Assembly (NCBI GenBank): GCA_026770705.1
Contig: JANJGN010000041.1
Span: 4,712,001-4,776,000 of the forward strand
Length of the DNA stretch: 64,000 bases
Direction: 5' to 3'
Source of the DNA: Isurus oxyrinchus
Taxonomy: Eukaryota
Below, piece after piece: positions 1 to 64,000 of this stretch. Positions within the stretch are counted from its first letter, which is position 1. Each line of letters begins with the position of its first letter. A program made the translations under genes and the position numbers. The notes under the pieces were generated by a model. That model saw only the letters and a list, made by a program, of their open reading frames with translations, searched no databases and was not told the DNA's origin.

Positions 1-1949
1 ACCATTGAAAGCGGGTGACCTTTCATATCTGGGTAAGTTTGAAGGCGTCTGTTTAAGTGACACAAATGAGCTGCCCCCTTCGTATTTAGGATTCTATGGC
101 CAGCATGAGCAGGGACACTGGAAATGGAGCTATATTGCTCGGGTGCGGAGGAAATGCAAAGCAAAAAAGCAGGAAATGAAGAGACCCTGATATGTTCTCC
201 AGAAAACTAGAAGGCTGTGAAAAATGTTTCGGCAAATCTGTAAAATATTCAATTAATGCACTTTAGCGAATGCAGCACCGAGTCTGTGGAAGAGGGAAAA
301 ATCTACACAGGCTGATGAAATAGCAAATTCTTCTGATGCGCTTCCCAGTAAAGAATTAATATATGGTCCAACAAATTGGCGAGATACCCTATTCAACAAG
401 AAGACGATGGACATTCCTTTGGGAAAGGGGCCTGTGAAAATATTGGGCAGTGCCTATGTCTTCCAAACGATGATGAGAACGAAACTTTTCAGAAGACTTA
501 AACTCACTGGAGATTCCAAACGGAAAAATAGTTGAAACAAATTGCCTGGTTACATGAAAAATCTCTGATGCAGATTTATGATTCTGCTGCAATTTGTACG
601 GCGCAGAAAACGCACGCAAATTATGCAAGGAATGCGGCAGAGTCTGGAAACATCACAATGACAGATTGCAATGTGATCGAAATACTTAAGGAGCATTTTC
701 AAAACGCAACAAAATGAATTGAAACAAAGCGAATGTTCCCAGAATTGAAGGCACTGGATGATAAAAAAAAAACAGAGAGATAAATAAACAAAGTGAAGAA
801 AGAAAAGGGCAATCCGCGTTCATAGATATTATAGCAGTCGTTCAGCTCCAGTAGATCATTTCTCAGAGTTTCGTTGAAAACCTGCAAGGCTTTATGAACA
901 CATCAATGAATCTTTTCCGGGATTAATTGCCATTAGAGCAAAATTGGACTCTACCATACAAGGATATGCCCAATGCATCAAAACATAACACGCACTTGAC
1001 GATTTTCTTTGCTCTTCTATTAGAAATGAGATAATTTTGATAAAGGCGTTGCAGGTGAAAGAAATAAACGTTATTGTAATGGTACAGGCTGCAATAAACC
1101 TTGTGCTTATTCTATTCAGTACCCCGGGTCTGAGTGATGAAGATCAGATATTCCTTGTGTTCATTAAGTTGATCTGACTTCTGAAGATGTGAATCGAGTA
1201 GAGGATTTATTCATTTTATGCTGACTCAAGACAACAGTTGGCCAGGCCTGATGCTCTCAATGATGCGCCAGATAAGCTTGGCCTTCGCATCACTGACAGT
1301 AAGATGCAGGGACACCACAAACGGGTAAACATTAGGTGTCAGAAACGAGGCGTACAGGCCTGCTCCCTTCATCAAAAACCTCGAGGCTTGTTAACTCCAT
1401 GAGGCAACTCAACTTATCTCTGGTATTAGAAGTTATGGCAAAGTGCAGTGCTAAAACCATGACATTGATTCGGAATAGTGCACCGAAATTACATAATTAT
1501 TACAGTTTAAAATAGATGGCATATATTGAGAGCGGATGCTTTCTAAATAATGTGAAAGTCGTTGTCAGACTGCTGGTGGAATTTCGAGTGTAGAGTGGGA
1601 ATGAAATCTGTTACCAAACAGCTGAATTTAAATGGCATTGATTACACTTGCTGAAGAAGGTGAAAACTCAACCCTTAACATTAAGGCTCAGTCTACAATC
1701 AACGACAGAGTCGAAGCTTTCGAATTTTGCTTTGCAAAGGTTGAGTGGGACGACAGCATATTTGCATAAGCATTGTTCCCCAGACGATTCCATCTTTCGA
1801 AATGCAGTTTCAGGCTGCTTTCTCATTACGGCGAAATAGCGAAAATGAGAAGCAGGCTGCATAGCACTCTTAATAATTTAAGATATTATTTGCAAGAGCG
1901 GTTCTTTCATGAAACGTTGATGGGCCAATTTGTGAGTAGCTGGAAAACG

Positions 1950-4900
1950 GCAAATGGATCAGATATTGGTGGGAGTTGGTTTTAAGCCACCAAACAATGG
2001 TGCTAATTTGTGGCACAGTATATATCAAGAAATTCTAGCTGAATGTAACATGTTAATACAGGAAAATGAGAAACTTCAGTTTGCAAAATAAACGTGGTTA
2101 ACCAGATCAATACTAATATCCTGGTAGAGGAATTTATTGAATGTGTACTAGATTGGTTTCAGAACCAGTATGTTGACGAGCCGACTAGGAATCGAGCAAT
2201 GCAGATTTTAGTGCTCTGCCAAGTGAAAGACTCATGCTCCCAAGTAGTATTTTGGAAATAGTCACAATAAAGTGATAGAACTTCGCAATAAGTATGGCAG
2301 CAAAATGCCGATTTCTGAAACTCCGTTCTTCAATCTGGAGAAAGGAAACTATGAATGTAAGACAGGCAAGTTGGCAACGATGGATTGAGAAAGTATAGGA
2401 AAATATTTGCCAGTGGACAGGCAAAGGCGAGTATTTAAGCAAATAATGTCTACATCAGACATGCATTCATCGAACGCTCAAGCACATACACGGAAAGAAA
2501 TCACAAGCATTGTTACCAAATGAAGTTAAATGTTGCAGTACATGAAATTAAATTATGTGTCGAGACACAGGAAGAAAAGTGGTAAATCTGGGGGTTGTGG
2601 GAAATTTAGAACACAGCAAAGAGAGAACTAAGAAAGTTATTTAGAAATGGGAAGATAATAGAATGCAATCCAGCGAGGAACATAAAGAGCAAATCTGTGC
2701 AATTTACAAGTAGTTTCTGGAACGTTTACATGTGAATAGTGAAACAGCTTAGAAACGAAACAGTATTTTTTGCCAGTCGAAGACATAAAGGATATATCCA
2801 AGATAAGCTCGGCTACGAAGGAACTTGTGAAACGGGGCAGCGAAAAGAAATAAATAGTTTCAGTGAAAAGGGTAGTACTTTAAATGTGAACTGAATTGTA
2901 GGTTAAATAATGTGCTGGACTAGAATTCCTTCATCTCAAGAGTGCTGAAGGAGGAGGCTAAAGGAAAAATGGATGCTTTGGTTGTTTTCTTTCGAAAATC
3001 TTTAGCTTTTGGAAAGCCTCCAGCGCATTACAAATTATCAGAACTACCTGGAGAAACTCAGCATGTCTGGCAGGATCGATGGAGATCGAGTCCTCATGAC
3101 CCTTCAATAGAGCTAAGTGGAAATGGAAAAGCGGTGACACATAAATTGGTTTAAGGGGGGAGGGGAGAAAGCAGTGATGAGAGGAGATAACCAAAAGATG
3201 TCACAGACAAAAGAACAAAAAGGTGTCGAAGGTGCTGATAGTATCTAAAAGAATGTGCTACATAATAGGGAATGTGGGACAAGCAAGGTAGCTCTAGTGG
3301 GAGTGGGGTGAAATAAAAGATGGGTAGAATACATTTAAAAAATGGAAATAGTTGGGAAAAGAAAAATCTAGATAAATTATTCGAAAAAAAATAAAAGGGA
3401 GGGGGAAGAAATGGAAAGGGGGTGGGGATGGAGGAGGGAGTATAAGATCTAAAGTCGGTGAACTCAATATTCAGTCCGGAAGGCAGTAAAGTACCTAGTC
3501 GGAAGATGAGGTGCTGTTCATCCAATTTGCGTTGAGCTTCACTGGTCTCTCCAATGTAAAGGAAACTGCGTTGGGACCAATGAGTGCAGGAAGTTAATTT
3601 GGGGGATTTGCAAGTGAAATGCTGCTTAATTTGAAAGGAGTGTTTGGACCTTTGGACGTTGAGGAGAGACGAAGTGATGGAAGAGTGGTCTATGGTGTCA
3701 GGGAAGGAACGATCACTATGGAATGCCGAAAGGGGGTTTGAAGTGAAGTTTGATGGTCGTATCATGCTGGAGTTGATGGAAATGGCCGAGGATGATCCAT
3801 CAAGTGGGAAGGCTGGTGGGGTGTTCAAAAATGACAAGGCGGACCCTATCATGTTTCTGGTAGGCAGGAGAAGGCGTGAGGGCGAATGCAAATTATTAGA
3901 TGTTGCATCACGATTTAAGAATGGAATAAGCGTGAAGAGACTGTACTGCAGTCATGTTAGTTTGACATAAGTGGTCTGGAAAATGACAAAATCTCTTAGT
4001 ACAGATGCGATAACTTGGTATTTAGTAAATAATGGTAAAATTGCGCAGTTAAAAAGGGTATATGAAAGGGGAATCATATTAGACAGACAATTAAACAACT
4101 CACTGGATAAGGAAGTTCCTCAAATATTCACATTTCCAATGCTGTGAGGGCCCAACGCAGCAGTGGAAAATATAAAGCTGAACCATTCGCAAAAAAACTT
4201 CCTCTACAAGTACCGAGTCAATGACCCATCTTGGCCTCCTCTGTAGGTTCCCAAAATCAGACATGATAGACTTCAGCCAAATGTCTTCACTCTCCGTGAT
4301 ATCAGGAAGCCACTGAACCTCTGGATACTGCAAGACGATGAATATTGCTGCAATTGTTTGATTTCCATTTTTATAGAAAGATGTGAATGCATGGAAGCGC
4401 TTCAGAGAAGGCTCACTAGTTGTCACTTGGAATGAACGGGATGGCTTGTGAGGAAAGGTTAGGAAGATCGGAGTTGCCTGCACAACATTTTAGAGGAGGA
4501 AAGGGTGAAATACTTGAAGTGGATGCGAACCTGAAAACTTTTTTCAAGGCAGTGGGAAATTATTTTTCATTTTTTGGGTGAGACCTGAATTAGGCGACGT
4601 TTATTAAAAAATGCTTTGCTCTTTTAGGGTAGAGTTTATGAATTTGTGTGTTTTTATGTTTGTTTCTCCTCGAGGTTTATCTGACTGTCGAACTCTCTAC
4701 TTTAGAAGGTGGTGGAGACTCGATCACTGATATTGTTAAGATGGAGGACAAAATATTATTGCAAAGAAAAGGAATCAATCCTTAGCGGGTTGGTTTGGAA
4801 TATGTAACTCGAAACAACCAGATAATGAATGGACTATATGAATGGTGGAGAAGTCCGATGGTCCAAATAGCCTATGCCTGCTCATATCTTCTATGTTCGT
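1950..4900 (+). mobile_element. Old, fragmented CR1-clade LINE, interrupted by a PLE and by a short antisense LINE piece (duplicated at ~23220-26330)
   Basis: The duplicate copy translates EEFIECVLDWFQNQYVDEPTRNRAMQILVLC (end of CR1 endonuclease) and EALQRRLTRLSLGMNGMACEERLGR (CR1 ORF2 C-terminal motif). Many stops and frameshifts. Boundaries approximate. Confidence 0.7.
3039..3888 (-). mobile_element. 5'-truncated Penelope-like element (GIY-YIG endonuclease end + 3' UTR)
   Basis: Minus ORF 3151..3891 contains LYIGET...EAQRKLDEQHLIFRLGTLLPSGLNIEF, typical of a PLE GIY-YIG C-terminus. It is flanked by the direct repeat CAAATTAT (3031-3038, 3889-3896). It lacks 141 bp present in the duplicate copy. 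Confidence 0.85.
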
Positions 4901-5953
4901 ATGTTCCTAATCGTGACGACATGGACGAATCTGATCACAACAATATAAACTTTCAATTTAAGTTGTTGTGAGAGCGAATGAGTTCAGTGAGCACAAAGCG
5001 GTGAGGGTGAATTTAGTTTCATGAGAGTTTATATATAGCCTGCACAGTTTTTCGTGAGTTTTGACCATACAGTTTTGTAACTGGTTGTTGCCAGGAAAAT
5101 CATTACAAACATTGAGCCTGGATTTCACGAAAAGGACACGTGAGGCCTTGAGCAACAGATGGTTGGAGTAAATGTTCTGATATAGTGTGGAGGATCGAGT
5201 ATAAAGCACTGAGTGAGTGTGATGATATGGACCGCATGTTAATCAAAGCCAAATAGATCACAGAGGTTCTGACCTGTCTGTTTCAGCATCAGATATTGTC
5301 CAGACACTCGTTCAGGAGCAAATATTGATTAGAAATGAGGAGAATTACCGCCATCTTCACAATCTTGAGAAACACCGACTGTATTGCAATGAATCATTGA
5401 TTTCTGGCATCGCATCTAGATACAATGGTTTACCAGGAAGTACGCCAAAGCAAAGATGGGAGAGTAAGATAACAAGATCTCTATTAAGATAAGAATGGGT
5501 TGTTGAAGTAATAACTGATTGCAGAGATTCATAAAAAAAGACAAAACAGGGCAGATTAAACTGCTACAAGAGTGAGAGCATCAGACATCGTTCTACAATC
5601 TTACTGGGGCAAAAACAATAGCCACGATAACGAATACATGTATTAAAGCACTAGTCGGAAATGGATCTGTTTGGCTTAGTTAACGACGAATCATATCCAG
5701 AAATAACATTCAAAAAATGTAAGATAATACGCTGTCCCTTGTTTGTACATTCCGTCTCTTGTTCCCATATCGACTGTATTGTGTAACTATCGAACCAATT
5801 GATCTCAGATTCAGATCCAGTTTTGCAACATTCAAATCTATTGTTCCCAGACTCAGATCTGTGCAGGCAAACTAGGTAAATGTTGGTCGAAAATGGAAAT
5901 CCAACGGCAAAGTGGAATCTCATTGACTCCCCTAGAATGCAATGGCAGCCATG

Positions 5954-6025
5954 TTTTCCTGAGTATAGTGGTGAGTGTCCCTACCTTCCACACGGGGGAC
6001 CAGGGCTCAATTCACCACTGTGGAG
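5954..6025 (+). pseudogene. tRNA-Asp-derived pseudogene
   Basis: AGTATAGTGGTGAGTGTCCCTACCTTCCACACGGGGGACCAGGGCTCAATTC aligns without gaps to the vertebrate tRNA-Asp(GTC) consensus. The anticodon is mutated to TCC and the stems are broken. Confidence 0.8.
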
Positions 6026-7262
6026 AAAATTTGTTGTTTGGATTGTGCGCTGCAGAAGAAGTGCTCACGGTTTTGGTTAGCAAATCGGATTTCATTTCTG
6101 CATGATGATCGAGCTAAAGATCACCTCCTCATCAATTGGGACAGAAGGCAGTTTTGCAAATGTACATCATGAATAATGTTTCTGGAAAGATCCCCTGTGG
6201 GCAACGTCCCTTCAATTCATCATGCTGCCTGCTTCCACTTTGTAGACGTCGCAACGTTTACCCAAAATAACGCTTCCCATTGTTTATTCAGGGCAATTAT
6301 ATAAAAAAAACATGCTTTAGAATCGACAAGTGCAAAAGTTACCCCACACTTTGCGGTAAACAATAAGGTCAACATAATTCACATCCCGACCACGATTGAA
6401 CATCCGGGGGTCACTGATGTCAATAGGTTCCAGGCAGGATCACAGCTCCACCTCGCCTGTACCCGAAGATGTGGGAGCCTTAAGTAAGATTAGGATGGCC
6501 AGAGTGCCACTGCAATGTACGCAATGTGTTTCAGTAAGCTCCAAACAGGCAAAATCACCAAAGAAAAACATTTGAATGCATGGTAATTTTCATTTCGCAC
6601 TCCACCCTTCTTTCAATTCATTCCTAAATTGGTACATTACTTATGGCATGTGAACACTTCCTTGCAGCACTTAAAATTCGATTGGAAGGAAATAACAACT
6701 TGTGTGCAGTCACCAGAAAAAGGCTAAGGTAATCACATGTATACACACAGTTTCTCCAAGAATCCCGTGGTTCTGTCAGCATCGCATCAAGTCTTTGTCA
6801 CCTGGTAACTCGACTTCAATTAAAGTTCCGGCTGCCAAATGAGCCTGGATTTTGAAAGCCGCTCACTGAACTCTGCAGAACACGCTGTGCTTAAAGGTGA
6901 GATATGCTTTTTCAGCTTTGTATGCAGCCCGAGTTATGCATGGCTTCTTCCTCCTAACTAAGAGTTCCTGTCCCAGGTGTGACGTGCAAATGTCCAAAAT
7001 GTTCACTGGGCGAGAAAACCGTCAGTTTTCACAGAAACCCAAATTGTTGGAAAAACACAGCGGGCCTGAAAGCATCTGTCGAAAGAAATACACGGTTTAC
7101 TTCAGGAGTCCGTGTGGCACTTCTTAAAAACGGTAATTTGTCAACTGTGTTTGGACGTGTTTGCATGTGTTGCCATAGGAAAGCGATCCCAACTCATTTC
7201 TGCACTGCTCCTTAAGCAGTTAACATTCAGTTTGAAATGAAAACAGCCGTGTGGATACCTAT

Positions 7263-7516
7263 ATATAAAAACAAAAATCTGCGGATGCTAGAAATACAAA
7301 ACAAAAACAGAATTACCTGGTAAAACTCAGCAGGTCTGGCAACATCGGCGGAGAAGAAAAGAGTTGACGTTTCGAGACCTCATGACCCTTCGAAGGGTCA
7401 TGAGGACTCGAAAAGTCAACTCTTTTCTTCGGTCTTGAGGACTCGAAACGTCAACTCTTTTCTTCTCCACCGATGCAGCCAGACCTGCTGAGTTTTTTCC
7501 AGGTAACTCTGTTTTG
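7263..7516. mobile_element. Mini fold-back PLE insertion (imperfect palindrome of the PLE 3' end)
   Basis: Symmetry centre CCCTTCGAAGGG (7386-7397). A ~35-bp tandem duplication sits in the right arm (7396-7430/7431-7465). An unpaired tail lies on the left. Diverged TSD GTGTGGATACCTAT (7249-7262) / GTGTCGATAACTAT (7517-7530). Confidence 0.88.
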
Positions 7517-7799
7517 GTGTCGATAACTATCCTGTTGTGTTGTAAGCAAATGAATTACAGCGTTGCCCCGGTCCCCAATCCTCCATCCCCACAGAGCTTT
7601 TCGCCTGAAGCCGGCCTGTGAACCCCATATTTGAGTACCAGGTTTGCAGTGCGCTGGGTGTAGGCTACATATGGCACAGCCACACCACATTGCTTTTAGC
7701 AAGGTGCTATCAGGACCTCATGTACTGGGAACCAGATTGGCCTTGAGATTTCAGACATTCTGTAGTGGAGCTTCCTGTGCTCACCATGTGTGGCATTTT

Positions 7800-8660
7800 G
7801 GTACATAGGCATATTCCAAATGAACTGCAAGACCTACCCAGAGAACCGGGCCTCTAATGAACATATTTCCGAAAGCAGGCATGCAGCACTTTGCAAGATT
7901 ATCGGTTTTGCGGATTTTGCCCTGCCAAGAACAGTTGGAAATGGTTCACCGGCAGTGAGTTTGTAAATTTTCATTGGCTTTCTATGAGGCTGAAAGGATA
8001 TGCAAGTCTTGCACTGACATCAAAGTGAATTAAAACAAACTGCCTGGCTGGCCTTGAGCTACCATCTGAGGATTTGCAGAACTCAGTGAGTGAAGCCTGC
8101 CATGTGCTGATCTTGTTTTTGTCAGGCGGTATTTAATTTGCCCATCCAGTTAGTGGCCTTGGAGTGCTTTCTGCCGAATTATCAAACTTCCGCAATGAAC
8201 AGAGGGGTGCGTTATTCAAAGCGGCTCTGGTATCTTGGAACACATGACCAGCAACGGTTTTTAACAGCATCTCTATCCTCAGTTATATTGTCAATTGAAA
8301 ACATTCTGAGTTTGCAGCAAAGCGCTCGCACGCAGCTGACTGCCTCCGTGTACTGACATATGAAAGGCCATTGGTCCGTGAATACGACTTCCCTCTGTAG
8401 CTACCCAGTAGCATCTCTGCAAGGTTTTATACTTGGCTCTTTGAAAAGGCTGCCAGTGGTCCTGAAATGAATGTGTAATCCTGTGTCAAGCTCTTTGACC
8501 GCATTCTTAGACAAACATCGACAAATATATGACAAACAGAGCTGGAGATATTAAACAGCCTTAAATGGTGCCACAAGTGGCATGAAATGGGTTCACACAG
8601 AGAACCACTTTGCATCGCTCTGATTATGACGCCATCGTCATGAAGTGAATGACACTGATC
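7800..8660 (-). mobile_element. Degenerate RTE-clade LINE fragment
   Basis: The minus strand near 8440-8510 reads KNAVKELDTGLHIHFRTTGSLF, resembling the RTE RT motif GxxIxFRTDGSLFN. Boundaries approximate. Confidence 0.5.
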
Positions 8661-10079
8661 ATCTGCTCAGGGCTGTTGCATATTCATGGCTGAGTTGGAT
8701 GTTTTATTGACCAATAAGGGAGACTAGGATCATGAGGATGTACGTGTGTGCTGTGAGGGAGGTGACTGAGCGGGCCAGCGGAAGTTGCTGTTTGGGGGAG
8801 AGCAGGCAGGATAGCGGGGCTGAGGCCACGATCGGATAAACCATGAATTTTCCGATTTGCAGAACAGGCACAATGGGCTGACATTTAACTATTCTGTTTT
8901 AGGTGTTTGTTGAAATGCAACCCACACCAAAGCAGCAGGCGCCATTGATTGGGATTCATTGTAATCAGTGTTTCCATCTGCAAACGATTGTCTAAATAAT
9001 ACATTTCAGGGCGAGGCGATTTCGGTGCGGAATGCCTTCCCAGCGATGTGCTATATATATCCCATTATTTTATTCAAAACATTGTTTTTCATTCACTTCA
9101 AGCATCACTCTGGATGGAGTATGTGTGTGCGTGAGCAGGAGGATTGGATGGCACGGGGAAGCGTTACTGAGGCTGGATAGGGCTGGATTGTCTTGAACGC
9201 ATTATGTTGAAATATTTCGGTTGGGAATACAAAAGCCTTCTCCATACACTTTCTATTGCACATCAGGTCACCACCAATACCAACTTCCCAGGCCCTACGG
9301 TTGTGTTTATAATTTCCAGTCATAATGGTGTAGATTAATGTGCAATGAAAGAGAATGTCAGTCAAGTCACCGACCAAAGTGTCAGTGCCACAGGAATCCA
9401 CAAAGCGATTTGGGCAGTGTATGAGTTCCATCTGGAAGCTTAAATGTCAAAGACAAACATCACACATGTGCCCCGTTGGAACATGGAATGTGTCCCGAAA
9501 CACATGACAGTGGTGGACATCTGAAATTTCCCCCATGACCTCTGCTGGCAATTCAGGCCAATTGAGTTTCTTAAAATTATTTTGATCTAAATTAGTAACG
9601 ATTTGATTCCCAACATCGCTATTCAGGTCAATCACTTCCCGCCGTGACTGTCCAATATGGGATCTACCCAGTGCTCGTTAAAATATAACCCCTTCAAATT
9701 TTTGACCGCACACATCATTCCAATGTTCGACTTTTCACTTCGATAAGGTTCCTTTCAGAAGGAGAGTGACTGACGTAACCTGTTTGTTCAATGACTGAAA
9801 TTAATTAATTTCTTTAGGGGACATGATTGTGCTCATGGGGATTTATCTGCCGTCTACATAACTGTTTCTCTGAATGTCACATTTCTTGTTTCGCAAAAGG
9901 GCAGTGCATCTGTTTCAACAGGAGTTAGCTCTTCTGACAGTGGGTTTAATTTTTTGTACTTCTTCAGATACCTGGGCCATTTAGAGACACATTCTCGAAG
10001 CTCTCAGTTTCCGATGTACATTTATGAACATGCTCTCGGAATAACAATGTAAATTTCTGTCCCTATTTCCATTCATGGA

Positions 10080-10350
10080 TGATCGCAACACTGGCAAGGC
10101 CAGCATTTATTGCCCATCTCTAATTTCACTTGTGAAGCGGGTGGTGAGCTGCTGCGGTCCTTGTGCTGTAGTTACATCCACGGTATTAGTATGGGGGAGC
10201 TATTAATTTGACACAGGGACAGTGAAGGAACGGCGATATTTTTACCAAATCCGGACGATGAGTGGCTTGGAGAGGAACATTCAGCGAGTGGCTTTCCCAT
10301 GTACATGTTGCCTTTGTCTTTCCACATCGTAGCGGTCGTGGTTTTGATTA
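10080..10350 (-). mobile_element. HER1-like LINE 3' end fragment
   Basis: CTGGCAAGGCCAGCATTTATTGCCCATCTCTAAT... is the reverse complement of the tail type that ends the LINE at 50590-52625. Confidence 0.6.
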
Positions 10351-10602
10351 GTTAACTAATGGGCTGCATTTTAGGTAAAGGTAGCAACTTTTCTCTGATC
10401 CCTGTTACGAATGCTATCTTGTCAGTTTTAACATGATGCTCTAGAACAATTAACGTGGCATCTCTTCCGAATCTCTTGTGTTTGTAACGTGTTTCCCTTA
10501 TTTCCCTGCGATGAATTTAAAAAGAGGATTTCTACGCTTCAGCTCCCAAGTTCATTCCATCTTGTGCATCCATCTCTGCAGGAAAGACATCTCCTCTTAA
10601 AG

Positions 10603-10672
10603 ATGGGAGAACTGATACTTCATCAGATAGAAGCCATTTATTATCCTATTCTCGCGGCTATTGGCGTTCCTG
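10603..10672 (+). CDS. GPR139/GPR142-like class A GPCR, coding exon 1 (MGELILHQIEAIYYPILAAIGVP)
   Basis: ATG in AAGATGG context, 23 codons + 1 nt, then the donor CCTG|GTAAGA. It supplies the first half of TM1, which exon 2 lacks. Phase 1 matches exon 2 (G+TT = Val, giving GVPVN). Confidence 0.9.
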
Positions 10673-11829
10673 GTAAGAACCTAAACACAACCATTACCTG
10701 TATAAATTAATGTTGACGTTCTTCTCAAAGGACGGTTCCAATAATATATGAATAGTTTATTTAATGTTGGGCAGTCATCGAAGAAGGGATGTATGTTTAA
10801 CCATAACGTTAACAGGTTTCTTCCTGTTGGTCTATCATTCACTCCGTGGTCCCCAAATCTGACACCATATTCATGCTTTAGGGAATGCCTTGTGGGCTCT
10901 GCAATAATTATCAAAATCAAGTGCAAACCCAGTTTGAACTGGTAGAAAACACCATCTATGAAAATCTGTGCAGAGGCAAATTCGTATTCTGAAAAATTAT
11001 GCATGAAATACTTCAAGTCTTTGCCAGTGCTTTTCGTCCATTTTCCAATATTTAAAAGAAAGGGATCCCTGTCAAATCAAATAGTTATTGCGACAGCAAT
11101 ACTTGTACAAATCTGTAGGCAGAGACGATTTCTGGAAGTTCTCGTGAAAAACATTAGTGTGTGTGCTGAAGACATTTGATGTCTAAATAATTTGTCTGTT
11201 GAAATACATGCATTTCTACAGCCTCATTTATTGAACCTAATGAATGTACATTTGGTGTACTCACTGAAGTACCGCAAAAGGTGAAAGGCAATTTTTGGTC
11301 GGGAAGCTTGCACCAGCAGCAAGTTGACAATGACCGAATGATCCGTTTTGTAGGCTTTAGCAGATGTTTAAATAGTGGTCAGGACATAAGGGCTACGACA
11401 ATGTTGTTCTTTAAAATAGGGGCATGGAATATTTGACGTTTACCTTGTGCAATGATCTGACATCTGTTCTGAAAGTTACTACTGCCGATAGTGCAGAACT
11501 ACTTCACTACGGCCACTGGACCATTATCCCAGAATTTTGTTTTCAATTACTGATGCATGACGTAAGTAATCAAACATCTATCTCAGCATGGAGATTGCTA
11601 ACTCAGACATAAGTGGTCCGACTTCTGAACATCTATGCAACCCGAGTAGTTGTCACATTCTCATTATTCTGCTCACATCAATTTCTAGCCATCCACTTCC
11701 TGCTGTTGAAAACGCTGCTTCCAAATAAACTGATTTACATTGAGAATTGGAGTGGATTGATATTAAGCATTGTCAGAATACCCTGCTGCCTTTGGAAACT
11801 CACATTGCCAGGTTACATAGTGGCAATGA

Positions 11830-12550
11830 CAGAGGGATATAGGAGCATAGGAAATACGAGTAGAATTTGACCATTTGGCAACACGAGGGTGCCCCACTAC
11901 TAAAGTATATCTTAGCTGAAATTATGCCTCCACAGCATTCCGTGCACTATCTTAAATTTTTGGATGCATTTAATATTGCGAAATCGGATCATTGACACCT
12001 TCAATATACTCAATGAATGCCCATGTGCCGAAGATGCAGTACATAATTTCGAACATTTACCCTTCCCTGAATGACGAATTCTTCCTAATCTCAGTTCTAA
12101 ATGCAAACCTCTTATCCTGATTTTGCTTTTCCTGGTTTTAGACACAACCGCCAGGTGAAATATGCATGCAAGATCTACATCACCAGAACTTATCAGAACT
12201 TTGAATTCTGCAGTGAGGTCTCTTCTCATTTCCCAATGCTTCAGAAAGCAGAGGATGAGGCTCGTCAAAGTCTCCACAAAGGACAATACCAGATAAAACC
12301 CAGTAATCCAACAAGTAACCAGTTCAAAATTCCTTGTCGCAGAGCTACAGCAACACCTGATGAAACCTACACCAAAGGAGCAGAATGGAATGTTTGACCG
12401 GCACCACAAACATCACCATCAACACTCCACATGACAATTGCAAAGTTGGGGATACTCTGGCTTGGGTTTACAAATTATTGTTGCACAAATCAGCTAAAGC
12501 TGATTATCCACAGTGCCTCCTGAATGCCCACTTTTGAGTTGTTAATCAAT
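11830..12550 (-). mobile_element. CR1 LINE 3' fragment in the GPCR intron
   Basis: The minus strand gives a decayed CR1 3' region (LEMRRDLTAEFKVL...KTRKSKIRIRGL) and a CR1-type terminus near 11840-11880. Confidence 0.55.
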
Positions 12551-12559
12551 GTGAAATCT

Positions 12560-12960
12560 ACCCCAATTTGCACAATGGTTGTCTCACGCAGTATGATGGA
12601 GGGAAGCCCTGATGTGAGGAGGAATTATTCTGCACAAGGACCGCGCGGTGCTTAACCCTATCAATCCTTTAATGGACAGATGCACATGTGGTGGGTAGCT
12701 TGTTGGAGCGAATTCACTTAGATTTTTGCATCTGGTTGGTTCCTTCGTCATCTGCTAAATTCCAGTCTAGAAGTTATCTTTTTACCTCGGCCAGCTCGGC
12801 CATTATTAAGTCTACAGATCCCCTCTTACTCACAGATATCGAGGTGCCCGTTGTAAAGCTTTTTTTCTTGTCAAGCTCCAAAACGTGGGCCATTGAAGAC
12901 CATCGATTCTTTCGCTACACAGCAGGAGGGGACAGTCATTGTCCATATGGTACGTGACGT
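12560..12960 (-). mobile_element. Possible highly decayed LTR-retroelement RT remnant
   Basis: The minus strand reads PYGQ*LSPPAV...MAHVL...SVDLIMAE, loosely matching PQG..NSPAVF...YVDDILIA. Weak. Confidence 0.3.
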
Positions 12961-13239
12961 CATTGATTTCATTTCAGTACCACGTGCTCTCAAGGATATT
13001 TAAAATGATGCAAACTGAACGTGTTGCAAAATGCTATTTAGGAATGCAATAATACAGTTGAGCGATATCGAAAAATTCGGTGGATATTTCACCTTTTAGA
13101 TTAGATTATTTCACTCAGATTTTTGCTGATGATTCATATGAACTTTAAAGCAGTAAGAGGAATTATCATATATAGAAAAACAGCATGAATAATTAAGTTC
13201 ACGGAATGATTGCAAATCAAGCAGTCTGCTGTGTCCTGG

Positions 13240-15030
13240 ATTAAGTCAATATTCTTGAATTCTATTGGAGCATAAGGCATCAAGAAAGTTATAGAGTATC
13301 CCATCACACTCCTGATTTGTGCATTTTAGATGGAAGAAAGATTGTAGAGAGTGCCTTGCTCACCACAGCATTCTCAGATTCTGACCTGTCCGTTTAGTCA
13401 CAACTTCTTCTCAATGTTTTGTCCAAATACATTGAATATGGGCGCTTAAGCGATGGTAACGTGATTAAAACGCAAGTGTATATTGTTGGATGATCTTTTG
13501 GTGCAGGTGTTCATTGGCTGTCAATTTTCTGCGCCGGATATTACCTGTCATTTTTTACAGCACAAGTCTCGCTGTTACACAGTTCTTGATGTAAATGGGC
13601 ATGGATTTCAACAGCATCAATTTTGTCGCAAATTGAACATTGAACAATCATCAGTGGACACAATCCCCTCCCAATACCCCACCCCCTCCCCACTACACCA
13701 AATATTCTTCTGTGTTTAAACTGCAGAAAAGTTCATTGATGCAGCAGCTTAATATGGCTGTGCTCAGGACACTGCCCTCAGGCTCTCGTCTAGTGATGTC
13801 ATGGGGCTGACATAAATCAACTGGAAAACAAAAGAAAAATGTAAAGAAAAAATATTTTCGCTTGGTATGACTTCAAGCAGTGGAGAACCGGCTCTTTAAT
13901 CTTATTGACTATAATTCTTATAGCCCTCGTTGATACGCTAGTGTAATGACTGTTCTCCTGATATAAAACACAGCCCCTCTCTCCTCACCACATGAGTACA
14001 GCACTTTTGAACATGTTTAGACCAAGGCAGAACGGAGATTTGGAGCACGCACAAAGCAAGAATTGAGTTTCATTGAGCAGTTTACCGCTGAGCATGTGGT
14101 GATAAGAAACATTGCCCATGATACTTTTTAACACTTTGGTTATGATGAAATGTGGGCCGATGGGGCTGTAATTAGAATGCTAGGATTTGTCGTGGTTTTT
14201 TTGTGGATAGGTATACCAGTGAAAATGCTCACACTTTAGCTTCGATGCCAGTGTTTTAGATGCACCATACCAGCTTCGATAGGAAGGCTTATTCAGGAGC
14301 ACTGATTTCCCATCCTCTTGGCTTTATCTAAAAGCACCCATAGCCTTTGCATCATACAGATCCTTCTGTCATTCCATAAATTCATGTGCTGAGAATCACA
14401 TTGTATGAAGACTGGAAATTGTGATGCTTGTCACCCCTAGGAGGAGGCCGGGATGGTTCATCCACCCGTCAATTCAGGGTGAATGCGGCTGCAAATTCTT
14501 CAGCCATGTATATGCTGCGGTGCACTGTGCTACAGATTCATTGCCGATGGGGACATTGTTGGAGAGCCATTGAGTTGCAAAATGTTCCACCACCATTAAA
14601 GTCGACTGTGACAGGACTTCAGATCTGAGCTATCGTTATTTGTTAGGGGGATCAATGAGTCCAGTATTTCTCATACTGAACATGCTGTTTTGCTTGCAAC
14701 TCGGCCTGTCTTACAATTCACCAGGTTAAGCTGTTTTGTTAGGTAGGATCGCTGCTGCCTTGGACATACGAAAGATGTTGGCTGGGTTCTTTGGTTTGTG
14801 CACATGACCCCGCAGGCCTGGAAGGACAAGAGCAGAAGAGGCATGGGAACGCTGTTAATTATACATCCTTTCCAAGTCACACACCAAGCTGACTTAGCGA
14901 TTTATCACGGTTCCTTGACTGTCACTGGATGAAAAATCTGGAAATCCATCGCTTGTAGCAAAGTGTCTGCACCCGCTTCACATGGACTGCGACGCTAGAA
15001 AAAAAAAAACATTTTCAAGAAGAATTAATG
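13240..15030. mobile_element. Cluster of HER1-like LINE fragments in both orientations (GPCR intron)
   Basis: Segments resemble parts of the LINE at 50590-52625. For example, 14830-15000 resembles 52370-52550 on +, and 13240-13900 resembles it in reverse. Boundaries approximate. Confidence 0.5.
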
Positions 15031-18000
15031 AAAACGGAAATCAAATCTTGTCAATATATTCAAAGAAAAGAAAGCGTTGCAAGATGACCCAGTGATGAAT
15101 ACTGATATCATTTTTGAATTGAAATTACGGCCCTGGCTGCTTCTTTTCTTCCAATTCAACAAAAATGAACTAAAAAATGCATGTTTAATTGTAAATTATT
15201 TTACGATAACACTGGCCCCTAGCTGAGAATGTATATTTCAAATGAACTCCTGAATATCCAAATCTTTAAAAAAATGATTGGCTCCAATTATCGTCCGCAA
15301 GTTGGAGCCACCCCCCACCCCAACCACCGCACCCCCAAAACCCCAAATCCCCACCACCCACCCACCTCAAATATGCAGAATTTTCACAAAGATCAATAAC
15401 GTCCGTTGCTTATAATGACATTCCGTACATAAATCTCCCCAGTTGCAGACGGAGAACGAGCGGGCCCACCTTTTACCAGTTACTAATTAGCAAGTTATTA
15501 AGATTGTGAACGAGACAATTGTATGTTTTCTTGATTCTTGCTCTGCACTTGTCATGGCCCAGACGAGAGAGAAAAGAATGTTTCTGGGCAGCTACCATCA
15601 GGCGAGAATCGCGCAGAAGAGTGGTTCTGCCTCCGGGACCATGATTAAATGTAGCAACAGATTGTGCTGGGGAAGATGGCAGCGAGGTCATGTTTACTTT
15701 TCAGATTTTTGATTCTTGCCTGAGCTTTCAACAAAAAAACATTTTTTGGAAAAACAGTTTCTGTGAGCAGGTGGTCTTGAGCTTGCAGCCAGACTGACTT
15801 TCTGTTCGCAGCATTACACTCTGCCACATGATGTTCAGGTTTTCACTGCAGATGGGACGGGGAGCCCATTTTGCATCACTCATTGCTTCCTCTCCGTTGG
15901 AATTTAATGAATTGTGGAGCGGGAGGTGGTCTAAGTGAGGGTCAGTATAAAATGTTTTAATTTTACATTTCTCCAATCTCATGCTGCCGAGAACCGTAAA
16001 ATCCAGACCACGGTCTACTTATTGTACTGTTTCTTGATGCTCATATATGACGATTAACGTTCTGAGCCTGCACCGCAGGATTTGTCTCGCATATCTAGTT
16101 TAATTTCTGCTATCGAACCTGCAGCAACGCGTCATAACCACAAACACTATTCAGTGGATCACACTCGCTGGTGCATTCGCCACAACATTCACAAGTTGAC
16201 TGAAATAAATTAGTTCTTAGGTTTCTGTCTTGAATGAAACATATGGCACAGAAAATTGTTAATTTGTACTTACACTGTGAATAGAACATTGTTGTTAAAG
16301 TGATATGGATCCGGGACCCGGGAGGAAATTCCATCGCTCTGTAGTTCTTCAGACTCGGGTGTTTGCAGTAACGACACCAAGAAGCACATAAACCAAACAG
16401 CAAATTAATAACAGGTCAGGAGCAGACTGCATTTGCAGATTGCAAGGGGTCATTCTGTGGCATATATATTTTTTCATTTCTCTAATTTATTTAGCAATGA
16501 ATAACGCTGATAATATATTCGATGACTGTATACTTAATTTGCCAGGTAATCAATGGATAATGGTTTCGATAGATCACTATTTCATTCGGTAGATAATTGG
16601 ATGGCTCAATCCAGGGCATTTCAAAGTTTAATTCGGAAGCAAATACTGGAAATATACTGATAATTTATTGGACAACAGTTTTGATCTTTAATTTGTTCAA
16701 AGATTGACTGATTGACTGTTTCATTATATAACCGTTTAAATTACGGTATTTTATAAACTGCCCCTTATTCACAGTGTCAACCAGTACAGTTTCAAGTGAT
16801 GATAATTTGGCTAACAGTCTTTGGATAAATCACAATACTGCACGGATAATTATGTCACTCAGTTTAACAGCATGTCATTGTAGGAATATTATTATTTGGT
16901 TTGCTCAAACAATAACAGGTATCGGGTAAATGAAGGTTATTTTGCATTTTTGACATATGTTTTAAACTGGAAATGTGTCAAAATAGCTTTGAATTCTAAA
17001 ACTTCCATTCTTTCCAGTGCAGCCTACAATGTCAACAGAAACTCAAACTTTAATTTGTATCCATTGCCTGTCATTTTCAAAGCTGCTTGTGATTACCTTT
17101 GACAGCTCCATTAAGTCAATTAATGTTGATGTTTGCATGCGAGTTAGAAAATTGTGCATCGGAGGCTGCCAACTGGACTGCGCTTGTAACAGAAATAGCC
17201 ATTTTTGTGTGTGTATCGTTAAAGCTTACCAAATTGCAAACTGATTTAAAAATGTAAAAAGCTGTTTATATTTATCCGATTAATTCGCCTTACTTCATTC
17301 AAAGTTCATCTAAATCATTAACAAACATTGACTGAATTAATATCATTCAAAATGTTAATTCACCACCCCTTTTACAGACGTTCAATGCATTGTTGTTTCC
17401 CTGAGTTCAAGTTTGCGAAAACTCTACGTTCAGTCTGCACCATGTTGCAGAGCCTTGAATACACCTGGTAAACGAATTAACTCTCTATCTACTTATACAA
17501 TTATTGTGGGAATGTTTTCCATTATCTAATGTGTGCCTCCCGAATCTAATCGGAGATTTCAATCAGAAAGCTATTCTGCACCTTTACCAGATCCATGACA
17601 TCTTATCCTAGACCATCGCCAACAGAACTATATAGAAAATGTCGACAGCGATCCGATGACATACTTTCGAAGATAATTCAGGCTAGATCATTTAACTTGT
17701 TTCGAAATGCAGACAATAATTTAATAAACGTGCGTATCAAGTTATCACATATCTGGCAGCTACAAATTAGTTCACTGAGATTCACTAAGAAAATGTATTC
17801 TTCAGAATTCAAATGGAACTTCACTTATTAAGCAACAGAAATCATGGTGCAACAGTGATTATCTGAAGCTCACGTCAATTTTCCTTGACTTATATACATC
17901 ATTTAGTTTAATCAGTATAAATGTTTTGAATTGATCTTCAGCATTCTAATGCAGCATTGAATAACTTTGCTAATTCACTAAAAATGTTCCTGCATTTTGA

Positions 18001-19091
18001 AGAAAAAAGAAATATGCATTTTATAGCCGATCAATATTGGAAACTCTGCCCTGTCTACTTGAAAGCAAAAAGCCAGTTATGACCTCACCAGAATCAAATC
18101 TTCGAATTGCTCATTAATATTGCTTTGCAAGCAATGTGCCCTTATGGCCAAAAAATCATGCCAACTCCATCTGATAACAATGTCACCGTTCCCATTCTGG
18201 CATTAAAGTGCCCTCTTGATCACGATAGGCTGCACCCATTCTGCATAGCAACTTTGCTTCGTTCTTTCTGCAATGAATTAGCGATGCATTCACCTGAAAT
18301 TCTCCTCAGCATTGCCCAGCCAGCATATCAATCACACACATGATTGAGCAGCTCTCTGGAATAAATCTTCTCACTGGGAACCTGCCTAATACTGTCACTC
18401 TGTACTGATTTTCATTGTACAGCCACTATGACAACTCCTGTGTCAACTTACATCAGGCCTTTCCGAATGCTGGTCTTTTATTGAGCTCAGTGACTATTCT
18501 TTGGCCCTGTGTGTTTACCTTTCCATCTTTACCCACACAAGCGTTCAGATTATGTTCGTGTCCCTGGGCAATATTTTACCCTTAAGCTCTATGTCCTGTT
18601 GCACAGTCGTCCTTCCCACTACTTATCACAACTATAGGTCACCAGCACGCATTGCACCAGTACCTCTTCCAGAGTATAATTTCACATGGCCGAAATTCTA
18701 TTTTGTGCATTTATTTCCCACCTCACATCGTAACAACACACATGGATTGGCTCTTTATACCTTTCATTTACCTTTTAATATTCAACATACCCAGCCGTTT
18801 GTATGCTTTCAAATTGTCCAATTCAAATTTGCTTTCAGCAAACTCAATCATAATTGCAAAATAGTTGTCCAGTTTACTTTGACATTCGTTTCAAAAGCAG
18901 AATTAAAAACTGACGTTTCTCTTCCCTATCCATTTTCACTGGGTCCCGTTTACATTTAGAACATGGTCACGTCAAAAAGCAGGTTGTGCATATTTGGGAC
19001 AAAAATGACGATCCTTTGCTGCAACAGGAAGAAGATTAATTATATTCATCTGTGTCGTCAACCTCATGCTCTCTCTATCTCTCTCTTACAG

Positions 19092-19996
19092 TTAATGTTG
19101 TTGCCATTGTGATTCTTTCAGGAGGAATGTGTGGCCTCTCCAAATGTATTACCCATTATATGATCGCCATGGCTACGGCAGATCTCCTGGTTGTTTGTGC
19201 TCAAGTCATGTTGAACAATAAGCTGTATATGTATTTACCTGCTTCATTCTTGACCATGAGCACGGTCTGCCCTCTAACTGTGACATTGACTTATGCAGTC
19301 ATATCAGCTTCTGTCTGGTTAACAGTGGGGTTCACCTTCGATCGTTTTGTGGCCATATGTTGTAAGAAGCTGCGAAAAAAATATTGCACGGAGACAACAG
19401 CAGTAACTGTCATATCAGTGGTGAGTGTGTTGAGTTGTTTGATGAACATTCCCTGGTACTTTGCGTATGAACCTGCATATACAATGGACAATGTAATTCG
19501 TGGTTGTGTCCTAAAACTGACATTTTTCATTTCTGATGAATGGGCCGCATTTGACTTGCTTAACCTTGCCTTGACCCCATGTGTTCCTTTTATTCTAATT
19601 TTGTTGCTAAATTTTTGGACGGCAAGATGTATTTTGGCAGCCAGTAAAGTTCGCAGGGGTCTCCGCGGTTGCAACAATGGAGAACATCACAAGGATACTG
19701 AAATAGAAAACCGAAGAAAGTCCATTGTTTTACTCTTCAGTATAACCGGTAGCTTTATATTGCTCTGGACAGCTCCAATTATATATATTATTTCTCTGCA
19801 TGTAACAATCACATCGATTTCTGGGACAAACGAGATTGAGACAGTTAGTTTCATGCTTGGATTCCTCAGTTGCTGCACAAATACATTCATTTATGTGCTG
19901 ACACAGGCTAAGTTTAGGGAGGAGCTGAAGAGAGGAATACAGTATCTTGTGAAACTGTGCGTTAAAATAGGCAAATTACAGCTGAAAACCCATTGA
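19092..19996 (+). CDS. GPR139/GPR142-like class A GPCR, coding exon 2 (TM1b-TM7 and C-tail)
   Basis: Polypyrimidine acceptor CTCTCTCTATCTCTCTCTTACAG|TT and an open frame to TGA. Motifs: MAxADL (TM2), TM3 Cys, FTFDRF (DRY equivalent), ENRRKSIVLLF (ICL3/TM6), FILLW, NTFIY (NPxxY equivalent), KFREEL (helix 8). The spliced product is 324 aa. Confidence 0.93.
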
Positions 19997-20184
19997 CCTT
20001 TAAAGGAGGACATAACAATTTTGTGCTGAATGAGCTCATCTTAGCAATAGGCTTGTAACAAAGTTTAACACTCTGGATAAAATAATATCCTACTAAAGAT
20101 GCATGTTTTGTCATATAATGTCGAATTAAACTACTTTTCACACTAAACTGTAATCAATGGTGAAATGTAAGCTGTGATAATAAT

Positions 20185-20202
20185 AATAAATAAATAATAA
20201 AA
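20185..20202 (+). promoter_or_regulatory. Probable polyadenylation signals of the GPCR
   Basis: Clustered AATAAA hexamers about 190 bp after the stop codon. Confidence 0.5.
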
Positions 20203-23200
20203 ATATTGAACTGTCCCTGTCAGCGTTGCAGAGTTAGAAAGTTTGAATTGTGATACCAGGTCCTGACAGCCTCGTATTCATTGGAACAGCTGTTCCTATA
20301 AATAAAAGAACTCCCAAAACAGTAGTTGCTGGATCTCTGATAACTCGACATATGTAACAAAGACAAACGTCACCAATTTCCTACAAATCACTTCTGAGCC
20401 AAATAGTACATGGGGGAATTTTCAGAACAAGTTTCATGAAGTCTGACACCCTCCAAATTTCGGACAGTTGTAGAATGAGCTGCTTCCCAGATTTCCATAT
20501 AACTCACATGATTTAAACAAGGAAGGCCTGCTCTTCACGTGTTTTGTGAAAGGATGGGAATTGGCGTAATTGATCAATCATTCCCATGGTACATCGGGCT
20601 GAGCGACGGCTCTATATCTTGGATTCAAAACTTTTAAACTCAATTTCCCTACGATTCATTTCAAAGCGCATATAGCTCACTCTTATTTTTTCACGATTTA
20701 TGCGGCTACCTCTTCCGCAAATGCTCATTCACAACACTCTCTGTTTCATGTTATCGGGTGCTTTCACACAGAAAGCTACCAAATGGCTGTTGTCATAATT
20801 CTCGAATGTTTAAATATGTTTAACTTGATATCCACTCATAATTATAGCGAGTGACGCCTCAACCATGTATCAGCACGATTTCCCAGACAAGAAACGGCTG
20901 ATCACACCTGGCCCCAACATAAATTTCCTTCTTGGCTTACCAAACATGATGAATGTGAAAAAAATATAATGTAATTCTTCCTGTGGCATATACTTCTAAT
21001 TTCTTTAACTTCAATGCCATTCATAGAATTGAACCATAGACGGGCAACAGCATAGAAGCAGCTCATTTCGCCATTCTTTTCCTTATTGTCTCTGATAAGT
21101 AAGTTGCAACTGGCAGCCACTGATAGAATAGAGGCACAAAGGTGCAAGTGCTTCGATGTTAGAACATGGCAGACTGACCTGTCCCTCGGGTATGGATAAT
21201 TGTGGCGACCGTGCCTGGCACCATGCTTTGGGGGAGGGTGGGGGGCGGCGGAATGTGTTGTGCGCTGTGGTGACCATTGAAAGCGGGTGACCTTTCATAT
21301 CTGGGTAAGTTTGAAGGCGTCTGTTTAAGTGACACAAATGAGCGGCCCCCTTCGTATTTAGGATTCAATGGCCAGCATGAGCAGGGACACTGGAAATGGG
21401 GGAATATTGCTCGGGTGCGGAGGAAATGCAAAGCTAAAAAGCAGGAAATGAAGAGACCCTGATATGTTCTCCAGAAAACTAGAAGGCTGTGAAAAATGTT
21501 CCGGCAAATCTGTAAAATATTCAATTAATGCACTTCAGCGAATGCAGCACCGAGTCTTTGGAAGAGGGAAAAATCTACACAGGCTGATGAAATAGCAAAT
21601 TCTTCCGATGCGCTTCCCAGTAAAGAATTAATATATGGTCCAGCAAATTGGCGAGATACCCTATTCAACAAGAAGACGATGGACATTCCTTTGGGAAAGG
21701 GGCCTGTGAAAATATTGGGCAGTGCCTATGTCTTCCAAACGATGATGAGAACGAAACTTTTCAGAAGACTTAAACTCACTGGAGATTCCAAACGGAAAAA
21801 TAGTTGAAACAAATTGCCTGGTTACAAAAAAATCTCTGATGCAGATTTATGATTCTACTGCAATTTGTACGGCGCAGAAAACGCACGCAAATTATGCAAG
21901 GAATGCGGCAGTGTCTGGAAACATCACAATGACAGATTGCAATGTGATCGAAATACTTAAGGAGCATTTTCAAAACGCAACAAAATGAATTGAAACAAAG
22001 CGAATGTTCCCAGAATTGAAGGCACTGGATGATAAAAAAAACAGAGAGATAAATAAACAAAGTGAAGAAAGAAAAGGGCAATCCGCGTTCATAGATATTA
22101 TAGCAGTCGTTCAGCTCCAGTAGATCATTACTCAGAGTTTCGTTGAAAACCCGCAAGGATTTATGAACACATCAATGAATCTTTTCCGGGATTAATTGCC
22201 ATTAGAGCAAAATTGGACTCTACCATAAAAGGATATGCCCAATGCATCAAAACATAACACGCTCTTGACGATTTTCTTTGCTCTTCTATTAGAAATGAGA
22301 TAATTTTGATGAAGGCGTTGCAGGTGAAAGAAATAAACGTTATTGTAATGGTGCAGGCTGCAATAAAACTTGTGCTTATTCTATTCAGTACCTCGGGTCT
22401 GAGTGATGAAGATCAGATATTCCTTGTGTTCATTAAGTTGATCTGACTTCTGAAGATGTGAATCGAGTAGAGGATTTATTCATTTTATGCTGACTCAAGA
22501 CAACAGTTGGCCAGGCCTGATTCTCTCAATGATGCGCCAGATAAGCTTGGCCTTCGCATCACTGACTGTAAGATGCAGGGACACCACAAACGGGTAAACA
22601 TTAAGTGTCAGATACGAGGCGTACAGGCCTGCTCCCTTCATCAAAAACCTCGAGGCTTGTTAACTCCATGAGGCTGACTCAACTTATCTCTGGTATTAGA
22701 AGTTATGGCAAAGTGCAGTGCTAAAACCATGACATTGATTCGGAATAGTGCACCGAAATTACATAATTATTACAGTTTAAAATAGATGGCATATATTGAG
22801 AGCGGATGCTTTCTAAATAATGTGAAAGTCGTTGTCAGACTGCTGGTGGAATTTCGAGTGTAGAGTGGGAATGAAATCTGTTACCAAACAGCTGAATTTA
22901 AATGGCATTGATTACACTTGCTGAAGAAGGTGAAAACTCAACCCTTAACATTAAGGCTCAGTCTACGATCAACGACAGAGTCGAAGCTTTCGAATTTTGC
23001 TTTGCAAAGGTTGAGTGGGACGACAGCATATTTGCATAAGCATTGTTCCCCAGACGATTCCATCTTTCGAAATGCAGTTTAAGGCTGCTTTCTCATTACG
23101 GCGAAATAGCGAAAATGAGAAACAGGCTGCATAGCACTCTTAATAATTTGAGATATTATTTGCAAGAGCGGTTCTTTCATGAAACGTTGATGGGCCAATT

Positions 23201-24318
23201 TGTGAGTAGCTGGAAAACGGCAAATGGATCAGATATTGGTGGGAGTTGGTTTTAAGCCACCAAACAATGGTGCTAATTTGTGGCACAGTATATATCAAGA
23301 AATTCTAGCTGAATGTAACATGTTAATACAGGAAAATGAGAAACTTCAGTTTGCAAAATGAACGTGGTTAACCAGATCAATACTAATATCCTGGTAGAGG
23401 AATTTATTGAATGTGTACTAGATTGGTTTCAGAACCAGTATGTTGACGAGCCGACTAGGAATCGAGCAATGCAGATTTTAGTGCTCTGCCAAGTGAAAGA
23501 CTCATGGATTTCTATGCTCCCAAGTAGTATTTTGGAAATAGTCACAATAAAGTGATAGAACTTCGCAATAAGTATGGCAGCAAAATGCCGATTTCTGAAA
23601 CTCTATTCTTCAATCTGGAGAAAGGAAACTATGGATGTAAGACAGGCAAGTTGGCAACGATGGATTGAGAAAGTATAGGAAAATATTTGCCAGTGGACAG
23701 GCAAAGGCGAGTATTTAAGGAAATAATGTCAACATCAGACATGCATTCATCGAACGCTCAAGCACATACACGGAAAGAAATCACAAGCATTGTTACCAAA
23801 TGAAGTTAAATGTTGCAGTACATGAAATTAAATTATGTGTCGAGACACAGGAAGAAAAGTGGTAAATCTGGGGGTTGTGGGAAATTTAGAACACAGCAAA
23901 GAGAGAACTAAGAAAGTTATTTAGAAATGGGAAGATAATAGAATGCAATCCAGCGAGGAACATAAAGAGCAAATCTGTGCAATTTACAAGTAGTTTCTGG
24001 AACGTTTACATGTGAATAGTGAAACAGCTTAGAAACGAAACAGTATTTTTTGCCAGTCGAAGACATAAAGGATATATCCAAGATAAGCTCGGCTACGAAG
24101 GAACTTGTGAAACGGGGCAGCGAAAAGAAATAAATAGTTTTAGTGAAAAGGGTAGTACTTTAAATGTGAACTGAATTGTAGGTTAAATAATGTGCTGGAC
24201 TAGAATTCCTTCATCTCAAGAGTGCTGAAGGAGGAGGCTAAAGGAACAATGAATGTTTTGGTTGTTTTCTTTCGAAAATCTTTAGCTTTTGGAAAGCCTC
24301 CAGCGCATTACAAATTAT

Positions 24319-25309
24319 CAGAAGTACCTGGAGAAACTCAGCATGTCTGGCAGGATCGATGGAGATCGAGTCCTCATGACCCTTCAATAGAGCTAAGTGG
24401 AAATGGAAAAGTGGTGAAACATAAATTGGTTTAAGGGGGGAGGGGAGAAAGCAGTGATGAGAGGAGATAACCAAAAGATGTCACAGACAAAAGAACAAAA
24501 AGGTGTCGAAGGTGCTGATAGTATCTAAAAGAATGTGCTACATAATAGGGAATGTGGGACAAGCAAGGTAGCTCTAGTGGGAGTGGGGTGAAATAAAAGA
24601 TGGGTAGAATACATTTAAAAAATGGAAATAGTTGGGAAAAGAAAAATCTAGATAAATTATTCGAAAAAAAATAAAAGGGAGGGGAAAGAAATGGAAAGGG
24701 GGTGGGGATGGAGGAGGGAGTATAAGATCTAAAGTCGGTGAACTCAATATTCAGTCCGGAAGGCAGCAAAGTACCTAGTCGGAAGATGAGGTATTGTTCA
24801 TCCAGTTTGCGTTGAGCTTCACTGGCACAATGCAGTAAGCCAAGGGCAGACATGTGGGCAAGAGAGCAGGGTGGAGTGTTAATATGGCAAGCGAAAGGGA
24901 AATCTGGGTAATGCTTCCGGACAGACCGAAGGTGTTCTGAAAATCAGGCACCCAATCTGTGTTTGGTCTCTCCAATGTAAAGGAAACTGCGTTGGGACCA
25001 ATGAGTGCAGGAAGTTAATTTGGGGGATTTGCAAGTGAAATGCTGCTTAACTTGAAAGGAGTGTTAGGACCTTTGTACGTTGAGGAGAGACGAAGTGATG
25101 GAAGAGTGGTCTATGGTGTCAGGGAAGGAACGATCACTATGGAATGCCGCAAGGGGGTTTGAAGTGAAGTTTGGTGGTCCTATAATGCTGGAGTTGATGG
25201 AAATGGCCGAGGATGATCCATCAAATGGGAAGGCTGGTGGAATGTTCAAAAAGGACAAGGCAGACCCTATCATGTTTCTGGTAGGCAGGAGAAGGCGTGA
25301 GGGCGAATG
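24319..25309 (-). mobile_element. 5'-truncated Penelope-like element (duplicate of 3039-3888, without the 141-bp deletion)
   Basis: Minus ORF 24431..24853 reads MSALGLLHCASEAQRKLDEQYLIFRLGTLLPSGLNIEF. Confidence 0.85.
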
Positions 25310-27378
25310 CAAATTATTAGATGTTGCATCACGATTTAAGAATGGAATAAGCGTGAAGAGACTGTACTGCAGTCATGTTAGTTTGACATAAGTGGTCTGG
25401 AAAATGACAAAATCTCTTAGTACAGATGCGATAACTTGGTATTTAGTAAATAATGGTAAAATTGCGCAGTTAAAAAGGGTATATGAAAGGGGAATCATAT
25501 TAGACAGATAATTAAACAACTCACTGGATAAGGAAATTCCTCAAATATTCACATTTCCAATGCTGTGAGGGCCCAACGCAGCAGTGGAAAATATAAAGCT
25601 GAACCATTCGCAAAAAAACTTCCTCTACAAGTACCGAGTCAATGACCCATCTTGGCCTCCTCTGTAGGTTCCCAAAATCAGAGATGATAGACTTCAGCCA
25701 AATGTCTTCACTCTCCGTGATATCAGGAAGCCACTGAACCTCTGGATACTGCAAGACGATGAATATTGCTGCAATTGTTTGATTTCCATTTTTATAGAAA
25801 GATGTGAATGCATGGAGGCGCTTCAGAGAAGGCTCACTAGGTTGTCACTTGGAATGAACGGGATGGCTTGTGAGGAAAGGTTAGGAAGATCGGAGTTGCC
25901 TGCACAACATTTTAGAGGAGGAAGGGGTGAAATACTTGAAGTGGATGCGAACCTGAAAACTTTTTTCAAGGCAGTGGGAAATTATTTTTCATATTTTGGG
26001 TGAGACCTGAATTAGGCGACGTTTATTAAAAAAATGCTTTGCTCTTTTAGGATAGAGTTTATGAATTTGTGTGTTTTTATGTTTGTTTCTCCTCGAGGTT
26101 TATCTGACTGTGGAACTCTCTACTTTAGAAGGTGGTGGAGGCTCGATCACTGATATTGTTAAGATGGAGGTCAAAATATTATTGCAAAGAAAAGGAATCA
26201 AACCTTAGCGGGTTGGTTTGGAATATGTAACTCGAAACAACCAGATAATGAATGGACTATATGAATGGTGGAGAAGTCCGATGGTCCAAATAGCCTATGT
26301 CTGCTCATATCTTCTATGTTTGTATGTTCCTAATCGTGACGACATGGACGAATCTAATCACAACAATATAAACTTTCAATTTAAGTTGTTGTGAGAGCGA
26401 ATGAGTTCAGTGAGCACAAAGCGGTGAGGGTGAATTTAGTTTCGTGAGAGTTTATATATAGCCTGCACAGTTTTTGGTGAGTTTTGATCATACAGTTTTG
26501 TAACTGGTTGTTGCCAGGAAAATCATTACAAACATTGAGCCTGGATTTCACGAAAAGGACACGTGAGGCCTTGAGCAACAGATGGTCTGGAGTAAAGGTT
26601 CTGATATAGTGTGGAGGATCGAGTATAAAGCACTGAGTGAGTGTGATGATATGGACCGCATGTTAATCAAAGCCAAATAGATCACAGAGGTTCTGACCTG
26701 TCTGTTTCAGCATCAGATTTTGTCCAGACACTCGTTCAGGAGCAAATATTGATTAGAAATGAGGAGAATTACCGCCATCTTCACAATCTTGAGAAACACC
26801 GACTGTATTGCAATGAATCATTGATTTCTGGCATCGCATCTAGATACAATGGTTTACCAGGAAGTACGCCAAAGCAAAGATGGGAGAGTAAGATAACAAG
26901 ATCTCTATTAAGATAAGAATGGGTTGTTGAAGTAATAACTGATTGCAGAGATTCATAAAAAAAGACAAAACAGGGCAGATTAAACTGCTACAAGAGTGAG
27001 AGCATCAGACATCGTTCTACAATCTTACTAGGGCAAAAACAATAGCCACGATAACGAATACATGTATTAAAGCACTAGTCGGAAATGGATCTGTTTGGCT
27101 TAGTTAACGGCGAATCATATCCAGAAATAACATTCAAAAAATGTAAGATAATACGCTTGTCCCTTGTTTGTACATTCCGTCTCTTGTTCCCATATCGACT
27201 GTATTGTGTAACTATCGAACCAATTGATCTCAGATTCAGATCCAGTTTTGCAACATTCAAATCTATTGTTCCCAGACTCAGATCTGTGCAGGCAAACTAG
27301 GTAAATGTTGGTCGAAAATGGAAATCCAACGGCAAAGTGGAATCTCATTGACTCCCCTAGAATGCAATGGCAGCCATG

Positions 27379-27450
27379 TTTTCCTGAGTATAGTGGTGAG
27401 TATCCCTACCTTCCACACGGGGGACCAGGACTCAATTCACCACTGTGGAG
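27379..27450 (+). pseudogene. tRNA-Asp-derived pseudogene (duplicate of 5954-6025)
   Basis: AGTATAGTGGTGAGTATCCCTACCTTCCACACGGGGGACC; anticodon TCC; B box decayed. Confidence 0.8.
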
Positions 27451-30311
27451 AAAATTTGTTGTTTGGATTGTGCGCTGCAGAAGAAGTGCTCACGGTTTTG
27501 GTTAGCAAATCGGATTTCATTTCTGCATGATGATCGACCTAAAGATCACCTCCTCATCAATTGGGACAGAAGGCAGTTTTGCAAATGTACATCATGAATA
27601 ATGTTTCTGGAAAGATCCCCTGTGGGCAACGTCCCCTTAATTCATCATGCTGCCTGCTTCCACTTTGTAGACGTCGCAACGTTTACCCAAAATAACGCTT
27701 CCCATTGTTTATTCAGGGCAATTATATAAAAAAAAAACATGCTTTAGAATCGACAAGTGCAAAAGTTACCCCACACTTTGCGGTAACCAACAAGGTCAAC
27801 ATAATTCACATCCCGATCACGATTGAACATCCGGGGCTCACTGATGTCAATAGGTTCCAGGCAGGATCACAGCTCCATCTCGCCTGTACCCGAAGATGTG
27901 GGAGCCTTAAGTAAGATTAGGATGGCCAGAGTGCCACTGCAATGTACGCAATGTGTTTCAGTAAGCTCCAAACAGGCAAAATCACCAAAGAAAAACATTT
28001 GAATGCAAGGTAATTTTCATTTCGCACTCCACCCTTCTTTCAATTCATTCCTAAATTGGTACATTACTTATGGCATGTGAACACTTCCTTGCAGCACTTA
28101 AAATTCGATTGGAAGGAAATAACAACTTGTGTGCAGTCACCAGAAAAAGGCTAAGGTATACACACAGTTTCTCCAAGAATCCCGTGATTCAGTCAGCATC
28201 GCATCAAGTCTTTGTCACCTGGTAACTCGACTTCAACTAAAGTTCCGGCTGCCAAATGAGCCTGGATTTTGAAAGCCGCTCACTGAACTCTGCAGAACAC
28301 GCTGTGTTTAAAGGTGAGATATGCTTTTTCAGCTTGGTATGCAGCCCGAGTTATGCATGGCTTCTTCGTCCTAACTAAGAGTTCCTGTCCCAGGTGTGAC
28401 GTGCAAATGTCCAAAATGCTCACTGGGCGAGAAAACCGTCAGTTTTCACAGAAACCCAAATTGTTGGAATAACACAGCGGGCCTGAAAGCATCTGTCGAA
28501 AGAAAGACACGGTTTACTTCAGGAGTCCGTGTGGCACTTCTTAAAAACGGTAATTTGTCAACTGTGTTTGGACGTGTTTGCATGTGTTGCCATAGGAAAG
28601 CGATCCCAACTCATTTCTGCACTGCTCCTTAAGCAGTTAACATTCAGTTTGAAATGAAAACAGCCGTGTGGATACCTATATATAAAAACAAAAATGTGCG
28701 GATGCTAGAAATACAAAACAAAAACAGAATTACCTGGTAAAACACAGCAGGTCTGGCAACATCGGCGGAGAGGAAAAGAGTTGAGCTCCAAACTGGCAAA
28801 CTTAGTAAAGAAAGAACATTTGAAGCCACGCAAATTTCCATTACTTGCAATAAATTGGAAAAATAATATCTTCTTTCAAGAGGTACAAATTCAATCGCCC
28901 TCCACCCTTCTTTCACGTCATTTCTGAATTTGTACGCTACTTATTGTATGTGAACATTTCCCTTCAGTGCTTAAAAAATCAAGCCGCAAAGGAGAGTAGA
29001 ATGGCATGCATTCACCGCAAAAGGCCAAGGTAATCATGCATAAAAACAACGTTTCCACAAGATTCTCCTGGTTATGTCAGCAACGCATCAAAACTTTGCC
29101 GCCTGATATCTCACTCTCCATCAACTTATTTTCTGAGTTCCAAAATGTGCCTGGATCTCGAACAATGCTTTTTCACCTCTTCAGAAAACGGGGTGGTGAA
29201 AGGTGAGATAAACTCTTCGATTTCAGGTTTGCATGCAGCCCGAGTTATGCATGGTTTTTACCTCCCAGATAAGAGCATCAGTCCCAAGTTTGATGCGCAG
29301 GTGTTAAAAATGTTCGCTGGGTGAGAGAACAGGTCATCTTTTTATGGAAAAACAAATTATTGGAAAAACGCAGCAGTCCTGATAGCACCTGTGGAAAGAA
29401 AGACAGTGTTTACTTTACGAGTCCGTGTGGAACTTATTAAAAACGATCATTTGTATTTTGTTTTTGGACGTGTTGGCATATGTTGCTGTACGCAGGCTGT
29501 CCTCACTGCATTTCTGCACTCCTCTTTAGGCAGTTAACATCCAGTCTGAAATGAAAACAACCTTCTGGTTATCCTATGCAGTAGTCTCGTAATCGACTGC
29601 ATCAAAACAGGCTTTCCCCATGTCGCCTCTGACATTCCCCGGACGTCTTCCCCCTCTGCTGGTCCTCACTTCTGCAACTACAAGTTTCAAGAAATTATTG
29701 TTTTTGAACCCTTCGATTGAGCACCTTCTTTTCTTTCTGCGCTGAAAGCTGACCATGAGAATTCAGGCTTTTTGTTTCCATTTTGCCTAAAGCCATTTTT
29801 CTGCACTGATCCTGCTGCAGCACTGACCGTTTATCTCTGAAGATGGACCAAGAAAGACTTAAAATGCAGAGAGCGACATCCGGTGATTGGGAAACGTTGC
29901 TTCCGACAACGTTGCTAACGTTTCTGAGAGGAAATTAATAAAGAAACTTCTTGCTCTACCAGTTACATGCGAAGTTTTGAATCCGACACACTGACATGTT
30001 TGTGCGGATTATGGAAATACACAGGGGATTGTAACAGCAGGGCATAGGCGTCTGAAGCAGATGGCCGACGTGGATTCCTTTGCGAATGACAAAATGAGAG
30101 AAACAGCCGAAAAAAAGGATTTTTGCTTCTGTCCAACGGGCAAAACTGATGGCATGTAGCGATTTTCAAGAAAGAAGACGTATCCTGCTTAAACCGATGC
30201 AAGGTAAATGTTTGCATTGTGCAGGCAAACTGAGTAACTATTGCTTCTAAATGAAAAACCCAGGGCCATTTGGAAAAACACGGGGTCCTTTGGCAAGCCG
30301 ACGTATGCCTC

Positions 30312-30383
30312 TCCTCATTAGTGTCGTGGTGAGTATCCCCGCCTGTCACGCGGGAGACCCGGCTGCAATTCTCTGACGGGGAG
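30312..30383 (+). tRNA. tRNA-Asp(GTC), best-preserved copy, probably a pseudogene
   Basis: TCCTCATTAGTGTCGTGGTGAGTATCCCCGCCTGTCACGCGGGAGACCCGGCTGCAATTCTCTGACGGGGAG, 72 nt, about 9 mismatches to the vertebrate tRNA-Asp consensus. The anticodon arm is intact. The T-loop/B box is damaged (GTTCGA>CTGCAA). Confidence 0.88.
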
Positions 30384-32207
30384 ACAAATCCTTGGTCGTA
30401 TAATGCGAGGGAGAACAAGTGCTCAGTCCTTTGTTTCGCAAACAGGTTTTCATTCCGACAAGGTGATCGACTGAAAGCGCATCCGGCCAGCAAATCGTAC
30501 AGAAGGCAGATTTGCAGATATATACCAAATATTCTGTACAGTTTATCAACATCACCTGTGATCAACGGCCCTTTCCGCCATCATTCGGTCTCCTTCCACT
30601 TTATAAACATCGAAACGTTTATCCAAAATAACACACATACATGTGTATGCAGTGCACTTAGTAAATAAAAACAGACTTTAGGGACAACAATGGCACAAGG
30701 ATCAAAATACTTTGCATAATCGCTGAGGACGACGAACTTCACAGCCTGCCCGCAGTTGAGCATCCAGGGCTATCCTGACGATGACGCCTTCCACGCCGCC
30801 TGTACCCGATGCTGCTAAATCCTGAAGTAGGCATGTGATGGCCAGGGTGATAACCGAAATGTACAGAATGCATTTCATTAAGTTCCACCTTGCTAACTTA
30901 GTAATGAAAGAACATTTGAAGCCAATCAAATTTCAATTTCTGCCATAAATTGGAAAAATAATATCTTCTTTGTGGAGCTATAAATTGAATCGCACTCCAC
31001 CCTTCTTTCACGTAATTCCTGAATTTGTACATTGCTTATTGTACGTGAACACTTCGCTTCAGCAGGAGTAAAATCAGCTGAAAAAAAGAGCAACATTGCA
31101 CCCTTCTGCCTCAAAAGGAGAAGGTAATCCGGCATAAAAACAAGGTTCCACCAAGAATTCCCTGGTTCTGTCAACAACGCACCGAATCGTGGCCTGATAA
31201 ATCGCTCTACTTTAGCTCAAGTTCTGAGTTCCAAAATGTGCCTCGATTTTTAACGCCACTCTAAAACCTCTTCGGAACAGGCTATGCTTAAAGGCGAGAT
31301 AAGTTATTTGTTTTCAGCTTTGCCAGCAGCCCGAGTCATGCATGGCTTGTTCCTCCCAATGAAGAGGTTCTGCCCCAAGTGTGATGCGCACATGTCAAAT
31401 ATGTTCACTGGGCGAGAAAATCAGTCAATTTTTATAGAAACCAAAATTGCTGGAAAAACCCAGCGGGCCTGAATGTACCTGTGGAAAAAATGACAATGTT
31501 TATTTACGAATCCGTGTGCCACATCTTATAAACGATCATATGTAAAGTTTGTTTGGACATGTTTGCATATGTTGCTCTACGCAGGCTATCCTGACCGCTT
31601 TTCACCAGTCCACTTTAGGCATTTAACATCCAATCTGAAATGAAAACAGCCTTGTGGATATCCCATCCAGTTTTCCCTTAAACGACTGCATCAAAGCACG
31701 CTTTTCCCATGTAGCCTCTGCTCCCCTGACATCATCCACCCTCTGCTGGTCCTCACTTCTGCAACTAAAAGGTTTCAAGATATTGTTGATTTTTAACCAT
31801 TCGCTCGAGCGCCTTGATTTCTTTCTGTGCTGAAAGCTGACCAGGAGAATTTAGCATTTTGTTATCCATTTTGCATGGTGCCACTTTCGTACATGAATCC
31901 CGCTGCTGCACTAATCCTTTATCTCTGCAGAGGGACCAAGAAGGACTTAAAATCCAGAGAGGCACAGCGCAAAGTTTGCTTATGCAGCTGACTGTAAACA
32001 AATAAAGTATTGTCTTCCTATATCGGTTGCATGTCATATTTTATATCTGAAACGTTGATATGTTTTGGGTGGATTATAGAATTGGAGTGGGGAGTGTGGC
32101 TGCAGGAGAGAGGCGTCTGAAGAAGATGGCCAAATTAAATTCCTTGCGAATTCTTTGCAAGATTTTGCGAGTGAGGAAATAAGGGAAAAAGCAGAGGCAG
32201 AAGCAAC

Positions 32208-32279
32208 TTTCCTTCTGGATAGTGGTGAGTATCCCCACCTGTCAAGCGGGACATGGGTGTTCAATTCATCAACGTGGAG
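32208..32279 (+). pseudogene. tRNA-Asp(GTC) pseudogene
   Basis: ATAGTGGTGAGTATCCCCACCTGTCAAGCGGGACATGGGTGTTCAATTC; anticodon GTC retained; acceptor stem broken. Confidence 0.8.
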
Positions 32280-32354
32280 ATAAAACCTTGGTCGCACAGT
32301 GCGAGGTGGAATGTATGCTCACGCTTTTGATTCACAAGCAGGTTCTCATTTCCA

Positions 32355-34330
32355 AAACAAAAATAGAATTACCTGGAAAAAGTCAGCAGGTCAGGCAGCA
32401 TCGGCGGAGAAGAAAAGATTTGACGTTTCGACTCCTCATGACCCTTCAACAGAACTGGGTGAATCCAAGGAGAGGAGTGAAATATCAGCTCGTTTAAGGT
32501 GGGGGCTGGGTTGGTGGGGGAGGAGAAGTGCAGGTGGGTGGTGTGGTTGTAGGGACAAGCAAGCTGTGATAGGAGCAGTTAATCAAAAGATGTCACAGAC
32601 AAAAGAACAAAAGAACACAGAGGTGTTGAAATTCGTGATATTATCTACATGAATGTGCTAATTAAGAATGGATGGTAGGTCATTCAAGGTACAGCTCTAC
32701 AGGGGGTGGGGGCATAACAGATTTTAATATAATGGAAATAGGTGGGAAAAGAAAAATCTATATAAATTGTTGGAAAAAAAATCAAAATTAAGGGGGAATA
32801 AACAGAAAGGGGGTGGGGATGGAAAAGGGCGTTCAAGATCTAAAGTTGTTGAATTCAATATTCAGTGCAGAAGGCTGTAAAGTGCCTAGTCAGAAGATGA
32901 GTTGCTGTTCCTCCATTTCGCGTTGGACTTCACTGGATCAATGCAACAAGCCAAAGACAGACATGTGGGCAAGGGAAGAGGGTGGAGTGTTAAAATGGCA
33001 AGCGACAGGGAGGTTTGGGTCATTCTTGCAGACAGAAGGCAGGTGCGCTGTAAAGCAGTCGCCCAGTTTATGTTTGGTCTCTCCAATCTAGAGGAGACGG
33101 CACTGGGACCACAGTCCTTGACAGGGGCCTCAAATGTGTCCAGCCCATCTCCTGTGCTTCAGGGCTCACGGTTTGTCCTCCATCCCAGAAACATGATAGG
33201 GTCTCCCTTGTCCTCACTTATCACTCCACCAGCCTCCGCATTCAAAGGATCTTCCTCTGCCATTTCTGCCAACTCCAGCATGATGCCACCACCAACACAG
33301 CTTCCATTCACCCTCCATGGTGGCATTCCGTACGGACGTTCCCTCTGGGACACCCCGGTCCACTCCACCATCACCCCCTACTCCCCAACCCCCACATATG
33401 GCATCTCCACATGCTCACACAAAAGATGCAACACATGCCCTTCATTTCATCTCTCCTCACCGTCCAAGGGCCCAAACATTCCTTTCACTTGAGGTAGCAT
33501 TTCACTTGCATTTCCTCCAACTTAGTCTACTGCATTCGTTACTTCTAGTGTGGTCTCCTCTATATTGGAGAGACCAAACGTAAACTGGGCGACCGCTTTC
33601 CAGAACACCTGCGGTCTGTTCGCAAAAATGACACAAACATCCCTGTCGCCTGCCATTTTAATTCTCCATCCTCCTCTCTTGCTCACATGTCTGTCCTTGG
33701 CTTGCTGCATTTTTTCCAGTAAGCCCAACGCAACCTGGAGGTACAGCAAATGATTTTTCGACTGGGCACTTTACAGCTTTGCAGCCTGAATATTGAATTT
33801 AACAACTTTACATCTTGATTCCCTCTTCCATCCCCACCCTTTTTTTGTTTCTTCCACCTTCATTTTGTTTAGTTTTTTTTCCAGTACTTTATACAGAGGT
33901 TTCTATTCTCACCTATTTCGATTATTTTTAAATCTTTTATGCCCCCCACCCCCACAAAAGCTGTACCTTGAGTGCTCTACCATCCATTCTTAATTAACAC
34001 ATTCATTTAGATAATATCACCAACTTCCACACCTCTGTTTTTTTTGTACTTTTGTCTGTGACACCTTTTGATTATCTGCTCCTATCACTTCTTGCTTGTC
34101 CCTACAACCACACACCCTCCACACTCTACTTCTCTCCCCCTACCCAAACCACCCCCACCCATCTCAAACCAGTTTATATTTCACCCCTCTCCTCGGATTC
34201 ACCCAGTTCTGTTGAAGGGTCATGAGTACTTGAAACGTCAACTCGCCGATGCTGCCAGACGTGCTGAGTTTTTCCAGGTAATAGTATTTCTGTTTAGGAT
34301 TCCAGCATCCACAGTTTTGTTTTTCTTTTT
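32355..34330. mobile_element. Penelope-like element with inverted partial copy (minus arm ~32355-33098, plus arm ~33100-34330)
   Basis: Both arms carry GIY-YIG C-terminal sequence (plus arm: LYIGETKRKLGDRFPEHL near 33560-33610), the 3' UTR and the hammerhead-like motif, with 3' ends pointing outward. Diverged TSD AGGTTCTCATTTCCA (32340-32354) / AGGCTTTCATTTCCA (34331-34345). Confidence 0.9.
34205..34243 (+). ncRNA. Decayed minimal hammerhead ribozyme motif in PLE 3' region
   Basis: AGTT-CTGTTGA-A-GGGTCATGAGTACTT-GAAACGTC-AACT; stem II mismatched. An antisense counterpart lies at ~32418-32456. Confidence 0.6.
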
Positions 34331-35049
34331 AGGCTTTCATTTCCATCAGTTGATCGACTGAAAGGGCATCTAAACAGCAAATCGGACAGAAGGCAAATTT
34401 GCAAGACATAGAATGAGCAAATTTTCTGGACAGATAAGTTGATCAAAATCACTTGTGTTCAACCGTCCTTTCCACCATCATTCTCTCTCCTTCCATCTTG
34501 TAAGCGTCAAAACGTTTACTCAAAATATTGCATCACCTTATATATCCGGGGCACTTTAGTAAAGAATAACAGACTTTAGAGACAAGGACGGCACAAGATT
34601 TAAAATATTTTGCAGTAATCGCTGAGGATTTACGAACTTCACATCCCGGCCACGGTGAAGCATTCAGGGAAAACTGGCGACGATAACTTCGAGGCAGGAA
34701 CACAGATCAACGTCGCCTGGACCTGAGGCTGCTAAATCCTGAATTAGTCTTGCGATGGTCAGAGTGCCAACAGAAACGTACACAATGTGTTTTGGTGAGC
34801 TCCAAACTGGCAAACTCAGTGTAGAAAGTACATTTGAAGACATGCAGATTTTCATGAAAATATAATATCCTCTTTCAACAGATCCTCATTCAATGGCACT
34901 CCACCGTTCTTTCACGTCATTCCTGAATTGTTCATCAGAAATTGTATGTGAACTCATCCCATGAGCACATAAAATTTAAAGCCAAATGAAGACTATGGAG
35001 AAAAAGTGTAAAATAAGGGGACAAAACCTAAGGAAGGTGTCGGAAATTA

Positions 35050-35720
35050 AGGACATTTTCATGCGTGCATATCAGGTATTGAAGACAGCAGGGAATGGAA
35101 AGACATTTTTGTTGTATTAACATGAGGACTGAACACAAGAGTGAGAATAGCACATTGAACATTTATAAGGCACAAGTCAGGTGTCACCTGGAGCGCCACA
35201 ACCAGTTCTTGGCGCCATCCTTGAGCAAGTGTTTGGTGACATTGGAGAGAGTAGAGCGGAGATTCACAAGATGATTGCAGATAAATCACTAAAGCTTTCT
35301 GGGTAGATGGGGGAATTCTGTCTGTTTAACATGAAGAACAGAAGGTTGAGAGTAGGATTGAGAAAGAAATTCAAGATCCTGAGTTGTAAAGACAGGAAAA
35401 TAGTGAGGATGGTTTCCGACTCAAGCGAGCATCAAAGACGATGGGGCATAGAATCAAGGTTTGCAAAATGAATAAAAGTGGTTTGAGGTTTTTCTTTCAC
35501 TCAGCGGGTGGGTGGAGCATGGGACAGCATCACTGAGGGGATGGTGGAGGGAGATTGGAGAAAGGTGTTCAGGAGATAATTGTAATCCTTCCTGAAAAGA
35601 AACATTGTGTAACCTTACGTGGTTAACACAGGGGAGTGGGACAAGATTAAATGTTCTTTCATATAGTTAGTGCATACACGACGTGGCAAATGACCTCTTT
35701 GTGCATCGTAAAGATTCAGG
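35050..35720 (+). mobile_element. CR1 LINE 3' fragment
   Basis: ATTTATAAGGCACAAGTCAGGTGTCACCTGGAG...TTCTTGGCGCCA (LYKxLVRPHLE..QFWSP-like) and TTGGAGAGAGTAGAGCGGAGATTCACAAGATG (LERVQRRFTR-like). Confidence 0.65.
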
Positions 35721-38700
35721 GACTATCTGACTGTGTTACACAGCTGAGGGCTGTCACTGGGGTATTAGAGTGGGTGAATGTCACTATGGTTAAACAGCTG
35801 GGGACTGTCATTTAGGCAACAAATTGTGCTGCAGAGTCTCGCACTATTTTAATGGAATGATGGGCAGGCACTATGCTTACAGAGCCACGGACTGTCACTA
35901 CAGTGAACGAATGTGGGGATCATGACCATGGTTACTGTGCTGGAGGGACACTGCCAGAGAAACATAATTGGTCAAAATGTCACTCAGGTTAAAGAGCTGG
36001 GACGCAGTCAGTACAGATTTTGATTGGGGAGATTATCTCTCAGGTTACAACACCAGGGGCCAGAAGGTATAGTAATTGATTCAGGAGACTGTCGCTCAAG
36101 TTACAGGACCGGGGGCCATTCATGTATTTCAACAGATTGAGGAGACTGTCGAACAGGTTGCAGAGCCTCTCGCCAGTCATTATAGCAACTAATTTCAGAA
36201 ATTGTAACTAAAGCTGCAGAGCCAGTGCAGTGATTGATTAAGGAGGCTGTTAATCAAAAAACAGAACCAGGGCCTGTCAATATAGTAATTAATTGAAGAG
36301 ACCATCACTCAGGTTACAAAGCTCGGGGCCATTCAGTATACTTATAGATTCAGGAAACTTTCAGTCTGGTTTCATATCCGAGGTCCATTCATTATAGCAA
36401 ATAATTGCAGACTCTGACAATCATGTTAAAGACCCAGAGGCCACACATGCATTCTAATTTATTGGGGAGAGTGTCACTCTGGATACAGTGTGGGTGCCCA
36501 TTTGGGAATGTAATTGATTGGGGAGATTCTCTCACAGCTTTCAAACCAATGGCCAGTGAGTATTTTCATTGATTAAGGAGACTTTCTTTCAGTTAGCAAA
36601 TCCGGGTACCTCACTGTGGGAATTTTGGGGGGGGGGGGGAAACATTCACTCAGGTTAGAGAGCACGGGGCCAGACAATATTGTGATTGTTTGTGGAGACT
36701 GTCACTCAAGTTAGAGTCAGTGGCCAGTCAGAAGTCTAATTCATTGAGGAGACTGTCACTCTGGTTACAGTGCCAGGGGCCTGTCAGTGTAATATTTGAA
36801 TAAGGAGCCTTGAACTCAGGCAAAAGACCGGGGACCAATCAATAAATGAATTGATTAGGTGGTCTATCACACTATGTAAAAAGCCGGATACCAGAAATTT
36901 AGGAATTATCTGGGGAGACGGTAAATCAGTTAACAGATCCGGTCAGACATTGACTATAGGTATCAATTACGGAGACTCTTGCTCAGGTTGCAGAGCGAAG
37001 GGTCATCTACGATCGTAGTTGATTGAGGAGATCTTCACTCAGGTTACAGAGCCGGGGGCCAGTCCATAAAAATAATTCTTTGGGGAGGCTGTGACTCAGG
37101 TTATAGGGCAGGGGCCAAGTCAATAAATTAATTGATGGGGGAGGCTGTGACTCATGGTACAGAGCCCGGACCCAGTATATGTTGTAACTGACTGTGGAGA
37201 CTGTCATACTGGTTGCATTGTCGGTGGACAGGTAACATAGTAATTTATTGAGGAGGCGGTCACTCAGGTTACAGAGTCAGGGGCCAATTAGTAGTCTAAT
37301 TGAATGGATGGTCGCACTGCAGCAAGAGAAGCAGCGGCCCTTTGGAACATCAAATGATTGGGGAGATCTGTCACTCGGGTTACAGAGCAGGGGGGGCTGT
37401 CACTCTATAAATTGATAGACGCGAATTTAGCAAAGATTACAGAGCTGAGGCATGCATTAGAGTAATTGATTTGGGAATCTGTCTCACTGGTTACAGGGCC
37501 GGAGGCCAGCCAGTATTTTAATTGATTAGGTAGTCGTTCACACAGGTTATAGAGGCAGAGGATATTCAGGATCGTAGTTGAATGGGGAGGCTGTCAGTCA
37601 CTTTAGACAACCAGGGGTCACTCAGGTTACATAGTCGGGCTCACACTCAGTACAGTAATTGATTGGGGAGACTGCCACTCAGGTTACAGAGCAGGGAGCC
37701 TTTCTTTGCAGGAATTGATTGAGGAGACTGTGACTCAAATTAAAGAGCCCGGGCCTTGTCAGAATAATAATTGAATGGCGAGTCTGTCATTCAGGTCAGA
37801 GGACCGGGGTCCAGCCACTATATTAATTGATTAGTGAGACTGTCATACAGCGTACAAAATCGTGGTCAGTCACTAGAAAAATTGATTGGGGCGGCAGTGA
37901 ATTAGTTAACAGAACCTGTGGGACACTGACTATAGGAAAACATCTGGGTGATTACCGAGTTACAGAACCAGGGGTCAGTCACGATATTAATTGTTTGAGA
38001 AGGTTTTCAATCAAGTCCCTGGGCCAGGCACCAAACAGTTTAGCAATTGATTGGGAAGCATGTGATTGAGGTTACAAATCCGGTGCAAGTCAATATATTA
38101 ATTGATTGGAGAGGCTGCACAGAGGTTTCAGAACAGGGATCCTGTCACTCCAGGAATTCATTGAGGAGACTATCAAGCAGGGTACCGAACCAGGGACAGT
38201 CACTATAGGTATTGATTGAGGAGGGTGACACACAGGTTCCGGAGCCATGGCTAGTCACTGTTTTAATTGATCGGGGAGACAATCCCTCAGATTGCAGAAC
38301 CAGGGACAGTTAGAATAGGAATTGATTCAGCATACTTTCACTGAGGTTATTGAGCTGGGGACCTGACACTATAGGAATTGATGGACGAAACTGTCACACA
38401 GGCTGCAGAGCCATGGAGAGACATTACTTTAAATGCCTGGGGAGCCTCTCACTCAGGTTCCAGAGCGAGGGGCCGTCAGTATTGTAACTGAGTGAGCAGA
38501 TTGTCTCTCTGATTACTGAGCCGGATGCCTGGAACAATAGGAAGTGATTGAAGAGACTGTCAAAAAGGTTACTGAGATGGGGCTAGTCGCGATATGAATT
38601 TATTGAGAAGACTGTCGCTCAGGATACAGGGCCAGGGGCGACTCAACTATAGCAATTGATTGGGGATGCAGTCACTCAGGTTCCACATCAGGGGCCCAGC

Positions 38701-41700
38701 CAGTATTGTAAACGTTTAGAGAGACTGTTACGTAGGTTCCAGTGCCAAGGGCCAGTCATAATATTAATTATTTGCCGAAACAGTCACCCAGGTGACAGAG
38801 CCATGTCCACTCAGTATACGATTTGATTGGGCAGACTGTCAATCAGGTAACAGAGGCAGTGGGACGGTCACTATTGGAATCGTATAAGGATAACCTCACT
38901 CAGGTTAAAGGGCCTTGGGTCTTTGAGGATCGTAAATGATTGGGGAGACTGCAAGCCAATTTACAGAACCAGCCTCTTATCAGTGCAGTAATTGATACTG
39001 CCACTCAGTTTACAAAGCAGGGGCCTGTCAGTATAGAAAATGACAGGGGAGCCTGGAACCAGTCAGGATAGTGATCTACTGGGGAGACAGTCTCTCAGGT
39101 TCTCGATCCAGGGGCCTGTCAGTGCAGCAAATGACTTTGGGTATTTTCTTACAGCTTACAGAGCTGGGCCCTGTCAGACAGAGCTGGGCCCTGTCAGAGG
39201 ACTAAGTGATTGTTGAAACTGTCACTCAGTCTAGTGAGGCAGGGGCCAGTTTGTATATTATTTAACTGGGGAGACTGTGACTCAGTTTAAGGAGCCAGTG
39301 TCAGTCCGTAGAGTATTTTATCATTGAGACAGTCTCACACGTTACAGGACTTTGCCCTGTCAATATACTAATTTTTGCTGTCACTCAGGGTACAGAGCCA
39401 GGGGTCATTCATGATAGAAATTGATGGGGATACTTTCACTCTTGTAACAGAACCAGGGGCCTGTCTGTAGAAGAATTTATTGTGGAGTTTTTAACATTCG
39501 CTAAGGTTAGAGACCTAGTGGACGTCACGAAAGTAATAGAGGGGATAGATTGTTGGCATGTTCACAAAGCCAGGGGACTGTCACTATCATTATAATGATG
39601 GGACACTGACTATTTACAAAGCCGGTTTCCTCTCACTACTGTAATATACTGGGGTGACTGACCATATGTTTACAGAGCCTGCAGCATGTCACTCTAATAA
39701 TAGACTCGGCAAATTGTCAGTATGTTGACAGATCTGAGGCCCTGTCACTATAGCAATAGCTTGGGGACCCTCTCAGTGTCTTTACAGAACCAGGGGCTTT
39801 ACACGATTGTAAAGCATGGATAGCCTGTCAGTGTGTTAACAAAGCCAGTGACCTGTCACTCTCGTATTAGAGTTGTTAGAATGTCAGTTTGCTGACAGAG
39901 CCTGAGGCCTGTCACTATCATATCCGCGTGGTAGTCTGTCATTATGTTTACAGAGCCAGGGACCAGTCACTGTTGGAACAGATTGTGTAGACTGATAGTA
40001 TATTTCCATAGTTGAGAGCCTCTCATAATGTTGATTATGGGGTGACTGTCAGTATGTTAACAGGTGGGAGGCCTGCACCAAAGTAATCCAATGCGGACAC
40101 TTTTAGTATCTTTACAAAGCCAGGGGACAGTCATAATGTCATTAGACTGGGAAGCCTCTCTGTATGCTTAAAGAGCTGTGGGCTTGACAATATTGTAAGA
40201 GAGAGGACAGACTTTCACTATTTTTACAGAACCCGTGTTCTGTCACTCTAGTAATACCTTGGTAGAGAATGTCTGTATGTTTACAGAGACAGTGGCCCGT
40301 CACATTTGCAATAGAGCAGGGAGAATGTCAGTGTGTTAACAGGCCCGGAGGCCTTTCACTGTTGTAATACAATGGACTGACTATCAGTATGGTTACAGAG
40401 CACGAAGCCTCTTAATATCCTTACATTCTGAGGTGACTACCAATATGCTTACAGACCTGTGGACGTGTCAGTTGGGCTGTAGCGACGGGAGGCTGTCAGT
40501 GTTTTTACAGAGCAAGAAGCCTCTCACTGTGCCAATAGGCTTGCATGACTGTCACTAAGTTTACAGAGCCACTGGCCTGTCATAAGCATAGTTTACGGAG
40601 ACTGACAGTATGTTGACAGAGCCGGTGTCTGTGAAGATATTGATGGAGTGGGTAAAATGTCAGGCGCCCTCTCTTATTGTAATAATATTACAATTAAGTC
40701 AGTATGTGAACAGAATGGGGACCTGGCAATATAGTAATAGTTTGTGGGCACTGTGTTTATGTCTAAGTAGCTGGGCGCCTGTCAATATTGCAATAGAATG
40801 TCATTGCTTTCAGTATTTTAATAGAGTCAGGGTTCTGTCACTATAATTTGGAATTGGGGGGTGGGGGGGGGGGGGGGTGGTGGGGGGGTGGGGGGATGGG
40901 GGGTGCTGAGAGAGTTTCTCCAATGACTCGACCATCTGATATACTAAAAGTGGGAATACCTTGAGTTGCTTTAAGGAGTGGGGTGACTGTCAGAATTTTT
41001 AAAGATCTGAGGCCCTATTACAAGAATTAATGTGTGGGGAGGCTGTCTGTATTGTGGCAGAGCCAGGGGTCTATTGGTAATTTAGTAGTGAGGGGAGATT
41101 GTCAGTATGTTTCTAGTGCTGGTGACTAATCACTATTGTAAAGAATGGATAGCCTGTCAGAATGTAAAGAAGCAGGGGACCTTTCACAATAACTTAAGTG
41201 TGTATAGACTGTGAACATGTTTACAGAGCTGGAGGCCTGCCATTCTAGCATTCGAGTGTAAAGACTGTGAACATGTTGACAGAGTCTGGGGACTTCACTA
41301 TAGTATTAGCGTGTGCTCATTGTCAGCATGTTTACAGAGGCGACAACGTCTCACTATAGGAGTACAGTGGTATTCTGTCTGTATATTAACAGAACTGGCG
41401 TCCTGTCACTATAATAATAGAGTAGGGACATTGTCAGTATGTTGACAGAGCCGGGAGCCTGTCACTATAATATCTGAGTGCATAGACTGTCTGCATGTTG
41501 AGTTTGTCAGGGGTCTGCCACTAGAGTAATAGAGTGAGGAGACTGTATGTTTAACGAAATGGAGGTCTGTCAATGTAGTAATGGAAAGGCTAGCCTCCCA
41601 ATATTTTGACAGAACCGGCGTCCTTTCTCCATTGTAATAGAATGCGGAGACGTTCAGTGGATTTCGAAGGCCGTGGCCTATCAGTATAATGATGTTGTGC

Positions 41701-43200
41701 AGACTTTCTGTTTGTTTACAGAATCAGGGCCTCTTTTTAAAGTATTAGATTGGGGTGACTGAGGGCATATTTAGACAGCCGGGGCCTGCCTTTCCGTTAA
41801 TGGAGTGGGGAAACTTGCAGTAAGCTTAGAGAGCCAGAGGGTGTGAATGTAATTGTGAACGTAATTGTCGAGAACAGAGATTGTCTCTGTACTCACAGAG
41901 CCGGGAGAATGTCACTAATAGTTTGGACTGAGGATAGTATCAATATTTTTACAGAACCTGGGGACTGTCAAAATAGTAATAGACTGGGGAATCTCTCACT
42001 TTGTTTACAAGGTGGGGGCTGTCACCATAATAGTAGAGTGAGGAGTCTGAACGTTTACAGAGCCAAGGGCCTCTTACTGTGGTAAAAGAGTGGAAACACT
42101 GTCAATATGTTTAAACAACAGGGGGGCTCGCAGTATAATTATAGGCTGGGTAACTGTCAGTATGTTTACAGTGCCAATGGCTTGTTACTAGACTAATAAA
42201 GTGAGGTGACTGTCTGACTTTTTACAGAGCTTTGAGCGTGTCAATACATTAGTAGAATGAGGAGAAAGTTGGTATGTTTATAGAGCCCGAGGCCTGTCAA
42301 TATCGTACTAGTGTAAAGAAACTGTCCATATGTTCACAGAGCCTGGGAGCTGTCACTCTTGTAATAATCTGCAGAGTGAGTCGGTATTTTTATAGAGCAG
42401 AAGGCCTGTCAATTAGCTTGTAGCGTGGAGAAAATGCCATGATATATAGAGAGGTGGGGACTTGTCACTGTTGTAATAAATTGTGGATATTCTCAGTATG
42501 TGCACAGACCGTGGGAACTCTCAACATATTTTTAGACTGTCAGTATGCTTATCGAGCTGGGGACAGTCACTACAGTAATATAAATCTAAAATGTTATTGT
42601 TTTACAGAACTAGGGTCCTCTCACGATAGTAATAGGGTGGGGTGTCTTCAGGATGTTTACAGAGCCGGGGTCTGTAAATATTGTAATTTAGTTTGCAGGC
42701 TGTTAGTACATTTACAGGTGGGCAGCCGGTCACAACAGTAAAATAGTGTAGAGTCTGTCAGCACCTTTACAGAACGGATTTTGCCCCGATAGTGCTAGAA
42801 TGGGAGATTGCCATCATGTTTACAGAGGCCGGGACCCTCTCAACATAGTAATAGAGTATGCAGAGTGTCAACTTGATTACAGAGTCTGGGGCCAGTAACT
42901 ATCGTAATAGAGCGGGTAGGCTGCCTGTATGGAGGTCTATCAATTTAATAATTTAAAGGCTATCCTCCCATTATTTTGACAGATCTGGCGTCCTTTCTCT
43001 ATTTTAATAGAATGTGGAGACGTTCAGTGGATTTCGAAGGCCGTGCCCTATCACTGTAATAATGGTGTGCAAACTGTCTGTTTGCTTACAGAGCTTTGTG
43101 CGTGTTACTACATTAGTAGAATGAGGAGAAAGTTGGTATGATTATAGAGCCTGGGGCCTGTGACTATCGTATTAGAGTGAGTCTGCCATTATAGTAATAG

Positions 43201-43445
43201 TAAAACAAAAACAGAATTACCTGGAAAAACTCAGTAGGTCTGGCAGCATCGGCGGAGGAGAAAAGAGTTGACGTTTCGAGTCCTCATGACCCTTCGACAG
43301 AACTTGGAAGTTCTGTCGAAGGGTCATGAGGACTCGAAACGTCAACTCTTTTCTCCTCCGCCGATGCTGCCAGACCTACTGAGTTTTTCCAGGTAATTCT
43401 GTTTTTGTTTTAGATTTCCAGCATCCGCAGTTTTCTTTGTTTTCA
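43201..43445. mobile_element. Mini fold-back PLE: perfect 105-bp inverted arms + ~33-nt tail
   Basis: 43201-43305 is the exact reverse complement of 43308-43412 (spacer GG). Tail 43413-43445. Exact TSD ATTATAGTAATAGT (43188-43201, 43446-43459). Confidence 0.95.
43309..43347 (+). ncRNA. Minimal type I hammerhead ribozyme-like motif (mirror copy on - at 43266-43304)
   Basis: Stem I AGTT/AACT; core CTGTCGA + extra A; stem II GGGTC/GACTC with ATGAG loop; GAAA; palindromic ACGT helix III; GTC cleavage triplet ending at 43343. The core differs from CUGANGA at position 6 (A>U). Confidence 0.72.
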
Positions 43446-43767
43446 ATTATAGTAATAGTGTTGGTTGACTGGCAGCACGATTACACAATAGGAACAGATT
43501 GGTTAGACTGTCAGCATCTTTACAGAGTTGGGGTTCTGGAACTGTTCTAGTAGAGTGGATAGAATGTCGCTATGTTTAACAGAGCCAGTGGCCTGTCACT
43601 AAAGTAACAGAGTGTGGATACTGTCTCTACGTTTTAAGAACTGGGTGCCTGCCAAGTACCTAATGGCGAGGGGAGACTGTCGCTATGTTAACAGAGACGG
43701 GGGCCTATTAGTATAGTTATGGGGTCGGGAGACTGTCAATGTGTTTACAGATCCGGGCCTGTCACTA

Positions 43768-44120
43768 GGGTGGTGCGAGTAATCCAGGGACTCAAATAAT
43801 TATCTGGGAATCCCTGTTCGAATACCAGCAGGCTGCTGGTCAAATTCAAATTTAGCAAAGTTCTAGAATAAAAAATAATCATTACAATGTCTAAAGATAA
43901 CCATAAAATCTTTGCCAATTGTACTATACGGCCATGTGTTTCACTAATGCCCTTCAGGGAACGAACTGCTGCTCTAACCTGGTCTTGTCACGATTTGACA
44001 CAAGACCAACAGCGAGATGGTGGATTCTTAAATACTCTCTGTACAACGGCAATTTGGGATGTCCAATGTACTAACCCAGCCAGCAACGCCCACATACGAT
44101 GAACGAATTTAAGAAAAAAA
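43768..44120 (+). mobile_element. HE1-like tRNA-derived SINE inserted in the satellite
   Basis: 5' AGTAATCCAG...GTTCGAATACC (B-box-like). The 3' tail CCAGCCAGCAACGCCCACATACGATGAACGAAT+A-run resembles the LINE tail at ~52580-52625. Confidence 0.75.
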
Positions 44121-45855
44121 GTAGCATAGTGGGGTTGATGTAATATTTAGAGAGCTGTGAATGCGTCTCCATATTGATAGATGTGTTAGACTGTAAGTAT
44201 TTTACATGGCCAGGCGCTGGTCACCATAGCAATAGACTGTCAGAATTTTACAGGGTCAAGTGCCTGTTACTATAGTAATTAAGTAGGTAGACTGTCAATG
44301 GTTTAAAGGACCATGATCCCATTACTATAGTAATTGAGTGTGATTATTTTACAGGATCAGGAGCCTATGCCTATATTACTTGAGTGGTTAGACCGTCAAA
44401 ATTTTAAAGGACCAGGGGCCTGTCACTATAGTAATTGAATTGGTAGACTGACAGTATTTTAGAGCACCAGGCACCTATTACTAGAGTAATAGCTTGGGTA
44501 AGCTGTGAGGATTGTACAGGGCCTGGCGCCTGTTACTATATTAATTCAATGGGGCGACTGTCAGTATTTTACAGGACCAAAGGCCTGTCACTGTAGAAAT
44601 TGAGTGGGTAGACTATCAATATTTTACAGGGCCAGGCACCTGTCACTCGAGTAATAGATTGGGGAGGCTGTCAGCATTTAAGAGAATCAGGCTGCTAGCA
44701 CTAGAGTAATTGAACAATCCGATGGTCACTATTTTACAGGACCAGGCGTTTGTCACAAGAGTAATAGAGAGGCTAGACTGTCAGTATGTTACAGGGTGAT
44801 GCGCCTGTCACTATATGAATTAACGGGGATGTCTCTCAGTCTTTTCCAGGGCCAGGCACATGTTACTATAGTAATTGAATGTGTAGAATGTCATTATTTT
44901 CATTTCCGAATTCCTAAGGATATCACAGCCGGCCCGAAAATTTAGTGAGTGGAGTCGGGGTCGGGCGTGGTTGTTTCTGGTTTGAAGGTGATGACGCAGA
45001 ATGAAGTGCGAAAGCAGTTCACTTTAACCGTGTGTGCGGGAACGTGAGTTTGGATAACTTGTCAGTGGAATTGAAGGCGAATGTTTGTTTACTCAGTATT
45101 CGTTACCCTGGGGAGGAGTGTCTCTGTGTTGAATTCTATTCCTGTCAGTAATTTCCTGATAGTGTGAACAAAATTGGCCGCAATCTGAGCCTGGCGATTG
45201 CATTATTGTTGTGGAGGGATTTTGCTCTATCAGCCTGCTTCCGTTACTGTAAACAAGTGCTGGTTTCATTCGCTATCTGCCATTTTCTAAAAAGTGTAAG
45301 TGAGTGTAGCATTCCTTCAGCATTGTTCACAATCTTGATGCAGTAATCGAGTGCGACAGTGATTCCTAATCAGTTCATGGAGCCCTTTGTGTATGTGTGT
45401 GCAACTGTCAGTGTGTGATTAGCTTTTTATCATTCAGTACAATTCGATATGTGCACGGGGTGTCATTCTGATTCTGAATGCCTGTGGTTTTGCGTGCGTG
45501 TTGTTTTCTCTCTGCATCAATTATTCTCTGAAGCCATGCAAGGAATGTGACAGGGAGTTTCGCTAAAATAGTTTTTGAATTTCAGATTCGCTTTGCATAT
45601 TTCATTGAGCATTGGAGTTTCATTCTGTGTCGGTGCTTGATATTTATTCTATGTCACTCCATTGTAACCTTTGTCTGCGATATGCTTATGTCAGGGTCGG
45701 GTCATAGGAACATTTCATTACGTTGTGTTCTGTGCATGCATGAGGTTCAACTTGTACTTGTCAGTGTTAGATGTGTAATTTTTGGCATCGACTCTGCGCC
45801 TGTCAAACGTGGACATGAGAATGAGAAATTAATTTTGTATCCCACAATAACTTAC

Positions 45856-46215
45856 CTCTGGCCTGGGATTTAGTGATGATCCGAGGACGAGGTTGCTTGT
45901 GATATCAGCAAACGCCACTTGATGCACAATGGAGCTGCCATACAGGAGCTGCTAGTAACTGACTGGCCGGCAGCTCTCGATGGGCTGGGCTTCCACCGCT
46001 GCAATCTATTGAACATGGCGAACCTCCGACGTAATCAATTGAAGTGCCTGAGCGGCTCTTAATGCAGCGGGACTTCCCTCAAGGAGATGACACAGGACGT
46101 ACACCTGCTCTCCAGTTAACAGCTTGGACCTCCATCGTCTCCATTAAGTACTTCCCAGCGTATGGGAAAGGGGGTCATGGGCATAGGGAATCATTGAGGG
46201 GGCTTTGTAAGGGGT
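45856..46215 (-). pseudogene. Candidate Ig C-type exon of a dead IgSF gene
   Basis: Minus-strand acceptor CTCTGTCCTCTGTGCTCTTCTCCAG| and donor AG|GTAAGT bound a 360-bp exon compatible with phase 1-1. Frame pieces: KAPSMIPYA, EQVYVLCHLLEGSP, LYGSSIVHQV. Stops and frameshifts present. Confidence 0.45.
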
Positions 46216-47596
46216 CTGGAGAAGAGCACAGAGGACAGAGATTGTGGAAGATATTGAAGTATTGCGACAGGTGCTTACGAGCTTGGAATAGAATCAAAGG
46301 GATGAGAAGAAGGTTTAGGGTATGTCGCTGAGCGGAATGGAGGAGTCTCAGGAGATGTGGAATAAATTCAGTGAGGGGAGGAGTTGCAGTGTGTGGGGAG
46401 GTGGGATTACCGGAGGGGGGAGGGGTGTTTCACTGAGTCGGGAGGGGGGGGTGTAGGGGTGGGGAAATGGTTGACGAAACATTTCAGTAATTGAAGAGTA
46501 TGGTCAGGGTGAGAGGAGTTGTTAAACTTCGTTGTAAGGTGAGCACAATTTGCGTTTGAAACGTGGTTGTTTTTAAGCAAACTCCTTTGCATGCAAGGTG
46601 ATAATAAATCGCCCAGTTGTGCCTGTCTCCCTTTGTTAAGGGGTTTCTCAGTCTTTCATGCACGTCTTGGTCTCAATATCTCTCTCCCCCACTCTCTCTT
46701 TATCTCTCTCTCTCTATCTTTGTCTCAAACACCGCTCCTTGTACTTCTCATTGACTATCGATCTCATTCTGTTTTTATGGTTCCCAACTCTGATGGGTTC
46801 TTATTTCCATGTGTCATCCATGCCTATTACTAAATATATTTTCTCACGTGTCATGTTGCAGTGAAATATATTCCATCTTCATCATTCCGTTCTCGATGAC
46901 AATGATTGCCGACTGTGTCAAGAATTGGACAGAAAGCCGAAAGTCAGGAAAATATATGTATATTGGAATTTAAAACTGGTGAGACATTCGAGATAAAATT
47001 GATACTGCAGGAGGTTAAAGCTAATTAATAGATCCGTTACTTTCTTCTTAAATGGCAGTGGGCATTAAGGGCTGAATGGCTACTGCTTCATTGAATAATG
47101 ATGCCCATGTGCCTGTGATCTGCTCGGTAAATTATCTGGAGGCTGCATTTTTATTATTATTCTTAACCCTGGCAGTTTGAGAATGCAACTGACACTGCCT
47201 TGTCAACATGCAAATGTACCTTAAGTATTTGAAATTGTTGGAAGAAATTGCTGCTGAACTGCTGACTATATTTTAACATTGGGATCAAATGCGTTGGCGA
47301 AGGGTGCATCAGAACCAGGTTAAATAGCAGGGGAAGTGCAGGTCAAGAGACGACTAAATAATGGAAGGGGCTGAGAGGGAAATTGGTAAGAAAAGACATG
47401 AGCTGAGTAAAGTTCATACGACGAGTACAGTAGGATAATGCAAGTACAGCAATAAATCTGTGAAAGGCGGGCAGGGAAAGGGGTTAATGCAGTGAGGTAT
47501 TTACTGTGTAGTACAGGAAGCAATGTATACCCGGTAGATGAGAATTCTAAGAACCCAGTTGTCATTAACCTATAACTTTAAAAAAAAAACTCAATG

Positions 47597-47680
47597 GAGA
47601 GAGGGAGAGAGAGAGAGCTGGAGAGAGGGAGAGAGAGAGAGAGAGAGACGGAGAGAGAGAGAGAGAGAGAGAGAGGGAGA
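47597..47680 (+). repeat. Imperfect (GA)n microsatellite
   Basis: GAGAGAGGGAGAGAGAGAG... seen directly. Confidence 0.95.
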
Positions 47681-47699
47681 CTCTTTCATTGTTCCCGAG

Positions 47700-49860
47700 C
47701 TTACATTTACCGAATGCACCCTAATTATCCCCATTCCTTCTCTGGTTCCCCTTTGTTAATTTTGTCTTGAGGATATATTCTTAGTCCTTTCATTTATTAC
47801 TTCATCAATTAATTTCGAAGATTTTCTTTGCCTTCCTTCATTGCTATCTTTCCAAACACCGTGATTTTCTTTCATCGTCCTCTCCTTTATTCTCATTGAA
47901 GTTATTGCATGTTCTTGACCTTATTTTCCATTTCTTGGTGTCCTCGCTTTATTCAGCCAGGAACTTTAATTATCAGATCATTTTCAATTGTTTTAATTGA
48001 ATACATTATTCCAGGCACAGAATAATGACGCCTAACTCTGTCTTTCCACTGCTATTCCCTCTTTATATAATGAATAATCTATTCCAATTTAACTGCACAA
48101 GCTGCATTCCCATTACCACAACATCAGCTCTTTACTATCTTTGATTATTTTGGCTTTTCTTTCCCTATATCTTTCATAATGTTTACCAAAATATCTAATT
48201 ATATCCGGATTTATAACGCCACTATTCAATCCTAAAAGGATTTTTCAGACTCGCTTCAGTGATTTTTCAAAATCTAGATCTACGACCACTGCTTTGCTCA
48301 ATTTCGCATCCATGCAGCAAGCATTGCGTCCCATAAAACACGTTTAGTAGTCATTGTAAGTTTCCTCCAAGATTAGTTGGGCTGCAGAATGACTTGCATT
48401 AGTTTAAGGGACTCTCATCCTCCCTTGGCAGACCATCCTTTTTAATCCTGCGATGAAAATTTGTCAGTTTTTATGCCATTAATTTCCCCATTACTGTTAT
48501 TCTGCTTACGTGAAATTTGTTGAACCTTTGTTCATGATTGACTGATGAATTCCTATGCATGCCTGGCATGTTGAGCTCCCCTTTCACTGCAAATACTGAT
48601 GGAATGTAGTTAATCAGCATATTTGCCACCTCCTTATTATCGATCACAATTTTGCCATTATCAGATGTATCTTGCTTAACATTGCGTCTTGCTATCCTTT
48701 TCCTAGAAACATGGGTCATCGGTGGAGAATTATGCCATTTGGCGCTTCGATCGTGCTCCAACATTCAATGGCATCATGACAGGTCATGTGGCTTAACGTT
48801 GTGCTCTCGCGCTCTCCCCTATGTCCCCTCTGACTTTCGTTGCAGGCACATATTTCCTTTATAAGTATGTGGCCTACAGAGCCCACTGTGGTCGAGAATT
48901 CCATATATCCACCGCCCTATGAGTGAATAATTTTGTCCTCATCTCACTCCAAGCGGCTTAGACCGTAACAAGAGATTGTCAATCATTTTTATCGACCCCT
49001 CAGGCGGAGGAAACACCACTAGCACATCCCGTCATGTCCTTCCTCACAGAATGTTATACGTTCCAATGATATCCCCTCTGATTCACCTATATTCCAGTAA
49101 ATACAGGCGGAACCGGCCCAGTTCCTCCTGATTGGCCTATCCTGATAACCAATGAATCATTCAGCTGCATATTCGCTGCACTCCCTCTGTAGAAATACAT
49201 TATTTTTTAGGGATGGAGACCAAAACTGCCCTCAAAACACCAGTTGTGCTCCACCAATTACACAGTAAAGCTTATGCCACTGCCTAAGCCGTCTCAGAAC
49301 GAAGGCCAAAATATTATTTATCTTCTTTATTTCATCCTGCACATCCTATTTTTTAATTCATTGGTTTTCAAACGCTCCCATGTCCTTCTAAAGAGCAACA
49401 ATTTCCAATCTGTCATCATCTTTAAAATGTTTCTAACATTCCACTTTCCCACCAAAGTCTATAATTTAACATTTACCACGTTCGACTGCATCTTGCATTA
49501 ATGTCTCACTCACCTGTCCTTCCTACATCACCTTGAACCTTTTAACGACCTCCTTATCGGTTGCATTCTCACGAAGTTTCCTGCCATCAGCAAATTTGGA
49601 AATATTACATTTGTTTCCCTCATCCAATCCATTGGTATATATTGTGAATGTCTGGGGCCCCAAAACTGATCGCTGTGCTATGCCACTAGGCAGCGTCTGC
49701 CCCTCGGAAACTTACCCGTGTCTTACTATTCTATCTTTTCTGTCTGCTCACCAATACTTAATCCATGCCAATATTTTTCCACCAATGGCATGTGCTTTAA
49801 AATTGCATAGTAAGCTCTTAGTTGGGAGTTTAACAAAAGCTTTCTGAACGTCCTAAAACA
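47700..49860 (-). mobile_element. Old CR1 LINE fragments, antisense
   Basis: Minus ORF 48471..48764 has IVIDNKEVANMLINYIPSVFAVK (CR1 ORF2 linker-like). 49570-49700 is the reverse of an RT GVPxxSVLGP...KFAD segment. A CR1-type 3' end lies near 48710-48900. Confidence 0.65.
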
Positions 49861-50589
49861 GCGCTTCCATTCTTCCCCAATTATCGTAAATGATAGTTAC
49901 ATGTCATTGTAAATGTTTTAAATGGTGATTTTAGTATTAATTGCAAGTTTCTTAAAATATTGTCACTTTGTTATTCTTCCATTCTGCTCTGTCACCATTT
50001 GCCACTCGTTGTATTTTTCCCAAGCTCCAGGATCTCTGATTTATGCATTTATTTACGCTTTAAAAAAAAATCGTTTCATGTTATTCTTGAGTCTTACTGA
50101 TCCATAGATTTTTTTTAGCAAGTAGACGCTTCACACATTGGGTTCTACATTGGAAACTTTAAGCAGTTAAATTATCTTTCGCCAGCCCTAAATGTCATTT
50201 GTCCTTCCCCTTCACGTGTTTTCCCCCATGTTGTTTGTCAGAGAGATAGTTACCGCAGGCACCCTCAAGAATCTTCACAGTTTTCCTACTTATGCTGGTG
50301 AACGTATTATAATCTACCTGAATTGACAATGATGTACCTAAAACAAAGATAACGTTAATAGCTAGAAAACAACTGATATTTATGGAACAGGAATGGGTCT
50401 CAGGAAGGATTATTATGAAAAGAATTGAACAGCAAGAGATAGCATAAAGACATGAATTTTTTTTCAATGGAACAATGGAATTCAGAATAATATTCTGCCT
50501 AAAAGTCAAGATAAATCTGATCGCACTAAATCATGATGTGCAAAAGCCACACCTTTCAGCAGAATTGAATCTAACAAGGAAAGTTTTCC

Positions 50590-52625
50590 ACCAAGCACAA
50601 TCAACAGAAAGAATACTACAACAAAGCGGAACGGGAAATAAAGATTACTCAACCTCAGTTCACTGAAGTGCATGTCAGGAGCAGTTTCAGGCATACGTAA
50701 ACGTGTTGTCAGCCCTGAAGCTATCAAACAGGATTACCTTCGTGTCAAACAACATACTCAACAATGGTAGACAGAGCTCAGCGACCTGACAACGAACGGA
50801 TCTGTTCTAAGATCTGCAGCACTGCCACATTCAGCCGTGAATTGAGGTAGATACTTAAACAACTCAATGGAGGAGGTGGCTCCACGAATATTCCCAACCT
50901 TAATGATGGAGAAGCCCAAAACAATAGTGCAAAAGATAATTCTGACCCATACTCAGGAATCTACAGCCAGAAGTGCCGAGTGAATGATCCATCTCGCCCC
51001 CCTCTGGAGGACCCCAGCATCACATATGCCAGACTTCAAACAATTCGATTCCCTGCATGTGATATCAAGAAACGACTGAACGCACTGGATATTGCAAAGG
51101 CTATGAGCCTGACAACATTCCGTCAATTGTACTGAGGACTTGTGCTCCAGGACTTCCCGCACCCCTAACTAAGCCTTTCCACTACAGATACAATATGGGC
51201 ATCCATCCGGCTATGTTGAAGTTCGCCCAGCAATGTCCAGTAGACACAGAATCAAGACAAATCCAAACCGACCAATGCTGCCCCATCAGTCTACTGCCCA
51301 TCATCAGTAAACTAATGGAAGGGAACATCAAAACTGCTATCAAACGGCCCTTGCTCAGCAATAACCTGCTCAATGATGGCAAATTCGCGTCCCGCCAGGG
51401 CAATTCAGCTCCTGAAGGCGATAGAGCCTTGGTTCAAACTTGGGCAAAAAAAATTATCCCCCAGGGATGGTGAGAATGATTGCCCTTGACTTCAACGCAG
51501 CCTTTGACGGAGTGTCGATTGAAGCAGACCAAGTAAAACTCAAGTCAATTCGATTCAGGGCCAAAAAGAATCACGTGTTTGAGTCACACCGAACACAAAC
51601 GAAGATGGTTGTGGTTGTTGCAGATCAGTTATTTCAGCTCCAGGGCAACATTGCAGGATTTCCTCAGGGTAGTACCTACGGTCCAACCATCCTCAGCTGC
51701 TTTATAAAATATCTTCCACCCATAATATGGTCAGAAGTAGGCATGTTCGCTAATGATTGCACAATGTTCAGCACAATTGTCAGTTCCTGAGATCCTGAAG
51801 AAGTTCATTTCTGAAAGCAGCAAGCCATGGACAATATCCAGGCTTTGGCTGACAAGTGACAAGTAACTTTCGCGTCACACAAGTGTCAGGCATTGCCCTT
51901 ATCTAACAAGATAAAATCCAACCATCGCCCCTTCACGTCACTGGCGTTATCATCATTGAAAACACCACTTCCAGCATCCTGGGGATTACATTGACCAGAA
52001 GCTGAACTGAACTATCGACATTAAAAATGTGTCTACAAGACGAGGTCAGAGACTAGGAATTGTGCGATGAGTAACTCGCCTCCTGACCCCCCAAAGGCCG
52101 TTCACCATCTACAAGCACAAGGCGGGTGTGTGATGGAATACTCCCCTGGATGAGTTACACTCCTGAAACACTGAAGTAGCTGGACACTATCCAGGATAAA
52201 GCAGCCCCGCTTGATTGGCACCATAGCCACAAATGTTCACTCCCTCCACCACCGAAGAACATTAGCAGCAGTCTGTACCATTTACAAGATGTACTGCAGT
52301 AATTCACCAGGGTCGTTAGACAGCAAACTCCAAACGCACGTCCGCTAGCGTCTGTAAGGGAAAGGGCAGCAGATTGATCGGGTCATCACCACCTGGAAGT
52401 TACTCTCCAAACCACCCAACATCCTGACTTTGAAATAAATCGCAGTTGCTTCACATATATTGCAGTTCCTTCACTTCTTAACTGCACTGTGTGTGTACGT
52501 GTATGACTTGCGCTGCAGGGTTGAAGAAGGAAACGCACCACCACCTTCTCAAGGACAATGATGGGTGGGAAATAAATGGTGACACAGACAGCAAATCCGA
52601 CATACCTGGAATGAATAAAAAATAA
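50590..52625 (+). mobile_element. 5'-truncated HER1-like LINE (decayed RT and 3' end)
   Basis: ORF pieces: CPISLLPIISKLMEG, IALDFNAAFD, GFPQGSTYGPTILSCFI, MFANDC (FADD equivalent). Ends in GAATGAATAAAAAAT. Confidence 0.88.
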
Positions 52626-53940
52626 TATCAGCATTATCATATTAATTGGCACTGCAATATCGACGGGCCAAATGGGATGCCGTTGCTTCTATTTCTGATA
52701 TTTGAATGCCTGCGATGTTCTTTGCTCTTTAAATCGTCTTGGTTTCTCTTTTCCATTATTTCTGACAGTCTATCTCTGTAACTGAGCCTACTTTTCGCAG
52801 ATTCAAAATTTATCTGATAGATTAGAATGACTGATTACCAATTGCTGCCGCTTGACTGCTCAGGGATTAACATGAAGGCCTAATGCCTCAGGGAGGTCTG
52901 CATCATCGACAGACTAAATAACATGATTTTTTTCCGCCAGAAATCATGACGAAGCGGCGGAGGCTCTGAAGGAAACATGTTAGCAAAGCGATGGAATAAA
53001 TGAAATCTAAAGGATAATTATGATGTTGGACATCAACTGCAACACTTACCCTGGCAGGGAGAGATTGGGAACAACGGGGAATCTAGTGGGTATGTTTTTG
53101 TATGTTAGATAAAATCCTTACCCAGTTGAAAGAAGACCCGCCAATATTGTGCTGAAGAATTTGGATTTCGAATATAAATCGCAGGAGAAATTCATAATTA
53201 GTTAATTGTAAATGAGAACACCAATTAATAGCTTGTTCTGACAAGGATTCGGAAAGCAATCAGAAGAAAGAAAGTCCAAAAAAAATTGATTCGGAAAAAA
53301 AAACCTATTCTAGCAATGGGTAAATAATTTGTGTCATCAAAGTGCAATAGAATATTTACGACCAGCGCTGAAAATATTTTAAAAACGGTCAATAGGAGAA
53401 TTAATCAGGAGAAATAAATTCAACAAAAGATAAAACAAAATAGTCAAAAATACAACCCGCTGGATGAATCAATTTAGCAGAACAAGACTAAATTTAAAGC
53501 CTGATGAATGCAGTAAGTACGCTGTTAATAAAGTCGAGGATGATGAAAAGCAGGTCTCTCCCTCTCTCTCTCTCCCTGTTTCTTCAGGCCGCCCTTCTAA
53601 GACAAGATTATTTTTTTTGTCATTTAACTGCACAAAAACACAGCAAACACACAGAACGTGTTAAAGCGATGGCCTCAGCTTTTACAACCCCGGCAAGATT
53701 TCCTTTCTGTCATTAATTTTGAGTAAAGTTCTCTCCATTCCTGCCGCAGGTCACGTCTGACAATAATGTCCATTAGGGCTCGACCAGTCCGGTCAGGCGT
53801 GGCGTTACCGATACATTCTTGATGAGCAACATTCAAGGCTCTTCCAGCTCCCCATTGAACTAGATGACATCCTGCGACCCGTTGTTTTCAGATGTCTCCC
53901 AGTTGTTGAGTGACATGGAGGAGAACAGGTTTATCAGCCG

Positions 53941-53991
53941 AGGGGCGGGGTGGGGGGTGGTGGGGGTGGGGGGGGGGGGGTGGGGGTGGGT
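53941..53991 (+). repeat. G-rich low-complexity tract (G4-capable)
   Basis: Multiple runs of four or more G. A similar tract lies at 40856-40903. Confidence 0.8.
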
Positions 53992-54164
53992 AGTTGATGA
54001 GGTGGGGAGGAATCAGAATGAGGCGTCCTTGTCTCTCTTCAGACTCATGACACAAGGGTTTGGGCGGTGGGGATCAGGAATCAACTGGAAACTTTGTTTC
54101 CTGAGTTTCATGTGTTGGCTCAAGAACTCATGAATGCTGTAGGCAAGGTTGAGAATTCCATTAT

Positions 54165-54495
54165 TATTTATTTAAACTTAAATTGGCGAGGTCAGCATTT
54201 ATTAATTGCCCTTGTTCAGAGGCAAATTTCAAGAGTCAGCCACATTGCTTTGCGTCTGGAGTCACATGTGGACCAGACCAGCAGATTCCCTTCCCTGAAG
54301 AGCACTAGTGAACCAGATGGGCTTTTATGACAATTGTTTCCTTGGTCAATGTTGACATCTTTAGCTCCAGATACTTAATAAATTCAAATTCCACCATCTG
54401 CCGTGGCAGGAATCGTATCCGTGTCCCCATCGCTTTAGCATGGGTTCCTGTCTTACCAGCCCATTTTCAATACCACAATGCCACTGCCGCCTGCC
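54165..54495 (-). mobile_element. HE1-like SINE, antisense
   Basis: Reverse-complement similarity to 43768-44120 (GTCAGCATTTATTAATTGCCC...GAGTCACATGTGGACCAGACC...AATTCAAATTCCACCATCTGCC). Confidence 0.75.
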
Positions 54496-54668
54496 ATGTT
54501 CAACCAATGTGCCTTCAGATCTTGAGGGTCTGTCTGGCAGAACGAACGCAGGGATGGCAACGGGTGAACCTAGGGCATTAACCATAAGTTTTGACACTAT
54601 GGTGTTGACATTTTGGAATCAACAGGAAGCCAGTGGAACTCCGCCATATCCTGACTTCCCGTCACTCC

Positions 54669-54989
54669 CTGTCGATAGGGTGATACACCGATCTGAGTGA
54701 GAGATGCGACACAGGTAAGGAGCGGTGTTCAACGCAGCCAGATTTATGCACATGATTCAGAAAGCAGTGGGTCATTGGCCATTAGACCTACAGAAGGTAG
54801 CAGAGCCTGAACAACAGAAATTCCCGTTCGTTTCAGTCGGAGCCTCGGGCGGGTCTCACGGTGGAACATCCTGCCTCTGGGTTACCCAAAGAGGTTGGCA
54901 ACACCTGAACATGGAGGGAAGCTTCAATTTCCTGTCCGGGCTGGACATGTCACTATCATTACATGGGAGACTTCCACCCACGATAGGGA
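54669..54989 (-). pseudogene. Candidate Ig V-type exon of a dead IgSF gene
   Basis: Acceptor CTCTTTCTTTCTTTTTCCCAG|. The phase-1 frame reads ...KLPSMF...PLWVTQRQ..P*DPPE...AF*IMCINLAALNTAPYLC...ITLST (DTAxYxC-like motif). It is 321 bp to a damaged donor ACAG|GGAGT and has three in-frame stops. Confidence 0.45.
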
Positions 54990-55059
54990 CTGGGAAAAAG
55001 AAAGAAAGAGCTCATTACTGACACTGGTCAGAACCACTGGGCACCCACTTGCACCTGAA

Positions 55060-55505
55060 ACAGATGTGGGCTAAACTGCGCACAGGGAGATGAGAACTGT
55101 GCGCAGTGAAGCATATGTGGTCCAACCGAGGGATATGGAGACAGAACTGTTGACAATGCTCGGATTGTGTTCTAACACAGTGGTATGGAAAACACAACTG
55201 TGCACAGTCTCCAAGTGTGGTCTAAGCAAGGAATACGGGGACAAGAACTGTGCTCAGTGCTCAGAGAGTGTTCTAACCGGGAGATATGGAGACCAGAAAT
55301 GTGCATTGTGATCAACATGTGGTCTAATAGAGTGATATGGAGGACAGTACTGTGCACAGCCCTCTATGTGTGTTCTAAGCGAGGGATATTGAGATTCGAA
55401 CTGTGCTCTATGTAAGTTCTAAGCGAGAGCTATGGAGACCAGGGTGGTGCACAATACTCCATATTTGGTCTAACCAAGGGATAAAGAGCCCAGAACTATG
55501 CACAA
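55060..55505. repeat. 51-bp minisatellite (~9 units) derived from a CR1 ORF2 motif
   Basis: Unit GAACTGTGCACAGTTCTCCAGGTGTGGTCTAACCGAGGGATATGGAGACCA; the antisense consensus reads VRPHLENCAQFWSPY. Confidence 0.85.
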
Positions 55506-56209
55506 ATCAGTATGATGCAGCTTATGGAGCAACTTCATGAAATTTAACACGATGCCTCAAGACAGCATTGTAGAAGAAGGATTTTACACAGTCAAACAAC
55601 AGGTATAAGTGGCAGATGACCCAGCGCTCACTTGAAGAGGTTTGATTGAAGGGCCATCGCCAGGGAGGAGAGAGGAGTGGATAGCTTAGCAATGGGAAGT
55701 CCCAGCCTTAGTCCAAATCAGCTTAAGGCATGGTACCAAAAGGCAGGCCAGTTAATATTTCAGAATGGGATGGAGGACAGAATTGGTTGGGCACATGTAT
55801 CTGGAAGGGCTTTTGGGCTAAAGAAGATTACAGAGAGACAGAGGGGCGAGACGATGGAGAGATTGGGAAACATTATGTACGACTAATTCAAGATATCGGC
55901 AAGGGGCAGCATTTGGATGGGAAATACGAGGTGTCTAAGGAAAGCTCCTTCGTTGTTGATAGTTGAGGTTGGGTCATTAAAAATAAAGTGGCCAGTTTTT
56001 GAAAAAGGCTCACACTGAGTCTGACTGCATCCTGTTTGGTAAGGAGTTTAATGGTCATGGAACAAATGTTGTCCAATGATATTAAGACTTCTGCCAGGCG
56101 TGATCCAATTGAATGGGAGTACATGTTTGAGGGGCTGAAAGGCCTTCTCCTGTTCCGGCGAATGTTTCTAGAGTTTGGCAACTGTGAGATTACCCCCCTC
56201 GATACTTAA

Positions 56210-56273
56210 CGATAAGCTTGGATTTCAGCAGCACCAGCAGTCAAAGCACCAATAGCAGTGATTTCCAAATCAT
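56210..56273 (-). pseudogene. Candidate leader (signal peptide) exon of the dead IgSF gene
   Basis: ATG at 56273 gives MIWKSLLLVL*LLVLLKSKLI + 1 nt, then TTAAGT (a GT>TT-damaged donor). Phase 1 fits the exon at 54989. Confidence 0.5.
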
Positions 56274-56322
56274 CCACCGAGCTCCCCAGCATCACAATGA
56301 GATGACTGTTGTACGGAGGCAG

Positions 56323-56328
56323 TTTATA
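56323..56328 (-). promoter_or_regulatory. TATA box upstream of the candidate leader exon
   Basis: TATAAA on the minus strand, 50 bp upstream of the ATG. Confidence 0.4.
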
Positions 56329-58759
56329 TGAACCGAGAGAGGGTTATGTCGCTATTAATCGCAGACACACGTTGAGGATTGACTGAACCTTGCGCACGTC
56401 AAAGGAAAACTTCACTACCTGAGACTGACAGTAACTGGAATCCACGTCTAATTGAGCCTCACAAACCGGCGTTTATTAATCAACAGAGGCACTGGCATGT
56501 GTAATGATTGAACAGGTGAAGGATTGAAGGATTTCTTCTCTGAGAAAAATATAGAATCATTCAGCAGTGATGAGGGCCATTTGGCCCATCTGCTCTCTGC
56601 TGCTTCATTGAGAGGTTTACAGAATTACGGCCCCTCCATAACTTTTTTCCCCCATCGCCCTGCCATTATTTTCCTTGTCAATTATTGATATAATTCCCTT
56701 TTTGAAAGTTGCTATTGAATCTCCTTCTTTTACGTTTTCGGGCAGCACATTCCAGATTACAACAACTCGCTGTTTCATAAAGACATTCTCTTCATCTTCC
56801 CTCCAATTACATTGTGAATTATCATCAATATATTTCTACTGATTTCCCAAGCCCCCACCTTCGAATATACCCCATTGTCACTCCTGGACGAAGAGTTGGG
56901 GAGTTACACCTGATACCATTGGACCAATATTTATCCAGCGAAATGTATCAAAGAAACATATTTTCCAGCTGTTACGTCACTTGTGTTTGAGGGAGTTTGC
57001 TGTGGCCAAATTGAGTTCCATGTGTCCAGAATGACAGAATTCATGACAGTTCAACAATAATTCACCATCTTGTTCTGAACTCTGTGAATTTCGCTGTTCA
57101 GCTGCTTCTCCAGATTGCCTCTCCTGTGTTTGACCTAATCAATCGTGGCGTTATAAGAGTCGGACTCAGTGTCGGAGGCATCCAGAGACAGCCCCATTCG
57201 ACCAGTGGGGGTCATGTAGCGCCAGCAGGTACAGGCCATTTCCGGGAAAGGTGACGTCGCTGGCCTGGGGACAAAGGCTGGGAGATCCGATTCTCCGAGT
57301 GTGTGATTGTGTTAGAGCGGCAAGATGCCATTGTGCCCTATGCTTGGCGTGACCTCCCCTCCCTGCCACAGTCAATAGGTTGAGGCAGCCGCACTGAAGT
57401 GCACCCAAGGGGCGGTGATCAAGCAACTAGATGCAGTCACGTCATTCAATGCGCAGTGGGTGTCCACAATGTGTCCGTGGACCCTCCCCATCCCACTGCA
57501 AAGCCTCTTTCCAGCCCAGTGCCGTGAACTAGCCATGCAACACACTGCCCTCTGGACTCCAGATACATTGCCTGCTCCCTTAGCTGCACTTCCCCAACAA
57601 CCAACTATTCCTGTCACCTCTCTATGCTTGAATCACTCCCGCTACCATGATGCCATGGTCATTTATCCCCTGCACTCTACAGCCACCACTTCCATGCTTT
57701 ACAGGCTACCAGTGCCTGTTGCACAATCACGAAGCCTGTGGCTCCTCCATTCAGGAGGTGGTCCTGAGTTCCCCAGTGCAGCCACGCCCTCATGTCCTTG
57801 GCCAATGATCAATACAGAAGACCCTGTCCTGAAAAGTGTAACCGCCCCCTAATACAAAGTGTCCAGGTAAATGTCCCACTCCCTGAGGCATCTCTTTGTG
57901 TGCACATGGGCCTCCATCTCACATTGACTCTCACCAACCGCTTTGTCTTGCAATTTCCTCTTTATTTCTCTCTATCACACAATCTCTCTCCCCCTAAGAG
58001 GCGTCTAAGTTTCCCTGCCTCTTTCCTTATTCCATCCCTTTCTGAATCTCTTGTTCAGTTCCCTTCTCTCTCCTCTCTAAATCTCGACTACTACATCTTG
58101 ATCTTTTTTGTCCTTCATTCACTGGATGTGGGCTTCGCTGGCTGGTTCCAGAGTTCACTGCACATTCCTAATTTCCCCCTTGAGAAGGTTGTGGGTGAGC
58201 AGCCTTCTTGAAACACTGCAGTTGGTGTGGTGTAGGTACACCCACCGTGCTGTTAGGGGTTTGGTAAAAGCTTCACTCTCTGTTCCCCTGTGCGGCTATT
58301 GTTGTGACCTTTGCTCCTCATTCTCCAGCTCCATGTTCCGCTCATGCTAACTCTTTGTCTCTCTCTCTTTCACTTTCTCTCTCACCATGACTTCCCCATC
58401 TGCACAGATGGTTACATACTTCCAATTTTAGTCCCCTGTTGGTTTTTAAATAATTTGCCCCTGAAGCAGAACTACCCTTTCCACAGACACTGTGTAGTCT
58501 GAATCCAGCTAGGAATGAGATGTCCCTGGACATGATACAGCAGATCACTGCCTGCCTGTGGGGGTAATACACAAACCCTCAACTGCTGAGTATCCAAGTA
58601 TCATCACATTAATGCATCTAATGCTTTGAAATAATTTGGGAAGACTTTTTATCAGCAATAAGAAATATATATGTATTCATATTCCAACAAATTCTCCGAT
58701 CTGCACAGAGGATGTATGGGATTTTGTTCAAAAATTGTCTATGAGCTTCACGGGCAATT

Positions 58760-59720
58760 CCAACATTTTTGTCCATCAGCAATTGCCGCTTGAGAAGCTG
58801 GTCAGTGAGGCGACTTGTTGAACCGCTTCTGCTCCATATGGTGTAGATACACACACACAGCTCTGTTAGGGAGGGAGTTCCAGGATTGGACCCAGTGACA
58901 ATGCATTAACAGTGACTTAGTGCCAATCAGGATGACGTGTGGCTTGGAGTGGAAATCTCATGATTGTCCTCCCATGTGCCCGCTGCCTTTATCCTTCCAG
59001 GTGCTGGGGGATCATGGTTTTGGAAAACACTGTTGAAGGAGCCCCGGTGTGTTATGGCAGTGCATCTTGGAGAGTGTTCACAATGACGCGATTGTGTGCC
59101 AGGTGGAGACTCTATCCCCATTCTTTGACCCAAATCCATGATGATTCACGGGATGCGGGGTGAATGTCGCATCCTCGCAGGGCCGCTCGCTCTGACTGTA
59201 TCCCACTGGGCAGACACCTCTGATGTGCCGACCTTGCCACTGGCGATGTTTATTCCCAGGGACAGTGAGAGGGACGTCTGAGCCATTGGCATTTGGGTAT
59301 CATTCGGTGAGCATGGCTATGTCAGGCCGTTTATCGGCTAGTCTGTGGGACAACTCCCCCAATATTGGCGTTCCCTTGAACACTCATGTGCTGATCAGAT
59401 ACAATTATCACGCGGCAGCATGTGTCCCCACCTCGCACACATTTCCACTGAATGTGGGCAGTGAACACATTGGCACAAAGTGGCACAAGGATAAATGGCT
59501 GCCCTTCTCAGGAGCCCAGTCTCTAGGAGATTCTGTTAGGGTGGGAGTTCCAGGATTGGACCCAGTGACAATGCAGTAACAGTGACTTAGTATCAATCAG
59601 GATGACGTGTGGCTTGGAGTGGGAATCTCTTGATTGTCCTCCCATGTGCCCGCTGCCTTTATCCTTCCAGGTGCTGGGGGATCATGGGTTTGGAAAACAC
59701 TGTTGAAAGAGCGCCGGTGG
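58760..59720 (-). mobile_element. HER1-like LINE 3' fragments with a local ~185-bp duplication
   Basis: 58863-59048 and 59533-59718 are near-identical, and both are antisense to the LINE 3' region at ~52300-52550. Confidence 0.7.
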
Positions 59721-61099
59721 AGTTTCTGAAGGATGCGCTGTAGAGGAGGAGCAATGCCCTGCAGAGGTGGAGCTGACTGACTCCAGCTCACCTTCCTGCC
59801 CCTCTCCTCCTCCAACATCTCACACTGCCCTCGCTGGCCTGACACTCTCCTCACATTCCCCATCCATATCAGGTGGACCTCGAGCACGATGACAATCAAG
59901 AAGAACACTCATCCTCCTGGTGAATCCAGGAAGCTGTCAAACATAGTCGAGCAGACCAGCACTGACCCTTTTCAGGTGATGCCTGTTTGATTTACTGGAT
60001 AGTGAGGCTGTGCCTAAAACGTCGACGCAGCCTCAACCCGCTGAAACCTAGATTCACCGCTCAACAACCGGCCTGGGTTACACATGCGGACTGTCAGCTT
60101 CTGAAATGTCCTTCCTGTGTTATAGAGGGCAACAGCCGACAACTCGTGGGTTCAGCCACACACTGACTGGTGCACACCAGTCCATGTCCTGGGTCCATAA
60201 ACCTTCGTTTGCCCCGTTCCCCTCGAAACATTTGACGTTGAAACATCTCTCCATCTCCTCATTAATGTTTATGGTTTCCTTACACTAATTGTAATTTATT
60301 GAAGATATCTGCAACTCTATGCCACCCTTTGTGTGTCCGTGTGTCCCTTTCCGGTCACAATAAGCAGCCTGAATAACTACTACATATCTACCTCACTCCA
60401 ATCTAATCGAATATTTAAGATTCTTGACCAGGGGAGCAGTGATTCTGTCTTCCCTACAACAATTAAACCTTAGTTTTTACCCTATATTTTCAAGCTTCTC
60501 CAAGTGCAGATTGTTCCTGAATGTCCTGCCACGAATTCCCCATCACATGCGCCCTATCCTTACAAATCAATTCCTCTGACAATTCTTCCAGCCAGTCAGT
60601 ATTCACTTTCTGGCTCCATGCTTAATTTTGATGATGGACAAACTGCAGCACAAATCTGTCCAAATGCAATCTTAGTTCATACCTCCTCTTTTTGCTCTCC
60701 TTAAAGATGCATGAAAGCAGTTGACTGTTAAAGAGAAGCCAAGTCAAAGGCGTATTAACAACATTGCAATAATACATATGAATCGAAGAATTTCCTCAAT
60801 ATCATTATGCACAGTGGAATTGCTTTCGTAAGGAACCATAATTACACCAATGTATCAATGAGCTGATCCCTAACAAGGTTAGAACATCATTTTCTTTTCG
60901 ATATGCCTGGCCCTGTTCTTAACCCCCTCTCCTGCATTCTTCAGTGGATCAGGCTTGATCCCTTGTCTTGAAGGTTGTGGTCATGTCAGGAATATGCAAA
61001 TCCGTGACTTTCTAGTTTGACTTTGAATTTACTTTTGCTGCTGCTGATGGCCAATAGCGTCTTGTGGATGTTGAGATTGGAGCTGTGTGATCAAATCTG

Positions 61100-61560
61100 A
61101 ATTCATCACATTGAAAGCAGTGATTGCCAGATAATACAATGGAGAGTTCCAAAATTGCTAAGGCAGGAATCTGTCATCACAAGGCCTGTGCAGTGGCCAT
61201 TCCTAACAACGCTGTCAGGGACAGATGCATCTGCCGAAGCGAAATTGGTGAGGAAGATGTCAAGTAGATCATCCCATTATTGATTCACCTGACTCAGGCA
61301 TCTTCTGCCTTTCAGGGCTCGGACACCTAGGTCTGTTACGGTGACCCCGAGCCACTGTTGGTGATGGACATGCAGGTGCCACAGCAGAGAACATTATGTG
61401 CCCTTGATACGCTCAAAGCTTCTTCCATGTGGCGTTATCAAGGAGGAGTAGAGATTCATCAGATTCAGGAGCATGGTATGTTGGAGTCAGCAGGGTGTTC
61501 CCATTACCCGGTTTGTGCCCCTGTCTTGAGACATCAGAGAGACTGAAGTCTATGTTAAGT
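61100..61560 (-). mobile_element. Probable HER1-like LINE endonuclease-region fragment
   Basis: CAGTGGCCATTCCTAACAACGCTGTCAGGGACAGATGCATCTGC...GATGTCAAGTAG and GTTGGTGATGGACAT resemble the antisense of a LINE endonuclease region. Recognised by eye only. Confidence 0.45.
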
Positions 61561-62164
61561 AACCCTGTCACAATCCTACAATTATAGATTTCCCTGTGCC
61601 AGCACATTGGGTTGAACTTTTCATTCAGTGAGCCATGACTTACCCAGGGATGTGCGCGATGAACCTATGACTTTTCTATTATGACTTGGCTTTTCAGTTA
61701 TGATTCTTACAATGTGATTATGTTGGAGCAGCCCCGTTTCAATGTGGCCCTGCCATTTCCTATCCTCACCTCCATCCATGCTGATGTGGTGATGCAACGA
61801 TTCAAGAAATGAGATAGGGACAAGAGGCAGTGATCGATGCAGCCAATTTTATTCGCATGATTCAGCAAGCAGGGGGGCGGAGACATTGGATCCACACAAT
61901 GTACCAGAGCTGGAATTATGCACACTATAGTTGACTCAATTGAGAGTCACGGATGAATCGCACATTGGCACATGTTATGTTTAGGGAAATATTTTCTTAT
62001 GCAGCAAGGTAGCCAAAATATGAACTATGCCCAGACCCGCCTCTCATTTCTGTTATATTGGACAAATCTGCAGGCGCCTCCCAAATCATCACAATCTATG
62101 CATTGTCCTGGGAAACAGAAAGGAAGAATTCAAAGTTACCAACTTTCATAGCACTGCTGCACCC

Positions 62165-62615
62165 AGGTGCCATGTAACCAAATTATCTGGAGACCAGAAC
62201 TGAGCACAGGCCTCCATGGCTGTGCTAAAACAATTACATGGAGAACAGTATTGTGCACAGTTCTCCAGCTGTGATCTAACCGAGGGATATGGAGACTTAA
62301 CTGTGCACAGTTTTCTAAGTGTCGTCCATCCGAGGTCGAAAGAGTCCAGAACTGTGCACAGTTCTCCAGGTGAGGCATAACCGATTGATATGGCGGATAG
62401 AAAAGTGCACAGTGATCCAATTGTTGTCTAACAGAGTGCTATGGAGACCAGAACTGTGCCCATGGGTCTTGTTGAGGTCTAACCAAGGGACACGGAGGTT
62501 TGAACTGTGTACAGTTATCCAGGTGTGGTCAAACCGAGGGATTTGAAGATCAGAACTGTGCACACTGCTCCACGTCTGGTCTAACCGGGGGTTACGGAGA
62601 TGGGTCTGTGCACAA
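62165..62615. repeat. Second array (~9 units) of the 51-bp CR1-derived minisatellite
   Basis: Same unit and orientation as 55060-55505. Minus ORF 62136..62420 shows PHLENCAQFW and RHLENCAQL. Confidence 0.85.
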
Positions 62616-63099
62616 GGGAATTGCCGCAGCTTCTACATAAAGGGGGTGGGGCAACAGAGGGTTTTGAAACACAGACCAGGGTTAGAGGTAGCATCCCACC
62701 TTGTAGGTCATTACTGTCCCAGCAAAGTGAATGAGTATTAAAATGTCTCCCCGCATCCGCCAGGGGAACACACAATGCGGCAGGGGCATAGAACCCTGAA
62801 CAAAGTTTATAGGCAATGCAGGATCTCACCGACGGTCAGCACATAGATGGGAGGCAAAAGGCAACGAGGATAGTTGCTTTGGTTATTATCGAGAATTAGG
62901 ATTTTTTTTTAAAGGCGATTTATGGAGGGGAATAGCACTGATATGGAAAGCTTTCTGTTTAGGAAAACTTTTAAGGGTTGTGGAACAAAGATGGGCGAAT
63001 GAGGTTAAGAGTCAAATTGATTGGTCGCATAGGCTGAAGAGGCTGCTTAGCCCCCACTTTATTCCCTGAATATCTCTGCTGTGTCATTCCTGGGAGATT

Positions 63100-63950
63100 T
63101 ATAAGCACGGCGCCTTCCTGCAATCATTTCTCCACCCTCAGCGATGGGCTGTAACAGTTTTGCAGGGACTCCTTGATGCCACATTCAGTCAAATGCAGCC
63201 TTGACCTCTCACCTCACCTTGGGAGTTCAGTTTTTACGGTGAATAAGGCTGCAATGTTGTCAGGAGCTGAGTGGCCCTGGCAGAAGCCAAACTGTGCATC
63301 CATGAGCAGGTTATTGCTCAGTAATAACATTGTCGGCGGCACTTTCTCTCATATTGCTGTTGATTTAGAGGGGATTAAAGGGCCTATATTGGCTGGGCTG
63401 CTCCTGTCCCGCTTAATGTCGGCTGAACATAACTGGGCATGATTACACTTTTCTGGGTTGATGCCTGTGTTGCAGCTGTAGTGGAAGAGCTCGGCTTGGG
63501 GCACAGCTCGTTCTGCCATGATATTGCTGGAAATGAGGTCAGAGCCTTAGGCCTTTCCAGTATCCAATGCATTCAGCACTTCATGACCTCACATGCAGTG
63601 AATCGAACTGGCTGAAGACAAGCATTTCTGGTGCAGGAGATCTCAGCCTTACCTCTTGCACTGATGTGGTGAACACGCCCATCATTGCTGGTGGGGATTT
63701 TTGTATAGACTCCTCTCCCTTTCAGTTACTTAATTTCCCACCAACATTGACAACTGAATGTGACAGGGCAGCAAAAGATAGATCTGATTCGTCGGTTGCA
63801 GGTGTACGTAACTTCTTCCTTTGCTCGCTGCTCTCGCTCTTTGACATGCAATTATTCCTGCGTTATGGCTTCACCAGGTTGACCCCTGATTCTTATGTCC
63901 CACTCCTGGGATGCGCTCCTGAAACCTTCAATGAGCCAGGCTTAATTATT
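63100..63950 (-). mobile_element. HER1-like LINE RT fragment, antisense
   Basis: GAGCAGGTTATTGCTCAGTAA (63304-63324) is the reverse of TTGCTCAGCAATAACCTGCTC (~51351-51371). Further colinear matches to 50700-51400. Confidence 0.7.
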
Positions 63951-64000
63951 TTCCCCATCCCTGCTGTTTTCATGATACTGGTGGACAGGGTCTATTTGAA

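Follow-up and report, generated by a model that had tools for sequence, protein, structure and literature searches.

Within the window, i.e., the whole 64-kb stretch of Isurus oxyrinchus DNA that was analyzed, a perfect inverted repeat was localized whose arms of 105 nt each (43201–43305 and 43308–43412) are 100% complementary and separated by the two bases GG. It is the only perfect inverted repeat of more than 14 bp with a spacer below 40 nt in the window. The insert is flanked by an exact 14-bp direct repeat, the target site duplication (TSD), with a left copy at 43188–43201 and a right copy at 43446–43459 (both + strand); base 43201 is assigned twice, as outermost base of the left arm and as final base of the TSD. 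An initial sequence-only reading had described the absence of arm mismatches, the 2-nt spacer and the exact 14-bp TSD correctly, and the variants CAGTAGG and GGAGGAG are indeed present in both arms, where the copies at 7268 and 32351 differ. The unit lacks full symmetry: an unpaired tail of 33 nt (43413–43445, + strand) occurs on the right-arm side only and corresponds to the tail of Penelope-like elements (PLEs) described in the accessible text of PMC8557442 and in PMC11167929. For numbering we used a 3,329-bp unit at locus L046, in which +1 was placed 7 nt before the ribozyme core. Positions 43308–43446 are 100% identical to +3 to +141 of this unit; the paired portion of the long sense arm (43308–43412, + strand) comprises +3 to +107 and the tail +108 to +140, where it stops at the outer one of two 3′ sites (+136 to +146). 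The short inverted arm (43201–43306, − strand) comprises +2/+3 to +107 and stops at the inner site (+100 to +108). At the head-to-head junction (43306–43307) the first G fits element position +2, and the second one is untemplated. Judged by these matches, the window copy is an ORF-less palindrome of ~250 bases which reads as two back-to-back front ends of a PLE. It is hosted by a degenerate 55/56-bp satellite (42000–43760, approximate limits, + strand) that is uninterrupted in the paralog L204.

A minimal type I hammerhead motif with the layout given in the accessible part of PMC4209133 is predicted at 43308–43348 (+ strand), and its perfect complement forms the mirror motif at 43265–43305 (− strand). 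The 5′ strand of stem I (43308–43312) is followed by the core CUGUCGA (43313–43319), a bulged A (43320), a 5-bp stem II with one G-U pair (43321–43335), GAAA (43336–43339) and a palindromic stem III remnant; a 4-bp stem I and the GUC triplet were recognized as well, and the notional cut lies after 43343. The core departs from CUGANGA by a U at the conserved A6 (A6U), as it does in the full-length units. Exact U6 core words occur 77,192 times genome-wide vs 3,046 for A6, the dominant young lineage being U6 and older sister families keeping A6. Rfam returned no hammerhead match at the palindrome; the sole matches were miRNA models of hairpin shape that stayed short of their gathering scores, such as MIR1033 with 56 of 70 bits, and these matches reflect the shape of the hairpin. 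For a natural A6C variant low but detectable cleavage is reported in the consulted portion of PMC3088659; a description of A6U itself was not found in the literature searched. Of the earlier claim that each strand carries a hammerhead, the layout and the exact mirror hold, whereas the core is a variant.

Further traces of PLEs occur in the window. A decayed palindrome of like build lies at 7249–7532, with a tailed arm (7268–7393), a partly deleted centre, a 35-bp internal duplication, a second arm reaching to 7518 and a candidate 14-bp TSD (at 7249 and 7517) with two mismatches. The same superfamily is also represented by a long, older head-to-head insertion (32351–34322), which retains a GIY-YIG remnant and arms that are 83% alike, and additional PLE-superfamily remnants are located at 3039–3889 and 24319–25310. 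Positions 1–7367 and 21273–28784 represent a 98% direct segmental duplication, ~21 kb apart, with a breakpoint inside the PLE copy at 7268 (partner 28685–28784). On the + strand, as direct translation showed, 19040–19996 contain an open frame of 318 codons with a 7tm_1 match (E 5.8e-18), pointing to a rhodopsin-family receptor. The long degenerate 55/56-bp satellite, which has a 97% paralog ~3.4 Mb off, and 51-bp minisatellites occupy 35700–44900, 55086–55406 and 62238–62600.

Units of 3,329–3,354 bp are arranged in tandem at L046–L048, as partial tandems forming pLTRs. The parent ORF yielded 32.9 bits with RVT_1 (cut-off 29.6, E 6.9e-8) and 22.3 bits with GIY-YIG, slightly below the cut-off of 22.6 (E 1.7e-4). 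YIDD and YIGET were present in a single unbroken frame in three of the seven long regions, and a CX2-5CxxC motif within the RT–EN linker was found in three frames. According to the available part of PMC8557442 this motif marks the clades Neptune and Nematis, and the label "Neptune-like" is used. The parent thus appears to be a young Neptune-like EN+ PLE, its clade label deriving from the linker motif. The features expected of EN+ PLE insertions were all observed, namely an ORF with RT and GIY-YIG, tandems, an adjacent inverted 5′-truncated copy, a tail of 30–40 bp and a TSD with an empty site. The insert in the window matches a part of the full PLE unit and lacks an ORF, in agreement with the non-coding, PLE-derived nature proposed beforehand.

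Genome-wide counts were obtained as exact sequence patterns over the 4.98-Gb assembly. The ribozyme-core 17-mer occurs 77,192 times and, joined to the read-through upstream sequence, 42,925 times. Exact head-to-head junctions with 0–12 nt between the 17-mers amount to 2,651, with none in the reversed control; short copies of this kind are therefore numerous. The variants shared by both arms of the window copy are markers of a subfamily with at least 2,207 copies, full-length units included.

The paralog L204 (C41:1.386 Mb) is located ~3.4 Mb off on the same contig, matches the flanks at 97% and contains a single target copy and no insert. In sequencing run X2 two contigs lead from 43201 directly into the sequence from 43460 on, i.e., they represent the empty site; one of them agrees with the window in all of 91 nt and the other carries the four differences of the paralog. 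The same join is found in three raw reads of X22, which is another sample. The depth over 43202–43216 was zero in all four sequencing runs, none of their contigs and reads contained a filled junction, and only the assembly shows the filled allele. The flank depth in raw reads was 1–5x vs 0.38x expected (1.9 of 4.98 Gb), so that some empty-site reads may stem from unassembled paralogs; within two mismatches only one paralog of the flank is assembled. A single target copy at the empty sites, in the paralog and in the reads, identifies the TSD as a true duplication and the insert as not fixed. The insertion is young and not fixed, although the empty-site reads may partly be paralogous, and at least some stubs of this type represent presence/absence markers.

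For a survey of the family, we took the first 100 entries in the list of 2,207 subfamily places, used 90 of them, which all come from the first 165 Mb of contig C1, and added the window copy. Among these 91 loci, 64 had an adjacent inverted arm, 17 were solo copies (one of which, L027, narrowly missed the cut-off for an inverted arm) and ten ran off the fetched stretch. After removal of the latter, of the window copy and of the tandem second copy L030, 79 loci were kept. Long insertions share the layout of the short ones, with arms in the kilobase range. An exact TSD was found in 58 of the 64 loci tried, with a range of 6–19 bp, a mode of 14 and 13–16 bp in 47 of the 58. The outer end of the tailed arm lies at +136 to +146 in all 58 exact-TSD loci and the inner end of the inverted arm at +100 to +108 in 36/47, which gives two fixed 3′ sites (~+104 and ~+140) ~36 nt apart. 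On the opposite side, arms in the family mostly start at +1 to +5, at the 5′ edge of the ribozyme: the end lies at −1 to +8 in 36 of the 79 long arms and at −3 to +8 in 31 of the 63 short ones, and in 27 loci both arms reach the edge. Copies of the solo class likewise end there without a mirror arm (10/16). As the ends of the window copy match these pile-ups, it can be regarded as a modal member, and the palindrome probably is the shortest size class of a normal head-to-head insertion.

Neither of two explanations of the common 5′ end was supported. Ribozyme cleavage does not set it, as no long arm among the 79 starts at the notional cut site (+37 to +41), and the older sister families with canonical core show 965 junctions at the 5′ edge of the ribozyme vs 66 in a window of equal width nearer to the cut site. 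Tight junctions had seemed peculiar to the A6U lineage (2,651/77,192 vs 2/3,046), until anchors suited to the older families retrieved those 965 junctions. In the young family, a 10-nt piece from the 3′ half of the hammerhead is repeated just upstream of the ribozyme (L046:4172–4181, unit −9 to 0); this repeat reads like a permuted half-ribozyme and is missing from the older families. Cutting at +2/+3 by such an upstream half-hammerhead was not supported, since many arms reach +1 or beyond and the older families, which lack the piece, stop at the same place. At L029/L030, two pieces spanning +1 to +138 follow each other in a short direct tandem, and the solo copies L119 and L135 have a repeated start; on sequence grounds these repeats suggest template jumps at the 5′ end of the RNA.

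Arms and junctions were compared in 72 short palindromes including the window copy; the selected subfamily contributed 28 of these. For three subfamily markers the two arms agreed in all of 53 calls, marker 73A having been selected on the long arm. This bears out one half of the earlier proposal that one arm was copied from the other or from the same template: a single template is supported, but the variants mark the subfamily and are not private to this copy. The concordance could also reflect that one subfamily is active at a time. Both arms extend upstream of −10 in 19 longer insertions; in nine of these their stops, at positions that are otherwise arbitrary, differ by no more than 20 nt, which is expected if both arms copy one broken RNA.

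These observations lead us to favor the view that the palindrome was made in one event at the window site, in that both target strands primed reverse transcription on one RNA and the cDNAs that ran off were then joined, and we consider this the likely course. The GIY-YIG nuclease would nick two strands ~14 bp apart, and, on the same uncleaved RNA, one 3′-OH would serve as primer at ~+104 and its counterpart at ~+140. Long insertions would result where this happens at the 3′ pLTR; where the same sites near the 5′ end of the RNA are used, both cDNAs would run off after 105–140 nt. The run-off point, deduced from DNA ends, would be the 5′ end of the RNA and most simply the transcription start (+1 to +5). 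The free cDNA ends would then be joined head to head by blunt, microhomology or small-insert end joining. Without an upstream pLTR and ORF the resulting stub would be a dead end that decays, and read-through RNA would fold as a hairpin, a possible substrate of ADAR or Dicer as a side effect. By analogy, a putative start site at the 5′ edge of the ribozyme fits the promoter of Penelope, which resides in the pLTR (PMC2377424, as far as accessible). For the Poseidon protein PAc it was established in vitro that both target strands are cut and extended, that reverse transcription begins at two internal RNA sites bounding the tail and that uncleaved RNA is the main template; the start site did not differ between the strands and a head-to-head product was not shown (PMC11167929).

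A more detailed "double strong-stop" reading is put forward only tentatively, as possible rather than probable. A protein dimer would start two reverse transcriptions 36 nt apart on one RNA; the inner one (+104) would lead, the outer one (+140) would displace its cDNA from behind, and both would run off at the capped 5′ end, the most successful lineage having an A6U and probably weakened ribozyme. If true, this would explain why pLTRs lie head to head, why only one side carries a tail, why truncation points are shared and why the arm without a tail has the longer reach, and the promoter could be read off from the piled-up junctions. Among 28 asymmetric cases, this arm extends further 5′ in 21 (p 0.013) and the opposite applies to seven; the former is expected if the inner enzyme leads and is opposite to a snap-back from the tailed cDNA. 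The short junction inserts are G or C in 31 of 47, several being templated repeats, and a cap-derived G at the junctions is suggestive only.

The main rival is fold-back or self-priming, in which a single nucleic acid (the first cDNA or else an antisense RNA) folds onto itself and serves as template for the second arm, the tip being opened and repaired afterwards; the antisense-RNA form is the hypothesis put forward for Adineta vaga in the available text of PMC3846280. It would explain the concordance of the arms and the near-symmetric truncations, and in its antisense version it also predicts a tail-less arm reaching further 5′, whereas the cDNA version predicts the reverse asymmetry. The junctions are difficult to reconcile with a simple fold-back. 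The arm starts are no more than 3 nt apart in 62/72, and 35 junctions show microhomology, seven are blunt and 30 contain inserted letters (33, 10 and 29 in a second parse); none of the 35 microhomology joins offers room for a loop, although the inserted letters of the 30 could hide a processed hairpin tip. Moreover, solo copies end at the same place without a mirror arm, and both ends are flush with the TSD at two fixed sites. We therefore regard fold-back as unlikely, while still taking it seriously.

Less probable still, and in our opinion doubtful, is a non-autonomous mini-element, i.e., an entire palindrome that is transcribed and retrotransposed or moved in the manner of a MITE; the sequence-only reading had considered a MITE-sized retro-element or a small non-autonomous PLE family. 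Thousands of copies of similar size, recurring centres and the pair L085/L107, which is identical throughout including centre and inner end, speak in its favor, and copying of the whole unit would indeed produce such a pair. Beyond this exception, no siblings sharing junction, ends and variants were found. Among 17 copies bearing the two markers of the window copy there are 15 types of centre, and of 11 loci genome-wide with its exact centre none of the other ten carries both markers; they differ in markers, ends and side of the tail, which is left in six and right in five. Since centres vary and no sibling has the same centre and markers, the unit does not appear to propagate itself, and its centre seems to be made anew each time. 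Markers follow those of full-length units and sizes grade into kilobase inverted copies, and the asymmetric ends with one-sided tail, the long and variable TSD (6–19 bp, mode 14) and the RT-encoding parent are at odds with a MITE, where inverted repeats are terminal and symmetric, TSDs short and of fixed length, and the partner encodes a DNA transposase.

As predicted earlier, a read-through transcript would form a hairpin of ~105 bp: the calculated fold of the palindrome reaches −207.4 kcal/mol (z −29.5), and none of 200 shuffles was as stable. The hammerhead motif alone amounts to ~−9 kcal/mol, so that the suggested competition between hairpin and ribozyme would be thermodynamically one-sided and would concern a variant core. 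A module of this kind, kept by host or element for self-silencing or as a ribozyme switch, is nevertheless most improbable. Apart from the stable hairpin, it could draw on the heavy A-to-I editing of Penelope in a lizard (PMC5625713, accessible part), which makes editing plausible here as a by-product, and on the small RNAs of A. vaga Penelope families (PMC3846280, accessible part). Against it, arms diverge freely: rare non-CpG changes are discordant in 27 and shared in six cases over 5,214 paired sites, rare CpG changes in 23 and five, and arms of 15 older copies are 82–97% alike. Perfect arms are found in 45 of 72 palindromes overall and in 25 of the 28 of the young subfamily, and are thus the norm for this age. 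In the comparison of arm with TSD mismatches, most mismatches are edge effects of the fixed 13-mer. As the arms decay independently and perfect arms are usual in young copies, zero mismatches indicate youth, as had been assumed, and not upkeep; gene conversion is not needed as an explanation. The window copy is furthermore absent from other haplotypes, lies in a satellite, has no upstream pLTR and has no host exon within ~20 kb, as far as stop-to-stop frames of at least 110 aa are concerned. An artefact of assembly or sequencing, to which the missing filled junction and the zero depth could point, can practically be discarded, because precisely 14 bp of the empty-site sequence are present twice, once on each side of the insert, which has modal family ends and a one-sided tail, 2,651 like junctions occur at unrelated sites with their own TSDs, and raw reads of another sample contain the family at great depth, including centre-spanning reads.

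Under the favored reading of two primed strands on one RNA, the window copy is one of thousands and likely built afresh at insertion; it is an ordinary insertion scar and not a self-copying or self-silencing module. The layout as such is already published, as the accessible parts of PMC3846280, PMC8557442 and PMC2377424 document. Beyond the papers cited here, no description of ORF-less palindromic PLE stubs or of two-strand priming as source of the inversion was found in a search that covered sources other than subscription papers and Repbase. In the part of PMC8557442 available, the origin of tandem and inverted PLE structures is stated to be undefined, and two models exist, antisense self-priming (PMC3846280, in part) and two internal start sites (PMC11167929). 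Both can be tested on sequence with the thousands of young stubs bounded by TSDs, by means of their fixed 3′ sites and fixed 5′ stop, the geometry of the junctions and the asymmetry of the arms. In read-through transcripts the stubs would moreover be many near-perfect hairpins, which ADAR or small-RNA pathways could act upon. Their population is a useful record of the unsolved insertion mechanism of PLEs.

In twin priming of L1, both target strands prime on one RNA and an inversion between TSDs results, the two primers copying separate stretches of the RNA that do not overlap. In the window copy the two arms represent identical bases, which results in a palindrome. The minimal type I hammerheads of metazoan PLEs (PMC4209133, in part) likewise show a base bulging out behind A9, a short stem I, a long stem II and a palindromic stem III remnant. 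In contrast to these, U6 predominates here, and the partner copy is an exact antisense arm and not a dimer partner; in Schistosoma mansoni, hammerhead pairs on opposite strands are 100–700 bp apart (same source). Non-LTR retrozymes (10.64898/2026.07.22.740005, in part) are likewise short, non-coding and PLE-derived with a type I hammerhead, but consist of direct tandem cut-to-cut units, whereas the window copy is one inverted pair that ignores the cut site; a short direct tandem was present in only one of 90 loci (L029/L030). PAc, the Poseidon of Anolis carolinensis (PMC11167929), resembles our family in the two internal starts bounding the tail, in the cutting and extension of both strands and in the uncleaved template; it belongs to another clade, and that work did not demonstrate head-to-head products, a run-off point or the use of one RNA. 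Among the closest systems are the EN+ PLEs Pen2a of A. vaga (PMC3846280), the general PLE scheme (PMC8557442) and Penelope of Drosophila virilis (PMC2377424), which, in the parts accessible, share the head-to-head inverted 5′-truncated copy, the one-sided tail (33 nt here, 31 in Pen2a), the TSD, the partial tandems and the hammerhead in the pLTR. TSDs are longer here than in the A. vaga cases, with a mode of 14 bp vs 8–10 bp (PMC3846280, accessible part), and the parent has the CX2-5CxxC linker of Neptune and Nematis. What distinguishes the present stubs from these EN+ PLEs are arms of only 105–140 nt, which extend from the 5′ edge of the ribozyme to two 3′ sites, contain no ORF and occur in thousands of copies.
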